From Escherichia coli (GTDB taxonomy: Bacteria; Pseudomonadota; Gammaproteobacteria; Enterobacterales; Enterobacteriaceae): a DNA stretch of 64,000 bases. Of the stretch, positions 1-64,000 are shown piece after piece. How positions within the stretch are numbered: position 1 is the stretch's first letter; every line of letters begins with the position of its first letter. The stretch lies in NCBI RefSeq assembly GCF_024502345.1, contig NZ_JALDNN010000001.1; one strand, written 5' to 3'. The notes under the pieces are model-generated. The model searched no databases. It saw nothing but the letters and a program-made list of their open reading frames with translations, and was not told the origin of the DNA. The position numbers and the translations under genes were made by a program.

Positions 1-19
1 TTTCAATACGTTGTGAATC

Positions 20-115
20 TCCAGGCCTGATAAGACGCGGTAAGCGTCGCATCAGGCATTGAGCACCGAATGCCGGATACGGCGTGAACGCCTTTTCCGG
101 CCACAACAGCCTTAG
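20..115. repeat. REP/BIME-type palindromic element
   Basis: Tandem GCCGGATG/CGTCGCATCAGGC-type palindromic units typical of enterobacterial REP sequences, downstream of nadR. Confidence 0.6.
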
Positions 116-250
116 TATCCGCAATTTCGTAGCGGGTCACCCGTGCAGGTTTTTTCAAACCTTGTTTAATCTCGACAGCCTCTTCCAGAGAGGTTTTCAA
201 CTCATCAAAAAACTTATTTTATACCTCGCCTTTGAGCCGTTTCATCGCGG

Positions 251-1483
251 TTATCTCTGCTCCCCCATCATCTCCCGCACCAGCTCCACGCAGCGCAGGA
301 AACGGCTGTCATAATCGTCCTCTTCAACCCGCACGAATTCGATATTGTTCTCTTCCAGCATCTCCACCAGCAAGTTCTGGAACTCTTTGCGATCCACCGA
401 ACTGCCGAGGCTGCGTAAACCATCCGCCACCCACGGCGTGTTGTTCTCCAGCAGGATCACCAGATCGAAACGGTATTCATCAATCAACGCCTGTACGAAC
501 GGATGCTCACGCCCTTCGTACTTTTTGCAGAACGCCTGGGTAGTGACAAAATCAGTGTCAATAAACGCCACTTTATTGGCATATTTCACTGCAAAATCAA
601 TGTATTGTGCGTGGCCCAGCGCGATTTTATCGTAATCGGAATACTGCAATGCGATCTCATCACCGCCGAGGTGTGAAAAGACATAATCGCGACCATATTC
701 CCACGCACTGGTGGTATTGAAGATATTGGCAAGTTTGTTTACCAGGGTGGATTTACCGCTCGACTCGCCACCAAGGATCGCCACGGTACGTACAAAGAAC
801 GGCTTCACTTCCGTAGGAATATATTCCCAGTAGCGGAACGGGTTTTCGCGGATCTGCGCACCGCTGATACTCATAAAGGTACGTTTCGGATCGACCAGCA
901 CCGTCTCGATCCCCAGATGTTCCATATACTGTGGCGCATCGGCTTCTTCCGAGGTGTAGATCAGGTCCGGCTGAATCCCCTTTTCAGCCATAAACTTTTT
1001 GATGCCGTTGCTCCACACATCCCAGCCGTGCGGATACGGCTCCATGCCCTCTTCGTTGAAAGCATGAATGCGAATATTTTTCTGATATTTAAAAGTTTGC
1101 AATAACCAGCGCAGACGATCCGGCACGGTCGGCTGCTGCGACATGGCACTGTCTTCGAACAACGCGCGGTCACGGGTATCGTCAAAACCCATAATGATAT
1201 GCAGCTCGTCAACCTGGCTACAGGCGCGCTGGATAAGGTAGATATGTCCGGTATGCAGTGGGTAGAACTTACCGAATACCACACCAATGGTTTTCTTCTG
1301 CCGGGGAAACTCAAGCCCCAAAAAACGGTGCAACGCCTCCAGCTTTTGCGCGCTGGGGCTTTTGATTTTGGCATTCAGTAACTGGCTTAAATACCCTTTG
1401 GTCATACCGCTGGCATCAGCTACCTGCTGTAGCGTGCAGCCCTGTTGCTTGATGGCAGTTTTCAGGTAATCAAATGACGACAT
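251..1483 (-). CDS. nadR: NadR: trifunctional NAD biosynthesis regulator / NMN adenylyltransferase / ribosylnicotinamide kinase
   Basis: ORF 251..1504; 410 aa from MSSFDYLKTAIKQQG matches remembered E. coli NadR; N-terminal HTH, P-loop GGESSGKST. Confidence 0.93.
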   Translation of the reverse strand: MSSFDYLKTAIKQQGCTLQQVADASGMTKGYLSQLLNAKIKSPSAQKLEALHRFLGLEFPRQKKTIGVVFGKFYPLHTGHIYLIQRACSQVDELHIIMGFDDTRDRALFEDSAMSQQPTVPDRLRWLLQTFKYQKNIRIHAFNEEGMEPYPHGWDVWSNGIKKFMAEKGIQPDLIYTSEEADAPQYMEHLGIETVLVDPKRTFMSISGAQIRENPFRYWEYIPTEVKPFFVRTVAILGGESSGKSTLVNKLANIFNTTSAWEYGRDYVFSHLGGDEIALQYSDYDKIALGHAQYIDFAVKYANKVAFIDTDFVTTQAFCKKYEGREHPFVQALIDEYRFDLVILLENNTPWVADGLRSLGSSVDRKEFQNLLVEMLEENNIEFVRVEEDDYDSRFLRCVELVREMMGEQR

Positions 1484-1503
1484 ATCTCCCTCCGTATTTC
1501 TCA

Positions 1504-2886
1504 TTATAAGTCGTCGAACACGCTAAGCGCGTCGGAGAGTTTTTTAACGCCAAAAATCTGCATCCCTTCCGGCGCTTTTTTCGGTACGTTAGCCGCCGGA
1601 ACAATCGCCCGGCGAAAACCGTGTTTCGCCGCTTCAGAGATTCGTTCCTGACCGCTGGGCACCGGGCGGATCTCCCCTGCCAGCCCGACTTCACCAAACA
1701 CCACCAGATCCTGCGGCAGCGGTCTGTCACGCAGGCTGGAAACCATCGCCAGCAGTAACGCTAAATCAGCGCTGGTTTCGGTCACCTTAACGCCGCCGAC
1801 CACGTTCACAAACACATCCTGATCGGCCATTTGCAGACCACCGTGACGGTGCAACACAGCCAGCAGGATTGCCAGACGGTTTTGTTCCAGCCCCACTGCC
1901 ACGCGGCGTGGGTTCGCCATCATCGAGTGATCGACCAGCGCCTGAATCTCCACCAGCAGTGGACGCGTTCCTTCCCATACCACCATCACTGAGCTACCGG
2001 AGGTCACTTCATCGCCGCGGCTTAAGAAAATTGCCGAAGGGTTGCTGACTTCACGCAGCCCCTGTTCGGTCATCGCGAAGACGCCCAGCTCATTCACCGC
2101 GCCGAAGCGGTTTTTATGGCTGCGCAAGGTGCGAAAACGGGAGTCGGCATCGCCATCCAAAAGCACCGAACAGTCGATACAGTGTTCCAGCACTTTCGGG
2201 CCAGCCAGCGAACCATCTTTGGTTACGTGCCCCACCATGACAATCGCCACACCGCGCGTTTTGGCGAAGCGTGTCAAATAAGCCGCTGTTTCACGCACCT
2301 GCGCCACGCTACCAGGCGATGACTGTACATCCGCCATATGCATCACCTGGATCGAGTCAATTACCATCAGCTTCGGTTGCTCTTCTTCGGCAATCAGGCA
2401 GATCTGTTCGATGCTGGTTTCCGACAACATATTGAGATTGTCAGTCGGCAGGCCAAGGCGATGAGCGCGCATTGCCACCTGTTGCAGCGACTCTTCGCCG
2501 GTGACATACAGCGTTTTCATCTGCTGGGCCAGTTTGCACAGCGTTTGCAGTAGCAGCGTGGATTTCCCCGCACCAGGGTTACCGCCAATCAGAATGGCAC
2601 TTCCTGGCACCACGCCGCCGCCTAGTACGCGGTCGAACTCTTTAAATCCGGTGGAAAAACGCGGCAGCTCTTCAAGGCTGATATCGGAGAGTTTCTGGAC
2701 TTTTGCCACCCCGGCGCTACCGGCATAGCCGCTGAGACGCTCGTTACGCGCCACCGTTGGCGACGCAGCAAGACGCACCTCGGTGATGGTGTTCCAGGCA
2801 TGACAGGCACTGCACTGCCCCTGCCAGCGCGGATAATCGGCCCCGCATTCATTACAAACAAAGGCGCGTTTTGGAGCTTTTGCCAC
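1504..2886 (-). CDS. radA: DNA repair protein RadA (Sms)
   Basis: ORF 1504..2934; 460 aa from GTG start (VAKAPKRAFVCNECG...), zinc finger CxxC-CxxC, Walker A GGNPGAGKST, Lon-like C-terminus. Confidence 0.92.
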   Translation of the reverse strand: MAKAPKRAFVCNECGADYPRWQGQCSACHAWNTITEVRLAASPTVARNERLSGYAGSAGVAKVQKLSDISLEELPRFSTGFKEFDRVLGGGVVPGSAILIGGNPGAGKSTLLLQTLCKLAQQMKTLYVTGEESLQQVAMRAHRLGLPTDNLNMLSETSIEQICLIAEEEQPKLMVIDSIQVMHMADVQSSPGSVAQVRETAAYLTRFAKTRGVAIVMVGHVTKDGSLAGPKVLEHCIDCSVLLDGDADSRFRTLRSHKNRFGAVNELGVFAMTEQGLREVSNPSAIFLSRGDEVTSGSSVMVVWEGTRPLLVEIQALVDHSMMANPRRVAVGLEQNRLAILLAVLHRHGGLQMADQDVFVNVVGGVKVTETSADLALLLAMVSSLRDRPLPQDLVVFGEVGLAGEIRPVPSGQERISEAAKHGFRRAIVPAANVPKKAPEGMQIFGVKKLSDALSVFDDL

Positions 2887-2934
2887 GGTGTACCTCGTTA
2901 ATGCTGTGCCGCCCGCAGGATGGCGGGCGAGCAA

Positions 2935-3903
2935 TTACTTCTGATTCAGGCTGCCTGAGAGGATGCAGAATACCCCCATCAGGTCAGCGTGACGGATGGT
3001 GACTTCCGCCTTTTCATTCACTTTTGGCTTGGCATGGTAGGCAATCCCCAGCCCTGCCGCTTTGATCATCGGCAGGTCATTGGCTCCATCGCCAATCGCC
3101 ACGGTCTGCGCCAGCGGGATTTCATACTCCTGCGCGAGGCGAGTCAGAGTTTTCGCTTTGTACTGCGCGTCTACGATGTCGCCGATCACATTGCCGGTAA
3201 ATTTACCGTCCATGATCTCCAGTTCATTGGCTACCACGGCTGTCAGGCGCAGCTTGTCGCGCAGGTATTCAGCAAAGAAAGTAAAGCCGCCGGAGGCAAT
3301 CGCCACTTTCCAGCCCAGCGTTTCCAGCTTGAGCACCAGTTGCGTTAAGCCTGGCATCAGCGGCAGATTTTCACGCACCTGTTGCAGAATATTGGCGTCA
3401 GCGCCTTTCAGCGCCGCCACACGGCTGCGCAGGCTGGCGGTAAAATCGAGTTCGCCGCGCATCGCCCGTTCGGTTACTTCCGCCACCATCTCGCCCGTTC
3501 CGGCCAGTTTGGCAATTTCATCAATACATTCAATCTGGATGGCGGTGGAATCCATGTCCATCACCAGCAAACCCGGCGTGCGCAGGTGCGGGATTTTCCC
3601 CAGCGGGGCGACATCCAGTTGCGCTTCATGGGCCAGGCGCGTAGCCCGTGCGGTGAGTGAACCTGCCAGACGAATCACCTGATAATCTTCCACGCACCAG
3701 GCGGCAACAATCACCATCGCCGCACCCAGTTTGCTCTGGTATTGGGTCAGACGCTGTTTATCCAGCCCACGACCATACAGCAGCCAGCCGCTACGACCTG
3801 CGTGGTAATCCAGTGGCATCACTTCATCACCACTTAATGAAAGAGGCAGACCCGGCCATAAAGAGACATCTTCAGGCAGGTCGCACCAGGTAATGTTAGG
3901 CAT
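2935..3903 (-). CDS. serB: Phosphoserine phosphatase
   Basis: 322 aa from MPNITWCDLPEDVSLW; HAD motif DMDSTAI; the longer ORF 2935..4041 is an upstream extension. Confidence 0.92.
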   Translation of the reverse strand: MPNITWCDLPEDVSLWPGLPLSLSGDEVMPLDYHAGRSGWLLYGRGLDKQRLTQYQSKLGAAMVIVAAWCVEDYQVIRLAGSLTARATRLAHEAQLDVAPLGKIPHLRTPGLLVMDMDSTAIQIECIDEIAKLAGTGEMVAEVTERAMRGELDFTASLRSRVAALKGADANILQQVRENLPLMPGLTQLVLKLETLGWKVAIASGGFTFFAEYLRDKLRLTAVVANELEIMDGKFTGNVIGDIVDAQYKAKTLTRLAQEYEIPLAQTVAIGDGANDLPMIKAAGLGIAYHAKPKVNEKAEVTIRHADLMGVFCILSGSLNQK

Positions 3904-4008
3904 TAAGGCTCCTGTAAAATCGTTCGAAGCAGGGAAAATAACGCATGAGGCTACCTTGTATCCATTGCTTCTGGCAACATTAAGTCTCAAATTTTCAAAG
4001 GGTGGAAG

Positions 4009-4653
4009 ATGGCTCGCACAAAACTGAAATTCCGGCTGCATCGGGCAGTGATTGTCCTGTTCTGTCTTGCCTTGTTAGTGGCGCTGATGCAGGGGGCGTC
4101 ATGGTTTAGTCAAAACCACCAGCGACAGCGTAATCCACAGCTGGAAGAACTGGCCCGCACCCTGGCGCGTCAGGTGACGCTGAACGTTGCACCGCTGATG
4201 CGTACCGACTCACCGGATGAAAAACGCATTCAGGCGATCCTCGATCAGTTAACGGATGAAAGCCGTATCCTCGACGCGGGTGTGTATGACGAACAAGGCG
4301 ATCTTATCGCACGTTCTGGCGAAAGCGTCGAAGTGCGCGACCGGCTGGCGCTCGACGGTAAAAAAGCGGGCGGTTATTTTAACCAGCAGATTGTCGAACC
4401 AATTGCCGGGAAAAACGGACCGCTCGGTTATCTGCGCCTGACGCTCGACACCCATACGCTCGCCACCGAAGCCCAACAGGTGGATAACACCACTAACATT
4501 TTACGCCTGATGTTGCTGCTCTCACTGGCAATCGGCGTAGTGCTGACCCGCACGCTGCTACAGGGTAAACGTACCCGCTGGCAGCAATCGCCCTTCCTGT
4601 TAACCGCCAGCAAACCGGTGCCGGAAGAGGAAGAAAGCGAGAAAAAAGAGTGA
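4009..4653 (+). CDS. ytjB: Membrane protein YtjB (Smp)
   Basis: 214 aa MARTKLKFRLHRAVIVLFCL..., N-terminal TM segment, conserved position between serB and lplA. Confidence 0.85.
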   Translation: MARTKLKFRLHRAVIVLFCLALLVALMQGASWFSQNHQRQRNPQLEELARTLARQVTLNVAPLMRTDSPDEKRIQAILDQLTDESRILDAGVYDEQGDLIARSGESVEVRDRLALDGKKAGGYFNQQIVEPIAGKNGPLGYLRLTLDTHTLATEAQQVDNTTNILRLMLLLSLAIGVVLTRTLLQGKRTRWQQSPFLLTASKPVPEEEESEKKE

Positions 4654-4680
4654 CCCATTACTACAAGAAAGGAAATCGTT

Positions 4681-5697
4681 ATGTCCACATTACGCCTGCT
4701 CATCTCTGACTCTTACGACCCGTGGTTTAACCTGGCGGTGGAAGAGTGTATTTTTCGCCAAATGCCCGCCACGCAGCGCGTTCTGTTTCTCTGGCGCAAT
4801 GCCGACACGGTAGTAATTGGTCGCGCGCAGAACCCGTGGAAAGAGTGTAATACCCGGCGGATGGAAGAAGATAACGTCCGCCTGGCGCGGCGCAGTAGCG
4901 GTGGCGGCGCGGTGTTCCACGATCTCGGCAATACCTGCTTTACCTTTATGGCTGGCAAGCCGGAGTACGATAAAACCATCTCCACGTCGATTGTGCTCAA
5001 TGCGCTGAACGCGCTCGGCGTCAGCGCCGAAGCGTCCGGACGTAACGATCTGGTGGTGAAAACCGCCGAAGGCGACCGCAAAGTCTCAGGATCGGCCTAT
5101 CGCGAAACCAAAGATCGTGGCTTCCACCACGGCACCTTGCTGCTCAATGCCGACCTTAGCCGCCTGGCAAACTATCTCAACCCAGATAAAAAGAAACTGG
5201 CGGCGAAAGGCATTACCTCAGTGCATTCCCGCGTGACCAACCTCACCGAGCTGCTGCCGGGGATCACCCATGAGCAGGTTTGCGAGGCCATAACCGAGGC
5301 CTTTTTCGCCCATTATGGCGAGCGCGTGGAAGCGGAAATCATCTCCCCGGACAAAACGCCAGACTTGCCAAACTTCGCCGAAACCTTTGCCCGCCAGAGT
5401 AGCTGGGAGTGGAACTTCGGTCAGGCTCCGGCATTCTCGCATCTGCTGGATGAACGCTTTAGCTGGGGCGGCGTGGAACTGCATTTCGACGTTGAAAAAG
5501 GCCATATCACCCGCGCCCAGGTGTTTACCGACAGCCTCAACCCCGCGCCGCTGGAAGGCCTCGCCGGGCGACTGCAAGGCTGCCTGTACCGCGCGGATAT
5601 GCTGCAACAAGAGTGCGAAGCGCTGTTGGTTGACTTCCCGGACCAGGAAAAAGAGCTACGGGAGTTGTCGACGTGGATAGCGGGGGCGGTAAGGTAA
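4681..5697 (+). CDS. lplA: Lipoate-protein ligase A
   Basis: 338 aa [22 protein letters not shown]... matches LplA. Confidence 0.93.
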
Positions 5698-5728
5698 CTC
5701 GCTGATTAAAATACCAAAGGAAGGGAAT

Positions 5729-5992
5729 ATGATCGATCTGGAAAACCAAGAGCGGGAGATTATCAATTTAATGTTAAGCCAGCGTATTTCCTGGCTAGCC
5801 GCCGTGCGTATCAGGCATAAATTATCGCTTGCTGAAGTAAGTAAAATGTTAGGTATCTCGATTAATTCTCTAAAATAGATCGAAAAGACGGAACGGTTTA
5901 GCTCAAACATCAAAAGCAAAATGGCAGAAATTTATGGTTGTCCACCAGAGTTGCTGATATGCCCTTCCTGGATGACGGCTGAACATAAATGA
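5729..5992 (+). pseudogene. XRE-like HTH reading frame interrupted by one in-frame TAG (MIDLENQEREIINLM...ISINSLK*IEKTERFSSNIKSKMAEIYGCPPELL)
   Basis: AGGAAG RBS then ATG at 5729; 49 codons, TAG, then 37 more in-frame codons with an HTH-like tail; occupies the lplA-deoD gap where I recall yjjJ in K-12. Confidence 0.35.
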
Positions 5993-6090
5993 ATAGATTC
6001 GTGAATAGATACTTGAATGTATTTTATTTTCTATCCATATGAAAAATAATAGTAAATCTATAAATCAGTTGCTATTGATGAATAGATACT

Positions 6091-6119
6091 AAAAAGCCGG
6101 AGCAGTCTCCCGCTCCGGC
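6091..6119 (-). terminator. Rho-independent terminator downstream of deoD
   Basis: GCCGGAGC / GCTCCGGC stem followed by a T-run on the minus strand, just past the deoD stop. Confidence 0.7.
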
Positions 6120-6152
6120 TTAACACAACAATCGTCTTTCAGCGAAACACAA

Positions 6153-6872
6153 TTACTCTTTATCGCCCAGCAGAACGGATTCCAGTGCGATTTTGATCAT
6201 GTCGTTGAAGGTGGTCTGACGCTCAGCGGCAGTGGTTTGCTCGTGAGTGCGGATGTGGTCAGACACGGTGCAGATGGTCAGGGCTTTCGCGCCAAACTCT
6301 GCAGCCACGCCGTAGATACCAGCCGCTTCCATTTCCACGCCGAGAATGCCGTATTTTTCCATCACGTCGAACATTTCGCCGTCCGGAGAGTAGAACAGGT
6401 CAGCGGAGAACAGGTTACCCACGCGAGCATCAACGCCCAGTGCTTTAGCCGCGTCTACCGCGTTACGCACCATGTCAAAGTCAGCGATAGCGGCAAAGTC
6501 ATGATCTTTAAAACGGATGCGGTTAACTTTGGAATCGGTGCAGGCACCCATACCGATAACGACGTCGCGCAGTTTTACGTGCGGCAGAACTGCGCCACAG
6601 GAACCCACGCGGATAATTTTCTTCACGCCGAAATCGGTGATCAGTTCTTTGGTGTAGATGGAGCAGGACGGGATACCCATACCGTGACCCATTACGGAAA
6701 TTTTGCGGCCTTTGTAAGTACCGGTGAAGCCCAGCATACCGCGAACGTTGTTCACTTCACGGGCATCTTCAAGGAAAGTTTCAGCAATATACTTCGCACG
6801 CAGCGGGTCGCCTGGCATCAAAACTACGTCAGCGAAATCGCCCATTTCTGCATTAATGTGTGGGGTAGCCAT
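6153..6872 (-). CDS. deoD: Purine nucleoside phosphorylase
   Basis: 239 aa [31 protein letters not shown]... matches DeoD. Confidence 0.95.
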
Positions 6873-6890
6873 TGTTTTATCCTTATCAAC

Positions 6891-6947
6891 ATGTTTTCAC
6901 CCTCTCCCTGTGGGAGAGGGCCGGGGTGAGGGCATCAAGCCGCACCC
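6891..6947. repeat. Intergenic stem-loop between deoB and deoD (CCCTCTCCC...GGGAGAGGG)
   Basis: Inverted repeat seen directly in the 79-bp deoB-deoD spacer. Confidence 0.4.
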
Positions 6948-6951
6948 ATTA

Positions 6952-8196
<1,245 letters not shown>

Positions 8197-8226
8197 TCAA
8201 ATTTAAATGATCAGATCAGTATACCG

Positions 8227-9549
8227 TTATTCGCTGATACGGCGATAGACAGTTGGTGTGCTTTCCGGTGCTTTATCGGCAAGTTTAATTGCCGCTTTCA
8301 CCGCTTTCGCCGCTTCCTGCCAGCTGTTTTCGTCTTTCGCGTGGATAACCGCCAGCGGACGCTGACCGTCTACCTGGTCGCCCAGACGCGCCATATCAGT
8401 AAAGCCGACGCTGTAATCGATGGTGTCAGATGCCTGACGGCGTCCACCGCCCATTGCAACCACTGCCATCCCCAGCGCGCGGGTATCCATTTCACTGACA
8501 AAACCTTCGGTATCAGCATAGACTGCTTTCGTCAGCATCGCTGTCGGCAGATACTTCGCGTAGTTCTCAACGAAGTCGGTCGGGCCTTTTTGTGCCGCTA
8601 CCATACGACCAAAGACTTCTGCCGCTTTACCGTTGTCCAGCACCGCCTGCAATTTCGCGCGCGCTTCGGCGTCATCTTTCGCCAGTTTGCCGGAGATCAG
8701 CATCTCCACGCACAGCGCCATCGTGACATCAAACAGACGCGGGTTACGATATTCACCCGTCAGGAACTGCACCGCTTCACGAACTTCAACCGCGTTACCT
8801 GCACTGGAGGCCAGCACCTGATTCATATCGGTGAGCAGCGCGGTGGTGCGCACGCCAGCGCCGTTAGCCACGCCAACAATCGCTTCGGCAAGGGCTTCAG
8901 AGAGTTCGTAGGTCGGCATAAACGCGCCGCTACCCACTTTCACGTCCATCACCAGCGCATCCAGACCTTCCGCAAGTTTCTTCGCCAGAATAGAGGCGGT
9001 GATCAGCGGGATGGAGTCCACGGTTGCGGTAATATCACGGGTCGCGTAGAAACGTTTATCCGCCGGAGCCAGTGAGCTGGTCTGACCGATAATCGCCACG
9101 CCGACGTCTTTAATAATTTCGCGGAAACGGTTGTCATCCGGGAAAATGTCGAAGCCAGGGATGGATTCCAGTTTGTCTAGCGTACCGCCAGTATGACCGA
9201 GGCCACGACCGGAGATCATCGGAATATAGCCGCCGCAGGCAGCGACCATCGGCCCCAACATCAGCGAAGTGACATCGCCGACGCCACCGGTGGAGTGTTT
9301 ATCAACAATCGGTCCATTCAGATGCAGGCTTTTCCAGTCGAGAACGGTTCCTGAATCTCGCATCGCCATGGTCAGCGAGACACGCTCAGGCATTGTCATA
9401 TCGTGGAAGAAAATGGTCATCGCGAGGGCGGCAATCTGCCCTTCGGAGATAGTGTTGTCGCGAATACCGTTGATAAAGAAACGAATTTCTTCATCGCTCA
9501 GCGCATGACCATCACGTTTTTTACGAATAATTTCTTGTGCGAGAAACAA
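8227..9549 (-). CDS. deoA: Thymidine phosphorylase
   Basis: 440 aa [31 protein letters not shown]... matches DeoA. Confidence 0.95.
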
Positions 9550-9574
9550 GGTAACCTCCCGAGGAAAAGAGTAT

Positions 9575-9672
9575 GAGGCGGCTTTTGCCGGATGCGTCTA
9601 CGCCTTATCCGGCCTACGGGTAGATACGTCTCGTAGGCCTGATAAGCGCAGCGCATCAGGCGTAAAGCATCT
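9575..9672. repeat. REP element between deoC and deoA
   Basis: GCCGGATGCG...CGCATCAGGCG palindromic units. Confidence 0.6.
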
Positions 9673-9675
9673 TAC

Positions 9676-10455
9676 TTAGTAGCTGCTGGCGCTCTTACCG
9701 TCGCCGTGGCCCAGCGCTTTCAGCAGGCTTGCCAGCAGGCTGGAAGCGCCAAAGCGGTAGTGACGCGCATCTGCCCAGTCAGCACCGAACAGTTCATCTG
9801 CGATGGCGAGATATTTCTGCGCATCTTCCGCAGTACGCACGCCGCCCGCCGGTTTGAAACCAACGTTTTTTTCTACGCCCATATCACGGATCACTTCCAT
9901 CATGATCCGCGCGCTTTCCGGCGTCGCGTTCACTGCCACTTTACCGGTAGAGGTTTTGATGAAGTCAGCACCCGCTTTGATGGAGATTTCAGACGCTTTG
10001 CGGATCAGCGCTTCGTCTTTCAGTTCGCCGGTTTCGATGATCACTTTCAGCAGTACATTCGCTGCCGCGCAAGCCTCTTTACAGGCTTTCACCAGGTCAA
10101 AACCAACCTGCTCGTTACCCGCCATCAGCGCGCGGTACGGGAACACAACGTCAACTTCATCAGCACCGTAGGCGATTGCCGCACGGGTTTCTGCCAGCGC
10201 GATTTCGATGTCGTCGTTACCGTGTGGGAAGTTGGTTACCGTAGCAATACGGATTTCCGGGGTGCCCTGCTCTTTCAGTGTCTTGCGAGCAATCGGGATA
10301 AAGCGAGGATAGATACAGATAGCGGCGGTATTGCCGACCGGCGTTTTGGCCTGATGACACAGGGCGATCACTTTCTCGTCGGTGTCGTCGTCATTCAGGG
10401 TGGTCAGGTCCATCAATTTCAGTGCACGCAGGCTGCTTGCTTTCAGATCAGTCAT
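9676..10455 (-). CDS. deoC: Deoxyribose-phosphate aldolase
   Basis: 259 aa from [19 protein letters not shown] with AGGAGA RBS; ORF 9676..10479 is an upstream extension. Confidence 0.95.
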
Positions 10456-10499
10456 TTCATTCTCCTGGCTTGTCGCCAATAAAATTCACCTTGCGAGTT

Positions 10500-10515
10500 T
10501 GTTAGTATTCTAACA
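10500..10515. promoter_or_regulatory. DeoR operator-like palindrome TGTTAGTATTCTAACA (deoP2-proximal)
   Basis: 16-bp palindrome ~45 bp upstream of the deoC ATG; matches remembered DeoR operator TGTTAGAA-TTCTAACA. Confidence 0.7.
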
Positions 10516-10519
10516 TCTA

Positions 10520-10620
10520 CTCCGCAACACACTTCGATACACATCACAATTAAGGAAATCTACTTACAAGTTTGCATCACTGTAATGCGATCTGGTTCAA
10601 ATAATTCACTTTCAAATGAA
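10520..10620 (-). promoter_or_regulatory. deoP2 region with CRP/CytR sites
   Basis: Reverse complement contains TTATTTGAACCAGATCGCATTACAGTGATGCAAACTTGTAAG, which matches the deoP2 tandem CRP region as I recall it. Confidence 0.55.
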
Positions 10621-10712
10621 TGCGTCAGTGGTGGCAAACGCATCAGGATCAAAGTGAACATCACGAAACTTCTTACAATGGCGCATCACCTTCGGCATAA
10701 AAGGAAAAGAAG

Positions 10713-12263
10713 ATGCCCACTTCTCATGAAAATGCACTGCAACAACGTTGCCAGCAAATTGTCACCAGCCCAGTGCTTAGCCCGGAGCAGAAGCGCCATT
10801 TTCTGGCACTGGAAGCAGAAAACAATCTGCCTTACCCACAGCTTCCTGCCGAAGCCCGCCGCGCGCTGGATGAAGGTGTAATCTGCGATATGTTTGAAGG
10901 TCATGCGCCGTACAAACCGCGCTATGTCTTACCCGATTACGCCCGTTTTCTGGCGAACGGTTCCGAATGGCTGGAGCTGGAAGGCGCGAAAGATCTTGAT
11001 GACGCACTCTCTCTGCTGACCATTCTTTACCACCACGTACCGTCGGTCACATCGATGCCGGTCTACCTGGGGCAACTGGATGCGTTGTTGCAACCGTATG
11101 TTAGAATTCTAACACAAGACGAGATCGATCTTCGAATAAAACGTTTCTGGCGTTACCTCGACAGAACCCTGCCAGACGCCTTTATGCACGCCAATATCGG
11201 CCCGTCTGATTCGCCTATTACCCGCGCGATCTTACGTGCAGACGCAGAGTTGAAGCAGGTTTCACCGAACCTGACCTTTATCTACGATCCTGAAATCACC
11301 CCTGATGACCTGCTGCTGGAAGTGGCGAAGAACATCTGTGAATGTAGCAAACCGCACATCGCCAACGGTCCGGTGCATGATAAAATTTTCACAAAAGGGG
11401 GCTACGGGATTGTGAGCTGTTACAACTCACTGCCGCTGGCTGGTGGTGGCAGCACGCTGGTACGCCTTAACCTGAAAGCCATTGCCGAGCGCAGCGAATC
11501 GCTGGATGACTTCTTTACGCGCACTCTACCGCACTACTGCCAGCAGCAGATCGCCATCATCGATGCGCGGTGTGAATTCCTCTATCAACAATCACACTTC
11601 TTTGAGAATAGCTTCCTGGTGAAAGAAGGGCTGATTAACCCTGAACGTTTTGTGCCAATGTTTGGCATGTATGGGCTGGCGGAAGCGGTTAACTTGCTGT
11701 GTGAGAAAGAAGGGATTGCCGCGCGCTACGGTAAAGAAGCCGCCGCAAATGAAGTGGGTTATCGCATCAGCGCGCAACTGGCGGAGTTTGTCGCCAATAC
11801 CCCCGTGAAATATGGCTGGCAAAAACGCGCCATGTTACACGCACAGTCGGGGATCAGTTCCGATATCGGCACCACGCCGGGCGCGCGTTTGCCGTATGGC
11901 GATGAGCCAGATCCGATCACCCATCTGCAAACTGTCGCCCCGCATCATGCTTATTATTATTCCGGCATCAGCGACATTCTGACGCTCGACGAAACCATCA
12001 AACGTAACCCGCAGGCACTGGTACAGCTTTGCCTCGGTGCCTTTAAAGCCGGAATGCGTGAATTTACTGCCAATGTCAGCGGTAACGATCTGGTTCGCGT
12101 TACCGGTTATATGGTGCGTTTGTCGGATTTAGAAAAATATCGCGCCGAAGGTTCACGCACCAACACCACCTGGCTGGGCGAAGAAGCCGCACGCAACACT
12201 CGTATTCTGGAACGCCAGCCGCGCGTGATAAGCCATGAACAGCAGATGCGCTTTAGTCAGTAA
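10713..12263 (+). CDS. yjjI: YjjI, putative glycyl-radical enzyme (C-terminal RVTGY motif), substrate unknown
   Basis: 516-aa ORF; glycine-radical-like motif RVTGYMV near the C-terminus; followed by an activase-like gene. Confidence 0.85.
11099..11114. promoter_or_regulatory. Second DeoR operator-like palindrome TGTTAGAATTCTAACA (deoP1 candidate)
   Basis: Perfect 16-bp palindrome exactly 599 bp from the proximal site, the operator spacing I recall for the deo operon; lies inside the yjjI coding sequence. Confidence 0.6.
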
Positions 12264-13098
12264 GATTATCCCCTTCTCCTGCGTTGACGGGCCAGGCAGT
12301 CGTCTGGCTCTGTTTTTGCAGGGCTGCAATCTGCGCTGCAAAAACTGTCACAATCCGTGGACGATGGGACGCTGCAATGATTGCGGAGAGTGCGTGCCAC
12401 AGTGTCCGCATCAGGCGTTGCAGATTGTTGACGGCAAAGTGCTGTGGAACGCTGTGGTCTGCGAGCAATGTGATACCTGCCTGAAGAGGTGTCCGCAACA
12501 TGCCACGCCAATGGCGCAATCCATGAGCGTGGATGAGGTGCTTAGCCATATCCGCAAAGCGGTGCTGTTTATTGAAGGGATAACGGTAAGCGGCGGCGAA
12601 GCCACGACCCAACTGTCGTTTGTAGTGGCGCTATTTACAGCCATCAAAAACGATCCGCAACTGCGCCACCTCACCTGCCTCGTGGACAGTAACGGTATGT
12701 TGAGCGAAACCGGCTGGGAAAAATTACTCCCGGTGTGCGACGGCGCGATGCTCGATCTCAAAGCGTGGGGGAGCGAATGTCATCAGCAATTAACCGGACG
12801 CGATAATCAGCAGATTAAGCGCAGCATCTGTTTGCTGGCAGAGCGCGGTAAGCTGGCGGAACTGCGTTTGCTGGTAATTCCAGACCAGGTGGATTATTTG
12901 CATCACATCGATGAGCTGGCGACGTTTATCAAGAGACTTGGCGATGTTCCGGTTCGCCTGAATGTGTTTCATGCCCACGGCGTGTATGGCGAGGCGCAAA
13001 GCTGGGCGAGCGCCACGCCGGAAGACGTTGAGCCGTTGGCTGATGCGTTAAAGGTGCGCGGGGTGAGCCGGTTGATATTTCCGGCGCTCTATTTGTGA
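12235..13098 (+). CDS. yjjW: YjjW, glycyl-radical enzyme activating enzyme (radical SAM)
   Basis: 287 aa; CxxxCxxC-type cysteine clusters ([20 protein letters not shown]), PFL-activase-like N-terminus [15 protein letters not shown]. Confidence 0.85.
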
Positions 13099-13099
13099 C

Positions 13100-13295
13100 A
13101 TGCCGGATACGGCCTACGGTTCGGCACAAACCTGTAGGCATGATAAGACGCGTCAAGCGTCGCATCAGGCATTGTGCGCCAACTGCCGGATGCGGCGTGA
13201 ACGCCTTATCCGGCCTACGGTTCGGCACAAACCTGTAGGCATGATAAGACGCGACAAGCGTCGCATCAGGCATTATGCGCCGACTGCCGGATGCT
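13100..13295. repeat. BIME cluster (several REP units)
   Basis: Repeated GCCGGATGCGGCGTGAACGCCTTATCCGGCCTACG and CGTCGCATCAGGCAT units. Confidence 0.7.
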
Positions 13296-13311
13296 GCCTA
13301 CGAAGGGCAAA

Positions 13312-14094
13312 CTACCCACGAACGTTAAACACCGCATACGTGTTATTAAGCAACACTTCGGCAATCTCATCCGCCGGTTCCCGGCGCAACTCGCAAAGCA
13401 CGTCAAACACCCGCGCAGCCTGTTCCGGGCGGTTAGGCTGCCCTTGAAAGCCGTTGAGCGGCATATCCGGCGCGTCGGTTTCCAGCAACAACGATGCCAG
13501 CGGTAATTTTGCGATGACATCGCGGGTTTTACTGGCGCGTGGATAGGTGATAGTACCGCCTACGCCGATTTTGTAGCCCAGCTGTACAAACCGCTCGGCC
13601 TGTTGCAGGCTGCCGGAAAAACCGTGAACCACGCCAGTGCGCGATAAATCGTGGCGTTTAAGATGCATCGCCAGTTTGTCGTGTGTGCGCCGTGAATGCA
13701 GGATCACCGGCAGATCGTAGCGTTTCGCCAGTTTCAGTTGTTCGTCGAGTAACCACTGCTGCCTCTCAAATTGCGGATCGTCGCCGAAGAGATCCAGACC
13801 GATCTCCCCCACCGCCACCACCTTCGCCGGACGCCTTTCCAGCGCCTGCTGTAGCTGATCAAGAGACACATCGCTATGTTTTTCCAACATCCCCGGATGC
13901 AACCCCAATGCGGCATACAGCGGTTGATATTTTTCCGCTAACGCCTGCACGCGGGCAAAATTTTCCGCCTCTGTCGCCGGAACAATGATCTTGCCTACAC
14001 CCGCTTGTGCCGCGCGTTGCAGGCTGGCCTCTTCATCGCCACTAAACGGCGGAAAATCAAAATGGCAGTGGGTGTCGATAAAACGGCAAATCAA
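13312..14094 (-). CDS. yjjV: TatD-family metal-dependent hydrolase / DNase
   Basis: 260 aa MICRFIDTHCHFDFPPF... TatD signature. Confidence 0.88.
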   Translation of the reverse strand: MICRFIDTHCHFDFPPFSGDEEASLQRAAQAGVGKIIVPATEAENFARVQALAEKYQPLYAALGLHPGMLEKHSDVSLDQLQQALERRPAKVVAVGEIGLDLFGDDPQFERQQWLLDEQLKLAKRYDLPVILHSRRTHDKLAMHLKRHDLSRTGVVHGFSGSLQQAERFVQLGYKIGVGGTITYPRASKTRDVIAKLPLASLLLETDAPDMPLNGFQGQPNRPEQAARVFDVLCELRREPADEIAEVLLNNTYAVFNVRG

Positions 14095-15200
14095 GCCAGA
14101 TCCTCATTGTTAAATGTCGGGTCGTTCGCCTGCGGAGCATCGCTCACTTCGGCAACCAGCGTATCGTTGGCGACTGGCGCAGGCGGAATAACAATCGATT
14201 CCGGCGTCACCACTGGCACCAGATGGCGGGTAAGCGGCGCTTTTTCAGTTAATAGCTTGCCAACCGTGGCGAGGAAATAACGACCGCATAAACGCCCAAG
14301 TTTATAGTCTTCACGCAGCGCCGGAATCCGACTGCCAAGCGCGATACTATGTAATGGCTTCGGCGGATAAATTTCGAATATCCGCAGCTTGCCCGGTGGT
14401 TTCTCAATAAATTGCTGAATGTCACGATAGCTGGTTTCATGATGCTGCACCAGATTGACCAGCGGCTGCAGGCTACTGTCACCCAGCCAGCGTTCCATGC
14501 GTTTGAACCACTGCGGCGTGTAGTACATTTGTGACGGCACAGTGCGGATGACGACCAACGTTTTAGCGCCCTGCCTTGCCGCCTCTTTAACCGGAATCGC
14601 ATCACTGATCCCGCCATCCAGGTAGTTAATGCCTTCCAGCGACACTCCGCTACGATAAAAGCCAGGTATCGCACTGGAGGCGCGAATCACATCCAGCCAG
14701 TTTTGTTTGGTTGGTAAAAAGTAATTCGGCGCGTAGTCATCCTGACGACAGGCGCACATATAAAACGATTTGCCGCTGTCAAACAACCGCGCGGCGGTAT
14801 CCATTTGCAACGGCATCTGGCTTGCGGTGGCCTCCACCAGCCAGTCGAGATCGATAAGATTTCCTCCACGGACAAAGCGCAATGGATCGAAAAATTCGCG
14901 TTTTGTGGTATAGCGCATGATGACTTTGCGCGCGTAACCGGGCTGATTGCAGATAAACGCCGAGAGGTTCTGCGCCCCGGCAGATGTGCCGAGATAAAGA
15001 TCGAAAGGATTAAACTGCGCGCGCATAAACTCATCCAGCACGCCAGCCGTGAAAATTCCACGCTGTCCGCCGCCTTCGCACACCAGAGCTATTCGTCCAG
15101 GCTGGAACGGCCTTAGCGACAACGGCGCAATATTACCCAGCGTTACAGGTATTCGCTGCCCCACCTCTGCCTTCCTGTTTTTGTTGTGAAAGAATGACAA
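14091..15200 (-). CDS. yjjU: Patatin-like phospholipase family protein
   Basis: GGGQRG and GTSAG patatin motifs; the true start may be an internal GTG near 15164. Confidence 0.85.
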   Translation of the reverse strand: MSFFHNKNRKAEVGQRIPVTLGNIAPLSLRPFQPGRIALVCEGGGQRGIFTAGVLDEFMRAQFNPFDLYLGTSAGAQNLSAFICNQPGYARKVIMRYTTKREFFDPLRFVRGGNLIDLDWLVEATASQMPLQMDTAARLFDSGKSFYMCACRQDDYAPNYFLPTKQNWLDVIRASSAIPGFYRSGVSLEGINYLDGGISDAIPVKEAARQGAKTLVVIRTVPSQMYYTPQWFKRMERWLGDSSLQPLVNLVQHHETSYRDIQQFIEKPPGKLRIFEIYPPKPLHSIALGSRIPALREDYKLGRLCGRYFLATVGKLLTEKAPLTRHLVPVVTPESIVIPPAPVANDTLVAEVSDAPQANDPTFNNEDLA

Positions 15201-15285
15201 AGTAACGCAATTTATTATTCGCTAAAACCGCAAAAGCCAGTCCGCTGGACTGGCTTTGGATAAAATTTTCTTAATGGTCTGAAAT

Positions 15286-15447
15286 CTAGGGTCGTTTTCG
15301 GCCCATGAACAAACTCACCAGGAACAGAATAATCCCGACGACAAAGACAATTTTAGCTGCGCCTGCAGCGGTACCGGCCAGACCACCAAACCCAAGTGCG
15401 GCGGCGATTAACGCGATAACCAGAAATATGATGCCCCAACGAAACAT
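15286..15447 (-). CDS. ytjA: Small membrane protein YtjA (DUF1328)
   Basis: 53 aa [22 protein letters not shown]... Confidence 0.8.
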
Positions 15448-15536
15448 AAGCGTCTCCTTTACCATAGTTAATGTCACCGCTTGATATGAGCGTGAAAATC
15501 ACTCAATGCGATATTTTTAGTGTGGTGCACATCGCG

Positions 15537-15558
15537 CCTCCCGACAAAGTTCGGGAGG
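15537..15558 (-). other. Stem-loop downstream of osmY (CCTCCCGA/TCGGGAGG)
   Basis: Perfect 8-bp inverted repeat; no clear T-run, so terminator status is uncertain. Confidence 0.4.
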
Positions 15559-15573
15559 ACGAATTACGACGAA

Positions 15574-16179
15574 TTACTTAGTTTTCAGATCATTTTTAAC
15601 GCTTTTCACACCATCTACCGCTTTGGCGATACTTTCAGCACGGTCACTTTGTGCCTGAGAATCTACGGTACCGAAGAGCTGAACCACGCCATCGGTGGTT
15701 TCAACTTTCACATGACGGGAAGGGACGATATCGTCCGCCAGCAGTTTGGCTTTGATTTCACTGGTGGTGGCGGTGTCACCCGCGTAGCCCTTCACCGAGC
15801 CTTCTTTAGCGTCGCGAACGTGCAGTTTGTCGCTGACAGAGGTCACCCCTTCAACGCCTTTCGCCACTTTTACTGCCTCTTCGGCCTGGGCCTGGCTTTC
15901 AACGAAACCGCTCAGGGTCACGACTTTTTGATCGGTTTTTACAGAGATATCGGTGCTCTTGATGTTGTCATGATCCACCAGGGCCGCCTTCACTTTCGCG
16001 GTGATGGCGCTGTCATCCATGAAATTACCGACTTTATTCATAGAGCTATCGACTTTTTGCCCTGCGCTTTCATTGGTAGTCTGCGCGTTGTTTTCCGCGT
16101 AGGCAGAGCCGGTCGCGACGGCAGAGGTCAACATTACAGCCAGCAGAGTTTTCGAAATCTTCAGTCTTGTCATAGTCAT
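15574..16179 (-). CDS. osmY: Osmotically inducible periplasmic protein OsmY (two BON domains)
   Basis: 201 aa from [28 protein letters not shown] (signal peptide). Confidence 0.93.
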
Positions 16180-16571
16180 CGATTTATTCCTGTATGTTTG
16201 CTCGTAATTTGAGCCTGGCAACACGAGGTTGCATTGCTGAATAGGGAGAGACTTCACCCTCTACAGAAGTCAATGGTCGCCATCACAAAAGCGATGAGTG
16301 ATAAATAACGACCATTACAGCCTCTGAATCAGTTATTAATATCGGTAGAATGACAATCGACGGCTTTAGATACTGATATCTACGCATTGAACGGTATTTA
16401 ACGCCGTCAGAAATGTCATCACTTTGTTAAATATAGATCACAATTTTGAAACCGCTCGTGATATCAGCGAAAACATAAGCAAAAGTGAATGTTTTAAGAA
16501 CATTCCGTAAGCGGCTAATAAGGAAGGGAAATTGACAGGGCGCAGCGGCTACCGCGCCCTGGAGGCAAGAA

Positions 16572-18158
16572 TTAATGCTCGCGGGTCTGGTGGAACTGAA
16601 CGTCCGGATAACGTTCCTGCGCCAGGCGCAGATTGACCATGCTGGTAGCGATGTAAGCGAGGTTATCGCCGCCATCAAGCGCCAGTTGGCTTTCGTTCTT
16701 ACGCTTGAACTCTTCGAATTTCTTCGCGTCCGCACATTCTACCCAGCGGGCAGTGGCAACGTTGACTGACTCATACACTGCTTCAACGTTGTATTCGCTC
16801 TTCAGGCGCGCTACAACCACATCAAACTGCAGCACACCAACTGCACCAACGATCAGGTCGTTGTTGGAGATCGGACGGAACACCTGCACCGCGCCCTCTT
16901 CGGAAAGCTGTACCAGCCCTTTGAGCAGCTGTTTTTGCTTCAGCGGATCTTTCAGGCGGATACGACGGAACAGTTCTGGTGCGAAGTTCGGAATACCGGT
17001 GAACTTCATCATCTCACCCTGGGTAAAGGTGTCGCCGATCTGAATGGTGCCGTGGTTGTGCAGGCCGAGGATATCGCCAGGATACGCTTCTTCAACGTGC
17101 GAACGGTCACCCGCCATAAAGGTCAGCGCGTCAGAGATCACCACGTCTTTCGCGGTGCGCACCTGGCGCAGCTTCATGCCTTTTTCATATTTACCGGATA
17201 CCACGCGCATAAACGCCACGCGGTCGCGGTGTTTCGGGTCCATGTTGGCCTGAATTTTAAATACGAAGCCGGTAAATTTGTCTTCGCTCGCTTGTACGGT
17301 ACGGGTATCAGTCTGACGCGGCATCGGCGCAGGTGCCCACTCCACCAGGCCATCCAACATATGATCGACGCCGAAGTTACCCAGCGCAGTACCGAAGAAT
17401 ACCGGAGTGATTTCGCCCGCAAGGAACAGCTCTTTGTCGAACTCGTTAGACGCGCCTTTAACCAGTTCCAGTTCGTCACGCAGCTGCTGTGCCAGATCTT
17501 CACCAACCGCAGCATCGAGATCCGGGTTATTCAGCCCTTTAACAATGCGGACTTCCTGAATGGTGTGCCCTTTACCGCTCTGATAGAGATAGGTTTCATC
17601 TTTATAAAGGTGGTAAACGCCTTTAAACAGCTTGCCGCAGCCAATCGGCCAGGTGATCGGCGCACAGCCGATTTTCAGCTCGTTCTCAACTTCATCGAGC
17701 AGTTCCATCGGGTCGCGGATATCACGGTCAAGTTTGTTCATAAAGGTGAGGATCGGCGTGTCGCGCAGACGGGTAACTTCCATCAGCTTACGGGTACGAT
17801 CTTCAACACCTTTTGCGGCGTCGATAACCATCAGGCAGCAGTCCACCGCCGTCAGGGTACGATAGGTATCTTCCGAGAAGTCTTCGTGCCCCGGGGTGTC
17901 TAGCAGGTTAACCAGGCAATCGTGATACGGAAACTGCATCACAGACGTAGTAATGGAGATCCCACGCTGCTTTTCCATCTCCATCCAGTCCGACTTAGCG
18001 TGCTGGTTGGAACCACGGCCTTTTACTGTACCAGCGGTCTGAATGGCCTGTCCGAACAGCAGCACCTTCTCGGTGATGGTAGTTTTACCGGCGTCCGGGT
18101 GAGAAATAATTGCAAAGGTTCTTCTTTTCGCTACCTCTGCGGCCAAAAGGCTTGTCAT
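16572..18158 (-). CDS. prfC: Peptide chain release factor 3 (RF3), with an N-terminus supplied by the adjacent prophage
   Basis: GTPase motifs [18 protein letters not shown]-terminus reads [15 protein letters not shown], differing from the ancestral [16 protein letters not shown] that survives as a fragment at 34906..34956. Confidence 0.9.
18098..18111. repeat. attL core: 14-bp direct repeat GGGTGAGAAATAAT inside the prfC 5' coding region
   Basis: Identical 14-mer recurs at 34892..34905; sequences outside the repeats together reconstruct an uninterrupted prfC 5' end. Confidence 0.7.
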
Positions 18159-18177
18159 AATTGTTGTCTCTTTGATT

Positions 18178-18295
18178 ATGTACAATCATATGTACAAAGA
18201 AAAATTCATGCCGCTGATTGTACATTTTGGAGGTATCAGAGCATAGCAGAACATGATCAGTAGGTGTATTTGTAGCCAAAGAACATTTGTACATG
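18178..18295. promoter_or_regulatory. Cluster of four (A/T)TGTACA(A/T) repeats, candidate integrase arm-type sites
   Basis: ATGTACAAT, ATGTACAAA, TTGTACATT, TTGTACATG just inside attL; a similar cluster sits beside int at 34670..34729. Confidence 0.45.
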
Positions 18296-18318
18296 CAGCA
18301 ATCTTTGTTCTATTGACA

Positions 18319-18362
18319 CTGTTTATTCATACAGTTAAAAATAACACTGTATACAAACACAG
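18319..18362. promoter_or_regulatory. Two tandem LexA (SOS) boxes, CTGT-N8-ACAG, around a TTGACA -35
   Basis: CTGTTTATTCATACAG (18319..18334) and CTGTATACAAACACAG (18347..18362), directly upstream of the dinI-like ATG. Confidence 0.75.
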
Positions 18363-18377
18363 TGTAGAGGGATTTTT

Positions 18378-18626
18378 ATGCGTATTGAGATCTGCATAGC
18401 CAAAGAGAAAATGACTAAAATGCCAAACGGTGCTGTGGATGCGTTAAAGGAAGAATTAACTCGACGCATCAGTAAGCGTTATGACGATGTAGAGGTGATC
18501 GTAAAAGCCACCAGCAACGATGGCCTTTCTGTTACGCGCACCGCCGATAAAGATTCAGCTAAAACTTTTGTTCAGGAAACTCTGAAAGATACCTGGGAGT
18601 CTGCTGACGAGTGGTTTGTTCACTAA
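18378..18626 (+). CDS. DinI-family damage-inducible protein
   Basis: 82 aa [12 protein letters not shown]...[10 protein letters not shown], resembles DinI; preceded by LexA boxes. Confidence 0.8.
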
Positions 18627-19052
18627 TTAACACGTAAAATCGGTAACGGCTGGAAATCATTCAATACTCGCACTATCGGAAGTTCACCAGCCAACCGCAG
18701 CACGTTCTTGCATACGACGTGTCTGCGGTTTTTCAACCATTCAGATACAGCACTCTCATCACATTCATTCTTCCGCATTAAAGTATATATGACCATATCA
18801 CCTTAATATTTTTCTTCTTCAGATAAAAATTGTTATCTATGTATACTTTTAAACCGAATCCGTGTAGAGTCTCTACCTAAGTTAGTTCGCAGCTACCCCT
18901 TCAGTTTGCGCCATTAACCTCCTGACTTTTGCCGCTATCTGTAAGCATTCCTGTATACCTGAAACTACAGGGTTCATCTACGAACTTTAAGAACACCCAG
19001 GATAAAAATTGTCAACTATATTATATATAACACCATACTAATTCGAGGCTAT

Positions 19053-19165
19053 ATGAACAGCATACTGATAATCACTTCACTACTTATCATATTCAGCATT
19101 TTTGGTCATGCTCTAATAAAATTAGGGATTGGCATATCCAATAACCCGGACAAAACCGATGTATA
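19053..19165 (+). CDS. Small hydrophobic ORF (~37 aa, [37 protein letters not shown])
   Basis: ATG with weak GAGG RBS; one predicted TM helix; too short for the ORF track. Confidence 0.25.
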
Positions 19166-19201
19166 AGTCAACATATCCTGAATCAGACATACAATATTGC
19201 A

Positions 19202-19468
19202 ATGAAAACCAATAATATTTTAAGGAATATCTTCATGAAATCAAAAGACACCCTAAAGTGGTTCCCTGCGCAGCTTCCTGAAGTCAGAATTATCCTGGGA
19301 GATGCTGTCGTGGAAGTAGCAAAACAGGGAAGACCTATCAATACCAGAACATTGCTTGATTACATTGAAGGAAACATAAAGAAAAAGTCATGGCTGGATA
19401 ACAAAGAATTATTACAAACAGCGATATCAGTTCTTAAAGACAACCAAAATTTAAATGGTAAAGTGTAA
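19202..19468 (+). CDS. ydfK: YdfK/YnaE-like prophage cold-shock protein
   Basis: ...MKSKDTLKWFPAQLPEVRIILGDAVVEVAKQGRPINTRTLLDYIEGNIKK... matches remembered YdfK/YnaE; the true start may be the internal MKSKDT. Confidence 0.7.
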   Translation: MKTNNILRNIFMKSKDTLKWFPAQLPEVRIILGDAVVEVAKQGRPINTRTLLDYIEGNIKKKSWLDNKELLQTAISVLKDNQNLNGKV

Positions 19469-19847
19469 TACCTCCCCTGAAAAATAATTTTTCAATGCAT
19501 TAAAAAAATATCAACAACTACGTTATTCCGCAACAACCTACTTTTTTTACCATTTTTCCACTTTAACAACATTTTGCTCCACTTTTCCACGACCAAACAA
19601 CTTAAAATCTGGTTAAAATAACATACAACACTATTATTCGTCTTCCTCGAGTCCGCCCGGAGTTCGAAAAACAAACCGAGTTAAAGCCATTTTTCAAAAA
19701 ATCGATTTTTGGTTACACCAAAATTACGGGACTGCATCCGAATTCGTTTATTTTCGAACGTATACATACAAATATGTACAATAATAAGCGAAATAATTTT
19801 TGGATATGCATTATGATATGTACACCAATTTCGTATAGAGTCTCACT

Positions 19848-20438
19848 ATGTCTCGAATTTTTGCTTACTGTCGGATATCAACGCTGGATCAGACCCCCGA
19901 AAATCAACGCCGGGAAATCGAAAGTGCAGGTTTTAAAATCAAACCTCAGCAAATAATCGAAGAACACATTAGCGGCTCAGCAGCAACCAGTGAGCGTCCT
20001 GGTTTTAACCGGTTGCTTGCTCGCCTGAAATGTGGTGATCAATTGATTGTGACAAAACTGGATCGCCTTGGTTGTAATGCAATGGATATCAGGAAAACAG
20101 TGGAACAACTGACCGAAACAGGTATCAGAGTGCATTGCTTAGCATTGGGGGGCATTGACCTGACCAGTCCAACAGGAAAAATGATGATGCAAGTAATTTC
20201 AGCAGTCGCTGAATTTGAACGAGACCTTTTACTTGAACGCACTCATTCCGGGATAGTAAGAGCCCGGGGCGCAGGGAAACGTTTTGGTCGACCACCTGTG
20301 TTAAATGAAGAACAGAAACAGGTGGTATTCGAACGAATTAAGTCAGGTGTAAGTATAAGTGCCATTGCCCGGGAATTCAAAACCTCGCGGCAAACCATTT
20401 TAAGAGCCAAAGCAAAACTTCAGACACCTGACATATAA
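19848..20438 (+). CDS. pin: Serine recombinase, DNA invertase (Pin/Gin/Hin family)
   Basis: [28 protein letters not shown]... resolvase catalytic domain plus C-terminal HTH. Confidence 0.9.
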
Positions 20439-20535
20439 AAAATAATCTCGGTGTGAGATGCTTTACGTCTTCCAAGCCCCCTTCCTTGCCGTAAATGGAA
20501 AGATACATCTAATTATAGAATTTATATGTTTTACC

Positions 20536-21117
20536 CTACGGCAGTGCTGGCCATTCAATATCCTGTGCAGTTGACGTATCAACACGGTTCAGCAATACCC
20601 GATACTTTTTCCATGCTTCCAGCAACGAGATTTCTTCCTCCGTTGCAATTTCCAGATCTGCAGCATCCTGAAGCGGCGCAATATGCTCACTGGCTACCTG
20701 CATCAGGTTGTTTTTTGTTTCTTCCGCCTCCCGGATCCGGAACAGTTTTTCTGCTTCCGTATCCTTCACCCAGGCTGTGCCGTTCCACTTCTGAAACTCC
20801 CCTTCCGGGGATAACCAAGTGACATTTTCCGGTAATGGGCCAAGTTCAGAAATAAATAACGCGTCGCCGGAAGCCACGTCATAGACGGTTTTACCCCGAT
20901 GGTCTTCAACGAGATGCCACGATGCCTCATCACTGTTGAAAACAGCCACAAAGCCAGCCGGAATATCTGGCGGTGCAATATCGGTACTGTTTGCTGGCAG
21001 ACCTGTATGAGGTGGAATATATGCATCACCTTCACCAATAAATTCATTAGTTCCGGCCAGCAGATTATAAATTGTTATGGTCCGTGGTTGTTCACTCATT
21101 CTGAAATCCATGTTCAC
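20536..21117 (-). CDS. tfa: Tail fibre assembly protein (Tfa)
   Basis: 193-aa ORF with Tfa-like sequence, immediately downstream of the tail-fibre-like ORF. Confidence 0.8.
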
Positions 21118-21119
21118 CT

Positions 21120-22022
21120 CTACTTAATATCAGAGACAGAATATTGTTTATTGAACGTATGGGTGTGAGCACCAATAACGATGCTACTTCCGTGGCTATG
21201 TGCGCCAGAGATGACATTACCTACGGGATTTTCTGGATTAATCCGGTGTATATGCGAACCAGGGCGAAACCGGTTATTAGCCTGATGTTGTATCAGTACA
21301 TCATCAGCCTGATGTTCAGGGTTAATACAGACCTGCCCGGAACGTGAGCAATACGTCCGATAATCGCCGCATCCAATATATTTAGTATCCGCATAACGGC
21401 AAACAGAATTACCCGGACAGTATGCATATGTGCCAAATACTGCCGACTGGCGGGATTGTGCGTATTCCCAGTTAATTGATTCTGTTTTTTTATTAAAGTT
21501 ATCCCATGCCTGCTTCATCTGCCGGGCAACACTTTCAAACGGCACCTGACCACATCCGGCTCCCATTGCAGGGAATACCACCGTTTTTATTTTCCTGTCT
21601 GTCGTTGCGTGTTTATTGTGCTGAAAGATGGCAAGCAGAGCGGCCCAGGTTGCGTTATATACAGCGTCTGTTCCGTCAATTGTCAGCGGAACACGCATTG
21701 TTGGCGCATGTACCAGCCAGGGATGATGATTATGCCCCGTTTCAATAACAAATGCAGAACCTACAGGCTGCTCGCCGAGATATTCACGAAGAATATGATT
21801 CTGAACGCGGGACTGTAACTGAGTACCGAAGAATGCGGTAATGGCGGCATCAACACCGCCATCCATCAGGCCGAAACTGTTTGCCGCACTTACCATGCAG
21901 TCAAATTCCCTGATTGTTTCAAATGGCTTTCCGACAATATTCACATTATCTGCATTTGCGAATACCCGCTTAAATGCTTCAGCCATTTCTGTTACTGGTG
22001 CAGAAAGAATGAGCGTAATCAT
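21120..22022 (-). CDS. Macro-domain-like protein with a Cys-rich, HxH-repeat C-terminus
   Basis: Motifs [30 protein letters not shown]...[21 protein letters not shown] resemble the macro (ADP-ribose binding) fold; C-terminus GAHSHG...GAHTHT resembles tail-fibre HxH repeats. Confidence 0.55.
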
Positions 22023-22170
22023 GCAAGCCTCACAATATAGTTAAATGCGATGTTTTTGACGGTGTTTTCCGCGTTACCAGCAGCGTTAACGGTGATGGTG
22101 TGTCCATGTGACCCTATCGCAACGGAGTGCGTATGAGCACCAATACCGACAGTATGCGCGTGTGCACCTG
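22019..22170 (-). pseudogene. C-terminal fragment of side tail fibre (Stf) protein
   Basis: ...[51 protein letters not shown]; canonical Stf C-terminal end; N-terminal part missing. Confidence 0.7.
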
Positions 22171-22204
22171 CAGATACTGCTGTAAAAACGCATGAAATGT
22201 GCCG

Positions 22205-22892
22205 ACTCGTTAGCGGCTTTTTCGATCTGGCAGGAGCCTTTGATTTTAGGCGTCGAGCCGCGAATGGATTTTGGCCATACAGAGCCCTCAATACGTTTAT
22301 CCCCCAGCAGGGTTGGCGAACCCTCTTTTTCAACATCCGGTTCGAACGAGGAAAGTTCGTCATAGCAGACCACATCCACGGATTTTTCACGGTAGTTTTT
22401 GGCGGCAGCGCCGCCCAGGCACCATAAACCGACGCCCGATGAAAAGCGTTTCAGCGTGAGGGTATTATCACGATGTTTACGACCCAGCCATGGGGAAAGG
22501 TCTTTCAGGCATGGCACGTCCCTAATCGTCGTCTCCACGTGAGACTTCATAAAATCTTCAGCGGCAGAATCCGTGGGCTGAAAAAGCAGACTGTTTCGGG
22601 ATTTATGCTCAATAAAATACCCGACCACCCCCAGCAACATCTTTGTATAGCCAACACGGGCAGATTTAATCAGATTAACTGTGCGGATCTGATCATTCCC
22701 CATACTGTTCATGATGGCGATCTGGAACGGCAGCGTTTTCCATTCGCCGTCACCGTATGAGGATTCTTTCGGCAGATAATAATACTGATCAGCCCATTCA
22801 ACTGCCGTCATCGGTACAACCCTGACCAGAGGCTGCAGCGCAACCGAAACGGCAGCCATCAGATTATTCAGTTGTTGCTCTGATATATTCAT
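22205..22892 (-). pseudogene. Terminase large subunit (lambda gpA-like), N-terminal fragment only
   Basis: MNISEQQLNNLMAAV...TAVEWADQYYYLPKESSYGDGEWKTLPFQ...[34 protein letters not shown] aligns with lambda A residues ~1-250, then the frame degenerates into the stf fragment. Confidence 0.8.
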
Positions 22893-23367
22893 CCAGCAAA
22901 TCCGGTAATTTATCCCCTGCCCGCGCACACTGATTTGCGCCCTTCGCAATAAGGGTTTTCAGATGGTCAAGATGACGTGGCGTTAAATCCGGGAACTGTC
23001 GCTGCATGGATAACGGAATAGAATCAAGCGTACTGGACAATGCCATCGCCAGCTTGCTGAGGGCGAAAACGCAGAAGTCTGAATCGATGAGCTTACCTTC
23101 GGTTACCTGATTTTTAAGTTTTTGAGCTACGGCCTGTTCTTCTGTCAGTTCAGCTCTGGCCCGAAGCAGCCTTTCCTCCAGATCGCCCCCGTCATCAGGT
23201 GTTCTATGATTGTGTTGTCGCCGCTCGCGATCTATCTCCAGTACAGTTTTAACGTCATAAAAAACTTCCCTCCCCCGACGCTCGACAGGAGGAACGCCCC
23301 ATTTATCAAATGCCTGAACAGAGATACCGATGGAGGAGGCCATATCACTTTTATTCAATAAAAAGGC
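22864..23367 (-). CDS. Terminase small subunit (lambda Nu1-like, NohA/NohQ-type)
   Basis: MAFLLNKSDMASSIGISVQAFDKWG...LPLSMQRQFPDL...LDEYI resembles Nu1. Confidence 0.8.
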   Translation of the reverse strand, partial: AFLLNKSDMASSIGISVQAFDKWGVPPVERRGREVFYDVKTVLEIDRERRQHNHRTPDDGGDLEERLLRARAELTEEQAVAQKLKNQVTEGKLIDSDFCVFALSKLAMALSSTLDSIPLSMQRQFPDLTPRHLDHLKTLIAKGANQCARAGDKLPDLLDEYIRATTE

Positions 23368-23797
23368 CATCTCCTCTCCATAAGTCATCGATAAAAAGCG
23401 ATACAACAACCATGTGTTTTTACAAAACCATTTGATATCATTTAATTTTTTCACATTAATGACATCAAAGCACATCGTAAGGTTGTTGTATTTATTTTAT
23501 TTTCACCTTACTTATCAATTAGATATACCAAACAATTAAACAACAACCACCCCCTCAAAAAATCTCATAAATAGCGAAAAACCGCGAGGTCGCCGCCCCG
23601 TAACCTGTCGGATCGCCGGAAAGGACCCACAAAATGATAATAATTATCATCTACATATCACAACGTGCGTGTACGCCATCAAACCACGTCAAATAATCAA
23701 TTATGACGCAGGTATCGTATTAATTGATCCGCATCAACTTAACGTAAAAACAACTTCAGACAATACAAATCAGCGACACAGAATACGGGACAACCTC

Positions 23798-23989
23798 ATG
23801 TCAACGAAGAACAGAACCCGCAGAACAACAACCCGCAACATCCGCTTTCCTAACCAAATGATTGAACAAATTAACATCGCTCTTGATCAAAAAGGGTCCG
23901 GGAATTTCTCAGCCTGGGTCATTGAAGCCTGCCGTCGGAGACTAACGTCAGAAAAGAGAGCATCTACATCAATCAAAAGTGATGAATAA
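23798..23989 (+). CDS. YlcI/YnfO-family small prophage protein (DUF3950-like)
   Basis: MSTKNRTRRTTTRNIRFPNQMIEQINIALDQKGSGNFSAWVIEACRRRL; divergent from Nu1 as in DLP12/Qin. Confidence 0.65.
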   Translation: MSTKNRTRRTTTRNIRFPNQMIEQINIALDQKGSGNFSAWVIEACRRRLTSEKRASTSIKSDE

Positions 23990-24242
23990 TGAATATCCCG
24001 GTTTCTTTACCTCCCCTCCCACCCCGCACAGGACTGGCGAACGTGTGGGACAAATATGTGAGTCATAAACGCCTTATCTTCAGAAATGCAGTTGGCATCC
24101 GAACAGGACGATATTGTAACTTCACCTAATTACGAGGCATTGCAGTAGTTGAATTGTAGTTCTGTATTAGCCTGACAGTGACAGAATGCGATATTGACTC
24201 TGTCACAGGTGAAATAGTTTGAATGGTTAGCAGTTATGGCGA

Positions 24243-24449
24243 TCAGTCAACCACCAGGGAATAATCCTTCGAATTCTTATCGTGCTTCACCAACGCTGCC
24301 TCAATTGCCCTGAATGCTTCCAGAGACACTTGATGTTCTATACATGCAATTACAACATCCGGATAACTCATAGAAATGGTGCTAGTGAGCATAGTTTTTA
24401 CACGGACCTGATCCAAGGATGAGTCATCAGTGTATTGATCTTTATGCAT
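24243..24449 (-). CDS. Hypothetical prophage protein
   Basis: 68-aa ORF in the position of ydfO-like genes; no motif recognised. Confidence 0.3.
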
Positions 24450-24744
24450 TTTGTCGCTCCATGCGTTTGCTCTTCACTTGCGGCTAAAAATATAACGTCA
24501 AATCACTCAGCATGAAAGTGTGAAAGTTTCAGCGCGTTTCCCTTACATAATCTGTCGTTTGTATTCTCTCCAGGCATACCGGAAAGACTAGGTATTGTCA
24601 CACAACCAATACCACCGACTATCGAGATTTATATCTATTCGGTAATGTTTAAATATAAAAAAACCCCGTAAAAACGAGGTTTATGGGTAAATTGTATTGT
24701 TGAATAGCATCTGATAAGAAATTGATGCTAATACTATAAACACA

Positions 24745-24918
24745 CTAGATTAAATCAATCTTGATATCATAGCTTTCAAGACCAGTCATTTTTTCCCGTG
24801 CAGTAAACTGGATACTGGTAACTTCTTTCCCGGTCTTTTTCTTAAGCTCAATAATTTTTTTTGTTATATATTCAGAAATATCTGCTTCTGTTTTTGTTTT
24901 TAACTCTTCAATGTTCAT
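24745..24918 (-). CDS. gnsB: GnsA/GnsB-family protein
   Basis: MNIEELKTKTEADISEYITKKIIELKKKTGKEVTSIQFTAREKMTGLESYDIKI resembles GnsB. Confidence 0.75.
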   Translation of the reverse strand: MNIEELKTKTEADISEYITKKIIELKKKTGKEVTSIQFTAREKMTGLESYDIKIDLI

Positions 24919-25090
24919 CATTTCCTCTTTTAGTCTGTTATGACTTTCCTGGTACACAGTAGTGTCAATTATATGGAGCAAACGTATAAAAGATAAGATG
25001 AAACATCGCAATAATCAACATACGACAGTCTAAATTTCGCACAAACAGATAAAGATGATTATCCTTTATTATCAAGGCATTAGAATGAAA

Positions 25091-25360
25091 TCAATTCAAG
25101 AGTCTCATTGCTGCTTCCAGAATTTCTTCTGAAGTTACATGTCGATCCGCTGCTACATAAATGACTTTATGATCTCCGGTCAGAGATGGAAACCCTGCAG
25201 CCATTACAGTGAGATGTGTTGTTTCGCCATTTGGATATTCACGCATGATGGTGTTAACTCCGGTCATCACTGGCACTACCATTGCTGGTTCAGAGTTAAA
25301 AAAAACTATTATTTTTTTCATGATGTTACCGTAATATGTGAGTATCCATCGACTAGACAC
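25091..25360 (-). CDS. Hypothetical prophage protein (ynfN position)
   Basis: ORF between the gnsB-like and csp-like genes; identity uncertain. Confidence 0.35.
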   Translation of the reverse strand: MSSRWILTYYGNIMKKIIVFFNSEPAMVVPVMTGVNTIMREYPNGETTHLTVMAAGFPSLTGDHKVIYVAADRHVTSEEILEAAMRLLN

Positions 25361-25592
25361 TAAGCAAAAAAGCTCCCGAAGGAGCCTTCATTTTCACTTT
25401 CTTAAATCTAACGACAGACGGCTAACATTTAAGTATTGTGAAATATTATCAAATGTAATCATCATTGATTTACAAAAGATACATTTTGCCCCGAAAGGAT
25501 TCCTGTCAGAAACATCAAAAGATGATGTTCTATACTGAGAACCATGGCAACACGGGCATCTAAAGTGAATATGGTTTGTAATATTTTCTACC

Positions 25593-25805
25593 TCAAAGTG
25601 CCACTACATGAACAGCCGCGGGGCCTTTAGGTCCGTTCTCAATACCAAATTCGACTTGCTGATTCTCAGTTAACGTTTTGAAATCGTTGCTCTGAATAGC
25701 TGAGAAATGGACAAACACATCTTTGCTACCATCTTTCGGCGTGATGAAACCAAAACCTTTTTCAGGGTTAAACCATTTCACTAAACCAGTCATTTTGTTA
25801 GACAT
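25593..25805 (-). CDS. cspI: Cold-shock protein (CspA family), prophage copy
   Basis: [38 protein letters not shown]... RNP1/RNP2 motifs; the paralog name is a guess from Qin gene order. Confidence 0.8.
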
Positions 25806-26174
25806 CATTATTACCTTTTGAAGAAGTGAGCCCTTGGGCAGAATGGTCCGAAAAAAAATATCAGAGAGAAAAACCAACAAGGAAATCTCAAGAGGTACAA
25901 ATAATAAAATTATAACAATGACTGCTTCAGATAATTTTGTAACAAACCAGAACACCATTAACGCATGATTAACCAACCATAGCAAGGATTACTTTTGTAA
26001 AGAAAAACACACGAATGAAACAATAGCTTTATTTATTAATAAAACGTGTCATTCTGTCTAATGACCTTTTATCTTACCCTTAAGATTTCAAGGATTTTGA
26101 CTCATGGAAGAGTCCTTTTTATTTAAATTTCACATTCAGCGCTAAAAATAATCCGATTTAATGTTAATCTACAT

Positions 26175-27196
<1,022 letters not shown>

Positions 27197-27301
27197 GGAT
27201 ATTTATCAGGATTTATCGGTTTCTGAACCCTGGATATGTTTATCTGTCCCGGCCTGTTGAATCAGGCGGGGAAAAGGTAAAGACAATCAAGAGGATTATT
27301 T

Positions 27302-27574
27302 ATGGACAATAACACCATTTCTCTACAGGAGTTGCTCGACTGCATTTCAAAGCTTCGGGATGATGTAAATGCCCTCACTGTTGCATTTTCATATTTGGCC
27401 TTATCAATTCCCAGAGAACAAATGCAACCAACACTGGCATCGCTCCTGCTTGAATCACGCAACCCCAAATGGTCCCAGGAACAACAAAATTCTTTCAAGT
27501 GGCTGGCGGCATTACTGGAAGAAAAATATGCTGGTAAAATTACCATTTCGGTGGAGTCTTCAGAGAATCAGTAA
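27302..27574 (+). CDS. Hypothetical 90-aa protein on the strand opposite to the lysis cassette
   Basis: ORF fills the gap between endolysin and ydfR-like gene; hydrophilic, helical-looking; no homolog recalled. Confidence 0.25.
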   Translation: MDNNTISLQELLDCISKLRDDVNALTVAFSYLALSIPREQMQPTLASLLLESRNPKWSQEQQNSFKWLAALLEEKYAGKITISVESSENQ

Positions 27575-27884
27575 TTCTTCCTGGTAGCTTTCCTTTGTAG
27601 GTTATCCACACATTCTGCGCCTCTAAAATTACGGGGCGCTTTTCCGGCGACTGCTCATCCCCTTCACATAACCCGGCTGCAACTTCCAGGAAGACCTGTC
27701 TGATGCTCCTTCTGGCTGCTGCCTCATAAAACTCCAGCGCGGCACCTTCAACACGGTCCAGCGAGATGTCCAGGTCAAAAATTTCACCGTCAAAGCGTTT
27801 TTTGTCCCTTAATGCTACAGTTACCGCAACTTTATTCTCAAAATTGCGGATCCCTTTCACAATCAGTTCATAGTTTTGTGTCAT
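27540..27884 (-). CDS. YdfR-like prophage protein (DUF1327)
   Basis: Sits between holin and endolysin as ydfR does in Qin. Confidence 0.6.
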   Translation of the reverse strand: MTQNYELIVKGIRNFENKVAVTVALRDKKRFDGEIFDLDISLDRVEGAALEFYEAAARRSIRQVFLEVAAGLCEGDEQSPEKRPVILEAQNVWITYKGKLPGRITDSLKTPPKW

Positions 27885-27888
27885 TGAA

Positions 27889-28104
27889 TTACTCTCCCCG
27901 TGCAACCTTACGCTTGTCTTCTTTAATCTTGAAATAAAGGTTTGTCAGGTACGTCAGCAAGCCAAATACCAGACTACCCAGCACACCGATTGCAGCCCAC
28001 TGTGACGGAGTTACTTTATCGAGTAACTGCAATGCCCAGAAACCAGCATTACCAGCCGATGTGCCATAGGCGATACCTGTTGTTAACTTATCCATTGATT
28101 TCAT
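27889..28104 (-). CDS. Holin (phage 21 S / EssQ-like)
   Basis: 71 aa with TM segments WALQLL...[15 protein letters not shown] and a charged C-terminus. Confidence 0.8.
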
Positions 28105-28322
28105 ATCCTCACCCCGATGTACACAGATGGTGCAATATGTTTGAAAAGATCGGAGTCTATGGGGTAGTTTTTATAGCAAACGTTGTTCTCAACGGCGCTA
28201 AAAAACAGACACATTAAAAATGTGGGTAATTATTTTAAAAGAAAATCATATATTAAATAATAATACGAGATATGTTTTCATATTTAGTGTACTGTATACG
28301 GCCATTTATACAGGAAAAGCCT

Positions 28323-28493
28323 ATGTCAGAACGTAAAGACTCAAAATCACGCCGTAATTATCTCGTTAAATGTTCCTGCCCAAACTGCACCCAAGAGTCA
28401 GAACACAGTTTTTCAAGAGTACAAAAAGGTGCCCTTTTGATCTGCCCTCATTGCAACAAAGTATTCCAGACAAATCTTAAAGCTGTAGCTTGA
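28323..28493 (+). CDS. Small zinc-ribbon protein (CxxC...CxxC)
   Basis: MSERKDSKSRRNYLVKCSCPNCTQESEHSFSRVQKGALLICPHCNKVF; AGGAAA RBS. Confidence 0.4.
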   Translation: MSERKDSKSRRNYLVKCSCPNCTQESEHSFSRVQKGALLICPHCNKVFQTNLKAVA

Positions 28494-28552
28494 TTGATTT
28501 TATTCGTAACAAGTATTTTTTATATTTTAATAACATATTTAAAGCAGATAAT

Positions 28553-28577
28553 AAAAAACCCGCCTGAGCGGGTTTAA
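28553..28577. terminator. Hairpin ACCCGC-CTGA-GCGGGT with flanking A/T runs
   Basis: Perfect 6-bp stem with T-run on the minus strand. Confidence 0.5.
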
Positions 28578-28856
28578 TATTGTGGTACTTTTTGTGGGAG
28601 TCATCCACTTACGCACTTTGTTTTGCTATGCCAGCAGTTAGCTTCTGCTGTAAAACTATTCATGCAGCAAACCTGCACTTCACCACAATGGTTAGCATAC
28701 TTTTCCTGATTAAGTTATTGCCAAATATGCTGGCCATTGTTTCATGTATTGGACCTCCTTACTCTTTATTAAAGAGATCCAATATTCACCACTCTGTCTG
28801 TATCTCCACTCAGGCATCAGCCTTCTTCGTTATCGTATACAGACAAACTATGAATT

Positions 28857-29072
28857 TTAATCAGTAATTATGACATTTGCTGCTGCAGGACCTTTAGCAC
28901 CACTCTCTACAGAGAAGGTAACCTTTTGACCTTCAAATAAGATTCGATAATTATCATTCTGAATCGCAGAAAAATGCACAAACACATCTTTACTACCATC
29001 AACAGGAGAAATAAAGCCAAAACCTTTATCAGCGTTAAACCATTTTACTAAACCAGTCATTTTATTTGACAT
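28857..29072 (-). CDS. cspB: Cold-shock protein (CspB-like)
   Basis: [38 protein letters not shown]... Confidence 0.85.
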
Positions 29073-29372
29073 TCTACATTCCTTAACTTGAGCCTTTCGG
29101 CATAAATGGCTTGTATAACAGAAACGACTTCGTACTTAATTGGAGAGACTCAAAGAAGGAATAAGTGAATAACACCTGAAATGAGAACTGCTTTAGTAAA
29201 CTACTTCGTATATCGTCTGTTCTTCAAACCGACGCAATCATTAACGCATAGTTGAACATATGAAGCAATGTTTATTTTAGACATCCAGCCATCTTCAACC
29301 CCATCAAAAAACTATAGCTTTCTTCAGGAACGTGTGTATAGTGCGCCAAGTTATCAGTATTAAGGAATTTTT

Positions 29373-29585
29373 TTGTCCCGTAAAATGACAGGAATTCTCA
29401 AAACCTTTGACGGCAAAAGCGGCAAAGGTCTTATAACCCCATCCGATGGTCGTATCGATGTCCAGCTTCATGTTTCAGCGCTCAATCTCCGCGATGCAGA
29501 AGAAATTACCACCGGATTACGCGTGGAATTTTGCCGGATAAATGGTCTGCGTGGACCATCAGCTGCCAATGTTTACCTTTCATGA
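29373..29585 (+). CDS. cspF: Cold-shock-like protein (CspF/CspH-like)
   Basis: [39 protein letters not shown]... Confidence 0.8.
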
Positions 29586-29880
29586 GCTATATTAAAGCTT
29601 TAACTTCAAGCCCCATCGAATCAAACATGGAGAGTTTTCATGAATAAACCCGTCTGTCTTGATGACTGGTTGATTGGCTTTAAAAGCTTATGCTGTACTT
29701 TGACCTTAATAGCTCTGCTAATAATGTAATAAGCAGACTCATTGTATCTATGGACATTGTACTGGAAGAAAACATTTTAAACATCAGGCAAAAAACAAAG
29801 TCACCCGATAAATAATAAGTAAACTAACATGAATCCCGTAATGAGATTCAACATCTCTATTACCCTATTTAAAGCACAAA

Positions 29881-29905
29881 AACCCGCTCATCAGCGGGTT
29901 TTCTA
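29881..29905. terminator. Candidate late-operon terminator (tR'-like) downstream of Q
   Basis: CCCGCT-CATC-AGCGGG stem with T-runs on both strands, ~110 bp past the Q stop. Confidence 0.5.
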
Positions 29906-30007
29906 CTTTTTCTTAACTTCGGGTATACAAAGCCCATCGTTGAAAAAATTTTATCCATATTTTTTGAAAAATGCAAGCATCACGTCGCCATCTTCGGCGA
30001 AAATCAC

Positions 30008-30760
30008 TTATCTCGTCACCTTTCTCAATTGTGCTTCAGCGTAAGATTCCTCCTGCCAGCACTTTGTAACCAGTTTATCAATGACATTTGCATATCCTTT
30101 ATACCACTGATAATCACTCAGGTCCGGTACCAGCTTCTGGACATGATGCCGCGCCAGTGTGGTTGGTAAACGACTAAACCGTTTTCCATTGCAACGCCCA
30201 CAAATCTTATAAACAGGTGTGCCATGAAGCCGGGTCCTTTTTTCATCCAAGACAATACCTTTACCCTTACACCCTCTGCACGCTGTGCTGACTTCTCCCT
30301 TACCATGGCAATGCTGACATAGTTCCTTCACCCACTCTTCTTTGATAACAGATTCCCCGCTTCTGGAGTGTTTCACCACTTCGCGCAATACATTATGAAA
30401 TCCAGTACCAGCACAATGCTCACAACGAGCCTTACTTGCCGCAGACCTGGAATAATCAGCAAAGGCAAAATTCACAAGGTAAGGAATAATCTGTAGCCGG
30501 GTTTCTTCACTCAATTTATTCAATGTCGGGTTATCCAGTGCCATCGCGTAATTGAGCAGACCTTCAATCGCAAACTGAGGATCCTGAACACCAACTTTTG
30601 CCAGGAATAAGGCAAACCCAAGCGGTGCTTTCGACTGCACCATCCCCTGCGCAGCCATCACATCCGTAATCGTTAAACCACCAGAGCCTGTCGCCGGTGC
30701 GTCATCACTCAATTTTGGAGATTTTGGGGAGTAATATTTTGGTAAGGCTTCAAGGTTCAT
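30008..30760 (-). CDS. Late-gene antiterminator Q (QuuQ/phage 82 Q-like)
   Basis: 250 aa with Cys clusters CEHCAGTG, CQHCHGKG, CRGCKGKG, CGRCNG. Confidence 0.8.
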   Translation of the reverse strand: MNLEALPKYYSPKSPKLSDDAPATGSGGLTITDVMAAQGMVQSKAPLGFALFLAKVGVQDPQFAIEGLLNYAMALDNPTLNKLSEETRLQIIPYLVNFAFADYSRSAASKARCEHCAGTGFHNVLREVVKHSRSGESVIKEEWVKELCQHCHGKGEVSTACRGCKGKGIVLDEKRTRLHGTPVYKICGRCNGKRFSRLPTTLARHHVQKLVPDLSDYQWYKGYANVIDKLVTKCWQEESYAEAQLRKVTR

Positions 30761-30820
30761 GCTCGTTCTCCACTTACGCCAGTACGCCTATTGCCAGCGC
30801 ACGATCGATAAAACGAAATA

Positions 30821-31171
30821 TCAGCTCCAGCTGGGAGCCATACTTCTCTTCAAATGCCACGGTAAACGCTGGTTAATATCGGCATTGTCCACATCCTCGA
30901 CGTCAGGAAGAGACACAAAGACGCCATTTGCAGACTGCGCCACAGCGTCAGCAATGAAGTGAGTGCCACCAGCACGTTGTAAAATCATTGCCCATCCCAG
31001 CGGGAAAATCTGATCGCCATCGGCACGAAGGCGGTTAAATAATGCGTTCTCTGTTACATCCAGCCACTCAGCAGCTTCAGCGTACCCCACCGGCAACGCC
31101 GCGATAGTTTTTCTGACAGCTTTCACGTACCACTCAGGCTGTTTTTCCACTTTCCAGTGATGATTACCCAC
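30821..31171 (-). CDS. Phage regulatory protein, CII-like; possibly truncated
   Basis: 116-aa ORF overlapping the Cro-like gene stop and ending 60 bp before Q; no replication genes in between. Confidence 0.4.
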   Translation of the reverse strand: MGNHHWKVEKQPEWYVKAVRKTIAALPVGYAEAAEWLDVTENALFNRLRADGDQIFPLGWAMILQRAGGTHFIADAVAQSANGVFVSLPDVEDVDNADINQRLPWHLKRSMAPSWS

Positions 31172-31424
31172 GGCTTACCTCCTGTTCCTGTGGTTTAAAC
31201 CCATTCTGGTTTTGGCTAGATTGAAAACGTGCCGGATAAAGAATCTGCATTTCGCTGATTTCACCCTTAAAAAAATTGGCCAGACGTTCTGCAAGATCGA
31301 TAGATGGAATTTGTTCCAGTCTTTCAATACGACTCAGCGTCGCTGGATTGACCTGAACGCCAGCAGCAACATGCTGCAAAGTAAATCCGTGCGCCTTACG
31401 CACATTCCGTAATGGTGATTGCAT
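31164..31424 (-). CDS. Cro/antirepressor-like HTH protein
   Basis: HTH GFTLQHVAAGVQVNPATLSRIE; divergent from the cI-like repressor. Confidence 0.6.
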   Translation of the reverse strand: MQSPLRNVRKAHGFTLQHVAAGVQVNPATLSRIERLEQIPSIDLAERLANFFKGEISEMQILYPARFQSSQNQNGFKPQEQEVSRG

Positions 31425-31521
31425 ATGACCTCCACATATTGCGTGATGAGCATATTATTTCACGCAAATATTTTGCGCAAGTTGATTTGCTTAACGCGCA
31501 ATAAAGAAATGTAATAAACGC

Positions 31522-32214
31522 ATGAACATAGGAAACCGAGTCAGACAACTTCGCCAAGCGAAGAACATGAAAATCGCCGATCTCGCTGAAGCAATAGGAG
31601 TGGATGCGGCGAATATCTCACGCCTGGAAACAGGTAAGCAGAAACAATTCACTGAACAAGCCCTGAGTAATATTGCCAGGAGCTTAGGTGTTGATATTGC
31701 TGATCTCTTTACCTCAGACTTCAAAAGTAATACTGTATGTAAAAACAGTGTTAGTGAGGATGTTGCGCAGGTGAAGGATGTATTCCGTATTGAAATGCTG
31801 GATGTCAGTGCCAGTGCGGGAAATGGCCTTATCCAGGGCGGTGATGTCATTGATGTGATTCATGCCATTGAATACAGAACTGATAATGCTGTATCGATGT
31901 TTGGCGGACGGCCAGCCAATCACATTAAAGTTATCAACGTTCGTGGGGACAGTATGTGTCCAACCATTGAGCCAGGAGATCTCATCTTCGTTGATGTCAG
32001 TATCAATCAGTTTGATGGAGATGGTATCTATGTATTTGGTTTTGATGATAAAATTTATGTCAAACGACTGCAAATGATACCTGACAAACTACTGGTGATT
32101 TCTGATAACCAGATTTACCGTGAATGGGGAATTACCAGCGAAAATGAACACCGGTTTATGGTCTTTGGAAAGGTCTTAATCAGCCAGTCACAAACCCTTA
32201 AGCGACACAATTAA
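31522..32214 (+). CDS. CI-like repressor (HTH plus S24 LexA-type peptidase domain)
   Basis: N-terminal HTH IADLAEAIGVDAANISRLE; C-terminal GDSMCPTIEPGDLIFVD...VKRL Ser/Lys dyad. Confidence 0.85.
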   Translation: MNIGNRVRQLRQAKNMKIADLAEAIGVDAANISRLETGKQKQFTEQALSNIARSLGVDIADLFTSDFKSNTVCKNSVSEDVAQVKDVFRIEMLDVSASAGNGLIQGGDVIDVIHAIEYRTDNAVSMFGGRPANHIKVINVRGDSMCPTIEPGDLIFVDVSINQFDGDGIYVFGFDDKIYVKRLQMIPDKLLVISDNQIYREWGITSENEHRFMVFGKVLISQSQTLKRHN

Positions 32215-32234
32215 CCCTTACCTCCTCATCAATT

Positions 32235-32256
32235 AGCCACCCAAAGGTGGCTTTTC
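32235..32256 (+). terminator. Rho-independent terminator after cI
   Basis: AGCCACC-CAAA-GGTGGCT stem followed by TTTT. Confidence 0.65.
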
Positions 32257-32649
32257 ATTACCCTTTAAATTGCATATCTCGCAACAAAAACACTTGCATA
32301 ATGCGCAACTTCATTTTATCTTTCTTTCCAGACAAACAAACAAGGTACTAACAAAATTTGGTTGTAACACGGCGTATGGCACATGCGTCGTTAGCGGTCT
32401 GGGGACGTTAAAGGGGACAATCCACTCCTTGCTCGGGCAAACAAACCAGGTAGCCGGAATGTGCAAGTCAATGATGATGCTGATAAGACGCCTAACCAGC
32501 GTGGCGATTCGGTTTGACGCCTGGGAAGAGACCAGGGTGCAACGATGAGGGCATTTATGGAGCCGCGACAAAGTGTGGTGCCGTAACTGGCTAAGTGCTC
32601 TCAGCGTTGTGGTAATCCGCGAAATGGCGCGGCGGTAAGTATGGCGGGG

Positions 32650-33255
32650 TTACTCTTTCCCCGTTGAGGACACCGGATTGTCAGGTTGACCATACGCCTG
32701 AGTGACAACAACCAGACGATTCAGGGCAGTATCATCCGCCTTTTCCGGTAACAGCCCATGCAGGTATACAAGTCCATCCCAGCGGCTGTTTTTTGGAATT
32801 GGCAGCATCGGCGCTACATAGGCCTGAAAAGCCTGGCCTGTACGTTTAGCTGCCACATGAAAGAGACGGTCAAAGTTGGTAGTGACCAATCGAAGGGCAC
32901 CCTCGCGGCTACGGGCTAAACGTAACAGCGCCGCCTGAGTATCAATAGCGCCCCTACGACGGAACTTTGGCTTAAGGGCTTTTTCCAACGCGCGTCGGAC
33001 GGCTATACGCTGCCCTGGTAAGCGCCGTTCCAGCAAATCTAATGTGCCGTCAAATTGCCCACGCTCGAAAACCTCACGCTCAATTTCTGAAAGTGTTGTT
33101 CCGTTCCTCTGGTAAATTAGTTCTACCAACCCTTTGAAACCAGGTAAACCAGCAGGGTAGGAAATGCCTGCTCCACAGAAGAACACAACGCGCCCTTCCT
33201 CGTGCGCCTGCAAAAGCTCATCAGGAATATCAGGGCCGTTGGTAATGAATTGCAT
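32650..33255 (-). CDS. SIR2-like domain protein (short, 201 aa)
   Basis: VVFFCGAGISYPAGLPGFKGL (Rossmann GAG), VTTNFDRLF, LVYLHGLL match SIR2_2-type motifs as I recall them. Confidence 0.55.
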   Translation of the reverse strand: MQFITNGPDIPDELLQAHEEGRVVFFCGAGISYPAGLPGFKGLVELIYQRNGTTLSEIEREVFERGQFDGTLDLLERRLPGQRIAVRRALEKALKPKFRRRGAIDTQAALLRLARSREGALRLVTTNFDRLFHVAAKRTGQAFQAYVAPMLPIPKNSRWDGLVYLHGLLPEKADDTALNRLVVVTQAYGQPDNPVSSTGKE

Positions 33256-33437
33256 TCCTTTTCCTCCTATCCAATGTGCACGTTCATTCGAGTAAATGAA
33301 GGCAAGGGGTTACATCTTATTATACCGACCGTGCAAATCCGGCTTCCTAGCAAGCTACTTTACTTGCCAACTCATAATGTCCGAACTCCGAACAAAGCGG
33401 ACTGCTAGATTTGATTGCGTTCTAGCTACGCAAAATA

Positions 33438-34661
33438 TCATTTCGAGCCTAAACGAGTACAAGTAACAATCGATTCAACTCTCTCCCACCATGCCTGGTA
33501 GGCTTTACGCTGTTCTTCTAGATAATCACTCTTGTCATAAACTTGCCATACACCTGGCAGTTTATGACCGAGCATTATTTCAGCAATATGAGGCGCAGTA
33601 AGATCAGAAAAGTTTGTTCGTGCTGTTCGTCTCAAATCATGAAGAGACCAATGAGGAAATTGATACCCCAAACGCCGCCATGCGTACTGCATTAAATTGT
33701 AAGGCAGCGACTGCAATGATGTCCGACCAACTGGTTCCCTGCTTCCTTCCTTAGTAAAAAGCATATCGGAACCGTTGTTCATAGAGATAACGTATTTTAT
33801 AAGCTCTTCAACCGGTTCAATAATGGGCCGCTTTAGCGGTTCGCCTGTTATATCCCCTGTCTTATGTCGTTCTGGTGGTACAGTCCATATTTTATTAATG
33901 AAATCAAAATCGTCCACCTTGGCAGTAATTAGCTCTGAACTACGGCAACCAAAATGCAGCAATAGTTTAATGAAGGCCCGGTATTTAGGAACCATTCGAG
34001 AACCATCGATCGCAGCATAAAGGATTTTAATTTCATCATGTGTCAGAAACCGTTTCTTCTGACCTTTACGGATATCCATATCTTTACCCGTGATATCCGA
34101 CAGCGGGCGAGTTTCAATGAGCTTTCTCTTATACGCCCAGACATGGGCCTGCTTTGCGTTAATTAGCAATCGGTCTGCTATTGCTGGAGTCTTAGTGCTA
34201 AGAGGCTCCAGGACTTCTAACCAATCATGCAATGTAGCTGCATCGTGAGGGATATTCCCGATTTTAGAGAACAGGTGCAGCTCAAACGAGCGGAGTATCT
34301 GTTCAGAACCTTTTTTATTTTTTACACAATATGCTTCATACCAAGCACGGATCACAGATTCTACCGTCATGGCTTCAGTAGCTTTACGTTTTTCTGCCAG
34401 CTTGACCAATCGTGGATTGCGGTTTGACTCGAGTTCACCACGAAGACGGATAACTTCTTCTCTGGCCTCTTTTAGTCCAGTTGCCGGGTAAGTTCCGATA
34501 TCAAGACGCTCACCTTTCCCCGCCCACTGATAACGATATTGGAACACTACGCGACCTTTCGGTGATACTCTAACAGACAGACCATCACGATCGGATTTAA
34601 CCAAAACCTTATCACGTTCCTTTCCAAGGACTGAACGCAACCACGCATCAGACAGCGCCAT
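33438..34661 (-). CDS. int: Tyrosine integrase, P4-type
   Basis: 407 aa; N-terminal DUF4102-like arm-binding region (MALSDAWLRSVLGK...GLSVRVSPKGRVVFQYRYQ), C-terminal catalytic region with HDLRRT...LGHK. Confidence 0.9.
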   Translation of the reverse strand: MALSDAWLRSVLGKERDKVLVKSDRDGLSVRVSPKGRVVFQYRYQWAGKGERLDIGTYPATGLKEAREEVIRLRGELESNRNPRLVKLAEKRKATEAMTVESVIRAWYEAYCVKNKKGSEQILRSFELHLFSKIGNIPHDAATLHDWLEVLEPLSTKTPAIADRLLINAKQAHVWAYKRKLIETRPLSDITGKDMDIRKGQKKRFLTHDEIKILYAAIDGSRMVPKYRAFIKLLLHFGCRSSELITAKVDDFDFINKIWTVPPERHKTGDITGEPLKRPIIEPVEELIKYVISMNNGSDMLFTKEGSREPVGRTSLQSLPYNLMQYAWRRLGYQFPHWSLHDLRRTARTNFSDLTAPHIAEIMLGHKLPGVWQVYDKSDYLEEQRKAYQAWWERVESIVTCTRLGSK

Positions 34662-34669
34662 TACTCACC

Positions 34670-34729
34670 TTGTACAAATAACAAAAAACCTCTGCTGTTT
34701 TGTACATTATGTACAAGCACATGTACAGA
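34670..34729. promoter_or_regulatory. Cluster of four (A/T)TGTACA(A/G) repeats beside int, candidate arm-type sites
   Basis: TTGTACAAA, TTGTACATT, ATGTACAAG, ATGTACAGA within 60 bp of the int start. Confidence 0.45.
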
Positions 34730-34884
34730 TTTTTGATGAAAGTAACCTGATCAATTTAAAGTTACATGAAAGAATTTTCAATCAAAGAAATCACATAACA
34801 TCATGTTATTAAATGAGTTATATAATTATCACTCAATTAATCGAAAGGATTTTGAAAGAGTAAAAGAGCTTTTATTTGGGCTTA

Positions 34885-34956
34885 ATTATTGGGGTGAGAA
34901 ATAATGGCAAAAGTGCGGCGCTTCGCCACCTCTTGCAAATAAGGAGACAACGTCAT
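34885..34956 (-). pseudogene. prfC: Displaced ancestral 5' end of prfC ([22 protein letters not shown] then stop)
   Basis: Reverse complement encodes the remembered K-12 RF3 N-terminus for 22 codons, then runs into island sequence and stops. Confidence 0.8.
34892..34905. repeat. attR core: second copy of GGGTGAGAAATAAT
   Basis: Identical to 18098..18111. Confidence 0.7.
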
Positions 34957-35046
34957 AATTCTTTCTTCTTGAGTAAGCGGCATCGCGCCGCGCTTGTTGA
35001 AAACGAAAAATTGCGGCTATTTTACCCATCAACGGGGGGGAGGCAA

Positions 35047-35724
35047 TCAGTGTTTACACAGGAGCTGCTCCAGTTCGTGCAACGAAGAAACGGTCCAGGT
35101 GGGTGCGATGCCTTCTGGTTGCTCGCGATGGTGCGCATTCAGCCAGCAGGTCGCAAGCCCGGCGTTGATGCCACCGAGAATATCGGACTCGGCAGTGTCG
35201 CCAACCATCAGCACGCGTGAACGGTCAGGATTGCCCGCCTGTTCCAGCGCATAATCGAAAATTTTCTTATTCGGTTTGGCAACGCCAACTTCTTCGGAAA
35301 TCACCAGCAAATCGAAGTAATCACGCAGGCCCGTGCGTTCCAGACGCACTTGCTGCAAGGCGCTAAAGCCGTTGGTGATGATGCCGATTTTGGCGTTGCC
35401 ACAAATGGCGTTAAGCAGAGAAACCGCGCCCGGCAGCGGCGTACAGATTTCCGCCATCGCATTAATAAAGGCTTCGTTGAGTTTACCTGGCTCGACGTTC
35501 AGCCGTTCGGCCCAGCTCTCAAACCGCCCGTGCTGAAGCTGTAATGAAGTGATCGCGCCGTTTTGATAATCCACCCACAGTGGCTTGTTAACGGCCTGAT
35601 AGTCCTGAAAATCTTCAGCGGTAAAGGTGACGCTGTAATCAAGAAACATCCGCTGCAGGCCGGTGAATGAGTCAAAGGTAAACAGCGTTTCATCGGCATC
35701 AAAGAAAATCCAGTCCCACTTCAT
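35047..35724 (-). CDS. yjjG: HAD-family pyrimidine 5'-nucleotidase YjjG
   Basis: 225 aa [15 protein letters not shown]... HAD motif I. Confidence 0.9.
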
Positions 35725-35738
35725 TATTCCACCTTGTA

Positions 35739-36185
35739 TTACATACTGATTGGCAACGCCATGATGATGGCGTCTTCGCGACCGTCCGTGGTGGGGTAGT
35801 AATTGCGGCGAATCGTCGCCTCGTTAAAGCCTAAACTTTCGTACAGGGCAATGGCGGCAGCATTTGAAGCACGGACTTCCAGCCATAGTGTCGCCACGCC
35901 GCGTTTTTCCAGTTCGTCGATCAGATGTTCCAGCAGCGCCCTTCCCAATCCCTGACGCTGATAGTCAGGATCGACCGCAATATTGAACAATGTAGCTTCA
36001 TCCAGCACCACTTGCGTAATCGCAAACGCCGCCATTTTGCCGTTTTGCGTTAACTGAAAGTTGAGATAACGCTCGCCCTGGTTGCTGGCAAACGTTTTTT
36101 CACTCCACGGAAAGGCGTGGGCGCGTTGTTCAATGTGGTAAGCCGCTGGTAAATCAGTCGTTTCGAGGGAAGAAATCGTGTTCAT
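35739..36185 (-). CDS. rimI: Ribosomal protein S18 alanine N-acetyltransferase
   Basis: 148 aa GNAT fold, matches RimI. Confidence 0.9.
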
Positions 36186-36567
36186 ATGTGCAAATTTGTT
36201 GCCATAACGCGGCGCGTGCCGTTGGGTTTGCCCGTAAATCGGTGAGCGCCGGTGATGCCACCTGAGCGCCTTCCAGTGATAGCGGTTCGTCAGTACCCAA
36301 CCGCCAGCTGTTGCAGCGACTGCCTTGCGGCAGCATCGCGATTTTTTCTGGCGTCAGTTGCAGCACTTGATCGGGGCTGACGGTTAATGCGCGCAGAACA
36401 TCGCTCACTAAAGGATCAGTCAGGGCGGGAAGATCGTTTGCCACCATCACCAGACGGACGTGTGCCGGGATCGCAATGGCAATCTCCCCCTGCAACGCGC
36501 CAGGGCGACGCAGCGACCACTGGGTAATGCCCAGTTGCTGTAACTGCCAGTCTCGTCGGGATGTCAT
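36154..36567 (-). CDS. holD: DNA polymerase III psi subunit
   Basis: 137 aa MTSRRDWQLQQLGITQW... Confidence 0.9.
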   Translation of the reverse strand: MTSRRDWQLQQLGITQWSLRRPGALQGEIAIAIPAHVRLVMVANDLPALTDPLVSDVLRALTVSPDQVLQLTPEKIAMLPQGSRCNSWRLGTDEPLSLEGAQVASPALTDLRANPTARAALWQQICTYEHDFFPRND

Positions 36568-36669
36568 AGCGAATCGCTCCTGTTGTCAGGGGCGCAAATA
36601 TAGCAAATTCGTCGATACCGCGCCAACATATGGCTATAATCGCCGCCAGTATCAATTGAGGAGCATTCC

Positions 36670-37701
36670 ATGTCTGCATTTACCCCGGCAAGTGAAGTCT
36701 TGCTGCGTCACAGTGATGATTTCGAACAAAGCCGTATTCTGTTTGCCGGAGACTTACAGGATGACCTGCCCGCGCGTTTAGATACCGCGGCCAGCCGTGC
36801 TCATACCCAGCAATTCCACCACTGGCAGGTGTTAAGCCGCCAGATGGGGGATAACGCCCGTTTTAGTCTGGTCGCCACGGCGGATGACGTCGCAGATTGC
36901 GATACGCTGATTTACTACTGGCCGAAGAACAAACCGGAAGCCCAGTTCCAGTTGATGAATTTACTTTCTCTGCTGCCGGTGGGGACGGATATTTTTGTCG
37001 TTGGCGAGAACCGCAGCGGCGTGCGCAGCGCCGAGCAGATGCTGGCAGATTATGCGCCGTTGAATAAAGTCGACAGCGCTCGTCGCTGTGGACTCTATTT
37101 TGGTCGTCTGGAAAAACAGCCAGTATTTGATGCGGATAAATTCTGGGGCGAATACAGCGTCGATGGCCTGACGGTCAAAACGCTGCCTGGCGTGTTTAGC
37201 CGCGACGGTCTGGATGTCGGTAGCCAGTTGCTGCTCTCGACGTTAACTCCGCACACGAAAGGTAAAGTGCTGGATGTCGGCTGTGGCGCGGGTGTGCTTT
37301 CAGTTGCCTTTGCGCGCCATTCGCCGAAAATTCGTCTCACCTTGTGCGATGTCTCTGCCCCGGCGGTAGAAGCCAGCCGCGCAACACTTGCGGCCAACGG
37401 TGTTGAAGGTGAAATCTTTGCCAGCAACGTCTTTTCCGAGGTGAAAGGTCGTTTTGATATGATCATCTCCAACCCGCCGTTCCACGATGGGATGCAAACC
37501 AGCCTGGATGCGGCGCAAACGCTGATTCGCGGCGCGGTGCGTCATCTTAATAGCGGCGGCGAGCTGCGAATTGTAGCGAACGCCTTCCTGCCTTACCCGG
37601 ACGTGCTGGATGAGACATTTGGCTTCCATGAAGTTATCGCGCAAACCGGGCGCTTCAAGGTGTATCGCGCCATTATGACCCGCCAGGCGAAGAAAGGTTA
37701 A
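36670..37701 (+). CDS. rsmC: 16S rRNA m2G1207 methyltransferase
   Basis: 343 aa; SAM-binding [11 protein letters not shown] and NPPFH motif. Confidence 0.92.
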
Positions 37702-37709
37702 TTATCTCG

Positions 37710-37850
<141 letters not shown>

Positions 37851-37968
37851 TCCTGATGGACATTTTTCCAGCAATTACACATCAGGCGATAATTAACTAT
37901 TGACGAAAAGCTGAAAACCACTAGAATGCGCCTCCGTGGTAGCAATTCTTTTTAAGAATTGATGGTAT

Positions 37969-38055
37969 GCGAAGGTGGCGGAATTGGTAGACGCGCTAGC
38001 TTCAGGTGTTAGTGTCCTTACGGACGTGGGGGTTCAAGTCCCCCCCCTCGCACCA
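37969..38055 (+). tRNA. leuQ: tRNA-Leu (anticodon CAG), copy 1
   Basis: GCGAAGGTGGCGGAATTGGTAGACGCGCTAGCTTCAGGTG...CTCGCACCA with long variable arm and CCA end; paralog name by position. Confidence 0.9.
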
Positions 38056-38083
38056 AAAACCACGTTGATATTGCTCGCACTGG

Positions 38084-38170
38084 GCGAAGGTGGCGGAATT
38101 GGTAGACGCGCTAGCTTCAGGTGTTAGTGTTCTTACGGACGTGGGGGTTCAAGTCCCCCCCCTCGCACCA
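38084..38170 (+). tRNA. leuP: tRNA-Leu (CAG), copy 2, with one variant base in the variable arm
   Basis: Same as copy 1 except GTGTTCTTACGG instead of GTGTCCTTACGG. Confidence 0.85.
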
Positions 38171-38204
38171 AACGAGGCGATATCAAAAAAAGTAAGATGA
38201 CTGT

Positions 38205-38291
38205 GCGAAGGTGGCGGAATTGGTAGACGCGCTAGCTTCAGGTGTTAGTGTCCTTACGGACGTGGGGGTTCAAGTCCCCCCCCTCGCACCA
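38205..38291 (+). tRNA. leuV: tRNA-Leu (CAG), copy 3
   Basis: Identical to copy 1. Confidence 0.9.
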
Positions 38292-38329
38292 ATTATCTTT
38301 ACTTCCTTTCTTGTTTCTTCCCTGTTTTG

Positions 38330-38566
38330 TCATCCCTGATTCAAATTCATTATCATCAGCATGATGCCAGCAATAAGCGCCAGGCACGATGGTAGCAAAA
38401 TGTAATGCCGCAACTGTTTGTGATACAGCATCACCGGCGTCAATACTAATCCCATCAGAATTACAATCCGCCACTGATCCGGCGATAAATCCGCATACAT
38501 CAGCCCTGCAATCAGCAATCCCGGCAGCAACACTCCCCAGCCACTGCCCAGCGTACGTTGCAACAT
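38330..38566 (-). CDS. yjjZ: Small membrane protein YjjZ
   Basis: 78 aa from MLQRTLGSGWGVLLPGLLIAGLMY... Confidence 0.7.
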   Translation of the reverse strand: MLQRTLGSGWGVLLPGLLIAGLMYADLSPDQWRIVILMGLVLTPVMLYHKQLRHYILLPSCLALIAGIMLMIMNLNQG

Positions 38567-38706
38567 GGTTTCATCTCTTTCATTGATAATGATAACCAAT
38601 ATCATATGATAATTCTTATCATTTGCAAGCCAGAGAAATCCCTTGCTATCGGGTAAACCTATCGCTAGGATTAGCAATCATTATCATTTAGATTACTATC
38701 CCGATT

Positions 38707-39495
38707 ATGGCCTATCGTTCCGCACCGCTCTATGAAGATGTCATCTGGCGAACACATCTCCAGCCGCAGGATGCTGGGCTTGCACAAGCCGTACGGGCGA
38801 TGATCGCCAAACATCGTGAACATTTGCTCGAGTTTATCCGCCTGGATGAACCCGCTCCGCTTAACGCCATGACGCTGGCGCAATGGTCATCACCGAATGC
38901 GCTAAGTTCTCTACTGGCGGTCTATTCCGATCATATCTATCGCAACCAACCAACGATGATCCGCGAGAACAAACCGCTGATCTCACTATGGGCACAATGG
39001 TATATCGGCCTGATGGTGCCACCATTAATGCTGGCGCTACTGACGCAGGAAAAGGCATTAGATGTGTCGCCGGAACATTTCCATGCTGAGTTTCACGAAA
39101 CCGGACGCGTCGCCTGTTTCTGGGTCGATGTGTGTGAAGATAAAAACGCAACACCACATTCGCCGCAGCATCGAATGGAAACGTTAATCAGCCAGGCGCT
39201 GGTTCCGGTTGTGCAAGCACTAGAAGCGACCGGAGAGATCAACGGCAAACTTATCTGGAGTAATACCGGTTATTTGATCAACTGGTATCTCACTGAGATG
39301 AAGCAACTGCTCGGCGAGGCTACTGTTGAATCGCTGCGTCATGCCCTCTTTTTTGAGAAAACGCTCACGAACGGTGAAGATAATCCACTCTGGCGTACCG
39401 TGGTGCTACGCGACGGCCTGCTGGTGCGCCGCACTTGCTGCCAGCGTTATCGCTTACCGGATGTGCAGCAATGTGGCGATTGTACGCTGAAATGA
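38707..39495 (+). CDS. fhuF: Ferric-siderophore reductase FhuF (2Fe-2S)
   Basis: 262 aa; C-terminal CCQRYRLPDVQQCGDC cluster. Confidence 0.9.
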   Translation: MAYRSAPLYEDVIWRTHLQPQDAGLAQAVRAMIAKHREHLLEFIRLDEPAPLNAMTLAQWSSPNALSSLLAVYSDHIYRNQPTMIRENKPLISLWAQWYIGLMVPPLMLALLTQEKALDVSPEHFHAEFHETGRVACFWVDVCEDKNATPHSPQHRMETLISQALVPVVQALEATGEINGKLIWSNTGYLINWYLTEMKQLLGEATVESLRHALFFEKTLTNGEDNPLWRTVVLRDGLLVRRTCCQRYRLPDVQQCGDCTLK

Positions 39496-39532
39496 AAGCA
39501 CTGCCGGGGAAGTAAACCCGGCATCATGCGGA

Positions 39533-40210
39533 TTAATAGGGATGCAACACATTACTTGTTTCGCAATGCCGCATACATAACAGAATATCTGCGGCCTCCA
39601 ACAACCCTGCGTCAGAACTGACGCCCAGTTTCGACATCACATTAAATTTATGTGCACGGATCGTTTTGATATTGCGTTTAAGCTGCTCGGCAATTTGTGT
39701 CATTGAGTAGCCACGCGACATAAAGCGCAATATTTCTCTCTCCGTCGGGCTTAACGTCCGGCTTTGGTTAATGTACCACTGATTGTTCAGTCGGTCGGTC
39801 GCCTGACGTACACCATTTAATGACAAAAAGAGTTCCTGATGAAAAATCTCCAGCGTTGACGCTTTACTTAATACACCGTCCAGCGGTGATGGCGACAATG
39901 AACCAATCAGCCGAGCTTCAATATCATCATCCGCAATAACTAAACGCCGGGTACGCGGAAACTTAATCGCCAGTTCAGTCAGGCAAGATAATCCCTCTCT
40001 GCGCTCACTTCTCATGGCAGAAAAAGAAAAAATGACCGCCGCAAACGAGATCCGCGACATGGCATCCTGAAATGACTCCTGACTGGTATAGGTATGGAGC
40101 TTATAAGGGTTGCCCGCAAACTTTCTGAATAAACTCTCAATACCGATACTACTCATGACGCATTTTTCTATGAGTGCGACATTTCTCTTCTTAATTCGGC
40201 AGTGTTCCAT
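39533..40210 (-). CDS. bglJ: LuxR/FixJ-family transcriptional regulator BglJ
   Basis: 225 aa; C-terminal LuxR HTH ([25 protein letters not shown]...). Confidence 0.88.
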
Positions 40211-40371
40211 TCTGCGGCATCTCCATAAACAGAAGGCAAGTTAAGTTCTCTTGCACCCTGCGCGCTATTTATCCATGCATACATTTCAGCGTTGCTGTGA
40301 ATTGCCAGTCGACGCATCGCACTGTTTTTTTGGGCGCTGATAGTTTTATTACTTTTCTTAAGCAATGAAGC

Positions 40372-41592
40372 TGTAGATTCAATTGGTCAACGCAACAGTT
40401 ATGTGAAAACATGGGGTTGCGGAGGTTTTTTGAATGAGACGAACATTTACAGCAGAGGAAAAAGCCTCTGTTTTTGAACTATGGAAGAACGGAACAGGCT
40501 TCAGTGAAATAGCGAATATCCTGGGTTCAAAACCCGGAACGATCTTCACTATGTTAAGGGATACTGGCGGCATAAAACCCCATGAGCGTAAGCGGGCTGT
40601 AGCTCACCTGACACTGTCTGAGCGCGAGGAGATACGAGCTGGTTTGTCAGCCAAAATGAGCATTCGTGCGATAGCTACTGCGCTGAATCGCAGTCCTTCG
40701 ACGATCTCACGTGAAGTTCAGCGTAATCGGGGCAGACGCTATTACAAAGCTGTTGATGCTAATAACCGAGCCAACAGAATGGCGAAAAGGCCAAAACCGT
40801 GCTTACTGGATCAAAATTTACCATTGCGAAAGCTTGTTCTGGAAAAGCTGGAGATGAAATGGTCTCCAGAGCAAATATCAGGATGGTTAAGGCGAACAAA
40901 ACCACGTCAAAAAACGCTGCGAATATCACCTGAGACAATTTATAAAACGCTGTACTTTCGTAGCCGTGAAGCGCTACACCACCTGAATATACAGCATCTG
41001 CGACGGTCGCATAGCCTTCGCCATGGCAGGCGTCATACCCGCAAAGGCGAAAGAGGTACGATTAACATAGTGAACGGAACACCAATTCACGAACGTTCCC
41101 GAAATATCGATAACAGACGCTCTCTGGGGCATTGGGAGGGCGATTTAGTCTCAGGTACAAAAAACTCTCATATAGCCACACTTGTAGACCGAAAATCACG
41201 TTATACGATCATCCTTAGACTCAGGGGCAAAGATTCTGTCTCAGTAAATCAGGCTCTTACCGACAAATTCCTGAGTTTACCGTCAGAACTCAGAAAATCA
41301 CTGACATGGGACAGAGGAATGGAACTGGCCAGACATCTAGAATTTACTGTCAGCACCGGCGTTAAAGTTTACTTCTGCGATCCTCAGAGTCCTTGGCAGC
41401 GGGGAACAAATGAGAACACAAATGGGCTAATTCGGCAGTACTTTCCTAAAAAGACATGTCTTGCCCAATATACTCAACATGAACTAGATCTGGTTGCTGC
41501 TCAGCTAAACAACAGACCGAGAAAGACACTGAAGTTCAAAACACCGAAAGAGATAATTGAAAGGGGTGTTGCATTGACAGATTGAATCTACA
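40372..41592 (+). mobile_element. IS30 insertion sequence (1221 bp)
   Basis: Terminal inverted repeats TGTAGATTCAATTGGTCAACGCAACAG / ...GTTGCATTGACAGATTGAATCTACA; candidate 2-bp target duplication GC. Confidence 0.9.
40434..41585 (+). CDS. insI: IS30 transposase
   Basis: 383 aa [31 protein letters not shown]...; length and sequence match IS30 Tnp. Confidence 0.92.
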
Positions 41593-42736
41593 GCTATCTG
41601 GTTGATGCCCCATCCTTTACCTAGTAGCCGCAGTACCTTGCGCTCTGAAAGAGTGAGAATGACGGAGCGATAGCTAAAATCATGAGTTTCAGTCATTGCC
41701 GGGGAGGTCAGCATGGTGCTGATACGCTCTGCGTGCGTATTGCCGGAACGTACGGTCTTGACCAGATTCTCAATGGGTTCAACATCAGACAATAACGTCG
41801 CCGTAGGGCACATGAGTAATTCTACTGCCTGGGAATACCAGGAGCGTGACACCATGAAAACCCAGTGAATTTCCCGATATTGTGAGATTAAAGAATAATA
41901 ATGTTCACAAACAGAACGTGGATCTTCACTTTCACCGGCTAAATCAGCAATGACTAATCCGGAACGACGTAATTGTAATAAGGTAAGGTTCTCCGCAGAG
42001 GCGCTGGATATTATTTCATATTCAGGGAAGTGAGTCCTCATGACCTCTTTTAACCCTGCTTGCATAACAGGTATTTTACTGATAACAATTCCATTTTTGC
42101 AGCATCCTGGCAACATATTTCCTCCACATCCACTGTCTAAAAATTATGATGGTTTATTCAGGATATTCATTCCTTAAATGTTTCCAGCAAATTAATAGAT
42201 TAAGCGAATAAATTATCCTTAGCATTCACTTTCATATCAGCATACTCCTGCTGCACAACAACTCCACTGCATGTGTCAGAAGGTTAGCATCAAATGATAA
42301 CCTGGTGAAATAGCCTGGAGACATTTAAAATATCTACATTAAGTTGTTAGGGATACTTAATGAAAAACAGAAATCACATTCATTTAATTTATAATTAAAT
42401 GATATCCCTTCCCGCAGAATGCGGGAATCACACAATCAATATTTATTCAATAAAATCTGATGATTTTAACTTGTTAACACTAAAAAACGCGCCCAGCTAT
42501 CTATTATCCTGACCCGTAAAGGCTAAAACAATAAATTCATTATAGTGATAATATTCATGTGATAGTTTGTTTGCGGCGAGAGATAATTCGCTTTTTATCA
42601 CCGAGCTTGTCCCGATAACCAGGATTAATCAGCGCAATTTTGATCTTAACCTACCGCAAAACAACCGTGCTTCATGATACAAATGGATTCTCATTATCTG
42701 AACAATACGCAGCACGTCTATGACAAAGGGCGAGTT

Positions 42737-43507
42737 ATGCAAACTGAGCAACAGCGAGCCGTAACACGGCTTTGTATCCAGTGTGGATTATTTCTTTTGC
42801 AACATGGTGCGGAAAGCGCGTTGGTTGATGAGCTTTCCTCACGACTGGGTCGGGCGCTGGGAATGGACAGTGTCGAAAGTTCTATCTCTTCGAACGCCAT
42901 AGTGCTGACAACTATTAAAGATGGGCAATGCCTGACATCGACACGTAAAAATCACGATCGCGGCATTAATATGCATGTGGTGACTGAAGTCCAGCACATT
43001 GTGATTCTTGCGGAGCATCATCTGCTGGATTACAAAGGCGTAGAGAAACGATTTAGCCAAATTCAGCCATTACGTTACCCAAGATGGCTGGTAGCCTTAA
43101 TGGTTGGCCTTTCTTGCGCCTGTTTCTGTAAACTCAGTAACGGTGGCTGGGATGGTGCCGTCATCACCTTCTTTGCCAGTACGACCGCGATGTATATCCG
43201 CCAGCTGCTGGCACAACGTCATCTTCATCCACAGATCAACTTTTGCCTTACCGCTTTCGCCGCCACCACCATTTCCGGATTGCTTTTGCAACTCCCCACT
43301 TTCAGCAATACCCCCACCATTGCGATGGCCGCCAGCGTTCTGCTGCTGGTGCCGGGCTTTCCGTTGATTAATGCCGTCGCCGATATGTTTAAAGGCCACA
43401 TCAATACCGGACTGGCACGCTGGGCGATCGCCAGTCTGCTGACACTGGCTACCTGCGTCGGCGTAGTGATGGCACTGACGATTTGGGGTCTACGCGGATG
43501 GGTGTGA
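42737..43507 (+). CDS. yjjP: Inner-membrane protein YjjP (ThrE-family exporter subunit)
   Basis: 256 aa from [24 protein letters not shown]... Confidence 0.85.
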
Positions 43508-43971
43508 TCGAATTTCTGTTAGCGTTGGCGCAGGATATGATCCTCGCCGCCATTCCTGCGGTCGGCTTTGCGATGGTGTTCAACGTTCCCGTGCGGGCGT
43601 TACGCTGGTGTGCGCTGCTTGGCTCGATAGGTCATGGTTCCCGAATGATCTTGATGACCAGCGGGTTGAATATTGAGTGGTCAACCTTTATGGCTTCGAT
43701 GCTGGTCGGTACCATTGGTATTCAATGGTCGCGCTGGTATCTGGCGCATCCGAAAGTGTTTACCGTGGCGGCCGTTATCCCTATGTTCCCGGGCATATCG
43801 GCTTATACCGCAATGATTTCGGCGGTAAAAATCAGCCAGTTAGGTTACAGCGAACCGTTGATGATTACCCTGTTAACCAACTTTCTTACAGCTTCATCGA
43901 TTGTTGGTGCGTTATCCATCGGTCTTTCCATTCCTGGATTATGGTTGTACCGCAAGCGCCCTCGCGTATAA
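43483..43971 (+). CDS. yjjB: Inner-membrane protein YjjB (partner of YjjP)
   Basis: Hydrophobic ~157-aa ORF overlapping the yjjP stop. Confidence 0.85.
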
Positions 43972-44077
43972 AATTGCCTCGCTTAAGCACACGGATGAGA
44001 GACAGCCTCCTCTCCTCCGTGTGTTACTATAAAAGTTATCTCCCTTCTCGTTCATCGTTCCATATTTGAGAAACAGT

Positions 44078-44617
44078 ATGTCTTCCAGAGTTTTGACCCC
44101 GGACGTCGTTGGTATTGACGCCCTGGTACACGATCACCAAACCGTTCTGGCAAAAGCTGAAGGCGGTGTGGTTGCCGTATTTGCTAACAATGCCCCGGCG
44201 TTTTATGCCGTCACGCCTGCACGCCTGGCTGAACTGCTGGCGCTGGAAGAAAAGCTGGCGCGTCCGGGAAGCGATGTCGATCTGGACGATCAACTCTATC
44301 AGGAACCGCAAGCCGCTCCCGTTGCTGTACCCATGGGGAAATTCGCCATGTATCCGGACTGGCAACCCGATGCCGACTTTATCCGCCTGGCGGCGCTATG
44401 GGGCGTGGCGCTAAGAGAGCCGGTGACCACCGAAGAACTGGCCTCATTCATTGCCTACTGGCAGGCGGAAGGTAAAGTCTTTCACCATGTGCAGTGGCAA
44501 CAAAAACTGGCGCGCAGCCTGCAAATCGGTCGTGCCAGCAACGGCGGACTGCCGAAACGAGATGTGAATACGGTCAGCGAACCTGACAGCCAAATTCCAC
44601 CAGGATTCAGAGGGTAA
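44078..44617 (+). CDS. dnaT: Primosomal protein DnaT
   Basis: 179 aa [21 protein letters not shown]... Confidence 0.92.
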
Positions 44618-44619
44618 CG

Positions 44620-45357
44620 ATGAAAAACGTTGGCGACCTGATGCAACGCCTGCAAAAAATGATGCCTGCCCATATCAAACCTGCATTCAAAACGGGTGAA
44701 GAGCTACTGGCCTGGCAGAAAGAACAAGGGGCGATCCGCTCCGCCGCTCTCGAACGTGAAAATCGGGCGATGAAAATGCAGCGCACCTTTAACCGCTCCG
44801 GTATTCGTCCACTGCATCAGAACTGCTCCTTTGAGAACTATCGCGTTGAGTGTGAAGGGCAGATGAATGCGTTAAGCAAAGCGCGCCAGTATGTTGAAGA
44901 ATTTGACGGCAACATCGCCAGCTTCATCTTTTCTGGCAAGCCAGGAACCGGTAAAAACCATCTGGCGGCGGCAATCTGCAACGAGCTGCTGCTACGCGGT
45001 AAATCCGTATTGATCATCACCGTGGCCGATATTATGTCGGCGATGAAAGATACCTTCAGGAATAGCGGAACCAGCGAAGAACAACTGCTTAACGATCTGA
45101 GCAACGTTGATCTGCTGGTGATCGATGAGATCGGCGTGCAGACCGAATCGAAATACGAAAAAGTGATCATCAACCAGATCGTCGATCGCCGCTCTTCTTC
45201 CAAACGCCCAACCGGGATGCTGACCAACAGTAATATGGAAGAGATGACCAAGTTGCTGGGCGAACGCGTGATGGACCGTATGCGCCTGGGTAACAGTTTG
45301 TGGGTGATCTTCAACTGGGATAGCTACCGTAGCCGTGTAACAGGTAAAGAGTATTAA
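44620..45357 (+). CDS. dnaC: Helicase loader DnaC
   Basis: 245 aa; Walker A GKPGTGKNHLAAAI. Confidence 0.93.
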   Translation: MKNVGDLMQRLQKMMPAHIKPAFKTGEELLAWQKEQGAIRSAALERENRAMKMQRTFNRSGIRPLHQNCSFENYRVECEGQMNALSKARQYVEEFDGNIASFIFSGKPGTGKNHLAAAICNELLLRGKSVLIITVADIMSAMKDTFRNSGTSEEQLLNDLSNVDLLVIDEIGVQTESKYEKVIINQIVDRRSSSKRPTGMLTNSNMEEMTKLLGERVMDRMRLGNSLWVIFNWDSYRSRVTGKEY

Positions 45358-45402
45358 TCCCCGTTTCTGGCGGTATACTGCGACACAATTCCACCTTGAG
45401 TA

Positions 45403-45900
45403 ATGATGATGAAAACTGTTAAACATCTTCTGTGCTGTGCCATTGCCGCCAGCGCATTAATTTCCACCGGGGTGCATGCTGCGTCCTGGAAAGATGCGCT
45501 CTCCAGCGCCGCCAGCGAACTTGGCAACCAAAACAGCACGACACAGGAAGGCGGTTGGTCGCTCGCGTCATTAACTAACTTGCTTAGCAGCGGAAACCAG
45601 GCCTTAAGCGCAGATAACATGAACAATGCCGCAGGCATTCTGCAATACTGCGCGAAGCAAAAGCTGGCGTCGGTAACCGATGCCGAAAACATCAAGAACC
45701 AGGTGCTGGAAAAGCTGGGCCTGAACAGTGAAGAGCAAAAAGAAGACACCAACTATCTGGACGGTATTCAGGGTTTGCTGAAAACCAAAGATGGTCAGCA
45801 ACTCAATCTGGATAACATCGGAACGACTCCGCTGGCAGAAAAGGTGAAAACCAAAGCCTGCGATCTGGTGTTAAAGCAGGGGCTGAACTTCATTTCCTGA
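45403..45900 (+). CDS. yjjA: Periplasmic protein YjjA (signal peptide)
   Basis: MMKTVKHLLCCAIAASALISTGVHA signal sequence. Confidence 0.8.
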   Translation: MMMKTVKHLLCCAIAASALISTGVHAASWKDALSSAASELGNQNSTTQEGGWSLASLTNLLSSGNQALSADNMNNAAGILQYCAKQKLASVTDAENIKNQVLEKLGLNSEEQKEDTNYLDGIQGLLKTKDGQQLNLDNIGTTPLAEKVKTKACDLVLKQGLNFIS

Positions 45901-46153
45901 ACCGCGAAACGCCGCGTTTTAGCTGTTACCCGGCTGACGCGGCTCTCTCCTGCCCTTTTCCCTGCTCCTGGACGGTTTTCCCCCTGTTACACGGGAAGCG
46001 ACCGCGATCAAAAAAGTCTGTTTATAAACTAATTCCTAACAACATCGCATTTTTTTGACACTAGAATTGCAGCAATATGGCGACGCCATTACATTGTGCT
46101 TCTCAAAAAGCTTAAACGTTGGCTAAACGGCCCGGTTTAGTGAGGATCGCCCG

Positions 46154-48445
46154 TTGTCAGAACTACTCTCTTTCGCCCTTTTTCTCGCCTCTGTGCTGAT
46201 TTACGCATGGAAAGCGGGACGTAACACCTGGTGGTTTGCAGCCACGTTAACGGTGCTGGGGCTATTTGTCGTTTTAAATATCACCCTGTTTGCCAGCGAC
46301 TATTTTACTGGCGATGGTATTAACGACGCGGTTCTCTATACCTTAACCAACAGCCTGACCGGTGCTGGCGTCAGCAAATACATTTTGCCGGGTATCGGCA
46401 TTGTGCTGGGGCTGACAGCGGTGTTCGGTGCGCTGGGCTGGATCCTGCGCCGTCGTCGCCATCATCCGCACCATTTTGGTTACAGCCTGCTGGCGCTCTT
46501 ACTGGCGCTGGGTTCGGTGGACGCCAGCCCGGCATTTCGTCAGATAACGGAACTGGTGAAATCCCAGTCACGCGACGGCGACCCGGACTTTGCGGCTTAT
46601 TATAAAGAGCCGTCGAAAACTATCCCTGACCCGAAACTCAACCTGGTTTATATCTACGGCGAAAGTCTCGAGCGGACCTATTTTGATAACGAGGCTTTCC
46701 CGGATCTCACGCCTGAACTGGGCGCGTTGAAAAATGAAGGCCTGGATTTCAGCCACACGCAGCAGCTGCCGGGAACAGATTACACGATTGCGGGCATGGT
46801 GGCTTCTCAGTGCGGCATACCGCTGTTTGCCCCCTTTGAAGGCAACGCCTCCGCCTCTGTCTCCAGCTTCTTCCCGCAGAACATCTGTCTGGGAGATATC
46901 CTGAAAAACTCGGGTTATCAGAACTATTTCGTGCAGGGCGCGAATCTGCGTTTTGCCGGGAAAGATGTGTTCCTGAAGTCGCATGGCTTCGACCACTTAT
47001 ACGGCTCAGAAGAGCTGAAAAGCGTGGTAGCCGACCCGCACTATCGCAACGACTGGGGATTCTACGACGATACCGTTCTCGATGAAGCGTGGAAAAAGTT
47101 TGAAGAGCTTTCCCGCTCAGGTCAGCGATTCTCACTGTTTACCCTGACAGTCGATACCCATCACCCGGATGGTTTTATCTCTCGTACCTGTAACCGCAAA
47201 AAATATGATTTTGACGGTAAACCGAATCAGTCATTCAGCGCGGTAAGTTGCAGCCAGGAGAATATCGCGACGTTTATCAACAAAATCAAAGCGTCACCGT
47301 GGTTTAAAGATACTGTCATCGTCGTCTCTTCTGACCATTTAGCGATGAACAACACGGCGTGGAAATACCTCAATAAGCAGGATCGCAATAACCTGTTTTT
47401 TGTCATTCGTGGCGACAAGCCGCAGCAAGAGACGCTGGCAGTGAAGCGTAACACGATGGATAACGGCGCGACGGTGCTGGACATTCTCGGTGGCGATAAC
47501 TATCTCGGACTTGGTCGTAGCAGTTTATCCGGGCAGTCGATGTCGGAAATCTTCCTCAATATCAAAGAGAAAACATTGGCGTGGAAGCCAGATATCATCC
47601 GCCTGTGGAAATTCCCTAAAGAGATGAAAGAGTTCACCATCGACCAGCAGAAAAACATGATTGCCTTCTCGGGTAGCCATTTCCGTTTGCCGCTGCTGTT
47701 GCGGGTTTCAGACAAACGCGTGGAACCGCTGCCGGAAAGCGAATACTCAGCACCGCTGCGTTTCCAGCTGGCCGATTTCGCTCCACGAGACAATTTCGTC
47801 TGGGTTGACCGTTGCTACAAGATGGCACAACTCTGGGCTCCGGAACTGGCACTTTCCACCGACTGGTGTGTCTCGCAAGGGCAGCTTGGCGGTCAGCAAA
47901 TTGTTCAGCATGTTGACAAAACAACATGGAAGAGCAAGACGGCATTTAAAGATACGGTCATCGACATGGCGCGTTACAAAGGCAATGTCGATACGCTGAA
48001 GATTGTTGATAACGATATTCGCTACAAAGCCGACAGTTTCATCTTTAACGTCGCCGGTGCGCCAGAAGAGGTGAAACAGTTTAGCGGGATTTCCCGTCCG
48101 GAGTCGTGGGGCCGCTGGTCCAACGCGCAGCTGGGCGATGAAGTAAAAATCGAGTACAAGCATCCGCTGCCGAAGAAATTTGACCTGGTGATTACCGCCA
48201 AAGCATACGGCAATAACGCCAGCCGTCCTATTCCGGTACGCGTAGGCAATGAAGAACAAACTCTTGTGCTGGGCAATGAAGTGACCACCACCACACTGCA
48301 TTTCGATAACCCAACCGATGCCGACACACTGGTAATTGTGCCGCCGGAACCTGTCTCAACCAACGAAGGGAATATCCTCGGACACTCGCCGCGTAAGCTC
48401 GGGATCGGCATGGTGGAAATTAAAGTGGTAGAACGTGAAGGGTAA
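46154..48445 (+). CDS. opgB: Phosphoglycerol transferase I (OPG biosynthesis)
   Basis: 763 aa ([20 protein letters not shown]...); probable TTG start; sulfatase-like domain. Confidence 0.92.
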
Positions 48446-48582
48446 TTCCTGACTGATGTGTAGGTCGCATAGGGTGCGACCTACACACCTTCTCCGGCTT
48501 ACAACACATTATTAAGAAACCAAAAAAACAGCGCCCAACACTTCCCCGGACGCTGCATGGCAACTTTAATAATCTCGCCTTA

Positions 48583-49605
48583 TCAGAAAGTAATTACGCC
48601 TTTAATTAACTCACGATTGTTAATCACATCGCGCTCGTAGGTTTCTGCCAGCGTGGCGAACGGATAGCGATGGGTTAACATCATGTCAGCAGTGATTTTT
48701 CCTTCCGCCATCAGTCGACCGACTTTAGCAAAATCTTCCGGCGTGGCGTTGCGGCTACCCATCATCGTCGTTTCTTTTTTATGGAATTCAGGATCGGAGA
48801 ACTGCAACTCTCCTTTAAACAGGCCGACAAATACCACCGTGCCGCCGTGACGAATCAGATTCACGGTGTTATTCATCGCATGTTGATTACCTGTCGCGTC
48901 GATCACTTTCTGCGCCAGCCAACCACCAAACTGCGCCCGCAGCTGCGCGTCAAAATCTTCGGCTGATGGGTCCAGCACGGGCAACTCCAGACGCGTTGCC
49001 ACATGTTCACGGCGCGCCGGACTGGTATCCGCCACCACCACCTGTGCGCCATCAGCTTTAGCGATTGCCGCCGCGCCCAGACCGATTGGCCCCGCCCCGA
49101 CCACCAGCACCTGCTCGCCGGGAGCAATGGCTGCGCGACGCACCGCATGAGCGCTAATAGCGAAAGGTTCAATCAATGCGGCCGCCTGCGGGTCAATACC
49201 GTCTGCGGGCAAAATGTTCGCCACCGGCACGCTCAAATACTCACTAAAACCGCCATCCTGATGCACGCCGATGACTGAAATTTTTTCACAGCAATTGGTA
49301 CGCCCGCTTTTACACGCCGGGCATTGCTGACAGGCAACATAAGGGATCACAGCAACTTGCTGACCATTTTTAAGATCAGCAATATTTTTACCCAGCCCAA
49401 CAATCTCCCCACATATTTCATGGCCTAAAACCCGTGGATAACTAAAAAATGGTTGATTTCCACCCCAGGCATGAATATCGGTACCGCAAATCCCGACAGA
49501 CTTAATTTTTATTAATGCTTCATTGTCACCCGGAATAGGTATCTCACGTTGTTTCCAGACTAATTCTTTCGGCTGCTGGCAAATTAAAACATTCATCGTA
49601 GACAT
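48583..49605 (-). CDS. lgoD: L-galactonate 5-dehydrogenase (Zn-dependent alcohol dehydrogenase family)
   Basis: 340 aa from MSTMNVLICQQ; GHEICGEIVG zinc motif, GAGPIGLG NAD motif. Confidence 0.9.
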   Translation of the reverse strand: MSTMNVLICQQPKELVWKQREIPIPGDNEALIKIKSVGICGTDIHAWGGNQPFFSYPRVLGHEICGEIVGLGKNIADLKNGQQVAVIPYVACQQCPACKSGRTNCCEKISVIGVHQDGGFSEYLSVPVANILPADGIDPQAAALIEPFAISAHAVRRAAIAPGEQVLVVGAGPIGLGAAAIAKADGAQVVVADTSPARREHVATRLELPVLDPSAEDFDAQLRAQFGGWLAQKVIDATGNQHAMNNTVNLIRHGGTVVFVGLFKGELQFSDPEFHKKETTMMGSRNATPEDFAKVGRLMAEGKITADMMLTHRYPFATLAETYERDVINNRELIKGVITF

Positions 49606-49743
49606 GATTCGGCTCTCCATTTTTTGTTGCCTTAGATATCAATGAAAATGAAAAATGGCAGCGGAACGGAAAATCTGTTTTGTGAAAACACACGCATAAA
49701 AATGTTTTAAATCGGGTTTTAATGGACTCACAAGGAGGAAAAT

Positions 49744-50658
49744 ATGAGTCGTTCACAAAATTTACGCCACAATGTGATTAACCAGGTCATTGATGATATG
49801 GCGCGGGGTCATATCCCTTCCCCGCTTCCATCGCAAAGTGCGCTGGCGGAAATGTACAACATCAGCCGCACTACAGTGCGTCATATTCTCAGCCACTTAC
49901 GCGAATGCGGCGTCTTAACGCAGGTTGGAAACGACTATGTTATTGCGCGTAAACCTGACCATGATGACGGTTTCGCCTGTACTACCGCTTCAATGAGTGA
50001 ACAAAACAAAGTGTTTGAGCAGGCTTTTTTCACGATGATAAACCAGCGTCAGTTACGCCCTGGGGAAACTTTTTCTGAACTACAACTGGCTCGGGCCGCG
50101 GGTGTCAGCCCGGTGGTTGTAAGAGAATATCTTTTAAAATTCGGCCGTTATAATCTTATTCAAAGCGAAAAGCGCGGCCAGTGGAGCATGAAGCAATTCG
50201 ATCAATCCTACGCCGAGCAGCTGTTTGAGCTACGCGAAATGCTCGAAACACATTCACTTCAGCACTTTCTCAACCTGCCTGATCATGATCCCCGCTGGCT
50301 GCAGGCGAAAACCATGCTCGAACGTCATCGGCTACTGCGTGACAACATAGGCAATAGCTTTCGCATGTTCTCGCAACTTGACAGAGATTTTCACTCCTTA
50401 CTGCTTTCAGCTGCCGACAATATCTTTTTTGATCAATCGCTTGAGATCATCTCAGTCATCTTTCATTTTCACTATCAATGGGACGAAAGCGATCTTAAAC
50501 AGCGCAATATCATTGCCGTCGATGAGCATATGACCATTCTCAGCGCTCTGATTTGCCGCAGTGACCTTGATGCCACCCTTGCGCTCCGTAACCATTTGAA
50601 TTCAGCTAAACAATCAATGATTCGATCCATTAATGAGAACACGCGTTATGCTCATTAA
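49744..50658 (+). CDS. lgoR: GntR-family regulator of L-galactonate utilisation
   Basis: 304 aa, N-terminal GntR HTH. Confidence 0.85.
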   Translation: MSRSQNLRHNVINQVIDDMARGHIPSPLPSQSALAEMYNISRTTVRHILSHLRECGVLTQVGNDYVIARKPDHDDGFACTTASMSEQNKVFEQAFFTMINQRQLRPGETFSELQLARAAGVSPVVVREYLLKFGRYNLIQSEKRGQWSMKQFDQSYAEQLFELREMLETHSLQHFLNLPDHDPRWLQAKTMLERHRLLRDNIGNSFRMFSQLDRDFHSLLLSAADNIFFDQSLEIISVIFHFHYQWDESDLKQRNIIAVDEHMTILSALICRSDLDATLALRNHLNSAKQSMIRSINENTRYAH

Positions 50659-50872
50659 GTACGGATTAAAAACAGCAAACTATTAGCGGGTGCACGGTTT
50701 TATCAAAAGATAAATACCGGGAAATTCCCGCTTACCTATGCTCACAATCAGTCGACTAAAAATGTTTTTGTGAGCGGTAGTAAAGTCCTAAAACTTTAAC
50801 CTGCCGTTAATGTCAACCTTGCGTAATGCACAATTACGTAAACAATTAAAATTATAAATACAGGAGTCCGGC

Positions 50873-52234
50873 GTGGAAAAAGAAAATATCACCCTCGATC
50901 CGCGTTCTTCATTTACTCCATCTTCGTCGGCAGATATTCCCGTGCCACCAGATGGATTAGTTCAACGCAGTACCCGAATTAAACGCATTCAAACCACCGC
51001 CATGTTGTTATTATTTTTTGCGGCGGTAATCAATTATCTCGACCGCAGTTCGCTGTCGGTAGCAAATTTAACGATTCGTGAAGAATTGGGATTAAGTGCC
51101 ACCGAAATCGGCGCTTTGCTCTCCGTGTTTTCACTCGCTTACGGCATTGCGCAACTTCCTTGCGGCCCACTATTGGATCGTAAAGGCCCACGCCTGATGC
51201 TGGGACTGGGGATGTTCTTCTGGTCACTGTTCCAGGCCATGTCTGGCATGGTGCACAGCTTTACGCAGTTCGTGTTGGTGCGTATCGGTATGGGGATTGG
51301 TGAAGCGCCGATGAACCCATGCGGTGTAAAAGTCATTAACGACTGGTTCAACATCAAAGAGCGCGGACGCCCGATGGGCTTCTTCAACGCAGCTTCTACC
51401 ATTGGCGTTGCCGTAAGCCCACCGATTCTGGCGGCGATGATGCTGGTGATGGGCTGGCGCGGGATGTTTATTACCATTGGTGTACTGGGGATTTTTCTCG
51501 CCATCGGCTGGTATATGCTCTATCGCAACCGCGAGCACGTAGAACTGACTGCCGTTGAACAAGCTTATCTCAATGCAGGTAGCGTCAATGCCCGCCGAGA
51601 TCCGCTCAGTTTTGCCGAATGGCGCAGCCTGTTCCGTAACCGCACAATGTGGGGAATGATGCTCGGATTCAGTGGCATCAACTACACTGCGTGGCTGTAT
51701 CTGGCCTGGCTTCCTGGTTACCTGCAAACAGCCTATAACCTGGATTTAAAAAGCACAGGGTTGATGGCGGCTATCCCTTTCCTGTTTGGGGCTGCCGGGA
51801 TGCTGGTCAACGGTTACGTTACTGACTGGCTGGTCAAAGGGGGAATGGCTCCGATTAAAAGCCGTAAGATCTGCATTATTGCCGGGATGTTCTGTTCTGC
51901 CGCCTTTACGCTGATAGTACCACAAGCGACAACATCCATGATGGCGGTTCTGCTGATTGGCATGGCACTGTTCTGTATTCACTTTGCCGGAACATCCTGC
52001 TGGGGCTTGATCCACGTCGCAGTTGCTTCTCGCATGACTGCGTCGGTGGGCAGTATCCAGAACTTTGCCAGCTTCATCTGCGCCTCTTTCGCGCCGATCA
52101 TTACTGGTTTTATTGTTGATACAACCCACTCATTCCGTCTGGCACTAATCATTTGCGGTTGCGTCACCGCAGCGGGAGCACTGGCGTACATCTTCCTGGT
52201 TCGTCAGCCGATCAACGACCCGCGTAAAGATTAA
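50873..52234 (+). CDS. lgoT: MFS L-galactonate transporter
   Basis: 453 aa, 12-TM MFS with typical D-R-x-G-P-R loop. Confidence 0.88.
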   Translation: MEKENITLDPRSSFTPSSSADIPVPPDGLVQRSTRIKRIQTTAMLLLFFAAVINYLDRSSLSVANLTIREELGLSATEIGALLSVFSLAYGIAQLPCGPLLDRKGPRLMLGLGMFFWSLFQAMSGMVHSFTQFVLVRIGMGIGEAPMNPCGVKVINDWFNIKERGRPMGFFNAASTIGVAVSPPILAAMMLVMGWRGMFITIGVLGIFLAIGWYMLYRNREHVELTAVEQAYLNAGSVNARRDPLSFAEWRSLFRNRTMWGMMLGFSGINYTAWLYLAWLPGYLQTAYNLDLKSTGLMAAIPFLFGAAGMLVNGYVTDWLVKGGMAPIKSRKICIIAGMFCSAAFTLIVPQATTSMMAVLLIGMALFCIHFAGTSCWGLIHVAVASRMTASVGSIQNFASFICASFAPIITGFIVDTTHSFRLALIICGCVTAAGALAYIFLVRQPINDPRKD

Positions 52235-52282
52235 ACTCCCTATGCCCGATAACATTTTGCTTATCGGGCATTTTTATGGCGA

Positions 52283-53947
52283 TTAAAACGTTTCCCAGTT
52301 CTCCCCGCTATCTGCCACTGCCATTTTACGCGGCGTAGCTGGCGTCACGGTTTTTACCACAGCCGATGTTTCACGCTGCTGTTGCTGCTGTTGCTGAATC
52401 CGGAACACTGCCACAGCTTCGGTCAGGCGACTGGCCTGCTCTTCCAGCGCGGCGGCGGCAGCGGCAGACTCTTCCACCAGCGCGGCGTTCTGTTGAGTTA
52501 CCCGGTCCATCTCAGCAACCGCTAAGCCAACCTGATCGATACCACGGCTCTGCTCATCAGAAGCAGAAGCTATTTCGCCCATAATGTCCGTCACGCGGGT
52601 CACGGCGCTGACAATCTCCGCCATTGTTTCCCCGGCGCTTTCGACCAGCGTAGAGCCAACATCCACTTTCCCCACCGAGTCTTCAATCAGGCTTTTAATT
52701 TCACGAGCCGCCTGGGCGCTACGCTGGGCCAGATTACGCACTTCTCCCGCAACCACCGCAAAACCACGTCCTTGCTCACCCGCACGCGCAGCCTCAACCG
52801 CCGCGTTCAAAGCCAGAATATTGGTCTGGAAGGCAATGCCGTCAATTACGCTGATAATATCGGCGATTTTCTGCGAACTAGTGGAGATATCGCGCATAGT
52901 CTGCACCACGTTATCCACCACTTTGCCGCCGCGTTGCGCCGTTTCAGAAGCACTTAACGCCAGGTGGCTGGCCTGGCGCGCATTCTCGGCGTTCTGTTTC
53001 ACCGTTGCGGTCAGTTGCTCCATGCTGGCTGCCGTCTCTTCCAGCGAAGCGGCCTGTTGCTCGGTGCGCGAAGAGAGATCGTTATTACCGGTAGCGATTT
53101 CGCTGGCACCGCTATAGATGGCATTGGCCCCGTTGCGCACATCACCGACGGTACGCATCAGTTCTCCCTGCATATGGCGCAAACTCTCTGCCAGTTGCCC
53201 CATCTCATTAGAGCCATCCACCTCAATCGGTTTCACCAGATCGCCGCCTGCAATATGACGGATGCTGTCAATCAGGCGATTCATTGGCGCTACCAGCGAG
53301 GCTTTAATACCGAACCAGACGGCGAAGATGACCGCCAGTACGACGATCATCACGCCCACCAGAATCCACATCGCCTGGCTGTAGGAGGCATTGTTATCGC
53401 TGACGGCGATATCATAGAGCCGATCGTTTTGCTCCATGTAAGCCACATACTGCTTCTCGAAACCGTCTTGATATCCCTGGGTCGGCTGATCAAAGAACTC
53501 GTTGATTTTGCCTGCACCTAACAGTTGGATCAGCTCCGCCAGCGCATTGTGATAAATATCGTAATTACGTTTGCTCTCTGCCGCTGCGGCGGTGCTCTGA
53601 CGCGGGTCACGCGGCAACGCTTCGTAATCCACCCAGTTTTTTTCCGCCTGTTTCAACGAAATACTGGCACTCTGCATCAGCTCAGCAACGGTTGAACCGC
53701 TACCAATATTATTCTGATCCATCATGTAGCGGATACCCGCGCGGTTGAGGGTGTTACGCGTCTGCAACAACGCGACCCAGCTGCCATTCAGCGTGGATTG
53801 CTGCTGGCGAATGGTTTGTAAAACAGTGAAATTTTCTTTGTCATTCTTTAAGGCATTAAAGAACAGACCGCCTGATGTCAGTTGTAAAAGGCCAAAAACG
53901 GCCAAAACCAGCAGTAAGCTGGTCACGATCTTGATACGTTTTAACAT
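52283..53947 (-). CDS. tsr: Serine chemoreceptor Tsr (methyl-accepting chemotaxis protein I)
   Basis: 554 aa [19 protein letters not shown]...; HAMP and MCP signalling domains, C-terminal NWETF pentapeptide. Confidence 0.93.
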
Positions 53948-54065
53948 GGTTTCTCTTTCCTGTGGACCGATGCAAGATTTTCGGCCTGGAAAGCAAAAAC
54001 TTTATGAAAAGGTGTAACCCGCCATCCATGGAAAAACCAGGCGCTGGTTATCAGATACTAAAAAG

Positions 54066-54512
54066 TTATTCATTATCGCCCGGGATGTCTTCTTGTCGGG
54101 AATTGCCCAGAGCAATAAATTCCTCTAACAGATGGGTTAACTGTTGCATTTTCTCGGCAGTAAACTGAGCTTCAATCTGCCGATAGGCTTCTTCAATCTG
54201 TGTCTGAGCGCGGTTATACAGCGCCTGCCCCTCTTTGGTCAGCGAGATATAGAGCTTCCGCTGATCATTGATCGGCTTTAATCGCAACACTAAACCGTCG
54301 CGTTCCATCCGCGTGAGGATCCCGGTCAGGCTTGGGCGCAAAATGCAGGCGCGATACGCCAGATCGTGAAAATCCATTGATGGGCTTTCCGCCAGAATAC
54401 GCACGATGCGCCACTGTTGCTCAGTCAAATTATGCCGTTTAACGATTGGGCGAAAATAACTCATCGCCGCTTCTCGCGCCTGGAGCAACGCAATGGTTAG
54501 TGAGTCGTGCAT
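54066..54512 (-). CDS. hpaR: MarR-family repressor of homoprotocatechuate degradation
   Basis: MHDSLTIALLQAREAAMSYFRPIVKRHNLTEQQWRIVRIL... MarR HTH; divergent from hpaG. Confidence 0.8.
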   Translation of the reverse strand: MHDSLTIALLQAREAAMSYFRPIVKRHNLTEQQWRIVRILAESPSMDFHDLAYRACILRPSLTGILTRMERDGLVLRLKPINDQRKLYISLTKEGQALYNRAQTQIEEAYRQIEAQFTAEKMQQLTHLLEEFIALGNSRQEDIPGDNE

Positions 54513-54783
54513 TATCTTTCCCCTGAAAAATTCAAAATCATTAATATAGAAACAATTAATCATCACGTTACCGGGACTGCGCTGCCCCTGCAATTCCTGA
54601 TTTTATCAAAATTGATGATATTTTATTAACTTACTGATATTTAATATTTTATTATCTTTATATGTAAATAGTTTGTTAATTAGATCACATTTATATCACT
54701 TACTTTTGCCAAACTACGCAATCGGGAATAAAAGTAATCATTAACATATTAATGATTAAGATGATCGAATCCGAGGAGTGGTA

Positions 54784-56073
54784 ATGAAAGGCACTATCTT
54801 CGCCGTAGCGTTGAACCATCGCAGCCAACTTGATGCCTGGCAGGAAGCGTTCCAGCAATCTCCCTACAAAGCCCCGCCTAAAACTGCGGTCTGGTTTATT
54901 AAACCGCGCAATACGGTGATTGGTTGCGGTGAACCGATTCCCTTTCCACAGGGTGAAAAGGTACTGAGCGGTGCGACAGTTGCGCTGATTGTGGGAAAAA
55001 CGGCGACGAAAGTACGTGAAGAAGATGCGGCAGAGTACATCGCCGGATATGCGCTGGCTAACGACGTCAGCCTGCCGGAAGAGAGCTTTTACCGCCCGGC
55101 AATCAAAGCAAAATGTCGTGATGGATTCTGCCCCATTGGCGAAACCGTGGCTCTCAGCAATGTCGATAATCTGACTATCTATACCGAGATCAACGGGCGT
55201 CCTGCCGATCACTGGAATACCGCCGATTTACAACGTAACGCCGCACAGCTGCTGAGCGCCCTGAGCGAATTCGCCACGCTGAACCCAGGCGACGCCATTT
55301 TGCTTGGCACACCACAAACCCGCGTGGACATTCAACCCGGCGATCGCGTTCGTGTTCTCGCAGAAGGTTTCCCGCCGCTGGAAAATCCGGTAGTGGACGA
55401 ACGTGAAGTGACCACGCGTAAAACCTTCCCAACGCAGCCACACCCGCACGGCACGCTGTTTGCCCTCGGCCTGAACTACGCCGACCACGCCAGTGAACTG
55501 GAATTTAAGCCACCGGAAGAGCCGTTGGTGTTTCTGAAAGCGCCGAATACCCTCACGGGCGATAACCAGACCTCCGTGCGCCCGAACAACATCGAGTACA
55601 TGCACTACGAAGCGGAGCTGGTGGTAGTTATTGGCAAGCAGGCTCGTAACGTCAGCGAAGCCGATGCCATGGATTATGTCGCGGGCTACACCGTGTGTAA
55701 CGACTACGCCATTCGCGACTATCTGGAAAACTACTACCGCCCTAACCTGCGGGTCAAAAGCCGCGACGGACTGACGCCGATGCTTTCAACCATCGTGCCG
55801 AAAGAGGCGATCCCGGACCCGCATAATCTGACCCTTCGCACCTTCGTCAACGGCGAGTTACGCCAGCAAGGCACCACCGCCGATCTGATCTTCAGCGTGC
55901 CCTTCCTGATCGCCTACTTAAGCGAATTTATGACCCTGAATCCGGGCGACATGATCGCCACCGGCACACCAAAAGGCTTATCTGACGTGGTGCCTGGCGA
56001 TGAAGTAGTGGTGGAAGTAGAAGGCGTGGGCCGCCTGGTGAACCGAATTGTGAGTGAGGAAACAGCGAAATGA
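54784..56073 (+). CDS. hpaG: Bifunctional OPET decarboxylase / HHDD isomerase (FAH family)
   Basis: ~429 aa, two tandem FAH-like halves. Confidence 0.85.
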   Translation: MKGTIFAVALNHRSQLDAWQEAFQQSPYKAPPKTAVWFIKPRNTVIGCGEPIPFPQGEKVLSGATVALIVGKTATKVREEDAAEYIAGYALANDVSLPEESFYRPAIKAKCRDGFCPIGETVALSNVDNLTIYTEINGRPADHWNTADLQRNAAQLLSALSEFATLNPGDAILLGTPQTRVDIQPGDRVRVLAEGFPPLENPVVDEREVTTRKTFPTQPHPHGTLFALGLNYADHASELEFKPPEEPLVFLKAPNTLTGDNQTSVRPNNIEYMHYEAELVVVIGKQARNVSEADAMDYVAGYTVCNDYAIRDYLENYYRPNLRVKSRDGLTPMLSTIVPKEAIPDPHNLTLRTFVNGELRQQGTTADLIFSVPFLIAYLSEFMTLNPGDMIATGTPKGLSDVVPGDEVVVEVEGVGRLVNRIVSEETAK

Positions 56074-57536
56074 AAAAAGTAAATCATTGGATCAACGGCA
56101 AAAATGTTGCAGGTAACGACTACTTCCAGACCACCAATCCGGCAACCGGTGAAGTGCTGGCGGATGTGGCCTCTGGCGGTGAAGCGGAGATCAATCAGGC
56201 GGTAGCGGCAGCGAAAGAGGCGTTCCCGAAATGGGCCAATCTGCCGATGAAAGAGCGTGCGCGCCTGATGCGCCGTCTGGGCGATCTGATCGACCAGAAC
56301 GTGCCTGAGATCGCCGCGATGGAAACCGCGGACACGGGCCTGCCGATCCATCAGACCAAAAACATGTTGATCCCACGCGCTTCTCACAACTTTGAATTTT
56401 TCGCGGAAGTCTGCCAGCAGATGAACGGCAAGACCTATCCGGTTGACGACAAGATGCTCAACTACACGCTGGTGCAGCCGGTAGGCGTTTGTGCACTGGT
56501 GTCGCCGTGGAACGTGCCGTTTATGACCGCCACATGGAAGGTCGCGCCGTGTCTTGCGCTGGGCAATACCGCGGTGCTGAAGATGTCGGAACTCTCCCCG
56601 CTGACCGCTGACCGCCTGGGTGAGCTGGCGCTGGAAGCCGGTATTCCGGCGGGCGTGCTGAACGTGGTACAGGGCTACGGCGCAACCGCAGGGGATGCGC
56701 TGGTTCGTCATCATGACGTACGTGCCGTGTCGTTCACCGGCGGTACGGCCACCGGGCGCAACATCATGAAAAACGCCGGGCTGAAAAAATACTCCATGGA
56801 ACTGGGCGGTAAATCGCCGGTGCTGATTTTTGAAGATGCCGATATTGAACGCGCGCTGGACGCTGCCCTGTTCACCATCTTCTCAATCAACGGCGAACGC
56901 TGCACCGCCGGTTCGCGCATTTTTATTCAACAGAGCATCTATCCAGAATTCGTTAAACGCTTTGCCGAACGCGCCAACCGTCTGCGCGTGGGCGATCCGA
57001 CCGATCCGAATACCCAGGTTGGGGCGCTTATCAGCCAGCAGCACTGGGAAAAAGTCTCCGGCTATATCCGTCTCGGCATTGAAGAAGGCGCCACCCTGCT
57101 GGCGGGCGGCCCGGATAAACCGTCTGACCTGCCTGCACACCTGAAAGGCGGCAACTTCCTGCGCCCAACGGTGCTGGCGGACGTAGATAACCGTATGCGC
57201 GTTGCCCAGGAAGAGATTTTCGGGCCGGTCGCCTGCCTGCTGCCGTTTAAAGATGAAGCCGAAGGCTTACGCCTGGCAAACGACGTGGAGTACGGCCTCG
57301 CGTCGTACATCTGGACGCAGGATGTCAGCAAAGTGTTACGCCTGGCGCGTGGCATTGAAGCAGGCATGGTGTTCGTCAACACCCAGAACGTGCGTGACCT
57401 GCGCCAGCCATTTGGCGGCGTAAAAGCCTCCGGCACCGGGCGTGAAGGCGGTGAGTACAGCTTCGAAGTGTTCGCGGAAATGAAGAACGTCTGCATTTCC
57501 ATGGGCGACCATCCAATTCCGAAATGGGGAGTCTGA
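56070..57536 (+). CDS. hpaE: 5-carboxymethyl-2-hydroxymuconate semialdehyde dehydrogenase
   Basis: 488 aa aldehyde dehydrogenase with catalytic Cys (GERCTAGSR). Confidence 0.88.
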   Translation: MKKVNHWINGKNVAGNDYFQTTNPATGEVLADVASGGEAEINQAVAAAKEAFPKWANLPMKERARLMRRLGDLIDQNVPEIAAMETADTGLPIHQTKNMLIPRASHNFEFFAEVCQQMNGKTYPVDDKMLNYTLVQPVGVCALVSPWNVPFMTATWKVAPCLALGNTAVLKMSELSPLTADRLGELALEAGIPAGVLNVVQGYGATAGDALVRHHDVRAVSFTGGTATGRNIMKNAGLKKYSMELGGKSPVLIFEDADIERALDAALFTIFSINGERCTAGSRIFIQQSIYPEFVKRFAERANRLRVGDPTDPNTQVGALISQQHWEKVSGYIRLGIEEGATLLAGGPDKPSDLPAHLKGGNFLRPTVLADVDNRMRVAQEEIFGPVACLLPFKDEAEGLRLANDVEYGLASYIWTQDVSKVLRLARGIEAGMVFVNTQNVRDLRQPFGGVKASGTGREGGEYSFEVFAEMKNVCISMGDHPIPKWGV

Positions 57537-57537
57537 T

Positions 57538-58389
57538 ATGGGTAAGTTAGCGTTAGCCGCCAAGATCACGCACGTACCGTCGATGTATCTCTCTGAACTG
57601 CCAGGGAAAAACCACGGTTGCCGCCAGGGCGCGATCGACGGGCATAAAGAGATCAGCAAGCGTTGCCGGGAAATGGGCGTCGATACCATTATCGTTTTCG
57701 ACACCCACTGGCTGGTCAACAGTGCTTATCACATCAACTGTGCAGACCATTTTGAAGGCGTCTACACCAGTAACGAACTGCCGCATTTTATTCGTGACAT
57801 GACCTACAACTACGAGGGCAACCCGGAGTTGGGGCAGCTTATTGCCGATGAAGCCTTAAAGCTCGGCGTGCGGGCGAAAGCGCACAACATTCCCAGCCTC
57901 AAACTGGAGTACGGCACGCTGGTACCGATGCGCTACATGAATGAAGACAAGCGCTTCAAAGTGGTCTCCATTTCGGCTTTCTGCACGGTTCACGATTTTG
58001 CCGACAGCCGCAAGCTGGGCGAAGCGATTCTGAAAGCGATCGAACAGTACGACGGCACCGTGGCGGTCCTTGCCAGCGGTTCGTTATCGCACCGCTTTAT
58101 TGACGATCAGCGTGCAGAAGAAGGGATGAACAGCTACACCCGCGAGTTCGACCGTCAGATGGACGAGCGCGTGGTGAAGTTGTGGCGCGAAGGCCAGTTC
58201 AAAGAGTTCTGCAATATGCTGCCGGAGTACGCCGACTACTGCTACGGCGAAGGCAATATGCACGACACGGTGATGCTGCTGGGGATGCTCGGCTGGGATA
58301 AATACGACGGCAAGGTGGAGTTTATCACCGAGCTATTCCCAAGCTCTGGCACCGGTCAGGTTAACGCTGTTTTCCCGCTTCCCGCGTAA
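57538..58389 (+). CDS. hpaD: Homoprotocatechuate (3,4-dihydroxyphenylacetate) 2,3-dioxygenase
   Basis: 283 aa extradiol dioxygenase-like. Confidence 0.85.
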   Translation: MGKLALAAKITHVPSMYLSELPGKNHGCRQGAIDGHKEISKRCREMGVDTIIVFDTHWLVNSAYHINCADHFEGVYTSNELPHFIRDMTYNYEGNPELGQLIADEALKLGVRAKAHNIPSLKLEYGTLVPMRYMNEDKRFKVVSISAFCTVHDFADSRKLGEAILKAIEQYDGTVAVLASGSLSHRFIDDQRAEEGMNSYTREFDRQMDERVVKLWREGQFKEFCNMLPEYADYCYGEGNMHDTVMLLGMLGWDKYDGKVEFITELFPSSGTGQVNAVFPLPA

Positions 58390-58398
58390 GGACGTTTT

Positions 58399-58779
58399 AT
58401 GCCGCACTTTATCGTTGAATGCAGTGACAACATCCGCGAAGAAGCCGACCTGCCGGGGTTGTTCGCCAAAGTGAATCCGACGCTGGCAGCCACGGGTATT
58501 TTTCCGCTGGCGGGTATTCGCAGCCGCGTGCATTGGGTCGATACCTGGCAGATGGCCGACGGGCAGCGTGATTATGCCTTCGTGCATATGACGTTGAAAA
58601 TCGGCGCAGGTCGCAGCCTGGAAAGCCGTCAGCAGGCGGGTGAAATGCTGTTTGAACTGATTAAAACGCACTTCGCCGCCCTGATGGAGAGCCGCCTGCT
58701 GGCGTTGTCGTTTGAGATTGAAGAGCTGCATCCGACGCTGAATTTTAAACAAAACAACGTGCACGCATTGTTTAAGTAG
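58399..58779 (+). CDS. hpaF: 5-carboxymethyl-2-hydroxymuconate isomerase
   Basis: 126 aa [18 protein letters not shown]... Confidence 0.85.
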
Positions 58780-58789
58780 CGCGCAGATT

Positions 58790-58875
58790 GCCCGGTGGCG
58801 CTGCGCTTACCGGGCCTACAAAACCCCAAACCGTACACCGTAGGCCGGATAAGGCGCAGCCGCATCCGGCAATGC
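58790..58875. repeat. REP element
   Basis: GCCGGATGCGGCTGCGCCTTATCCGGCCTACG units. Confidence 0.6.
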
Positions 58876-58889
58876 CACAGGATATCGCT

Positions 58890-59693
58890 ATGTTCGATAA
58901 ACATACCCACACCCTGATCGCCCAGCGTCTGGATCAGGCAGAAAAACAGCGCGAACAGATCCGCGCGATCTCACTGGATTACCCGGAGATCACCATCGAA
59001 GACGCTTACGCGGTGCAGCGCGAATGGGTTCGCCTGAAAATCGCCGAAGGTCGCACGCTGAAAGGCCACAAAATCGGCCTGACCTCGAAAGCGATGCAGG
59101 CAAGCTCGCAGATCAGCGAACCGGATTACGGCGCGCTGCTGGATGACATGTTCTTCCACGATGGCAGCGATATCCCGACCGATCGCTTTATCGTGCCGCG
59201 CATTGAAGTGGAGCTGGCTTTCGTGCTGGCAAAACCGCTGCGTGGGCCAAACTGCACGCTGTTCGACGTCTACAACGCCACGGACTACGTGATCCCGGCG
59301 CTGGAGCTGATCGACGCTCGCTGCCACAACATCGATCCGGAAACCCAGCGCCCGCGCAAAGTGTTCGACACCATTTCTGATAACGCCGCCAACGCCGGGG
59401 TGATCCTCGGTGGTCGTCAGATCAAACCAGACGAACTGGATCTGCGTTGGATCTCCGCCCTGATGTATCGCAATGGCGTGATTGAAGAAACCGGCGTCGC
59501 CGCTGGCGTGCTGAATCATCCGGCAAACGGCGTGGCCTGGCTGGCGAACAAACTCGCACCGTATGACGTACAACTGGAAGCCGGGCAAATCATTCTCGGT
59601 GGTTCGTTCACCCGCCCGGTTCCGGCGCGTAAGGGCGACACCTTCCACGTCGATTACGGCAACATGGGTTCCATTAGCTGCCGCTTTGTTTAA
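58890..59693 (+). CDS. hpaH: 2-oxo-hept-4-ene-1,7-dioate hydratase
   Basis: 267 aa from [19 protein letters not shown]... Confidence 0.85.
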
Positions 59694-59703
59694 GGAGAGA
59701 ACG

Positions 59704-60492
59704 ATGGAAAACAGCTTTAAAGCGGCGCTGAAAGCAGGCCGTCCGCAGATCGGATTATGGCTGGGGCTGAGTAGCAGCTACAGCGCAGAGTTACTGGCCG
59801 GAGCAGGATTCGACTGGTTGTTGATCGACGGTGAGCACGCGCCGAATAACGTGCAAACCGTGCTCACCCAGCTACAGGCGATTGCGCCCTACCCCAGCCA
59901 GCCGGTAGTACGTCCGTCGTGGAACGATCCGGTGCAAATCAAACAACTGCTGGACGTCGGCACACAAACCTTGCTGGTGCCGATGGTACAAAACGCTGAC
60001 GAAGCCCGTGAAGCGGTACGCGCCACCCGTTATCCCCCCGCCGGTATTCGCGGTGTGGGCAGTGCGCTGGCCCGCGCCTCGCGCTGGAATCGTATTCCTG
60101 ATTACCTGCAAAAAGCCAACGATCAAATGTGCGTGCTGGTGCAGATCGAAACGCGTGAGGCAATGAAGAACTTACCGCAGATTCTGGACGTGGAAGGAGT
60201 CGACGGCGTGTTTATCGGCCCGGCGGATCTGAGCGCCGATATGGGTTATGCCGGTAATCCGCAGCACCCGGAAGTACAGGCCGCCATTGAGCAGGCGATC
60301 GTGCAGATCCGCGAAGCGGGCAAAGCGCCGGGGATCCTGATCGCCAATGAGCAACTGGCAAAACGCTATCTGGAACTGGGCGCGCTGTTTGTCGCCGTCG
60401 GCGTTGACACCACCCTGCTCGCCCGCGCCGCCGAAGCGCTGGCAGCACGGTTTGGCGCGCAGGCTACAGCGATTAAGCCCGGCGTGTATTAA
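59704..60492 (+). CDS. hpaI: 2,4-dihydroxyhept-2-ene-1,7-dioate aldolase
   Basis: 262 aa from [20 protein letters not shown]... Confidence 0.85.
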
Positions 60493-60499
60493 TGTCGAA

Positions 60500-60640
60500 T
60501 GCGTTGCGCTTATCCGGCCTACACGCGCACCAAATCGTAGGCCTGATAAGGCGTTACGCCGCATCCGGCAAAAAGCCGTACCAAATCGCGGACCGGATAA
60601 GGCGTTTACGCCGCATCCGCCATAAACCTTGTCGTACCCT
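60500..60640. repeat. BIME/REP elements
   Basis: Three GCCGGATAAGGCG/GCATCCGGC-type units. Confidence 0.6.
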
Positions 60641-60666
60641 ACAAAAATCCCATTAGAGGAAGAAAA

Positions 60667-62043
60667 ATGAGCGACACCTCACCTGCCATACCGGAGAGTA
60701 TCGATCCGGCGAATCAGCATAAAGCGCTGACTGCCGGACAACAGGCGGTTATTAAGAAGCTATTTCGCCGCCTGATCGTCTTTCTGTTCGTGCTGTTTAT
60801 CTTCTCGTTCCTTGATCGCATCAACATTGGTTTTGCCGGACTAACTATGGGACGCGACCTCGGTCTGAGCGCCACCATGTTTGGCCTCGCTACCACCCTG
60901 TTCTACGCCGCTTATGTCATCTTCGGCATTCCCAGCAACATTATGCTGAGTATTGTCGGTGCGCGGCGCTGGATCGCCACCATCATGGTGCTTTGGGGCA
61001 TCGCCTCTACTGCCACCATGTTTGCCACTGGCCCCACCAGCTTATACATACTGCGTATACTGGTTGGCATTACCGAAGCCGGCTTTCTGCCTGGCATTCT
61101 GCTCTATTTAACCTTCTGGTTTCCGGCCTATTTCCGCGCCCGTGCCAACGCCTTGTTTATGGTGGCAATGCCGGTAACGACAGCGTTGGGATCGATCGTT
61201 TCCGGCTACATTTTGTCGCTGGATGGCGTAATGGCATTAAAAGGCTGGCAGTGGCTGTTTTTGCTGGAAGGCTTCCCGTCGGTATTACTCGGCGTCATGG
61301 TATGGTTCTGGCTTGATGACTCACCGGACAAAGCTAACTGGCTGACGAAAGAAGACAAAAAATGCCTGCAAGAGATGATGGATAATGATCGTCTGACGCT
61401 GGTTCAGCCAGAGGGAGCCATCAGCCACCACGCTATGCAACAACGCAGCATGTGGCGGGAGATCTTCACTCCGGTGGTGATGATGTATACCCTGGCGTAT
61501 TTCTGCCTGACCAACACACTTAGTGCGATCAGCATCTGGACACCGCAGATCCTGCAAAGCTTCAATCAGGGCAGCAGTAATATCACCATCGGTCTGCTGG
61601 CCGCCGTACCGCAGATTTGTACCATTCTCGGGATGGTCTACTGGAGCCGTCACTCAGATCGCTGCCAGGAACGAAGGCATCACACCGCCCTTCCTTATTT
61701 GTTCGCTGCCGCTGGTTGGTTACTGGCTTCGGCAACTGATCACAACATGATCCAGATGCTGGGGATCATTATGGCTTCGACCGGATCATTCAGCGCAATG
61801 GCGATTTTCTGGACAACACCGGATCAGTCCATCAGCCTGCGGGCACGAGCGATCGGTATTGCGGTGATCAACGCCACTGGCAACATTGGTTCAGCATTAA
61901 GTCCGTTTATGATCGGCTGGTTGAAAGATCTGACCGGCAGCTTTAACAGTGGATTGTGGTTTGTTGCCGCGCTGCTGGTGATTGGTGCAGGGATTATCTG
62001 GGCAATTCCAATGCAGTCCTCCCGTCCGCGAGCGACCCCGTAA
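60667..62043 (+). CDS. hpaX: 4-hydroxyphenylacetate permease (MFS)
   Basis: 458 aa, 12 predicted TM helices. Confidence 0.85.
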   Translation: MSDTSPAIPESIDPANQHKALTAGQQAVIKKLFRRLIVFLFVLFIFSFLDRINIGFAGLTMGRDLGLSATMFGLATTLFYAAYVIFGIPSNIMLSIVGARRWIATIMVLWGIASTATMFATGPTSLYILRILVGITEAGFLPGILLYLTFWFPAYFRARANALFMVAMPVTTALGSIVSGYILSLDGVMALKGWQWLFLLEGFPSVLLGVMVWFWLDDSPDKANWLTKEDKKCLQEMMDNDRLTLVQPEGAISHHAMQQRSMWREIFTPVVMMYTLAYFCLTNTLSAISIWTPQILQSFNQGSSNITIGLLAAVPQICTILGMVYWSRHSDRCQERRHHTALPYLFAAAGWLLASATDHNMIQMLGIIMASTGSFSAMAIFWTTPDQSISLRARAIGIAVINATGNIGSALSPFMIGWLKDLTGSFNSGLWFVAALLVIGAGIIWAIPMQSSRPRATP

Positions 62044-62052
62044 GGAACGACG

Positions 62053-62943
62053 ATGTGTGACCGTCAGATTGCCAATATTGATATCAGCAAAGAGTACGAT
62101 GAAAGCCTGGGCACGGACGATGTGCATTATCAGTCGTTCGCCCGCATGGCGGCATTTTTTGGCCGCCATATGCTGCCACATCGCCACGAACAGTACTTTC
62201 AGATGCATTTCCTCAATAGCGGACAGATTGAGCTACAGCTTGACGATCATCGCTACTCGGTGGAAGCGCCCCTGTTTGTCCTGACGCCGCCGTCAGTACC
62301 TCATGCGTTTATTACGGAGTCTGACGCCGACGGTCATGTGTTGACGGTACGGGAAGATCTGATCTGGCCCCTGCTGGAAGTTCTTTATCCAGGCACTCGG
62401 GAAACCTTCGGCCTGCCGGGGATTTGCCTGTCACTGGCAGATAAACCCGACGAACTGGCGGCGCTGGAACACTATTGGCAACTGATAGAGCGGGAATCGG
62501 TGGAACAACTGCCTGGACGGGAACACACCCTGACGTTACTGGCACAGGCAGTGTTCACCCTACTGCTGCGTAACGCAAAACTCGACGATCATGCCACCAG
62601 CGGAATGCGCGGAGAATTAAAACTGTTCCAGCGTTTTAATATGCTGATTGAAAGCCATTTTCATCAGCACTGGACAGTACCGGATTACGCTAACGAACTG
62701 CATATCACCGAATCACGCCTCACGGACATCTGCCGCCGCTTTGCCAACCGTCCGCCAAAACGGTTGATTTTCGACAGGCAGCTGCGAGAAGCCAAACGGC
62801 TGCTGCTGTTTTCTGATAACGCCGTGAACAATATTGCCTGGCAACTCGGTTTTAAGGATCCGGCTTATTTTGCGCGCTTTTTTAATCGCTTAGTCGGTTG
62901 CTCGCCCAGTGCTTATCGTGCCAAAAAAGTACCTGTGACGTGA
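62053..62943 (+). CDS. hpaA: AraC/XylS-family activator of hpaBC
   Basis: 296 aa; C-terminal AraC HTH. Confidence 0.85.
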   Translation: MCDRQIANIDISKEYDESLGTDDVHYQSFARMAAFFGRHMLPHRHEQYFQMHFLNSGQIELQLDDHRYSVEAPLFVLTPPSVPHAFITESDADGHVLTVREDLIWPLLEVLYPGTRETFGLPGICLSLADKPDELAALEHYWQLIERESVEQLPGREHTLTLLAQAVFTLLLRNAKLDDHATSGMRGELKLFQRFNMLIESHFHQHWTVPDYANELHITESRLTDICRRFANRPPKRLIFDRQLREAKRLLLFSDNAVNNIAWQLGFKDPAYFARFFNRLVGCSPSAYRAKKVPVT

Positions 62944-63193
62944 AAATCCCTTAGCCTTAACGGGAAACCAGGCACCACCTGCTATTCCCCTTTCTCCGCC
63001 TGGAGCAAGGGGATTTAGTAACGTTAAAAATAGCTAAAAGCGACCTCGATCACAAAACCGTACCCGACCTGAAAAGTACCAGCCATTGTCCCAAAAGTCT
63101 CTTCCCGTAATCGCCCCTGCAAGCTTCAATTGAATAACAAAAACAACACACAAAATTAACAATCGTATTCCGATTAATACTGTAGAGGTCGAC

Positions 63194-64000
63194 ATGAAAC
63201 CAGAAGATTTCCGCGCCAGTACCCAACGTCCGTTCACCGGGGAAGAGTATCTGAAAAGCCTGCAGGATGGTCGCGAGATCTATATCTATGGCGAGCGAGT
63301 GAAAGACGTCACCACTCATCCGGCATTTCGTAATGCGGCAGCGTCTGTTGCCCAACTGTACGACGCGCTACACAAACCGGAGATGCAGGACTCTCTGTGC
63401 TGGAACACCGACACCGGTAGCGGCGGCTATACCCATAAATTCTTCCGCGTGGCGAAAAGTGCCGACGACCTGCGCCAGCAACGCGACGCCATCGCTGAGT
63501 GGTCACGCCTGAGCTATGGCTGGATGGGCCGCACCCCAGACTACAAAGCCGCTTTCGGTTGCGCACTGGGCGCGAATCCGGGCTTTTACGGTCAGTTCGA
63601 GCAGAACGCCCGTAACTGGTATACCCGTATTCAGGAAACTGGCCTCTACTTTAACCACGCGATTGTTAACCCACCGATCGATCGTCATTTGCCGACCGAT
63701 AAAGTAAAAGACGTTTACATCAAGCTGGAAAAAGAGACTGACGCCGGGATTATCGTCAGCGGTGCGAAAGTGGTTGCCACCAACTCGGCGCTGACTCACT
63801 ACAACATGATTGGCTTCGGCTCGGCACAAGTAATGGGCGAAAACCCGGACTTCGCACTGATGTTCGTTGCGCCAATGGATGCCGATGGCGTGAAATTAAT
63901 CTCCCGCGCCTCTTATGAGATGGTCGCGGGTGCTACCGGCTCGCCGTACGACTACCCGCTCTCCAGCCGCTTCGATGAGAACGATGCAATCCTGGTGATG
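63194..64000 (+). CDS. hpaB: 4-hydroxyphenylacetate 3-monooxygenase oxygenase component, 5' partial (runs off the window)
   Basis: MKPEDFRASTQRPFTGEEYLKSLQDGREIYIYGERVKDVTTHPAFRNAA...; open to window end. Confidence 0.85.
   Translation, partial: MKPEDFRASTQRPFTGEEYLKSLQDGREIYIYGERVKDVTTHPAFRNAAASVAQLYDALHKPEMQDSLCWNTDTGSGGYTHKFFRVAKSADDLRQQRDAIAEWSRLSYGWMGRTPDYKAAFGCALGANPGFYGQFEQNARNWYTRIQETGLYFNHAIVNPPIDRHLPTDKVKDVYIKLEKETDAGIIVSGAKVVATNSALTHYNMIGFGSAQVMGENPDFALMFVAPMDADGVKLISRASYEMVAGATGSPYDYPLSSRFDENDAILVM

Follow-up and report, generated by a model that had tools for sequence, protein, structure and literature searches.

A Short Hydrophobic ORF Upstream of ydfK in an Escherichia coli Prophage Is Very Probably a Known Gene of the YnaM/YnfT Family

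The stretch of DNA that we analysed, referred to here as the window, consists of 64,000 nucleotides from Escherichia coli and includes the end of a prophage that borders on the chromosomal gene prfC. Within this end lies an ORF of 37 codons plus a stop codon, which begins with ATG at position 19053 and terminates with TAA at positions 19164-19166 (Table 1). The initial annotation, made from the sequence without database searches, had proposed a 37-codon hydrophobic ORF at 19053-19165, upstream of a ydfK-like gene and in the setting of a Qin- or Rac-like prophage. The ORF is confirmed, with the correction that the end assigned to it omitted the last base of the stop codon; ydfK does follow, with its start 68 nt downstream, and the location of the ORF at the end of a Qin/Rac-like prophage is supported as well. 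An in-frame ATG at 19202 would lengthen the ydfK ORF to 88 aa (19202-19468). In Salmonella-type copies of the region the ATG equivalent to 19202 is absent and the spacer indels, which total 4 nt, break the frame, from which it follows that the annotated ydfK start at 19235 is the real one.

Table 1. Features of the prophage end that carries the 37-codon ORF (positions are those of the window)
Feature	Position	Strand	Evidence or remarks
prfC	16572-18185	-	Chromosomal gene, directly left of the prophage end
dinI-like gene	18378-18626		82 aa; at the junction of prophage and chromosome, with prfC on one side and the ynaM module on the other
Sigma-70-like promoter match, TTCAGA-18-TATACT	18818-18847	+	Candidate only; ~205-235 nt before the ATG; consensus match at chance frequency
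Shine-Dalgarno motif GAGG	19045-19048	+	Read in the sequence, 4 nt before the ATG; invariant in 14 of 14 distinct E. coli- and Salmonella-type module sequences
ynaM/ynfT-family CDS	19053-19166	+	Predicted single-pass membrane peptide with conserved tail; ORF call, RefSeq CDS WP_001372053.1, NF041477, PF23676, dN/dS, helix 2-30
ynaM-ydfK spacer	19167-19234	+	Without a terminator-like site; holds the ydfK ribosome-binding site AAGGA and the conserved TCCTGAAT motif
ydfK, cold shock protein YdfK	19235-19468	+	77 aa; ORF, RefSeq, phrog_2718, dN/dS 0.08-0.10
Pin-type serine recombinase	19848-20438	+	Context; order as for pinR/pinQ in K-12
Tail fibre assembly protein	20536-21117	-	Context; indicates the tail-fibre end of the prophage, where all YnaM-family loci examined lie

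The DinI-like protein encoded at the junction of prophage and chromosome scores 72.5 bits against a cut-off of 111 for the DinI equivalog model, and its gene is a prophage paralogue of dinI rather than dinI itself. To the right of the module, the stretch from 18200 to 43000 is a mosaic prophage in which the tail-fibre region is broken up into ORFs of 200-300 aa (21120-23475), and this prophage is probably a degraded remnant. None of the complete E. coli genomes covers more than 70% of the 18200-43000 stretch in one place.

The ORF was first noticed as lying in a 575-bp AT-rich stretch otherwise devoid of ORFs. The stretch itself is readily recognised as 18627-19201, which extends from the stop codon of the dinI-like gene to the upstream in-frame ATG of ydfK and has a GC content of 37.6%. 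The statement that it is otherwise empty stands for ORFs of at least 60 codons and fails for shorter ones, since other ORFs of 20-57 codons are present in it. By its length alone, the 37-codon ORF is not beyond chance expectation, as 65-71% of the shuffled versions of the 575-bp stretch contain an ATG-initiated ORF of at least 37 codons (P ~0.65-0.71); ORFs of at least 30 codons with an equally hydrophobic 19-residue window arise in only 0.3-0.5% of the shuffles (P ~0.003-0.005). What is decisive for the reality of the ORF is its conservation and the selection seen at the level of its codons, not its length.

The initial annotation had also called the ORF unannotated, and in this it was mistaken. 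The RefSeq record of a 100%-identical genome contains a CDS, WP_001372053.1, that coincides exactly with the ORF and is named "YnaM/YnfT family protein", and two curated models exist for the family. The peptide aligns end to end (residues 1-37 of 37) with the Pfam model PF23676 "YnaM" at 93.3 bits, for which the cut-off is 27, and over residues 2-34 with the NCBIfam model NF041477 at 59.9 bits, for which the cut-off is 35. It also matches PHROG 35882. A comparison with the protein sequence printed in PMC6001520 and with two K-12 loci revealed that 36 of its 37 residues are those of both YnaM of the Rac prophage and YnfT of the Qin prophage of K-12. The sole substitution, S18G (glycine in the window, serine in K-12), results from a change at the first position of codon 18, and the window allele also differs from the K-12 alleles by 3-5 synonymous changes.

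The two K-12 genes have been described as ynaM, between ynaE and ttcC in Rac, and ynfQ, between ydfJ and ydfK in Qin, which encode one identical 37-aa protein (VanOrsdel 2018, PMC6001520). The Qin copy, first published as ynfQ, is now ynfT, as can be seen from the fact that the Qin region of the "y-ome" starts with ynfT at the coordinate given by VanOrsdel for ynfQ. The order ynfT-ydfK-pinQ-tfaQ is annotated in the K-12 RefSeq record, and the protein accession of ynfT is that of ynaM. In the window, as at these loci, the peptide has 37 residues, its gene has the Shine-Dalgarno motif and lies 68 nt from ydfK/ynaE, and ydfK, pin and tfa follow it in this order where a lambdoid prophage ends in its tail-fibre genes. 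The window differs from these loci in the host site, which here is next to prfC and behind the dinI-like gene, whereas the K-12 copies occupy the Rac and Qin sites. The RefSeq annotation, the family-model scores and the near-identity to proteins that have been detected in K-12 together mean that the ORF represents a gene that was already known, and we consider it very probable that it is a real, translated member of the YnaM/YnfT family under purifying selection, previously described rather than new. An intact ORF of the same family is missing from the GenBank annotation of several lambdoid phages in which the neighbouring ydfK is annotated, namely mEp460_ev081 (locus L004 of our set, 2704-2817), 2H10, Tritos, PhiR63_1 and PhiR68_2.

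For the analysis of selection, 30 ORF-bearing loci were gathered from E. coli genomes, lambdoid phages (2H10, mEp460 and others), the Salmonella phage 118970_sal3, IMG/VR contigs and a Salmonella plasmid. The homologues were found by DNA searches and by unfiltered local tblastn; when filtering was applied in tblastn searches against phages, the hydrophobic half of the peptide was masked and only residues 18-37 were aligned. These loci contain 11 distinct nucleotide alleles, each of exactly 114 nt, while the spacer to ydfK varies between 68, 73 and 74 nt. Among the 11 alleles the variable sites at codon positions 1, 2 and 3 number 8, 6 and 18, respectively, and the excess of synonymous changes in ynaM is significant (Fisher test, P = 6e-6). 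Comparison of the window with the Salmonella-type alleles gives a dS of ~1.0, a dN of 0.11-0.16 and a dN/dS of 0.11-0.16; the ratio is 0.09 between the window and K-12 ynaM, so that the overall range is 0.09-0.16, to be set beside the values for YdfK in the same comparisons (Table 1). The YnaM peptide is under purifying selection and is constrained as strongly as YdfK. The initial annotation had made its proposal depend on conservation of the reading frame in homologous regions, and the frame is indeed conserved, with a constant length at every locus. The ORF is 81% identical to the Salmonella phage copy, the spacer 66% and the 55 nt that precede the ORF 55%; further upstream, homology with the Salmonella copies, which starts only ~50 nt before the ATG, is lost. 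Within the peptide, residues K23, G25-K34 and D36 are invariant among nine closer variants, and two divergent proteins of 38 aa, designated P0015 and P0020, have a different helix sequence and keep the motif (I/V)K(I/V)GIG(L)SNNPD(K/R)xD.

The gene is common in E. coli, and the family is narrow. The region 18900-19480 was found by megablast in 2804 of 5426 complete E. coli genomes, with ydfK and a YnaM/YnfT family protein annotated under the match; among 1.84 billion representative proteins, just 21 clusters, mostly fragments, were recovered with a family profile. Two of these proteins, P0015 and P0020, are full-length, and both match the Pfam YnaM model. Their genes are situated at prophage ends, by genes for tail fibres and tail-fibre assembly in elements with Mu/P2-type tails, an acyltransferase-3 gene adjoins one of the two, and no ydfK homologue was found near either. 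On a Salmonella conjugative plasmid a ynaM-family gene likewise occurs without ydfK, adjoining a tail-fibre assembly gene; with the two assemblies that encode P0015 and P0020, this plasmid makes up the three contexts in which the family is free of ydfK. Conversely, the ydfK homologue of an Erwinia plasmid (60% identical) is without such an ORF. A scan of the genome-contig collection for YdfK yielded two E. coli loci only, and the divergent copies came from phages, plasmids, viral contigs and representative proteins. The ynaM-ydfK pair is constant within the lambdoid elements of E. coli and Salmonella, and all close ydfK homologues (at least 87% identical) for which upstream sequence is available have the ORF. 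From the stand-alone members of the family and their tail-fibre neighbours it follows that the invariant context is a cargo position beyond the tail-fibre genes, and not ydfK, which is the usual but not the obligatory downstream partner. At Salmonella-type loci there is also a second, distant YdfK paralogue of ~70 aa and ~30% identity, with the sequence MNTLDISSYPPNLL..., located ~460 nt upstream of ynaM (at 639-851 in locus L021, around 1937-2092 in locus L002, and also in loci L022-L034). No hydrophobic small ORF lies directly before this second paralogue at the Salmonella-type loci.

The description of the peptide as a single predicted transmembrane helix with a polar tail holds in the light of its hydropathy and of structure prediction. 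The hydropathy maximum over 19 residues (KD19) is 2.54, and the summed Hessa-type dG for residues 4-22 is negative, a value to be read as approximate (scale of Hessa et al. 2005). AlphaFold2, when supplied with the alignment of the nine variants, predicts one helix for residues 2-30, with a mean pLDDT of 82 for the peptide and ~92 for residues 1-20, and an unstructured tail. There is no Lys or Arg on the N-terminal side of the helix, and K23 and K34 lie on the C-terminal side. By the positive-inside rule this suggests an orientation with the N-terminus outside and the C-terminus inside, a prediction that is weakened by the acidic residues of the tail, whose net charge is negative.

Synthesis of the protein was demonstrated for the K-12 alleles in 2018. 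Chromosomal SPA tags allowed 36 small proteins, YnaM and YnfQ included, to be detected by immunoblot, and both of these were also positive in ribosome profiling with tetracycline (PMC6001520). In stationary phase, YnaM-SPA is more abundant than most newly detected small proteins, and YnaM lacks a start peak with Onc112 or retapamulin (Weaver et al., bioRxiv 10.1101/511675). The two K-12 copies, of Rac and Qin, differ at 3 synonymous sites and are identical in their first 23 nt, and initiation footprints from copies so nearly identical map to both; a loss of multi-mapping reads is therefore a plausible reason for the missing start peak. The evidence for translation of the allele in the window is indirect and consists of its conserved Shine-Dalgarno motif and the purifying selection on its codons.

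Several published observations bear on the conditions of expression. In RNA-seq after overexpression of yaiX, ynfT rose 5.7-fold and ydfK 5.3-fold, alongside cspB, cspG, cspI, deaD and rhlE (PMC13058169). Both ydfK and ynaE are strongly increased in long-term stationary phase (PMC7406224), and genomic SELEX has located holoenzyme peaks of RpoS, RpoH and RpoE in the uspF-ynaE and ydfI-ydfK spacers of K-12 (PMC5493296). Together with the abundance of tagged YnaM, these observations fit co-expression of ynaM with ydfK in stationary-phase or cold-shock-type conditions, probably by co-transcription. The candidate promoter in Table 1 lies in a region that is not conserved in Salmonella-type copies, and the ~50 conserved nt before the ATG contain no good pair of -35 and -10 hexamers, the sequence TTGTCA at 19009-19014 being without a well-spaced -10 hexamer. 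The element in strain 2022H047, a related and intact prophage, carries cspI, ymcF, cspB and cspF in addition, which indicates that several cold-shock genes travel on the same element.

The initial annotation had compared the architecture of the peptide with that of small membrane toxins or regulators, and of these two suggestions the regulator is plausible while the toxin finds no support. A type I-like toxin would insert into the inner membrane and depolarise it, and would normally be restrained by an sRNA that overlaps it or is antisense to it. The peptide does have the size, the single hydrophobic helix and the polar tail that recall Hok, Ldr, TisB, Ibs and ShoB, and the gene resides on a prophage, as type I toxin genes (including those for IbsC, DinQ and ZorO) often reside on mobile elements. 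YnaM differs from these toxins in that it is without homology to them, without an identified antisense or sRNA antitoxin and without the signal of a long structured 5' UTR. A Pfam search at E<=1 returned PF23676 and an insignificant match to DUF7207, and no toxin family; a scan of 18200-20000 against Rfam gave no match at E<=1 on either strand of the ORF, and the antisense strand has no unusual fold (z = -0.66). The one Rfam match that came to our attention, to the Shigella sRNA CssrB at 18696-18833 on the minus strand, lies outside the ORF and is probably due to chance (24 bits against a gathering score of 76, E = 0.028). PADLOC gave no defence-system match. A minus-strand promoter-like match, TTGATT-16-TAAAAT at 19217-19244, could drive an antisense transcript from the ydfK start region leftwards across ynaM and would be the obvious candidate promoter if such an RNA were ever detected; however, a match of this quality is expected at chance frequency, and it overlaps sequence that is constrained by the ribosome-binding site and start codon of ydfK. 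Type I toxins are, moreover, tightly repressed, whereas tagged YnaM accumulates in ordinary growth and is comparatively abundant in stationary phase, with no reported harm to the cells. K-12 maintains two copies of the gene, and more than half of the complete E. coli genomes have it. Taken together, these facts make the toxin quite unlikely; the peptide may still prove toxic when overexpressed.

A second alternative assigns the importance of the ORF to its translation rather than to its product. As a leader peptide or uORF, it might control ydfK through translational coupling, say, or by unfolding a structured 5' UTR of the cold-shock type. The proximity of the ORF to a cold-shock gene with no terminator-like site between them, the parallel rise of the ynfT and ydfK mRNAs and the presence of the ORF before every close ydfK homologue are all what one might expect of such an arrangement. 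The spacer, which is otherwise poorly conserved, also contains the motif TCCTGAAT (~19181-19188; alignment columns 94-99 and 183-188), which is kept in nearly all of 14 module sequences and is complementary to ATTCAG in codons 14-15 of ynaM; both sides of this potential pairing are invariant, so that covariation is uninformative either way. A search for a conserved RNA structure or thermosensor in the ynaM-ydfK leader found compensatory changes in 0 of 40 pairs and a sense-strand z of +0.84, and we reject a thermosensor or structured leader on grounds of both covariation and stability. A regulatory role for translation alone is also at odds with an amino-acid constraint equal to that of YdfK, with the three independent contexts in which the family occurs without ydfK, with the Erwinia ydfK that is without the ORF, and with a tagged protein that is stable and abundant, and we regard it as very unlikely. 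The last alternative, an ORF that arose by chance in AT-rich non-coding DNA and is no gene at all, is effectively excluded by the selection tests and the published immunoblots, the commonness of such ORFs in the shuffled sequences notwithstanding, for frame and exact length are conserved at a dS of ~1, the third-position bias and synonymous excess are those of a coding sequence, and the Shine-Dalgarno motif is conserved with them.

We infer, as the likeliest but still tentative account of what YnaM might do, that it is a single-pass modulator peptide of the inner membrane, carried by the prophage as cargo and expressed by the lysogen. Residues ~4-28 would form one transmembrane helix in the inner membrane, with the three-residue N-terminus facing the periplasm and the juxtamembrane and tail motif K-x-G-I-G-x-S-N-N-P-D-K facing the cytoplasm. 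Situated beyond the genes for tail fibres and tail-fibre assembly, the gene would be expressed in the lysogen mainly in stationary-phase or cold-shock-type conditions, and at loci that have ydfK the two genes would probably share a transcript. YnaM might then use its helix and conserved tail to attach to a larger membrane protein and adjust the activity of that protein, without permeabilising the membrane. Such an account, which we consider possible and advance with less than full conviction, would align YnaM with the class of small proteins represented by AcrZ, MgrB, MgtS, PmrR, KdpF and CydX, which it resembles in having fewer than 50 aa, a single transmembrane helix, detectability by chromosomal tagging and an abundance that depends on conditions. 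YnaM has no sequence relationship to AcrZ, MgrB, MgtS and their kind, and it is prophage cargo, whereas they are encoded by core-genome genes in operons with their targets. As cargo, ynaM is comparable to the lambda morons lom and bor, in that it has its place at the end of the prophage and apart from the morphogenesis operons, is AT-rich, is expressed in lysogens and probably has its own expression signals; it differs from them in that they specify outer-membrane proteins or lipoproteins with known phenotypes, whereas YnaM is a 37-aa peptide of the inner-membrane type.

A more specific version of the modulator peptide, which we think rather unlikely, would make of YnaM an agent of lysogenic conversion. 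Its cytoplasmic KxGIGxSNNPDK tail would dock on an inner-membrane protein of the host and alter the behaviour of the cell envelope, which could either block the DNA entry of superinfecting phages or adapt the membrane, together with YdfK, to cold or stationary phase. If true, lysogenic conversion would explain the occurrence of the gene beyond the tail-fibre genes of unrelated prophages, both lambdoid ones and those with Mu/P2-type tails.

YnaM/YnfT has been listed as a small protein of the "y-ome" (PMC11551758), is encoded in about half of the complete E. coli genomes and is abundant in stationary phase. To this description the present analysis adds that the peptide is under a constraint equal to that of its neighbour YdfK, that the constraint is concentrated in the C-terminal motif, and that the constant context of the family is the tail-fibre end of a prophage rather than ydfK. 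These three points narrow the range of functional hypotheses that can be entertained for the YnaM/YnfT proteins.

Follow-up and report, generated by a model that had tools for sequence, protein, structure and literature searches.

A macrodomain accessory gene between the side-tail-fibre and fibre-assembly genes of a degraded Escherichia coli prophage

In the immunity of bacteria to phages, ADP-ribosylation and signals derived from NAD now hold a central place, and AdfM, the first counter-defence protein of the macrodomain type from a phage, was reported in 2026 (PMC13309987). AdfM (PhiKZ gp104, PhiPA3 gp108) is a DarG2-like macrodomain that strips DarT2 ADP-ribose from DNA (PMC13309987); phage AdfM and the NADAR protein AdfB neutralise DarT2 and DarT1 (PMC13309987, PMC11825919). 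Macrodomains of the DarG/TARG1 type carry the catalytic signature TKx(30,35)Px[IL]GxGxD, while members of the Macro2 clade have been described as Appr-1''-p phosphatases without de-MARylating activity, and the yeast protein YMR087W is a eukaryotic housekeeping protein linked to tRNA-splicing by-products (PMC6397177). A full-text literature search combining macrodomain or Appr-1-p with tail fibre found no study of a macro gene at the junction of the side-tail-fibre gene (stf) and the tail-fibre assembly gene (tfa), and the SEN4/SEN5 genome paper does not discuss the macro gene.

The window analysed here is a stretch of 64,000 nucleotides from E. coli (RefSeq assembly GCF_024502345.1, contig NZ_JALDNN010000001.1), in which the prophage is a Qin-like remnant, deleted and with its head and tail genes gone. 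An earlier note on this DNA had described a 300-aa ORF between a C-terminal stf fragment and tfa, and its coordinates and length were as described: the ORF occupies 21120..22022 on the minus strand, starts with ATG and is intact. The features of the locus are as follows.

19848..20438, plus strand: Pin-type serine DNA invertase gene (pin), convergent with tfa (PHROG 125 DNA invertase, E=5e-68)
20536..21111, minus strand: tfa, tail-fibre assembly chaperone (PHROG 105, E=5e-99)
21120..22022, minus strand: macrodomain gene, complete, 300 codons plus TAG stop at 21120-21122 (ORF list, PHROG 2613, Pfam Macro)
21123..21302, minus strand: variable C-terminal tail, codons 241-300, with degenerate fibre-like GxHxH repeats (alignments, dN/dS)
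21160..21181 with 22128-22149, no strand: 22-nt direct repeat, 19/22 bases equal, both copies encoding IGAHTH
21303..21437, minus strand: Cys4 module, codons 196-240, YCPxxxxC…YIGxGDYRTYCxxxGxxCI..HQ.DD (invariant Cys, dN/dS 0.14)
21438..22022, minus strand: macro domain proper, codons 1-195 (AlphaFold2 pLDDT >95, PDB matches, invariant residues, dN/dS 0.09)
22019..22022, minus strand: ATGA overlap of the stf stop TGA and the macro start ATG (from the sequence; same in 75/75 IMG/VR loci)
22019..22184, minus strand: stf 3' remnant, last ~55-57 codons, ending …NYIVRLA, stop at 22019-22021 (PHROG 295 tail fibre, C-terminal end)
22190..22949, minus strand: terminase large subunit, N-terminal fragment (PHROG 15 and 4145)

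The ORF matched PHROG 2613 with E=1e-148, and the gene of E. coli 06-00048 that encodes WP_000631342.1 is 99.9% identical to it over 903 bp. RefSeq names this product 'macro domain-containing protein' (formerly 'phage tail protein'); the gene family is already annotated there, and the window copy is ordinary, known content of a degraded prophage. The ORF is a genuine, intact accessory gene for a macrodomain that is predicted to handle ADP-ribose, and its 300-aa product has three parts: the macrodomain (residues 1-195), a four-cysteine module (196-240) and a variable GxHxH tail (241-300).

The macro fold that the earlier note had recognised in the first ~190 residues was confirmed by several comparisons. 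Pfam PF01661 (Macro) matched residues 44-169 over its full model (1-118) with E=1.5e-18, the AlphaFold2 (AF2) model had pLDDT >95 across residues 1-199, and every top PDB and AFDB match returned by Foldseek was a macrodomain, the best PDB matches being 1njr (YMR087W), TTHA0132, macroH2A, DarG and MacroD. The N-terminal region showed neither a tail-fibre or chaperone fold nor a loss of the pocket residues. Conserved in the domain are D41, N48, G55-G56-V57-D58, H105 and G154-A-G-C-G158, of which we take D41 to be the adenine-contacting Asp, N48 the Asn preceding the Gly-rich loop and G154-G158 the phosphate-binding G-x-G-x-G loop; by alignment, the ADP-ribose pocket residues (Asp, Asn and G-x-G-x-G loop) are all present in the ORF. 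The yeast structure 1njr ranked first in both Foldseek (6e-11) and a profile search with hmmsearch (5e-18). Its residues N80, D90 and H145, reportedly identified as the active site of YMR087W in the 2005 structure paper, align with N48, D58 and H105 of the phage protein. These three residues are invariant in a 12-sequence family alignment; over 103 homologues, N48 and D58 are at least 90% conserved and H105 is below 90%.

Pfam Macro_2 (PF14519) matched the ORF only partially (E=4.3e-4, residues 42-128) and is the precomputed assignment for many homologues. NCBIfam ADP-ribose-binding models reached 8e-14, yet with scores far under their cut-offs, and the MacroD-type equivalogs (YmdB) scored 21-52 bits against cut-offs of 200-315 (at best 51.8 against 246). 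As judged from sequence comparison and the structural model, no characterised protein is closer than yeast YMR087W, which belongs to the Macro2 clade and is an ADP-ribose-1''-phosphatase.

The suggestion that the gene serves in anti-defence or as an antitoxin is possible. Its most specific form, an orphan antitoxin-like enzyme that reverses a particular ADP-ribosyltransferase toxin (DarT-type, an mRNA or protein ART of host defence, or one encoded by a phage), strikes us as improbable. The macro fold with its intact predicted ADP-ribose site would suit such a role, AdfM and AdfB provide a precedent (PMC13309987, PMC11825919), and the closest homologue without a tail (P0121, 64% identical) lies in a ParB/methyltransferase gene cluster upstream of the terminase, amid typical counter-defence cargo. 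However, the protein is not of the DarG/TARG1 type: the catalytic Lys pattern of DarG, TARG1 and AdfM is absent from the ORF sequence, and the sole defence-system match, to PADLOC DarG, is marginal and partial (38 residues, E=0.005). The clade nearest to it is reported not to de-MARylate (PMC6397177), which weakens the claim that the protein reverses protein ADP-ribosylation, and no toxin gene adjoins the macro gene in any examined locus, with no DarT beside it in the six annotated loci.

Downstream of the macrodomain, the Cys-rich C-terminus with stf-like HxH repeats was found as the earlier note had described it, in the form of four invariant cysteines (C202, C208, C225 and C232 in the 12-sequence alignment) followed by GSHIH, GAHSH and GAHTH repeats. 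The Cys4 module is confined to this phage subfamily and had no PHROG match except 2613; AF2 modelled it as β-hairpins with pLDDT 50-77, and it is possibly a small metal-binding knuckle. A match of the Cys4 region to SEN34 involves a short remnant beside an acyltransferase and is uninformative. The HxH tail is a feature of the whole family rather than of the window copy alone. Its length and motifs differ between copies, each with one to four HxH motifs and with AH>TP and H>Y changes; the motifs are mutated in many copies, and some repeats are kept even in copies merely 51-65% identical (L059, L093). AF2 left the tail disordered both as a monomer and in a linked 3x construct, where three linker-joined tails gave no trimeric fibre-like fold (pLDDT 31), a result that carries no information and is not to be read as negative.

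Residues 250-289 align with stf residues 912-945 at 39% identity (pairwise E about 9e-4). The C-terminal 107 residues gave a single PHROG tail-fibre match (phrog_295, E=0.26), the Pfam Phage_fiber repeat (PF03335) match of the ORF was not significant (E=7.9), and the conserved C-terminal end and fibre shaft of stf are missing from the macro-protein tail. The ORF had no Tfa match in PHROG or Pfam, and the gene beside it is the true tfa. The DNA similarity to the stf fragment, which had been taken as a sign of recombination, does exist (19 of 22 bases, where a naive binomial estimate expects ~8e-4 such matches), but it is weak and no proof of recombination: blastn of the ORF against full-length stf found no exact run longer than 12 nt (E=0.13), too marginal a match to support recent recombination between tail and stf, an idea we set aside. 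Since both 22-nt copies encode IGAHTH, they represent a common repeat motif and do not speak for a recent exchange. With the HxH tail family-wide, the DNA match marginal and the N-terminus devoid of a fibre fold, the idea of a chimeric fibre made by recombination was abandoned. Co-variation of the macro tail with the HxH repeats of its own stf was sought in a 13 x 13 matrix of local-alignment scores, in which the rank of the own stf ranged from 1 to 13; the matrix held no signal, and co-assembly as an inference from such co-variation was dropped.

Estimates of dN/dS were lowest in the macro domain (0.09) and the Cys4 module (0.14); codons 241-270 gave 0.35 and codons 271-300 gave 1.46. Purifying selection is strong on the macrodomain and the Cys4 module, but not on the last 30 residues with their HxH repeats. 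Such a tail, variable in length, mutated in its HxH motifs and with dN/dS of about 1 or above at its end, might be expected of a recombination scar with no function, in which a captured macro gene is fused to a broken fibre 3' end and the chimera is decaying; disrupted copies do occur occasionally (by IS3 insertion or frameshifts) and the prophage around the window copy is a remnant left by deletion. The constraint on the rest of the protein and the invariance of the catalytic residues in the phage subfamily alignment contradict this explanation, as do the intact ORF in 126 of the 127 E. coli genomes that have the gene and its retention across four genera (Escherichia, Salmonella, Citrobacter and Erwinia). 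The pattern of selection largely refutes the scar, to which we attach only a very slight probability.

Comparison with E. coli K-12 defines the gene as an optional insert. In the K-12 Rac prophage, stfR and tfaR abut directly without a macro gene, and the window flanks are 97-99% identical to their Rac counterparts (98.7% for the stf 3' remnant against the stfR 3' end, 97.4% for tfa against tfaR). The two-piece flank match of K-12 Rac recurs in thousands of E. coli genomes: 4,727 genomes match the flanks and 118 match with the insert, while the macro gene is found in 127 of 5,426 complete E. coli genomes. The macro gene is a precise 0.9-kb cassette between an ordinary stf stop codon and the tfa start. 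It does not occupy the position of the receptor-binding fibre gene, as the earlier note had supposed, but is an extra gene between a complete stf 3' end and tfa. Nor is the arrangement unusual: a prophage survey found it recurring in lambdoid, P2-like and P1-like elements, including Gifsy-1, the P2-like phages SEN4 and Chuche and P1-like plasmids, and the stf-macro-tfa layout with the ATGA overlap was present in 75/75 informative IMG/VR loci (those with upstream sequence).

At its 3' end, the macro gene is coupled to tfa by a ribosome-binding site or a start-stop overlap; in the window, the likely tfa start is ATG 21111, preceded by the ribosome-binding site AGAGGTG. Predicted promoter and terminator sites of the macro gene itself did not exceed shuffled expectation. 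With its start overlapping the stf stop, and with neither a promoter nor a terminator of its own above chance, the gene is embedded in the late operon rather than forming an autonomous unit. Its GC3 of 40.5% sets it apart from tfa (59.4%), terminase (55.7%) and the stf fragment (49.1%). Near-identical macro genes are preceded by at least six different stf tip sequences, which separates the macro gene from receptor specificity. Near-identical stf ends and tfa genes also occur without it, so the fibre can do without the macro gene.

The locus had also been placed in a Pin invertase module. The pin gene does adjoin it, but nothing bounds an invertible segment: there were no inverted repeats of useful length in 19400-22500, and a search of the whole window for hix/pix-like cores (AAACCNNGGTTT-type) found none near the locus. 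With an invertase but no crossover sites and a single tfa, an invertible fibre-switch segment of the Mu G, P1 C or e14 P type was rejected. On the other side, an internal deletion in the prophage has fused the terminase fragment to the stf remnant at about 22185-22190; homology to an intact prophage stops at 22184, and E. coli M-17 has an intact relative. As the window copy lies in a tail-less remnant, any fibre-related role is moot for this particular copy.

Relatives of ~200 aa are common in bacteria and protists. The homologues in phiM12, RTH11, TM16, phiRSL1, P106B and FBKp24 have ~180-230 aa and lie among small early or accessory genes, in FBKp24 with an RNA 2'-phosphotransferase gene three genes away; one homologue, from a cyanophage, has a peptidase-S74 fibre-like gene in its vicinity. 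Homologues of greater length turned out to be fusions of a eukaryote-like kind (WD40-like, RRM, phosphatase) or chimeras of assembly, and no natural stf-macro fusion was found among them. The jumbo and rhizobial phage homologues, for which we rejected the name 'tail protein', are short, stand alone and are encoded amid genes that are not structural. As a label for ~200-aa standalone macrodomain proteins of many phyla, 'phage tail protein' is a transitive annotation error.

The explanation we put first, at about an even chance of being correct, is a putative late-operon accessory enzyme that acts on ADP-ribose derivatives inside the cell and has spread via the conserved flanks. The cassette would move by homologous recombination in those flanks, the 3' end of stf and the 5' end of tfa, both conserved, and its product would act within the infected cell or lysogen. 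There, the macrodomain would bind ADP-ribose and hydrolyse a substituent of the distal ribose, for example in ADP-ribose-1''-phosphate or a related NAD-derived or ADP-ribosyl product, and might thereby clear a product that the host makes in NAD/ADP-ribose-based stress or defence reactions. Metal-dependent folding, oligomerisation or targeting is the probable contribution of the Cys4 module, and the terminal HxH repeats may be a poorly constrained relic or mimic of the fibre repeats. The macro protein would be neither a receptor-binding protein nor required for building the fibre.

Counter-defence genes are mostly early and seldom lie in a late operon, and in this respect the locus sits awkwardly with an intracellular enzyme. 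The same can be said of the HxH repeats in the divergent copies L059 and L093, which are hard to square with a pure relic. The macro-carrying phages yielded no ADP-ribosyltransferase, Tpt1 or defence partner.

The fixed position between stf and tfa, the coupling of the genes and the restriction of the Cys4/HxH extension to the junction suggest some link to the fibre. One such link would be an accessory subunit attached to the fibre, in which the Cys4/HxH tail docks, possibly as a trimer or via Tfa, on the HxH needle of the side-tail fibre, and the displayed macrodomain binds or hydrolyses a ribose-phosphate or ADP-ribose-like surface structure, or else the protein acts as a factor for fibre maturation or metal delivery. 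We consider this rather unlikely, if less so than the antitoxin. It would account for an invariant position and ATGA overlap across three phage lineages, for a GxHxH extension exclusive to the junction subfamily and for purifying selection on the Cys4 module; the dN/dS of the last 30 residues also fits a surface-exposed, diversifying tip, and the cyanophage gene neighbourhood points the same way. However, identical stf ends and tfa occur without the macro gene in K-12 Rac, thousands of genomes give the same two-piece match, the cassette shows no link to one receptor tip, and the tail neither co-varies with the repeats of its own stf nor keeps its HxH motifs intact in many copies. The 'tail protein' names, being transitive annotation, lend the fibre-attached subunit no weight, and we know of no ADP-ribose-like ligand on enterobacterial surfaces. 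A stricter version, in which the macrodomain is a virion component anchored by Cys4/HxH to the metal-binding needle of the side-tail fibre or to retained Tfa, as a portable add-on to many fibre tips, is in our estimation as doubtful as the antitoxin.

Should the intracellular enzyme prove to be a counter-defence protein, the known ones would gain a new clade and perhaps a new substrate, and the conserved stf/tfa junction would be an insertion point for cargo carried along with fibre cassettes among lambdoid, P2-like and P1-like phages. A fibre-bound protein would be a real surprise, as the first macrodomain shown on a phage adsorption organelle.

Set against known systems, the gene resembles phage morons and other cargo in its optional presence, deviant base composition and use of a junction common to many phages; morons, however, have their own promoter and terminator, whereas the macro gene has neither above chance and overlaps the upstream stop codon. 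GxHxH-type repeats occur in the iron-binding needle of T4 gp37 and in the Stf/StfR and P2 gpH family (PF03335), and the macro tail has one to four such units, degenerate and weakly constrained. With AdfM it shares the state of a standalone macrodomain encoded by a phage, a precedent for counter-defence, but AdfM belongs to the DarG/ALC1-like, Lys-dependent clade and lacks both the fibre context and the Cys4/HxH tail; the PhiPA3 protein that matches the window ORF is the product of another gene ('271'), not AdfM. Three things set the present family apart from AdfM: its place in the Macro2 clade, its wide distribution among temperate enterobacterial phages, Gifsy-1 included, and its integration into the fibre operon. 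MacroD-type proteins (E. coli YmdB, human MacroD1/2 and Oceanobacillus MacroD) have the macro fold, the N-x6-GGVD motif and the adenine-contacting Asp in common with the phage protein, but its second motif is GAGCG rather than G[VIA][YF]G, and their PDB matches were weaker than that of 1njr. Yeast YMR087W/Ymx7 (PDB 1NJR), the best match by sequence profile and by structure, shares the G-x-G-x-G phosphate loop; it is ~21% identical, has insertions and lacks the Cys4/HxH extension. Gifsy-1 STM2588.1n, Salmonella phage SEN4 gp19 and WP_000631342.1 (PHROG 2613) belong to the same family, with macrodomain, Cys4 module and HxH tail in the stf-macro-tfa position. The Salmonella copies are 62-70% identical to the window protein and, the missing head and tail genes of the window prophage apart, nothing essential distinguishes the window copy from these relatives.

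The macro ORF lies between the remnant of a side-tail-fibre gene (stf) and a tail-fibre assembly chaperone gene (tfa):

21120–22022, minus strand: macro ORF, intact, 300 codons, ATG start at 22022, TAG stop at 21120–21122
Upstream of the macro ORF, same strand: stf 3′ remnant, last approx. 55 codons (its terminal 19 residues not shown)
20536–21111, downstream of the macro ORF after an AGAGGTG ribosome-binding site: tfa
19848–20438, convergent with tfa: Pin-type serine DNA invertase gene

The window sequence thus bears out the uninterrupted 300-codon frame described earlier, and the TGA stop of stf overlaps the macro ATG as ATGA. The tfa start is most likely the ATG at 21111, preceded by AGAGGTG as in the annotation of E. 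coli 06-00048; a mechanical ORF list offers a GTG at 21117 instead (window 21109–21121). The macro gene has a GC3 of 40.5%, lower than tfa (59.4%), the stf fragment (49.1%) and the terminase gene (55.7%). No promoter-like or terminator-like signals above chance were found at the macro gene.

The macro fold that the earlier note saw in the N-terminal part is confirmed. Pfam Macro matches residues 44–169 (E = 1.5e-18), and an AlphaFold2 model that drew on 103 homologues reaches pLDDT > 95 in residues 1–199, 50–77 in residues 200–240 (two β-hairpins) and < 50 in residues 240–300. Foldseek searches of the PDB with this model returned macrodomains only, led by the yeast ADP-ribose-1''-monophosphatase YMR087W/Ymx7 (1njr), which also came first in a family profile search (5e-18). 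NCBIfam ADP-ribose-binding and deacetylase models matched with E up to 8e-14, at scores far under their equivalog cut-offs, and PHROG 2613, annotated as unknown function, covers residues 1–270 (E = 1e-148). In the family-profile alignment, N80, D90 and H145 of 1njr, which we take to be the active-site residues of YMR087W, align with N48, D58 and H105 of the ORF. All three are invariant in a 12-sequence family alignment; across the 103 distant homologues, conservation is at least 90% for N48 and D58 and below 90% for H105. The ‘Macro-2 type’ clade comprises ADP-ribose-1''-phosphate phosphatases without de-MARylating activity, of which YMR087W is the sole member studied (PMC6397177). The DarG/TARG1 catalytic pattern, as quoted in PMC6397177, is not present in the ORF sequence, and PADLOC gave nothing more than a marginal DarG match of 38 residues.

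The C-terminus carries the cysteines and HxH repeats reported earlier. Codons 196–240 form a Cys4 module with four invariant cysteines in the family alignment (YCPx4C…YIGxGDYRTYCx6CI..HQ.DD), followed by a tail (codons 241–300) of variable length, giving whole proteins of 253–300 aa. The tail holds one to four GxHxH units resembling the fibre needle region, damaged in many copies (AH>TP, H>Y). Across 16 distinct E. coli-type genes, dN/dS (Nei–Gojobori) was 0.09 for the macro domain (codons 1–195), 0.14 for the Cys4 module, 0.35 for codons 241–270 and 1.46 for codons 271–300, values that describe a pattern rather than a test since the sequence pairs are non-independent. This pattern speaks against the macro gene being a dead scar, a reading it contradicts. 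We conclude that the ORF is a genuine gene under selection, encoding a Macro2-type macrodomain joined to a conserved Cys4 module. The DNA similarity to stf noted earlier is real (19 of 22 bases) but weak, with a 12-nt exact core and E = 0.13 by blastn against full-length stf. At the protein level, the tail matches stf at 39% over 41 residues because of the repeats, and is no more similar to the stf repeats of its own phage than to those of other groups. An AF2 model of three linked tail copies reached a pLDDT of 31, too low to be informative. In Salmonella phage SEN34, a short Cys4-only remnant (L005 4001–4153; 61% identical to residues 184–244), probably the relic of a former macro cassette, lies downstream of the fibre genes, beside an acyltransferase-3 gene.

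The macro gene is present in 127 of 5426 complete E. coli genomes, at 108 chromosomal and 22 plasmid places. Its flanks were matched in 4727 genomes, just 118 of which included the insert; in sampled rows the stf end and tfa matched as two pieces with approx. 89–98% identity over 41–45% of the query. In the K-12 Rac prophage, stfR and tfaR, 98.7% and 97.4% identical to the window flanks, adjoin directly (TAATG). The prevalence of flanks without insert, together with this direct junction, makes the gene a clean presence/absence polymorphism, an optional cassette placed between stf and tfa that appears to have spread through recombination within its highly conserved flanks. The ORF is neither a fibre, nor the chimeric fibre suggested earlier, nor a chaperone homologue. 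The macro gene is occasionally lost while the flanking tfa stays: it is split by an IS3-family element in E. coli ST2350 (NZ_CP031321.1; matches H13/H93) and frameshifted on plasmid pEC17CM13_2 (L009).

Nor is the stf–macro–tfa arrangement unusual, as had been thought. It occurs with the same 4-nt overlap in Gifsy-1 and in an intact lambdoid prophage of E. coli 06-00048 that occupies the same chromosomal site; the P2-like SEN4/SEN5 and Chuche and P1-like phage-plasmids have the arrangement too. Of 80 IMG/VR loci, 75 include upstream sequence, and in every one of these the macro start overlaps the stop of a fibre gene with the C-terminal end …NYIVRLA; tfa comes next in nearly all cases. In P1-like phage-plasmids, hexapeptide acetyltransferase and LPS N-acetylglucosaminyltransferase genes, possible surface-modification cargo, follow the module (L008 7493–8038; L009 7532–9218), in the place of P1's invertible C segment and cin.

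The main alternative, possible though on balance unlikely, is a tether in which the Cys4/HxH tail anchors the enzyme to the fibre or Tfa; this would account for the invariant position, the stf overlap and the confinement of the extension to the stf/tfa-junction subfamily. Against this, identical fibres and chaperones occur without the macro gene, the HxH units decay, and the gene is linked to no tip type, since near-identical copies follow fibre tips of at least six different sequences.

The invertase module envisaged around the macro gene did not materialize: a search for inverted repeats and a hix/pix-like core near the Pin-type gene detected no invertible segment, and there is a single tfa cassette. 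The invertase looks like an orphan, as in K-12 Rac and Qin. The stf remnant is joined at approx. 22185–22190 to the gene for the terminase large subunit, of which the N-terminal 250-odd codons are left, identifying the prophage as a Qin-like lambdoid element beside prfC that has lost all its head and tail genes. The deletion runs from about terminase codon 256 to the last approx. 55 stf codons, and a terminase-frame ORF (window 22086–22949) reads out of frame into the remnant. In E. coli M-17, the right-hand part has an intact relative. As in K-12 Qin, a cspI-like cold-shock cluster and rrrQ/rzpQ-like lysis genes are retained (25593–25985, 26175–27196).

Without the extension, the macro domain belongs to a large family of proteins of approx. 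200 aa that occurs in bacteria and protists. Among tail-less relatives, P0121 is the closest (64% identical); on its phage contig it is flanked by ParB-like and methyltransferase genes and precedes terminase. In phiRSL1, P106B, FBKp24, phiM12, RTH11 and TM16 the homologues are short proteins that stand alone amid small non-structural genes. Such proteins among the AFDB and GenBank matches, which include those of cyanobacteria, Paenibacillus and planctomycetes as well as of jumbo and rhizobial phages without fibre context, have therefore acquired the names ‘phage tail protein’ and ‘tail assembly-like protein’ by transitive annotation, with the enterobacterial prophage gene as the source. In Microcystis phage Mae-JY35 (L014 3435–5415), a homologue two genes upstream of a peptidase-S74 fibre-like structural gene is a single case, either a second independent association or coincidence. 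In Klebsiella jumbo phage FBKp24 (L013 954–1517, 3414–4013), three genes upstream of the homologue there is an RNA 2'-phosphotransferase of the Tpt1/KptA type, whose by-product is the precursor of ADP-ribose-1''-phosphate; this neighbourhood hints at a pathway link for the Macro2-type clade.

Our preferred reading, at about even confidence, is that the macro protein would act as a cytoplasmic accessory enzyme on an ADP-ribose derivative, and may clean up or reverse what host stress or defence reactions based on NAD/ADP-ribose produce. A specific antitoxin-like role has precedents in AdfM (PMC13309987) and AdfB (PMC11825919) but finds no support in the clade and has no partner toxin, and seems improbable, more so than the tether. 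A full-text literature search pairing macrodomain with tail-fibre terms found no functional study of the macro gene, and the family is a reasonable, cheap experimental target for phage ADP-ribose biology. The observation itself is ordinary, as family, domain and stf/tfa position are already in public annotation: the window gene is 99.9% identical over 903 bp to a RefSeq-annotated gene, and its Gifsy-1 counterpart has long been annotated ‘contains pfam01661, Macro’.

Follow-up and report, generated by a model that had tools for sequence, protein, structure and literature searches.

The window (i.e. the whole stretch of DNA that was analysed, 64 kb) contains a prophage remnant in which the large terminase gene (terL) abuts the side tail fibre gene (stf). 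This scar very probably arose through one homology-independent deletion of ~21.66 kb in a cos-type prophage at the prfC/yjjG site. The element as a whole reads as an ordinary decayed lambda-like (cos-type) cryptic prophage of an E. coli-type chromosome, with DLP12 and Qin as its kin in type, and a cryptic prophage at this locus is a known kind of feature. Its extent was defined by gene content of lambdoid type and by alignment to an empty-site genome (NZ_CM194533.1), which matches the window up to position 18138 and resumes at 34892.

18139..34891, unstranded: whole prophage remnant, ~16.75 kb, from prfC to yjjG
18097..18138, + strand: att-type imperfect direct repeat on the prfC side, 42 bp of the empty site with copies at both ends of the element
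34892..34933, + strand: att-type imperfect direct repeat on the int/yjjG side, the second copy of the 42-bp empty-site stretch

The two att-type copies match at 34 of 42 positions and have the common core GGGTGAGAAATAAT. Several features mark the element as a cryptic prophage: att repeats bound the integrated phage DNA, the site is empty in NZ_CM194533.1, int lies near one end, the genes for particle formation have been lost and the genes at the border of this loss are cut (terL at codon 236, stf at codon 1079). The modules are in lambdoid order (int - immunity - Q - lysis - cos/terminase - tail fibre end) and are collinear with those of an intact relative. About 16.75 kb is retained out of roughly 51 kb, ~34 kb having gone through three independent deletions with overlaps of no more than 3 bp. 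The remnant, which appears from its gene content to be defective for both replication and particle formation, is passed on vertically with the chromosome of one lineage.

The largest of these losses was placed by comparison with an intact lambdoid prophage at the same prfC/yjjG site in E. coli 1504D004 (NZ_CP149565.1, 4364100-4413200; L002 in the coordinates given here). Window positions 12105..22184 align with L002 3..10082 and positions 22183..27240 with L002 31738..36794, the junction flanks exhibiting 99.9% and 100% identity, respectively, to this relative; L002 10083..31739 (21,657 bp) is exactly absent from the window. The lost span comprises the last 406 codons of terL, 19 whole genes (i.e. 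W, portal, protease, D, E, FI, FII, Z, U, V, G, T, H, M, L, K, I, J and lom) and the first 1078 codons of stf. No tblastn match to J or lom was obtained in the window. This absence between collinear flanks bears out the sequence-only reading, in which the head and tail region had been removed by one or more deletions. One deletion would suffice on grounds of parsimony, as nested successive deletions would give the same scar.

22183..22184, unstranded: deletion junction, where 'TA' is the only sequence common to both parental ends (base-by-base comparison with both intact flanks)

Around 16% of random joins would have a 2-bp overlap by chance, and the overlap therefore says little on the joining mechanism. 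A search for microhomology near 22170..22205 had been proposed; the junction does lie inside this range, and the two ends have only 2 bp in common, which is not above chance. Direct and inverted repeats at the junction were limited to short matches of a size often due to chance, and an Rfam scan returned nothing at this position. Between 21000 and 24500, promoters and terminators were no more numerous than expected from shuffled sequence.

Cutting and joining by a site-specific or transpositional enzyme, either Pin acting at a pseudo-crossover site or an IS element that has since departed, is highly improbable as the source of the deletion. A pin gene is indeed located 1.7 kb from the junction and an IS30 is present elsewhere in the window, but neither an IS sequence nor a target duplication was found at the junction, which also lacks any direct or inverted repeat of note. 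Recombination by the Din family (Pin/Gin/Hin/Cin) would call for a conserved AAACC-NN-GGTTT core where the DNA was rejoined. Near 22183 there is no such crossover core (AAACCNNGGTTT, ≤1 mismatch), and the three near-matches in the window (9857, 24671 and 57609) agree with a chance expectation of 2.3. The other two junctions in the element are likewise of the short-overlap type. A homology-independent, illegitimate deletion would have joined terL codon 236 to stf codon 1079 out of frame, with removal of all head, connector and tail genes, and would have left at the scar cos with an intact small terminase gene (terS), a dead terL stub and 54 untranslated fibre codons, followed by a Macro-domain gene, tfa and pin. 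The ends may have been joined through repair of a double-strand break by end-joining, or through an error of replication or of a topoisomerase.

The terminase side of the scar retains a fragment of terL.

22185..22892, - strand: large terminase (terL) fragment, codons 1-236 of 642, with its ATG at 22892 (Pfam GpA_ATPase, E=3e-38)

Alignment to lambda A and stf, which had been proposed as the means of locating the breakpoints, was carried out. On the terminase side, the stub aligns residue for residue with residues 1-236 of lambda gpA (68% identity, E=6e-126). The large terminase had been described as cut to its first ~250 codons; it is an N-terminal fragment, as stated, with a true length of 236 codons. 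The N-terminus and the greater part of the ATPase domain survive in the stub, the KSARVGY and VVCYDE motifs among them; the final portion of the ATPase domain and the nuclease domain in its entirety are gone. Its GpA_ATPase (PF05876) match stops at profile position 214 of 247, leaving the domain incomplete, while the intact terL homologue carries GpA_ATPase at residues 49-293 (profile positions 5-247) and GpA_nuclease at residues 323-601. The GpA_nuclease family (PF20454) is missing from the 268-aa open reading frame that starts with the stub and has no match anywhere in the 64-kb window. A full-length large terminase elsewhere on the island, which would have contradicted the sequence-only reading, was sought by tblastn; no second large terminase was found in the window, and no terminase, portal or capsid family was present among the called genes of the island. 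The terL sequence is a homologous fragment and not a functional member of the gpA family.

On the other side of the junction lie the end of stf and intact genes of the late operon, in the following arrangement.

22019..22183, - strand: side tail fibre (stf) fragment, the last 54 codons (1079-1132 of 1132) plus stop, with His-x-His tip motifs
22086..22892, - strand: chimeric open reading frame, 268 aa, of 236 terminase residues and 32 missense residues from tail-fibre DNA, with its stop at 22086
21120..22022, - strand: Macro-domain gene, 300 aa, intact, between stf and tfa (Pfam Macro, E=7e-19)
20536..21111, - strand: tail fibre assembly gene (tfa), 191 aa, intact (Pfam Caudo_TAP, E=4e-43), 100% identical to that of the intact prophage
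19848..20438, + strand: Pin-type serine invertase gene (pin), 196 aa, intact (Pfam Resolvase and HTH_7), 99.5% identical to the reference

The stf fragment exhibits 100% identity to residues 1079-1132 of the 1132-aa stf product of the intact relative and 78% identity to the C-terminus of lambda orf-314/Stf (E=2e-29). Chance is far from able to account for the matches of the two terminase genes and of this fragment. A terminase frame running directly into the last ~50 codons of a side tail fibre had been proposed: the direct abutment is confirmed, with 54 fibre codons, but the fibre is not read in its own frame. A one-base shift separates the two frames (the terminase codons begin at 22184, those of the fibre at 22183), and the terminase frame continues for 32 missense residues to a stop. 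An identical 268-aa chimeric protein is annotated by gene callers in public assemblies. The Macro-domain gene, whose product is 99.7% identical to WP_000631342.1 of intact prophages, now lies 64 nt downstream of the chimeric frame. The sole notable repeat near the junction is a His-x-His coding motif common to stf and the Macro-domain gene.

A public assembly index has 74 blocks that list exactly the 268-aa chimeric protein, and an identical 78-mer spanning the junction was observed in eight fetched contigs (NCBI drafts, ENA gut metagenomes and Logan) whose overall identity was 99.8-99.995%. None of 5,426 complete E. coli genome records spans the junction (3.8-kb and 240-bp queries), indicating that the source lineage is absent from that collection; the chromosome flanks of the element are 98.6% identical to the best complete genome. 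This absence from complete genomes is the one observation in favour of an assembly artefact, whether a chimeric join or a region collapsed in a single assembly. Against it stand the 74 index blocks with the exact protein, the identity of the 78-nt junction across eight independently assembled contigs (isolates, human-gut metagenomes and a Logan run) and the presence of only 2 bp in common between the ends, which leaves no repeat for an assembler to collapse. On this evidence an artefact can be regarded as effectively refuted, and the junction is real and inherited.

Upstream of the terL stub, the cos site and the small terminase gene are preserved.

23587..23598, - strand: cosN cohesive end GGGCGGCGACCT, the sole exact match in the window (0 expected), with lambda-like flanks
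22864..23370, - strand: intact Nu1-like small terminase (terS), 168 aa (Pfam PF07471, Phage_Nu1, E=2e-20)

The alignment to the left end of lambda at cos is conserved through GGGCGGCGACCTCGCGG.TTTTCGCTATTTATGA, and cosN lies 217 nt upstream of the terS ATG at 23370. An intact Nu1-like small terminase had been predicted here and was recovered as such: TerS covers nearly the whole Phage_Nu1 profile (positions 4-163 of 164), scores 73.5 bits where the curated cut-off is 30, and is 100% identical to TerS of the intact prophage. Its identity to lambda Nu1 is 36% over 175 columns (E=4e-31). The end of the gene had been set at 23367, at the correct location but 3 nt short of the ATG at 23370, from which RefSeq starts the identical protein; an upstream ATG at 23475 is chosen by some gene callers. 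The terS gene (ending at 22864) and terL (starting at 22892) overlap by 29 nt.

Beyond the scar, the lysis, Q, cI and int genes were reported to be retained and this was upheld by tblastn and Pfam matches, with a cro-like gene also present. Two more deletion junctions were found.

26175..28104, - strand: lysis cassette of holin, YdfR, lysozyme and Rz-like gene (full-length tblastn matches at 94-99% identity; Pfam families)
30008..30760, - strand: Q-type antiterminator, 250 aa, intact (PF03589)
30862..30864, unstranded: second deletion junction, 'GTA' common to both ends, joining the last 31 codons of a DUF968 gene to ymfL codon ~103
31164..32214, unstranded: immunity region, with a cro-like gene at 31164..31424 (- strand, 86 aa) and a cI-like repressor gene at 31522..32214 (+ strand, 230 aa)
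32707..32709, unstranded: third deletion junction, 'AAC' common to both ends, with 6,775 bp missing relative to a related prophage (L017)
33438..34661, - strand: tyrosine integrase gene (int), 407 aa, 96.8% identical to a 411-aa reference

The cI-like protein matches HTH_3 and Peptidase_S24. At the second junction about 5.7 kb of replication/nin genes is missing, and the replication/nin block of the intact relative gave no tblastn match in the window. The third deletion took yfdP, yfdQ, yfdR, yfdS, a DUF551 gene and 1092 codons of the defence gene dsr1, of which related prophage copies carry the full 1275-aa version. Further decay proceeded by two more deletions of the same type, in the replication/nin block and in the region from cI to int. 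As to their order, a compared sequence (L011) hints that the DUF968 region was lost after the terL/stf deletion had taken place. As the replication/nin and cI-to-dsr1 regions are lost, the element would be defective in replication besides particle formation.

The combination of cosN and an intact terS with int, a cI/cro switch and a small size of about 16.75 kb also fits a helper-dependent (PICI-like) satellite, which would retain cos and terS so as to be packaged by a helper lambdoid phage into its capsids, and would by nature have no structural genes. Such an identity is very unlikely for this element. An intact 49-kb prophage occupying this att site matches the junction flanks at 99.9-100% identity, two genes are cut mid-codon and out of frame at the junction, and ymfL, the DUF968 gene and dsr1 have also been cut short by deletions. 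The called genes include no replication or primase module for replication of its own, while holin, lysozyme, an Rz-like gene and Q are present, which are normally missing from satellites. Lambda packaging has a limit of roughly 38 kb as the minimum between cos sites, and 16.75 kb is far under it. A Pfam-based search recognised no packaging-redirection gene in the element. The satellite assignment was rejected because genes are cut, no replication module remains and the sequence is nearly that of an intact prophage.

Whether as part of a decayed prophage the segment cos - terS - terL(1-236) may nevertheless be kept for a function was considered, and there is a slim chance of this, either through interference of the stub with the packaging of related superinfecting lambdoid phages or through helper-dependent cutting at cos with recombinational rescue of genes of the remnant. 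The N-terminus of lambda gpA is the Nu1-binding region. For the interference version, a nuclease-less stub could assemble into dead complexes of terminase, or could titrate such complexes at a chromosomal cos. If retention were functional, selection and not chance would account for the recurrence of this layout in DLP12 and, in looser form, in Qin.

For a decayed cryptic prophage, the late genes would still be Q-driven after derepression, and the remnant may be no more than a store of cos-nu1, lysis and tfa modules that infecting lambdoid phages could take up by recombination, a role shown experimentally for DLP12, Qin and Rac (PMC3945230). There is little significance past correct annotation: the locus should be annotated as a cryptic prophage, with terL and stf as pseudogene fragments instead of a 268-aa 'terminase large subunit', and the lysis, Q, cI and int genes are best treated as remnants. 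The element offers a clean, base-resolved example of lambdoid prophage decay, inclusive of the loss of a prophage-borne defence gene (i.e. dsr1), and the carrier lineage can be conveniently tracked by the junction 78-mer or by the chimeric protein in its exact form.

Among known systems, DLP12 of E. coli K-12 (nohD - aaaD' - tfaD) has the same arrangement of an intact Nu1 homologue, nohD, by cos followed by an N-terminal gpA-type pseudogene, aaaD. Past its terminase stub, the late operon likewise resumes at its tail-fibre-assembly end, and lysis genes, Q and int are kept while head and tail genes are gone. The nu1, R and Rz genes of DLP12 have been shown to function once recombined into lambda (PMC3945230). 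DLP12 differs in its location (argU, in contrast to prfC/yjjG), in a shorter terminase stub (a 309-nt pseudogene) and in a distal breakpoint in or near tfa and not in stf; its deletion is an independent event in a different prophage.

The order of genes in Qin of E. coli K-12 (ydfK - pinQ - tfaQ - stfQ - nohA - ynfO ... cspI - rzpQ - rrrQ - ydfR - essQ - cspB - cspF - ydfT) matches that of the present element, with 92-95% nucleotide identity over the pin-tfa and the late/lysis/cold-shock segments, and Qin has also lost the head-tail block from the Nu1 homologue to the tail-fibre 3' end. Qin differs in its site (ydfJ/rspB), in its immunity region (dicA/dicC), in having no Macro-domain gene between stf and tfa, and in that nohA runs into a 320-codon stfQ, with no nucleotide similarity found to the present terL stub.

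Phage lambda (J02459; nu1, A and stf, the last as orf-401/orf-314) has the same cos-nu1-A arrangement with overlapping genes, and exhibits 68% identity in gpA and 78% in the Stf tip; unlike the remnant it is complete, and its Nu1 is only 36% identical to TerS. The prophage of E. coli 1504D004 occupies the same att site between the same flanking genes, with 99.9-100% identity at the junction flanks, and differs from the remnant in that neither the 21.66-kb morphogenesis block nor the 5.7-kb replication/nin block is missing.

All genes at the terminase/tail-fibre scar lie on the minus strand. The following features define its terminase side.

22864..23370, minus, small terminase gene terS (168 aa; Nu1-type, PF07471, E=2e-20; ORF listing and Pfam scan)
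ATG at 22892, minus, start of a truncated gpA-type large terminase (terL) fragment (GpA_ATPase, E=3e-38; Pfam)
23587..23598, minus, cosN (GGGCGGCGACCT) with lambda-like flanks

The small terminase is intact and Nu1-like, as the sequence-only reading had it, and the terL start overlaps terS as in lambda. Pfam placed a macro-domain gene and then a tail-fibre assembly gene (tfa) downstream, together with a Pin-type serine invertase gene on the plus strand. Truncation of terL was also correctly read, but the stub has 236 codons and not about 250; its GpA_ATPase match stops at profile position 214 of 247, and no nuclease domain was found in the truncated protein by Pfam scan. A C-terminal piece of the side tail fibre gene (stf; 54 codons) follows as described, whereas the supposed continuous frame does not hold. 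Codons start at 22184 on the terminase side and at 22183 on the fibre side, so that the join is out of frame and the fibre tip is not translated from the terminase start. The chimeric ORF (22086..22892) instead encodes 236 terminase residues and then 32 missense residues.

Both remnants were aligned to their lambda counterparts, as had been suggested. The terL stub aligned residue-for-residue with gpA 1-236 (68% identity, E=6e-126) and keeps the KSARVGY and (V)CYDE motifs, which in gpA form the Walker A segment and the Walker B/catalytic-glutamate segment. As the ATPase and nuclease domains of an intact homologue occupy residues 49-293 and 323-601, the 236-codon stub is predicted to be incapable of cutting cos or translocating DNA. 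The 54 fibre codons match the very C-terminal end of Stf in lambda (orf-314; 78% identity) and include His-x-His repeats.

The breakpoints were located by comparison with related prophages. On the tail-fibre side, several complete E. coli genomes match 19800..22184 at 99.9% identity, up to a point within a large 'prophage tail fiber' gene; on the terminase side, these genomes match 22183..23600 at 100% identity, within a full-length terminase gene. E. coli 1504D004 (NZ_CP149565.1) has both pieces in a single intact lambdoid prophage, which lies between prfC and yjjG; this prophage region (L002) aligned at 3..10082 with window 12105..22184 and at 31738..36794 with window 22183..27240. The absent piece (L002 10083..31739; 21,657 bp) takes in the last 406 terL codons, 19 whole genes (W, portal, S49 protease, decoration protein, major capsid, FI, FII, Z, U, V, G, T, tape measure, M, L, K, I, J and Lom) and the first 1078 of 1132 stf codons, bearing out the proposed loss of the head and tail region. 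A single event suffices for this deletion; nested events are also possible.

No complete E. coli genome (0/5,426) spans the junction. Against these genomes the chromosome flanks (window 1-18100) reach no more than 98.6% identity, placing the source lineage outside that collection; the host lineage is unrepresented there. Prophage DNA on both junction sides (19800-23600), by contrast, matches prophages of several complete genomes at 99.9-100% identity. The divergence of its hosts long predates the prophage. An assembly artefact was ruled out, since a public-assembly index records the exact 268-aa chimeric protein for 74 blocks, and an identical 78-nt junction was present in every one of eight contigs retrieved. 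These came from four draft genomes at NCBI, three metagenome assemblies at ENA (human gut in at least one case) and a single Logan run. Identity to the window was 99.8-99.995% across 11.7-20.8 kb for seven of them and 99.88% across 10.7 kb for the Logan contig, which diverges beyond that stretch. Inheritance of the deletion is within a lineage.

In the Logan contig (L011; SRR10682086), which shares the junction, identity is 99.9% between the chromosome flank and 23960. The contig's late region (1-7240, against window 24747-30864) is just 93-94% identical; across 27677-30864 its alignment statistics equal those of K-12 Qin, and its DUF968 gene is longer (at least 301 aa). This divergence reflects either post-deletion recombination with a Qin-type prophage or a chimeric short-read contig.

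Two further deletions were located, the first of which is absent from the sequence-only reading.

30862-30864, second deletion junction, 'GTA' shared, within 30821-31171
32707-32709, third deletion junction, 'AAC' shared, within 32650-33255

The second (about 5.7 kb) fuses the last 31 codons of the DUF968 gene to codon ~103 of ymfL (the cII-position gene) and removes the entire replication/nin block, with genes for KilA-N, RusA, a methyltransferase, PerC, an HTH replication-type protein and Rha. The third (6,775 bp relative to a related prophage) removes yfdP, yfdQ, yfdR, yfdS, a DUF551 gene and 1092 of 1275 codons of dsr1, an anti-phage defence gene encoding 1275 aa in related prophages at this site; a 201-aa SIR2-like ORF (32650-33255) retains its first 183 codons. 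A prophage-borne defence gene has thus been lost. All three deletions sum to about 34 kb and the ancestor was therefore about 51 kb, a lambda-like genome size.

Junction overlaps were 2, 3 and 3 bp. At the main junction, where microhomology had been suggested, 'TA' (22183-22184) is all that the parental sequences share base by base; as about 16% of random joins would show a 2-bp overlap by chance, it is not significant. Direct and inverted repeat searches found no repeats able to explain the main deletion, and its junction has no IS sequence or Din-type crossover site. Together these results point to illegitimate, homology-independent joining, for which break end-joining, a replication error or a topoisomerase error would be candidate routes.

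Bounded against a genome with an empty prfC-yjjG site, the element spans 18139..34891 (about 16.75 kb) with a 42-bp imperfect repeat at each end. Genes for DinI-like, YnfT, YdfK, Pin, Tfa, macro-domain, TerS, YnfO-like, GnsB, YnfN, YmcF, CspI, Rz-like, lysozyme, YdfR, holin, YnfU, CspB, CspF, Q, cro-like, cI-like repressor and Int proteins are full-length, in agreement with the reported retention of lysis genes, Q, cI and int. The integrase ORF (33438-34661) encodes 407 aa against 411 in the reference (earlier stop) and the Rz-like ORF (26175-26666) 163 against 165. The remnant has the same four CSD-fold cold-shock paralogues as Qin (ydfK, cspI, cspB and cspF). Rfam matches comprised cspA-type thermoregulator leaders over cspI and cspB (25566-25963 and 28794-29233, minus) and candidate sRNA IS009 within tfa (20570-20768, minus). 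The macro-domain gene (21120-22022, minus, 300 aa) lies exactly between the stf stop, which it overlaps, and the tfa start; as tfaQ directly follows stfQ in K-12 Qin, it looks like an inserted moron. The C-terminal ~50 residues of its product contain His-x-His motifs that weakly resemble the fibre tip (E=0.006), and any anti-defence role through ADP-ribose removal is speculative. Outside the element, a 1.2-kb IS30 (40373-41591) disrupts yjjQ, adjoining bglJ; this insertion site recurs in two complete E. coli genomes whose flanks are otherwise more distant.

Judged by gene content, an element lacking the terL nuclease, portal, capsid and tail genes should be unable to make particles, as was proposed, and loss of the replication block should leave it unable to replicate. 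The cI/cro-Q-lysis axis looks intact, with only about 60 nt now separating Q from the truncated ymfL ORF upstream of it, and lysis may still be inducible. The terS-terL'-macro-tfa string remains downstream of the late region. Through recombination, infecting lambdoid phages can acquire functional cos-nu1, lysis and stf/tfa segments from remnants of this sort, as was shown for DLP12, Qin and Rac (PMC3945230).

The original observation is thus confirmed with minor corrections and its interpretation supported; the main use lies in correct annotation and as a lineage marker. A satellite (PICI-like) reading was rejected, given five genes cut by deletions, no replication module, a full lysis cassette and flanks nearly identical to an intact prophage. 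The element is an ordinary cryptic lambdoid prophage. Its architecture is like that of K-12 DLP12, in which intact nohD is followed by aaaD, an N-terminal gpA pseudogene, and then tfaD. Gene order is the same in Qin, which is 92-95% identical over the pin-tfa and late regions and likewise lacks the head-tail block, between nohA and stfQ. The att site and breakpoints differ from those of DLP12 and Qin, making the element an independent instance of a well-known kind.

Follow-up and report, generated by a model that had tools for sequence, protein, structure and literature searches.

Morons, taken here in the sense of Juhala et al. (2000) as summarised in PMC3594210, have been recognized in several phages. 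Characterised examples are bor and lom of lambda, gp15 of HK97, a membrane-type protein involved in superinfection exclusion, and Cor of HK022, N15 and phi80 (PMC3594210). All are independent accessory transcription units residing in lambdoid late operons, with expression presumed to take place in the prophage state. The lambda bor and lom products, as Cor, are membrane or outer-membrane proteins. Two additional systems are closer in layout to the locus described here. HK022 gp23, annotated as 'srb protein; moron gene product' (NC_002166), is a protein of 73 aa whose gene, between the tail genes I and J, runs against the late operon and overlaps a small convergent neighbour (moron gp22) at the 3' end of the latter. 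In phage ES18 (NC_006949) the pair gp25/gp24, marked as 'possible moron', resides between the tail genes M and L. ES18 gp25 is a small opposite-strand ORF converging on gp24, a DUF1327 protein of 86 aa; the two genes abut without overlap, each with an annotated putative terminator.

The window, i.e. the whole 64-kb stretch of DNA analyzed, corresponds to a Qin-like lambdoid prophage of E. coli. A 90-codon ORF, called ORF90 hereafter, is found in its lysis region, flanked by the following genes.

26175-26666, minus strand: rzpQ (Pfam, and RefSeq annotation of strain PAR)
26663-27196, minus strand: rrrQ, endolysin (SAR-type lysozyme; Phage_lysozyme), context lying outside the module
27302-27574, plus strand: ORF90, 90 codons, with ATG at 27302 and TAA at 27572-27574; the 90 aa product is RefSeq WP_001315200.1, 'hypothetical protein', phrog_2411
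27540-27884, minus strand: ydfR (DUF1327, 114 aa), convergent partner of ORF90; the last 35 nt of ydfR, 27540-27574, are shared with the tail of ORF90
27889-28104, minus strand: essQ, P21-type (class II) holin (Pfam 'P21 holin S')

According to Pfam and to RefSeq annotation, all the listed neighbours are encoded by the minus strand, and ORF90 alone by the plus strand. The DUF1327 match of ydfR spans residues 1-112 (E about 1e-42). Strain PAR is 100% identical to the 501 bases around ORF90. Its RefSeq annotation reports cspI, rzpQ, rrrQ (lysozyme), a 'YdfR family protein', essQ (class II holin) and cspB on the minus strand, and WP_001315200.1 on the plus strand, at exactly the ORF90 coordinates. 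The sequence-only reading, which had noted a 90-codon plus-strand ORF at 27302-27574 in a 344-bp gap between endolysin and ydfR, is thus confirmed by both the ORF list and RefSeq as to the exact coordinates of the ORF, and is essentially correct as to the gap, which measures 343 bp between the start of rrrQ (27196) and the stop of ydfR (27540). That the ORF occupies the gap holds for most of its length, the exception being the terminal 35 nt, which run convergently into the 3' end of ydfR. The GC content is 42.9% for both ORF90 and the insert, 51.3% for rrrQ, 47.0% for ydfR and 49.9% for the window overall, a modest difference. ORF90 is very probably a genuine small protein gene, cargo of a moron cassette which includes the convergent ydfR and is located between the pinholin and the SAR endolysin of the Qin-like prophage.

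ORF90 resembles HK022 gp23 in being encoded opposite to the late operon and in overlapping the 3' end of its convergent neighbour. Both genes are preceded by sequences of the same leader family, matched in HK022 at E 7e-53, and in the window at E 9.9e-6 for the promoter-proximal half only. HK022 carries the full structured leader, whereas hairpin 2 and the UCAGCC/GGCUGA elements are missing in the window; moreover, the HK022 cassette is in the tail operon (genes I/J), ORF90 in the lysis operon. Both proteins are helical, with a similar helix-Pro-helix pattern, and alignment of the two families by hhalign is suggestive but not significant (P 0.002, probability 13%). The two-gene layout of ES18 is that of the window, with gp25 similarly placed behind a leader (model E 1e-50). 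No homology to ORF90 is detectable for ES18 gp25 (A4 HMM E 0.0095 in a 77-sequence set), and gp24 is shorter than YdfR. YdfR itself (DUF1327, PF07041) is the 3'-overlapping partner of ORF90 and is not homologous to it. The products of lambda bor and lom, HK97 gp15 and Cor are unrelated to the ORF90 protein, which, in contrast to them, is predicted to be soluble. The family to which ORF90 belongs, phrog_2411, carries no functional annotation.

The match to phrog_2411 covers the full length of the protein (positions 1-90 of 90; E 4.9e-57, 191 bits). Scans against Pfam and NCBIfam assigned ORF90 to no family, and a sequence-profile search of the PDB gave no match. The AlphaFold model (pLDDT 83) is a three-helix bundle, with helices at residues 8-34, 38-52 and 59-77; disorder is confined to residues 81-90, the tail which overlaps ydfR. 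The predicted fold yielded no informative structural match. No membrane-spanning or signal segment is apparent in the sequence, read by eye, or in the AlphaFold model, and the protein is predicted to be a soluble three-helix bundle.

In a word-seeded search, relatives of ORF90 (71-100% identity) were found in Escherichia and Shigella only, plus one partial 'Pseudomonas sp.' entry. All are labelled 'hypothetical', and one variant is named Ybl58. Distant homologues, measuring 81-97 aa and 30-40% identical, were identified by two successive profile searches, the first of which was exhaustive and covered 1.8 billion representatives. These also match phrog_2411 (E 1e-9 to 1e-19), and the core common to the homologues reads ELL..I..L+..VN.L..AFSYLAF......T I.AL+FES.N. 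Besides other phage contigs and Citrobacter, their sources are the chromosomes of Serratia, Sodalis, Chania, Gibbsiella, Chimaeribacter and Acerihabitans. A search of IMG/VR with P0067 gave no match. ORF90 itself was found in the isolated phages Chlobot, vB_EcoS-783R2 and phiSTEC1575-Stx2k. Two lineages have the homologue between the tail genes M and L, and a Citrobacter prophage has it upstream of the holin. In a phage contig which includes terminase genes, the homologue and these genes are on opposite strands; one more, in a short phage contig, has the same convergent layout. All phage-borne homologues which could be placed run against the late genes around them, and each overlaps a small convergent ORF at the 3' end of the latter. 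A convergent partner is missing for the chromosomal homologues of Serratia and Sodalis. The homologue of a Serratia-like genome lies between dinI and bssS; the dinI neighbourhood prompted an inspection by eye for a LexA box upstream, and none was seen.

The regions upstream of the distant homologues share the sequence GA(A/T)GGCUGAUUA(A/C)C within a covarying stem, and a second covarying hairpin located further upstream. A pattern scan of IMG/VR for the leader motif, followed by GGAA and ATG, returned at least 120 matches. Among the matches listed, at least 104 loci have a common element, about 95 nt long, ahead of small ORFs of 60-99 aa; these cargo ORFs form, among the same matches, at least 24 clusters with no detectable mutual relationship. 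The element is made by a 5' UCAGCC, a hairpin 1, and a hairpin 2 with a GAUGGCUGAUUA loop. By BLAST against isolated phages, the leader was found ahead of HK022 gp23 and ES18 gp25; it is present also in SPN3UB, HK633, mEp213, mEp043 and others. These units are grouped in this analysis as leader-bearing moron cassettes (HK022 gp23 / ES18 gp25 type). For 90 of the 104 loci (among the matches listed), the cargo faces a convergent ORF of at least 40 aa, which terminates close to or within the cargo 3' end, and the layout is that of ORF90, an opposite-strand cargo in the range of 60-99 aa which converges on and overlaps a partner. The DUF1327 gathering score was passed by ES18 gp24 and by one cluster of partners (7 IMG/VR loci). 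Pairwise BLAST of the partners supported homology only for L089_62 and L094_63 (E 3e-6). A YdfR-like C-terminal tail (ITGSLKxPP) common to all partners was considered and discarded, as the similarity to YdfR is not significant.

In an alignment of 36 leaders, compensatory double changes were observed at 7 of the 8 pairs of hairpin 1 and at 4 of the 6 pairs of hairpin 2, and 91% of the cells pair, vs 28-48% in slid controls. RNAalifold independently returned hairpin 1 stacked on a long-range UCAGCC/GGCUGA helix which competes with hairpin 2. Both sides of this helix were fixed by the search pattern and filter, hence conservation there is uninformative on covariation. The distant ORF90 homologues L089, L096, L101 and L102 carry leader motifs; the leader model scores L096, L089 and L102 (E 8e-46 to 2e-11), and finds no match in L101 at E <= 0.01. 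Searches of Rfam 15 with the ORF90 region of the window and with the leader-bearing loci gave no match at the element. An isrK match in L124 (E 0.75), on the opposite strand, was judged to be due to chance. A literature search for 'srb protein' and for the leader sequence retrieved nothing relevant.

These data raise the possibility, put forward here tentatively and as somewhat less than an even chance, that ORF90 is one cargo family of a cassette system, widespread in temperate phages of enterobacteria and apparently undescribed. Such a system would consist of a conserved promoter, a structured leader (about 95 nt) and a hypervariable set of small ORFs, inserted antisense in late operons and interlocked with a convergent partner which is often a DUF1327/YdfR protein. 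The leader would be a new cis-regulatory RNA, the cargoes an arms-race repertoire of exclusion, defence or counter-defence functions, and YdfR may provide a link to RNase E. The GAUGGCUGAUUA loop of hairpin 2 could pair with the 5' UCAGCC, and the alternation of the long-range helix and hairpin 2 might work as a switch controlling, for example, translation or stability.

The elements upstream and downstream of ORF90 in the window are the following.

27197-27252, plus strand: promoter-proximal half of the conserved moron leader region, by homology (nhmmer leader model)
27204-27212, plus strand: TATCAGGAT, in the promoter-proximal half
27228-27233, plus strand: CCCTGG, in the promoter-proximal half
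27235-27240, plus strand: TAnnnT -10-like hexamer TATGTT, a candidate, inside the leader-homologous segment
27248-27271, plus strand: 5' hairpin CCCGGCCTG-TTGAAT-CAGGCGGGG, at the position of canonical leader hairpin 1
27289-27295, plus strand: Shine-Dalgarno AAGAGGA, its GAGGA core (27291-27295) being spaced 6 nt from the ATG
27617-27643, plus strand: weak terminator-like hairpin GCGCCTC-TAAAATTAC-GGGGCGC followed by TTTT, a candidate from MFE and centroid structures

The leader model, built on 82 sequences, has one significant nhmmer match in the 64-kb window, at 27143-27243 on the plus strand. The match corresponds to model positions 43-122, and stops where the structured RNA would begin. 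The 27197-27252 segment shows a very low diversity (pi 0.014). The same half of the leader was detected at other ORF90 loci, both in E. coli and in phages, and gave no match in LH85-a (L002) or K-12 (L004), which lack the ORF. A scan for consensus sigma-70 promoters found none in the upstream region of ORF90; a putative promoter may be set at TATGTT, with transcripts starting near 27247-27250. The 27225-27310 interval folds at -28.4 kcal/mol (z = -3.7), and 0 of 200 shuffled sequences were as stable. A 5-bp core of the 5' hairpin is kept in all variants (e.g. AGCCTG..CAGGCT in L005), and its position suggests that the hairpin is equivalent to hairpin 1 of the leader. The structured half of the leader is either absent in the window or replaced by a diverged hairpin, and AAGAGG, which in canonical leaders makes the left arm of hairpin 2, would serve here as Shine-Dalgarno. 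The region upstream of ORF90 is read as a probable degenerate copy of the cassette leader.

Downstream, the 27617-27643 hairpin is found 43 nt past the ORF90 stop, inside the antisense strand of ydfR, where it could end the ORF90 transcript. The 96-nt region including it is not unusually stable (z = -0.66). A terminator scan detected no canonical terminator; the 9-nt loop of this hairpin exceeds the length allowed by the scan.

ORF90 would be transcribed on its own from the weak promoter at TATGTT, against late transcription, and would therefore be expressed from the repressed prophage. Late transcription antiterminated by Q, converging on ORF90 and running through it, would silence the gene by collision and antisense RNA. 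The protein may bind a host or phage partner, and act in lysogenic conversion, exclusion or counter-defence rather than in lysis. In a rival reading the functional product is mainly RNA: the plus-strand transcript, which is complementary to ydfR at its 3' end and possibly to the holin gene as well, would keep down leaky expression of ydfR and the lysis genes during lysogeny, and the ORF would be secondary. The convergent overlap of 35 nt, the recurrence of a convergent 3' partner in the related cassettes (90 of 104 among the matches listed), the unusual stability of the ORF90 5' region and the lack of a strong terminator ahead of ydfR are all in keeping with this alternative. It is nevertheless unlikely, as purifying selection acts on amino acids along the whole ORF90, the protein family is kept at 30-40% identity where DNA is not, and the Serratia and Sodalis chromosomal homologues are without a convergent partner. 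An antisense effect could coexist with the ORF90 protein, but cannot replace it.

The reading of ORF90 as cargo of a moron cassette is sustained by the variability of the slot between ydfR and rrrQ. As advised in the sequence-only reading, the spacing was compared with that of Qin: in the K-12 prophage the two genes overlap by 4 bp, and the ORF is absent. In LH85-a the annotation shows a 63-bp gap devoid of ORFs. The interval missing at junctions of this type is the following.

27253-27544, no strand: 292 bp absent from LH85-a-type junctions, where 19 bp are found in their place (BLAST and MAFFT junction mapping)

In TUM17668 the same slot hosts an unrelated plus-strand ORF of 86 aa (phrog_2572), and the leader is kept through hairpin 1. 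This alternative cargo (L003; TUM17668 form) features a clear GC-rich terminator hairpin with a T8 run. The whole region is found in about 1050 genomes, vs about 1950 carrying the flanks only. LH85-a keeps both flanks of the module, and its -10-like hexamer is mutated to CAGGTT; the ORF-less arrangement in the ORF90 lineage looks like a 292-bp deletion, rather than the state preceding a fresh insertion of ORF90. In phage Chlobot the arrangement is that of the window. In phiSTEC1575-Stx2k, ORF90 is kept with ydfR and the class II holin, and a different lysis cassette is found at the endolysin side. Overall, ORF90 occurs in Qin-like prophages, in nanS-p/Stx-type backgrounds, in phiSTEC1575-Stx2k and in Chlobot, and its homologues occupy other slots elsewhere.

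The region is thus extra DNA set between genes which are adjacent in related phages; it diverges, modestly, in base composition, and has spread horizontally among different phage genomes. ORF90 does not share the strand or operon of the lysis genes and has no membrane, muralytic or lipoprotein domain, nor any Pfam lysis domain. ORF90 is an ordinary accessory moron gene, already annotated as hypothetical. The sequence-only reading had proposed either an inserted moron gene or a spurious frame. Comparative anatomy upholds the moron, with two amendments: judging from the junctions compared, the unit which interrupts the holin-endolysin pair is made by ydfR and ORF90 together, and the insertion does not appear to be a fresh one.

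According to another hypothesis, ORF90 is a dedicated component of the lysis cassette, such as a regulator of lysis timing or an inhibitor of the pinholin or SAR endolysin. Its location between the holin/ydfR genes and the endolysin would fit, as would the persistence of the link to class II holin and ydfR in phiSTEC1575-Stx2k. Such a role is decidedly improbable for a gene which is encoded by the opposite strand, whose product has a predicted helical fold with no apparent membrane or signal segment, and which is missing in many prophages equipped with the same holin, ydfR and endolysin. Homologues found in the tail region between M and L, close to the terminase, upstream of a holin and in the chromosomal dinI-bssS interval lie in other operons and slots, and for this reason ORF90 is not regarded as tied to lysis.

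The coding status of ORF90 was assessed in 79 related loci, taken from IMG/VR and complete genomes, which span the region in a single alignment. They correspond to 44 haplotypes of the 800-bp region, and to 26 haplotypes of ORF90. The frame is intact in 24 of the 26 haplotypes (75 of the 79 loci); an internal premature stop is found in the remaining 2 haplotypes, and another two end one codon early. The sequence-only reading was to be refuted by homologous prophages showing the same spacer without a conserved frame, and this is not the case. Over the 79 codons of ORF90 located outside the ydfR overlap, pN/pS is 0.32 (codon bootstrap 95% CI 0.18-0.58), and 0.05% of the replicates reach 1 or more. 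For ydfR, used as positive control, pN/pS is 0.38. The ratio ranges from 0.98 to 1.37 in three of the five alternative frames, and is 0.245 in a fourth, an antisense frame which shares wobble positions. Variable sites at codon positions 1, 2 and 3 of ORF90 are 17, 12 and 34, respectively; the lowest number at position 2 is as expected if the plus strand is the coding one. Conservation of the ribosome binding site, suggested earlier as a check, was found: the GAGGA core is invariant in all the 10 upstream variants of the 79 loci, and the adjoining bases vary.

Some part of the query is matched by 3001 of 5426 complete E. coli genomes, with a coverage of 80% or more in 1051; in these 1051 genomes, which have the full region, ORF90 is annotated by RefSeq. 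The exact ORF90 sequence is found on at least 1000 contigs. Many decayed copies, frameshifted or reduced to 46-61 aa, are stored in the protein database. Selection on ORF90 is therefore not universal, as expected for genes of cryptic prophages. No direct evidence of transcription or translation turned up in the literature for WP_001315200.1, phrog_2411 or Ybl58.

It may be argued that the rrrQ-ydfR spacer is non-coding, and that its plus strand is open by chance. ORF90 is short and without Pfam or NCBIfam match, truncated variants exist, and the scan found no consensus sigma-70 promoter. A chance frame, the second option of the sequence-only reading, is very improbable, and is refuted by a frame kept in 75 of 79 loci, a pN/pS confidence interval which excludes 1, an invariant Shine-Dalgarno, a full-length PHROG match, and homologues of the same length, 30-40% identical, found in other genera and contexts. 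The least credible alternative of all is that the true gene is a 94-codon minus-strand ORF (27262-27546), which would leave the lysis genes on a single strand without a break: this frame is open in the window, has an apparent pN/pS of 0.245, and its ATG overlaps the ydfR stop (ATGGTAA) as for translational coupling, but it shares wobble positions with ORF90, so that a low ratio is expected here as a mere reflection of the plus frame, is interrupted by 1-2 stops in 12 loci (11 of the L081/L054 group, plus L005), all with ORF90 intact, would encode a Ser/Cys-rich product unlike a protein, leaves position 2 of the plus frame as the least variable (12 vs 17 sites), and is passed over by both PGAP and PHROGs, which choose the plus-strand ORF. 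On the evidence of conserved frame, purifying selection, invariant Shine-Dalgarno, PHROG match and distant homologues, ORF90 is a real, conserved protein-coding gene, and not a spurious frame.

ORF90 is worth keeping as a gene, labelled as accessory (moron) rather than as a lysis gene. Together, ydfR and ORF90 are best read as one inserted module in a pinholin/SAR endolysin/spanin cassette which is otherwise phage-21-like. A functional link between the two convergent genes is conceivable, and worth testing. About one fifth of the complete E. coli genomes carry this uncharacterised protein. ORF90 itself is of low interest for the window, and the notable part is the association of a conserved leader with hypervariable cargo. 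The relatives of ORF90 are part of a large set of small, fast-swapping ORFs placed under one conserved leader. If the cassettes are expressed from prophages, these ORFs would provide a catalogue of candidate lysogenic-conversion or anti-phage factors, and the leader, if the cassette system is true, would be a handle for finding such cassettes and studying their regulation.

In temperate enterobacterial phages, small ORFs (60–99 aa) of 24 or more unrelated families are preceded by a conserved element about 95 nt long, here called the leader. From the 5' side it features UCAGCCCG, hairpin 1, a linker, hairpin 2 with the loop GAUGGCUGAUUA, the motif AAGGAA, and the ATG. Compensatory changes were found at 7 of the 8 pairs of hairpin 1, and the 5' UCAGCC of the leader is complementary to the loop of hairpin 2. 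The leader has no match in Rfam 15, and no paper on it was found in a literature search.

Leaders and small ORFs (L-numbers denote compared loci)
L105-L224: leader, IMG/VR loci
L225:2398-2581: leader, HK022
L226:1900-2097: leader, ES18
L096:3807-4006; L089:3841-4006: leader at the loci of distant phage-borne ORF90 homologues
L092:4001-4279; L093; L091:4001-4294; L098:2542-2811: chromosomal ORF90 homologues, 89–97 aa
Within L003:1504-2080, + strand: 86-aa ORF of E. coli TUM17668 (phrog_2572, WP_001557934.1)
Window 27262-27546, - strand: 94-codon antisense ORF having wobble positions in common with ORF90

Chromosomal homologues of ORF90 reside outside prophage late operons. One, in a Serratia-like genome, is flanked by dinI and bssS, one in Sodalis ligni adjoins a GFO/IDH/MocA oxidoreductase gene, and one is flanked by autotransporter and AraC-type regulator genes. 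None of those at L091, L092, L093 and L098 is associated with the leader, or with a convergent partner.

In the window, the region upstream of ORF90 (27225-27310, + strand) folds at -28.4 kcal/mol (z = -3.7), far better than shuffled controls. In the predicted minimum-energy fold, CCCU(GG) at 27228-27233 pairs with the ORF90 Shine-Dalgarno sequence AGAGG; whether the CCCU(GG) segment would be part of the ORF90 mRNA depends on the position of the transcription start.

The 94-codon frame opposite ORF90 starts at an ATG overlapping the ydfR stop codon (ATGGTAA), and its pN/pS is 0.245, a value which is falsely low. Stops in other lineages rule it out as a gene, and this frame is a caution for dN/dS tests where frames overlap.

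The lysis genes of the window (26663-27196 and 27889-28104) belong to the phage-21 type. The holin (27889-28104) measures 71 aa and starts with MKSMDK, a dual-start pinholin motif, and the lysozyme (26663-27196) features a hydrophobic SAR-like segment at the N-terminus. A terminator-like hairpin (27159-27177, + strand) lies within the coding sequence of this segment. Class II holin, ydfR and ORF90 are present also in the Stx2k phage phiSTEC1575-Stx2k (L088, OQ243220; locus 1785-3803). After ORF90 comes a distinct second lysis set, made up of two holin-family genes and an M15 peptidase, which here replaces the rrrQ-type lysozyme. In the same phage an iraM-like anti-adapter gene is found on the opposite strand, flanked by stx2B and holin.

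The C-terminus of YdfR comes in three or more versions: the window (27540-27884) has ..TPPKW; LH85-a, an E. coli form lacking ORF90 in the slot between ydfR and rrrQ, has ..TPPESQP; and K-12 (L004:4555-4866) has an unrelated helical tail of 30 residues. The break point among them coincides with the cassette junction. Residues 1-72 of K-12 YdfR reportedly bind the RNase E catalytic domain, and RNA is reported to co-purify with the protein (PMC13232886). One prophage that is otherwise 99% identical has its ydfR split by a ~1.3-kb insertion (L007:1210-2520) encoding a 295-aa ORF, read from its translation alone as a putative IS3-family transposase; ORF90 is intact in this prophage.

In TUM17668 the ydfR-rrrQ slot hosts the 86-aa ORF, unrelated to ORF90, at the place of the latter. 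More of the leader is kept there than in the window, through hairpin 1, and a GC-rich hairpin with T8 makes a clear terminator. Unrelated ORFs occupy one slot in the window and in TUM17668, and the ydfR-rrrQ slot therefore swaps cargo.

Follow-up and report, generated by a model that had tools for sequence, protein, structure and literature searches.

The defective prophage Qin of Escherichia coli K-12 has kept a repressor pair, the antiterminator gene Q and a lysis cassette, and its replication and head and tail genes are absent. Its late genes run in the order quuQ/ydfT - cspF - cspB - essQ - ydfR - rrrQ - rzpQ - cspI - ynfN - gnsB and, further on, ydfK and pinQ. The related phages PhiR63_1 (PV340573.1) and mEp460 and the full-length prophage at the prfC-yjjG site of E. 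coli O55:H7 CB9615 (NC_013941.1; here L005, our main reference) carry a segment of 5.3 to 6.1 kb reaching from ymfL to DUF968, an early-left operon with an excisionase gene (xis), and morphogenesis genes; the CB9615 prophage also has a complete dsr1. In phage lambda, the classical nin5 deletion takes out 2.8 kb between P and Q and makes late gene expression N-independent; O and P are untouched, and the phage is viable. A trapped, non-excisable lambda fragment that replicates kills its host, and lesions in O/P are found in the cells that survive (PMC3640518). In incomplete prophages, genes for replication, packaging and release are lost preferentially, and integrase and tail fibre genes are kept (PMC7744054).

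Here we describe a 16.5-kb prophage remnant, positions 18175-34727, in a 64-kb window of E. coli DNA, the window being the whole stretch that was analysed. The remnant lies between prfC and yjjG. It belongs to a well-known kind of element, and as a decay allele it is ordinary, of recent origin and restricted to one lineage. It is highly probable that it represents a defective (cryptic) lambdoid prophage made by three internal small-homology deletions.

The remnant between prfC and yjjG

The chromosome adjoining the remnant carries prfC on the left, as placed by collinear alignment to the annotated L004, and yjjG-rimI-holD-rsmC-leuQPV on the right, which marks the host chromosome as one of the Escherichia coli type. 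The remnant shows the features of a defective prophage, with an integrase gene near one end, short direct repeats at both ends, and a site that in other strains holds prophages with different content. The two repeat copies, identified as the longest word common to both island ends and then extended, match at 20 of 22 positions. Likewise, the backbone is lambdoid according to Pfam and PHROGs, with divergent cI (HTH and S24) and cro, a CII-type gene, Q, and a holin-endolysin-spanin cassette, in the gene order of the isolated phages PhiR63_1 and SfV. The ancestor was a lambdoid prophage of roughly 50 kb of the Qin / mEp460 / PhiR63_1 type. Compared with the collinear intact phage, the replication, excision and morphogenesis modules are absent or truncated. 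The features of the remnant are collected in Table 1.

Table 1. Features of the prophage remnant and its right flank, in window coordinates
Feature	Position	Strand	Evidence or remark
attL-side repeat copy, imperfect 22-bp direct repeat (ATTATGTACAAtCAtATGTACA)	18175..18196	.	left end of remnant, just upstream of prfC
Pin-type serine invertase	19848..20438	+	PF00239 Resolvase, E 4.6e-36, and HTH_7; homolog annotated 'recombinase family protein'
Tail fibre assembly gene tfa	20536..21117	-	PF02413 Caudo_TAP, E 3.7e-43
Macro-domain gene, between tail fibre gene and tfa	21120..22022	-	PF01661 Macro, E 7e-19; PHROG 2613
Deletion junction 3, 2-bp overlap	22183..22184	.	last ~165 nt of tail fibre gene fused to codon ~236 of large terminase
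Small terminase (Nu1-type), retained	22864..23475	-	PF07471 Phage_Nu1, E 2e-20
cspI-type cold-shock gene	25593..25805	-	PF00313 CSD; annotated cspI in L004 and L005; own cspA-type 5'-UTR thermoregulator at 25566-25963 (Rfam RF01766, 112.5 bits)
Spanin rzpQ	26175-26666	-	PF10721 DUF2514, E 1.8e-38; embedded Rz1-type ORF 26219-26515
Endolysin rrrQ	26663-27196	-	PF00959 Phage_lysozyme, E 8e-25
ydfR	27540-27905	-	PF07041 DUF1327, E 1e-42
Holin essQ	27889-28104	-	PF04971 phage-21 holin S, E 1e-33
cspB	28857-29072	-	PF00313 CSD; cspA-type thermoregulator 28794-29233 (Rfam RF01766, 152.8 bits)
cspF	29373-29585	+	PF00313 CSD
Late-leader region downstream of Q, candidate PR' and candidate tR'	29879..29970	-	TTGCAT-17-TAAAAT, read by eye; putative role
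Antiterminator Q (ydfT/quuQ type), intact, 250 aa	30008..30760	-	PF03589 Antiterm, E 1.5e-53; PHROG 127, E 2e-108
DUF968/ydfU (HNH-type) 3'-terminal 91-nt remnant, residues 299-329 of 329	30774..30864	-	tblastn; L005 14594-14684
Deletion junction 1, GTA microhomology	30862..30864	.	5,274 bp missing (L005 14685-19958); three-way base alignment
Truncated ymfL, residues 1-103 of 183	30865..31171	-	phage-186 CII / CP76 family; tblastn
cro-like HTH repressor gene, 86 aa	31164..31424	-	PF01381 HTH_3, E 6e-10; annotated Cro in PhiR63_1 and mEp460
Divergent cI/cro control region	31425..31521	.	candidate operators TTGC-N7-GCAA at 31439 (1 mismatch) and 31487; motif search, putative operator function
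cI repressor, HTH and S24 autopeptidase, 230 aa	31522..32214	+	PF00717, E 6.5e-19, and HTH families
Terminator-like hairpin and candidate OL/PL	32235..32320	+	hairpin 32235-32252; exact TTGC-N7-GCAA at 32270 and 32294; putative
Deletion junction 2, AAC microhomology	32707..32709	.	6,775 bp missing (L005 21804-28578)
dsr1 (anti-phage sirtuin) N-terminal remnant, 546 nt	32710..33255	-	~183/1,275 codons; PF13289 SIR2_2; tblastn
Tyrosine integrase, intact, 407 aa, P4-type arm-binding domain	33438..34661	-	PF00589, PF13356, PF22022; PHROG 1
attR-side 22-bp repeat copy	34706..34727	.	right end of remnant, 45 bp past int start
yjjG	35047-35724		right flank of remnant

The remnant resembles Qin in its late and cargo module and in the RefSeq names of the homologs (ydfT, essQ, rrrQ, rzpQ, cspB/F/I, ynfN, gnsB, ydfK), as well as in being a defective element that has kept and lost the same kinds of genes. 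However, it occupies a different site, prfC-yjjG, has an immunity region of the cI/cro/ymfL (mEp460/PhiR63_1) type rather than dicA/dicC, has other deletion end points and, at ~0.1 % from its intact relative, is far younger. The closest match is to the CB9615 prophage, which shares the attachment site and the integrase and is 99.8-99.9 % identical over all retained blocks. PhiR63_1 and mEp460 are 95-97 % identical over cI-cro-ymfL (97 % for PhiR63_1), and PhiR63_1 has the same Q, csp and lysis genes.

The retained genes differ little from those of intact relatives. Q shows no differences from that of the CB9615 prophage, and the rrrQ/rzpQ region is 99.9 % identical to L005. One residue of cI differs from the CB9615 protein, and the GDSM and K-R-L motifs of S24 autopeptidases are present; the immunity region as a whole looks complete. 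Between Q and the lysis cassette, cspB and cspF form a cargo that is made up of the same genes in PhiR63_1; indeed, all four cold-shock genes (cspF, cspB, cspI and ydfK) have the same positions in PhiR63_1 and in the full-length CB9615 and 06-00048 prophages. The macro-domain gene is native to this phage type, with the same arrangement in 109 complete genomes and in the prophage of strain 06-00048 (L009), which is nearly complete, has a full morphogenesis arm and served as the reference for deletion 3.

Three deletions mapped against intact relatives

Synteny comparison with intact relatives (CB9615, PhiR63_1 and 06-00048), which the initial annotation had proposed as a check, showed collinearity and placed the missing segments to the base; the deletions are a structural and not a statistical finding. 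In megablast searches of phage genomes and 5,426 complete E. coli genomes, the Q-to-cI segment always split at window 30864/30867. The left half (Q and ~100 bp) matched an antitermination protein gene next to DUF968, and the right half matched ymfL, cro and cI. Window 23552-30864 corresponds to L005 7373-14684 with 99.89 % identity, and window 30862-32709 to L005 19956-21803 with 99.84 % identity.

Deletion 1 runs from ymfL codon 103 to a point 91 nt short of the end of DUF968/ydfU, taking the 3' 44 % of the former gene and 899 of the 990 nt (91 %) of the latter. With CB9615 as the reference, the genes lost as a whole are DUF4222, an O-like replication initiator, yfdN/PerC, dam, a LexA-like gene (the product of which carries a LexA_DNA_bind domain), rusA and KilA-N, and those from yfdN/PerC to KilA-N make up the nin-equivalent block. 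The O-like initiator (313 aa; PHROG 391 'replication initiation O-like', E 9e-136) was the sole replication-initiator gene. In PhiR63_1, 6,064 bp separate the same breakpoints and hold Rha, an O protein gene, yfdN, dam, rusA and ydfU.

The CII-like open reading frame was said at the outset to stop 60 bp before the Q start (30760), which we confirmed; the interval between them holds no gene. This ORF (30821-31171, minus strand, 116 aa) consists of the truncated ymfL followed by ~14 out-of-frame codons from the 3' end of DUF968/ydfU, and the apparent 60-bp gap is made up of the leftover DUF968 3' end and the native 13-bp spacer between DUF968 and Q. Against PF06892, a model of 146 positions with a gathering threshold of 26 bits, the window ORF scored 16.2 bits over positions 5-91 only. 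The full-length ymfL homolog scored 52.1 bits over positions 5-141 (E 8.6e-14) and also matched PHROG 101 'CII-like transcriptional activator' (E 5e-69). As the window ORF scores below the threshold and over part of the model, it is a truncated remnant of a CII-like family member.

The absence of replication (O/P-like) and nin genes between the CII-like gene and Q, likewise noted initially, is explained by the 5,274-bp deletion mapped against L005. When 18 proteins, taken from the deleted segments and from related phages, were searched against the window by tblastn, three truncated remnants were the only matches. No replication genes were found in the whole 64-kb window, island included, with four replication-initiator alleles from related phages, nor were there homologs of any other lost gene, the queries including Rha, dam, rusA, KilA-N, xis and yfdPQR. 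The observation that the initial annotation had named as its refutation, functional replication genes in the island, was therefore not made.

Deletion 2 removed the early-left operon between cI and int. Window 32707-37770 aligns with L005 28576-33639, and yfdP, yfdQ, yfdR, yfdS, DUF551, the excisionase gene and the C-terminal 86 % of dsr1 are gone. The lost excisionase gene (L005 24900-25094) was recognized by PHROG 1553 (E 7.7e-36) and had a sub-threshold Pfam score; its ORF is unannotated in the CB9615 RefSeq record. What is left of dsr1 matches residues 1-189 of CB9615 Dsr1 by tblastn and forms an ORF of 201 aa (32650-33255), which carries a partial SIR2 domain and continues past the junction to 32650. 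The integrase gene had been described as lying directly beside cI, which is incorrect, as 495 bp of native cI-downstream sequence and the dsr1 remnant lie in between. Xis, N and recombination genes had been described as missing from this interval. This holds for xis, which deletion 2 removed, but the absence of N and exo/bet/gam is not a loss, because the intact relatives carry neither a lambda-type N nor exo/bet/gam. A search downstream of cI in the intact relative yielded no convincing ORF for an N-like antiterminator.

Deletion 3 removed all head and tail genes (portal, head, tail, J, lom). Its size is about 21-24 kb, or 23.6 kb relative to L009, in which a 2.4-kb ISEc10 is present. In blastn alignments, window 17565-22184 corresponds to L009 49901-45282 and window 22183-27240 to L009 21669-16613. 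The large-terminase remnant retains a PF05876 GpA_ATPase match in ORF 22086-22949. With no excisionase, replication initiator or virion genes left, the remnant is predicted neither to excise nor to replicate, and to yield no particles.

All three joints are clean, have 2-3 bp of microhomology and pass through ORFs at arbitrary positions, and base alignment revealed neither IS sequence nor filler or extra bases at them. Such joints suggest RecA-independent illegitimate recombination (slippage or microhomology end-joining) rather than IS action or site-specific recombination. An IS element could instead have landed in the early-right region, deleted adjacent DNA and later been lost. In O111 strains the same interval is indeed replaced by a truncated IS1203, and the genome of the window has IS elements (e.g., an IS30-type transposase ORF at 40434-41585). 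However, at joint 1 phage DNA meets phage DNA over a 3-bp microhomology without an IS remnant or added bases, and losing an IS precisely, along with flanking DNA on one side only, would take two steps and be unusual, which makes this route very improbable.

We regard it as extremely improbable that the island is not a deletion product at all, whether through assembly collapse or as a naturally small element (a phage-inducible chromosomal island [PICI] or satellite). The size of the remnant and its layout of integrase and repressor are superficially satellite-like. However, each joint truncates an ORF that is full length in 99.9 %-identical prophages, and both early-region joints are reproduced in two independent assemblies, which rules out an assembly artefact. 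A satellite is ruled out by the gene content: satellite-type primase/rep, capsid-redirection and packaging genes are absent, as are replication and hijacking genes of the PICI kind, and the remnant instead holds terminase and tail fibre fragments of a helper-type lambdoid genome. With its three microhomology deletions mapped against a 99.9 %-identical relative, the remnant records prophage decay cleanly and at a very early stage.

Distribution and age of the allele

Junctions 1, 2 and 3 were each found in none of the 5,426 complete E. coli genomes, and a search for the junction in GTDB species representatives returned 0 matches. An exact 30-mer across junction 1 is present in two other assemblies. 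Collinearity with the window over both junctions 1 and 2 was observed in a human-gut metagenome contig of 2.7 kb (UERX01007950; 99.93 %) and in a provirus that IMG/VR lists for an isolate genome (UViG_2660237951_000013; 99.95 %). The allele is real and rare, and its occurrence is limited to a narrow lineage. No intermediate alleles with a single or double deletion were found among the 5,426 complete E. coli genomes.

The remnant differs from the CB9615 prophage at ~12 positions in 11 kb (~0.1 %), whereas the adjoining yjjG-rsmC chromosome differs by 1.15 %. This disparity indicates that the hosts had long diverged when the phage entered their lineages or passed from one to the other, and that the deletions are younger still.

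Loss of replication and retention of the regulatory and lysis genes

The suggestion in the initial annotation that regulatory, lysis and cold-shock functions had been selectively retained is unsupported. The cold-shock genes are normal cargo, and clean joints of 2-3 bp microhomology that cut ORFs are the signature of untargeted illegitimate recombination. At a divergence of ~0.1 %, compared with 1.15 % for the adjoining chromosome, decay is so recent that purifying selection could not yet be seen in the genes that remain. A domesticated module would be characterized by long vertical inheritance and purifying selection while the rest decays; the remnant, with 0 occurrences among 5,426 genomes and ~0.1 % divergence, does not fit this description.

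The early-right region has been lost more than once. A defective prophage of the O111 EHEC lineage (e.g., in O111:H- 11128 and O111:H8 7-32 9A) has the same cI/cro/ymfL and Q alleles (95.4 %) and has independently lost the same interval. In contrast to the remnant, its loss is IS-associated, with ymfL at full length, then a truncated IS1203 and 564 nt of DUF968; it lies at another chromosomal site and has become fixed in a clone represented by 32 complete genomes. A further independent loss has occurred in strain Z0117EC0005, at the same prfC site, where a cro gene of the YdaS type directly adjoins the 252 nt that are left of DUF968. Together with the remnant, these alleles suggest repeated loss of the interval from cro/CII to DUF968, and the recurrence of cro/ymfL-to-DUF968 loss at different breakpoints argues that early-right loss is not purely random.

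By analogy with lambda, this recurrence is consistent with the counter-selection known to act against replication in trapped prophages, and it agrees with the published tendency of incomplete prophages to lose replication genes (PMC7744054). Loss of the replication module would be neutral or favoured, because origin firing in a non-excisable prophage is lethal, as shown for lambda O/P/ori. The RK- survivors of the Hayes laboratory are comparable in that a non-excisable lambda fragment was tolerated only after lesions in the initiator or origin, deletions included (PMC3640518), and the remnant has neither xis nor an initiator. However, the survivors arose in a laboratory selection with lambda O/P, whereas for the remnant we infer both the selection and the order of events. 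That the prophage was trapped first and lost replication afterwards is a conjecture.

A similar constraint may account for the genes that remain. Loss of cI alone would be lethal as long as Q and the holin-endolysin-spanin genes remain, and cI, cro and the Q-lysis genes would accordingly tend to persist together. Because the presence of Q and the lysis genes would forbid the loss of cI, the joint retention of regulatory and lysis genes is best read as a probable survivorship constraint rather than as domestication. The intact lysis cassette of the remnant runs against the general loss of release genes in incomplete prophages (PMC7744054).

Promoters, operators and terminators around Q and cI were assigned by pattern only. 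The late leader downstream of Q contains a hairpin with a U-tract (29879-29902, 10-bp stem) found by a terminator scan, and its fold has an energy of -44.2 kcal/mol (z = -3.3). Three of the four exact TTGC-N7-GCAA matches in the window flank cI, the total count being not above chance. In promoter scans of the window and of the deleted segment, sites were not enriched over shuffled sequence. The terminator scan detected no strong minus-strand terminator between PR and Q in the remnant, and inside the deleted segment of the intact relative there are only weak minus-strand candidates. A weak hairpin (30822-30840, z = -1.4) lies between the cro promoter region and Q and might lower read-through into Q.

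Given this arrangement, Q would now lie ~700 nt downstream of PR (PR-cro-ymfL'-Q), and SOS cleavage of cI would directly turn on Q and the lysis genes. Because deletion 1 placed Q near the cro promoter region, switch-on would be expected without the usual 5-6 kb of early genes, and we predict from the gene order that the Q and lysis cassette of the remnant can be turned on by SOS. The lambda nin5 deletion is similar in that a deletion upstream of Q shortens the distance from PR to Q, but the deletion in the remnant also cost it the replication initiator, along with half of its CII-like gene. The likeness may be regarded as a functional analogy only, because neither an N system nor nin terminators have been demonstrated in this phage family.

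One could propose that the remnant was adaptively domesticated, the deletion having been selected as it placed Q, the lysis genes and the cold-shock cargo under cI/PR as an SOS-triggered autolysis or release module without replication or N. In agreement with this, none of cI, cro, Q and the lysis genes is damaged, with Q identical to that of the intact prophage and close to PR without a strong intervening minus-strand terminator; the cspB and cspI genes retain their own thermoregulator leaders; the allele is present in three independent data sets; and the immunity region has been joined to truncated DUF968 and Q independently in three lineages. However, at ~0.1 % divergence intact ORFs are expected without selection, the intact phage carries the csp genes as its standard cargo, the breakpoints hit ORFs at arbitrary positions over 3-bp microhomology, and the allele, found in none of the 5,426 complete genomes, has not spread. 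We therefore consider domestication quite unlikely. A related proposal is also unlikely, namely that the remnant forms a minimal SOS-inducible suicide or release circuit (cI, PR-cro-Q, PR'-holin-endolysin-spanin) without replication or the nin delay, and that recurrence in three lineages would reflect selection for this circuit, or for Q-driven cargo expression without replicative killing.

The truncation of dsr1 means that a defence gene was lost along with phage genes. For annotation purposes, the 'CII-like' and 'SIR2' ORFs are pseudogene fragments.

Divergence and deletion of prophage DNA

The prophage DNA (window 23576-34700) was approximately 0.1% diverged from that of E. coli O55:H7 CB9615, while the neighboring chromosomal yjjG-rsmC region (window 34900-37770) was 1.15% diverged. 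This roughly 10-fold-lower divergence of the prophage implies that the phage was received by already diverged hosts through recent horizontal spread. The cro/ymfL-to-DUF968 interval, which encodes the replication initiator, has been deleted twice more, independently, in related prophages.

Downstream of Q, a stretch of about 140 bp (window 29925-30065) matched two places in phage PhiR63_1, which bracket a segment of ~1.55 kb containing small open reading frames (ORFs). Strain 06-00048 carries this segment as well, but the window and CB9615 lack it; its presence or absence may reflect a direct-repeat-mediated indel.

Integrase-proximal and tail-fiber genes

An excisionase ORF lies between the DUF551 gene and dsr1 in the CB9615 prophage and is unannotated in the RefSeq record of that strain. 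It falls within the segment removed by the second deletion in the window. The anti-phage sirtuin gene dsr1 adjoins the integrase gene in CB9615 and persists in the window as an N-terminal remnant (a partial-SIR2 ORF). In strain 2013C-4974, dsr1 carries a different truncation (540 amino acids [aa]), with an IS3 element alongside. The phage genes and the dsr1 defense gene are decaying together.

The macro-domain protein gene of the window is flanked by the tail-fiber gene and tfa, with the Pin invertase adjoining, and the C terminus of its product carries HxH-type motifs, as in tail-fiber tips. The same tail-fiber/macro-domain/tfa order was found in 109 complete E. coli genomes, where the sole annotation of the gene is "macro domain-containing protein." The neighboring tfa gene contains an Rfam match to the IS009 sRNA.

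Chromosomal elements

In CB9615, yjjQ and bglJ overlap directly, whereas an IS30-type transposase ORF lies between bglJ and the rest of yjjQ in the window; the yjjQ-bglJ operon therefore appears to be interrupted. The chromosomal sequence of the window also contained two Rfam matches to REP-derived naRNA4 elements.

Coordinates of the features discussed (L005, CB9615 prophage locus; L002, PhiR63_1; L008, strain Z0117EC0005; L001, O111-lineage prophage)
Feature	Position	Strand	Details
Macro-domain gene	window 21120-22022	-	300 aa; PF01661
IS009 match	window 20570-20768	-	Rfam gathering score; 220.9 bits
dsr1 remnant	window 32650-33255	-	~14% of gene
dsr1, full length	L005 25297-29124		1,275 aa
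Excisionase ORF	L005 24900-25094 (NC_013941.1 about 5311699-5311893)	+	64 aa; PHROG 1553, E 7.7e-36
cro/ymfL-to-DUF968 deletion	L008 17681-18114 (NZ_CP098223.1)		dog isolate; same prfC site
cro/ymfL-to-DUF968 deletion	L001 9824-11874 (NZ_CP077585.1)		IS1203-associated; common to 32 O111 genomes
Matches to window 29925-30065	L002 3303-3443 and 4996-5136		
bglJ	window 39533-40210		
IS30-type transposase ORF	window 40434-41585	+	383 aa
yjjQ remainder	window 41505-42116		
naRNA4	window 24-102 and 13137-13215	both -	Rfam gathering score
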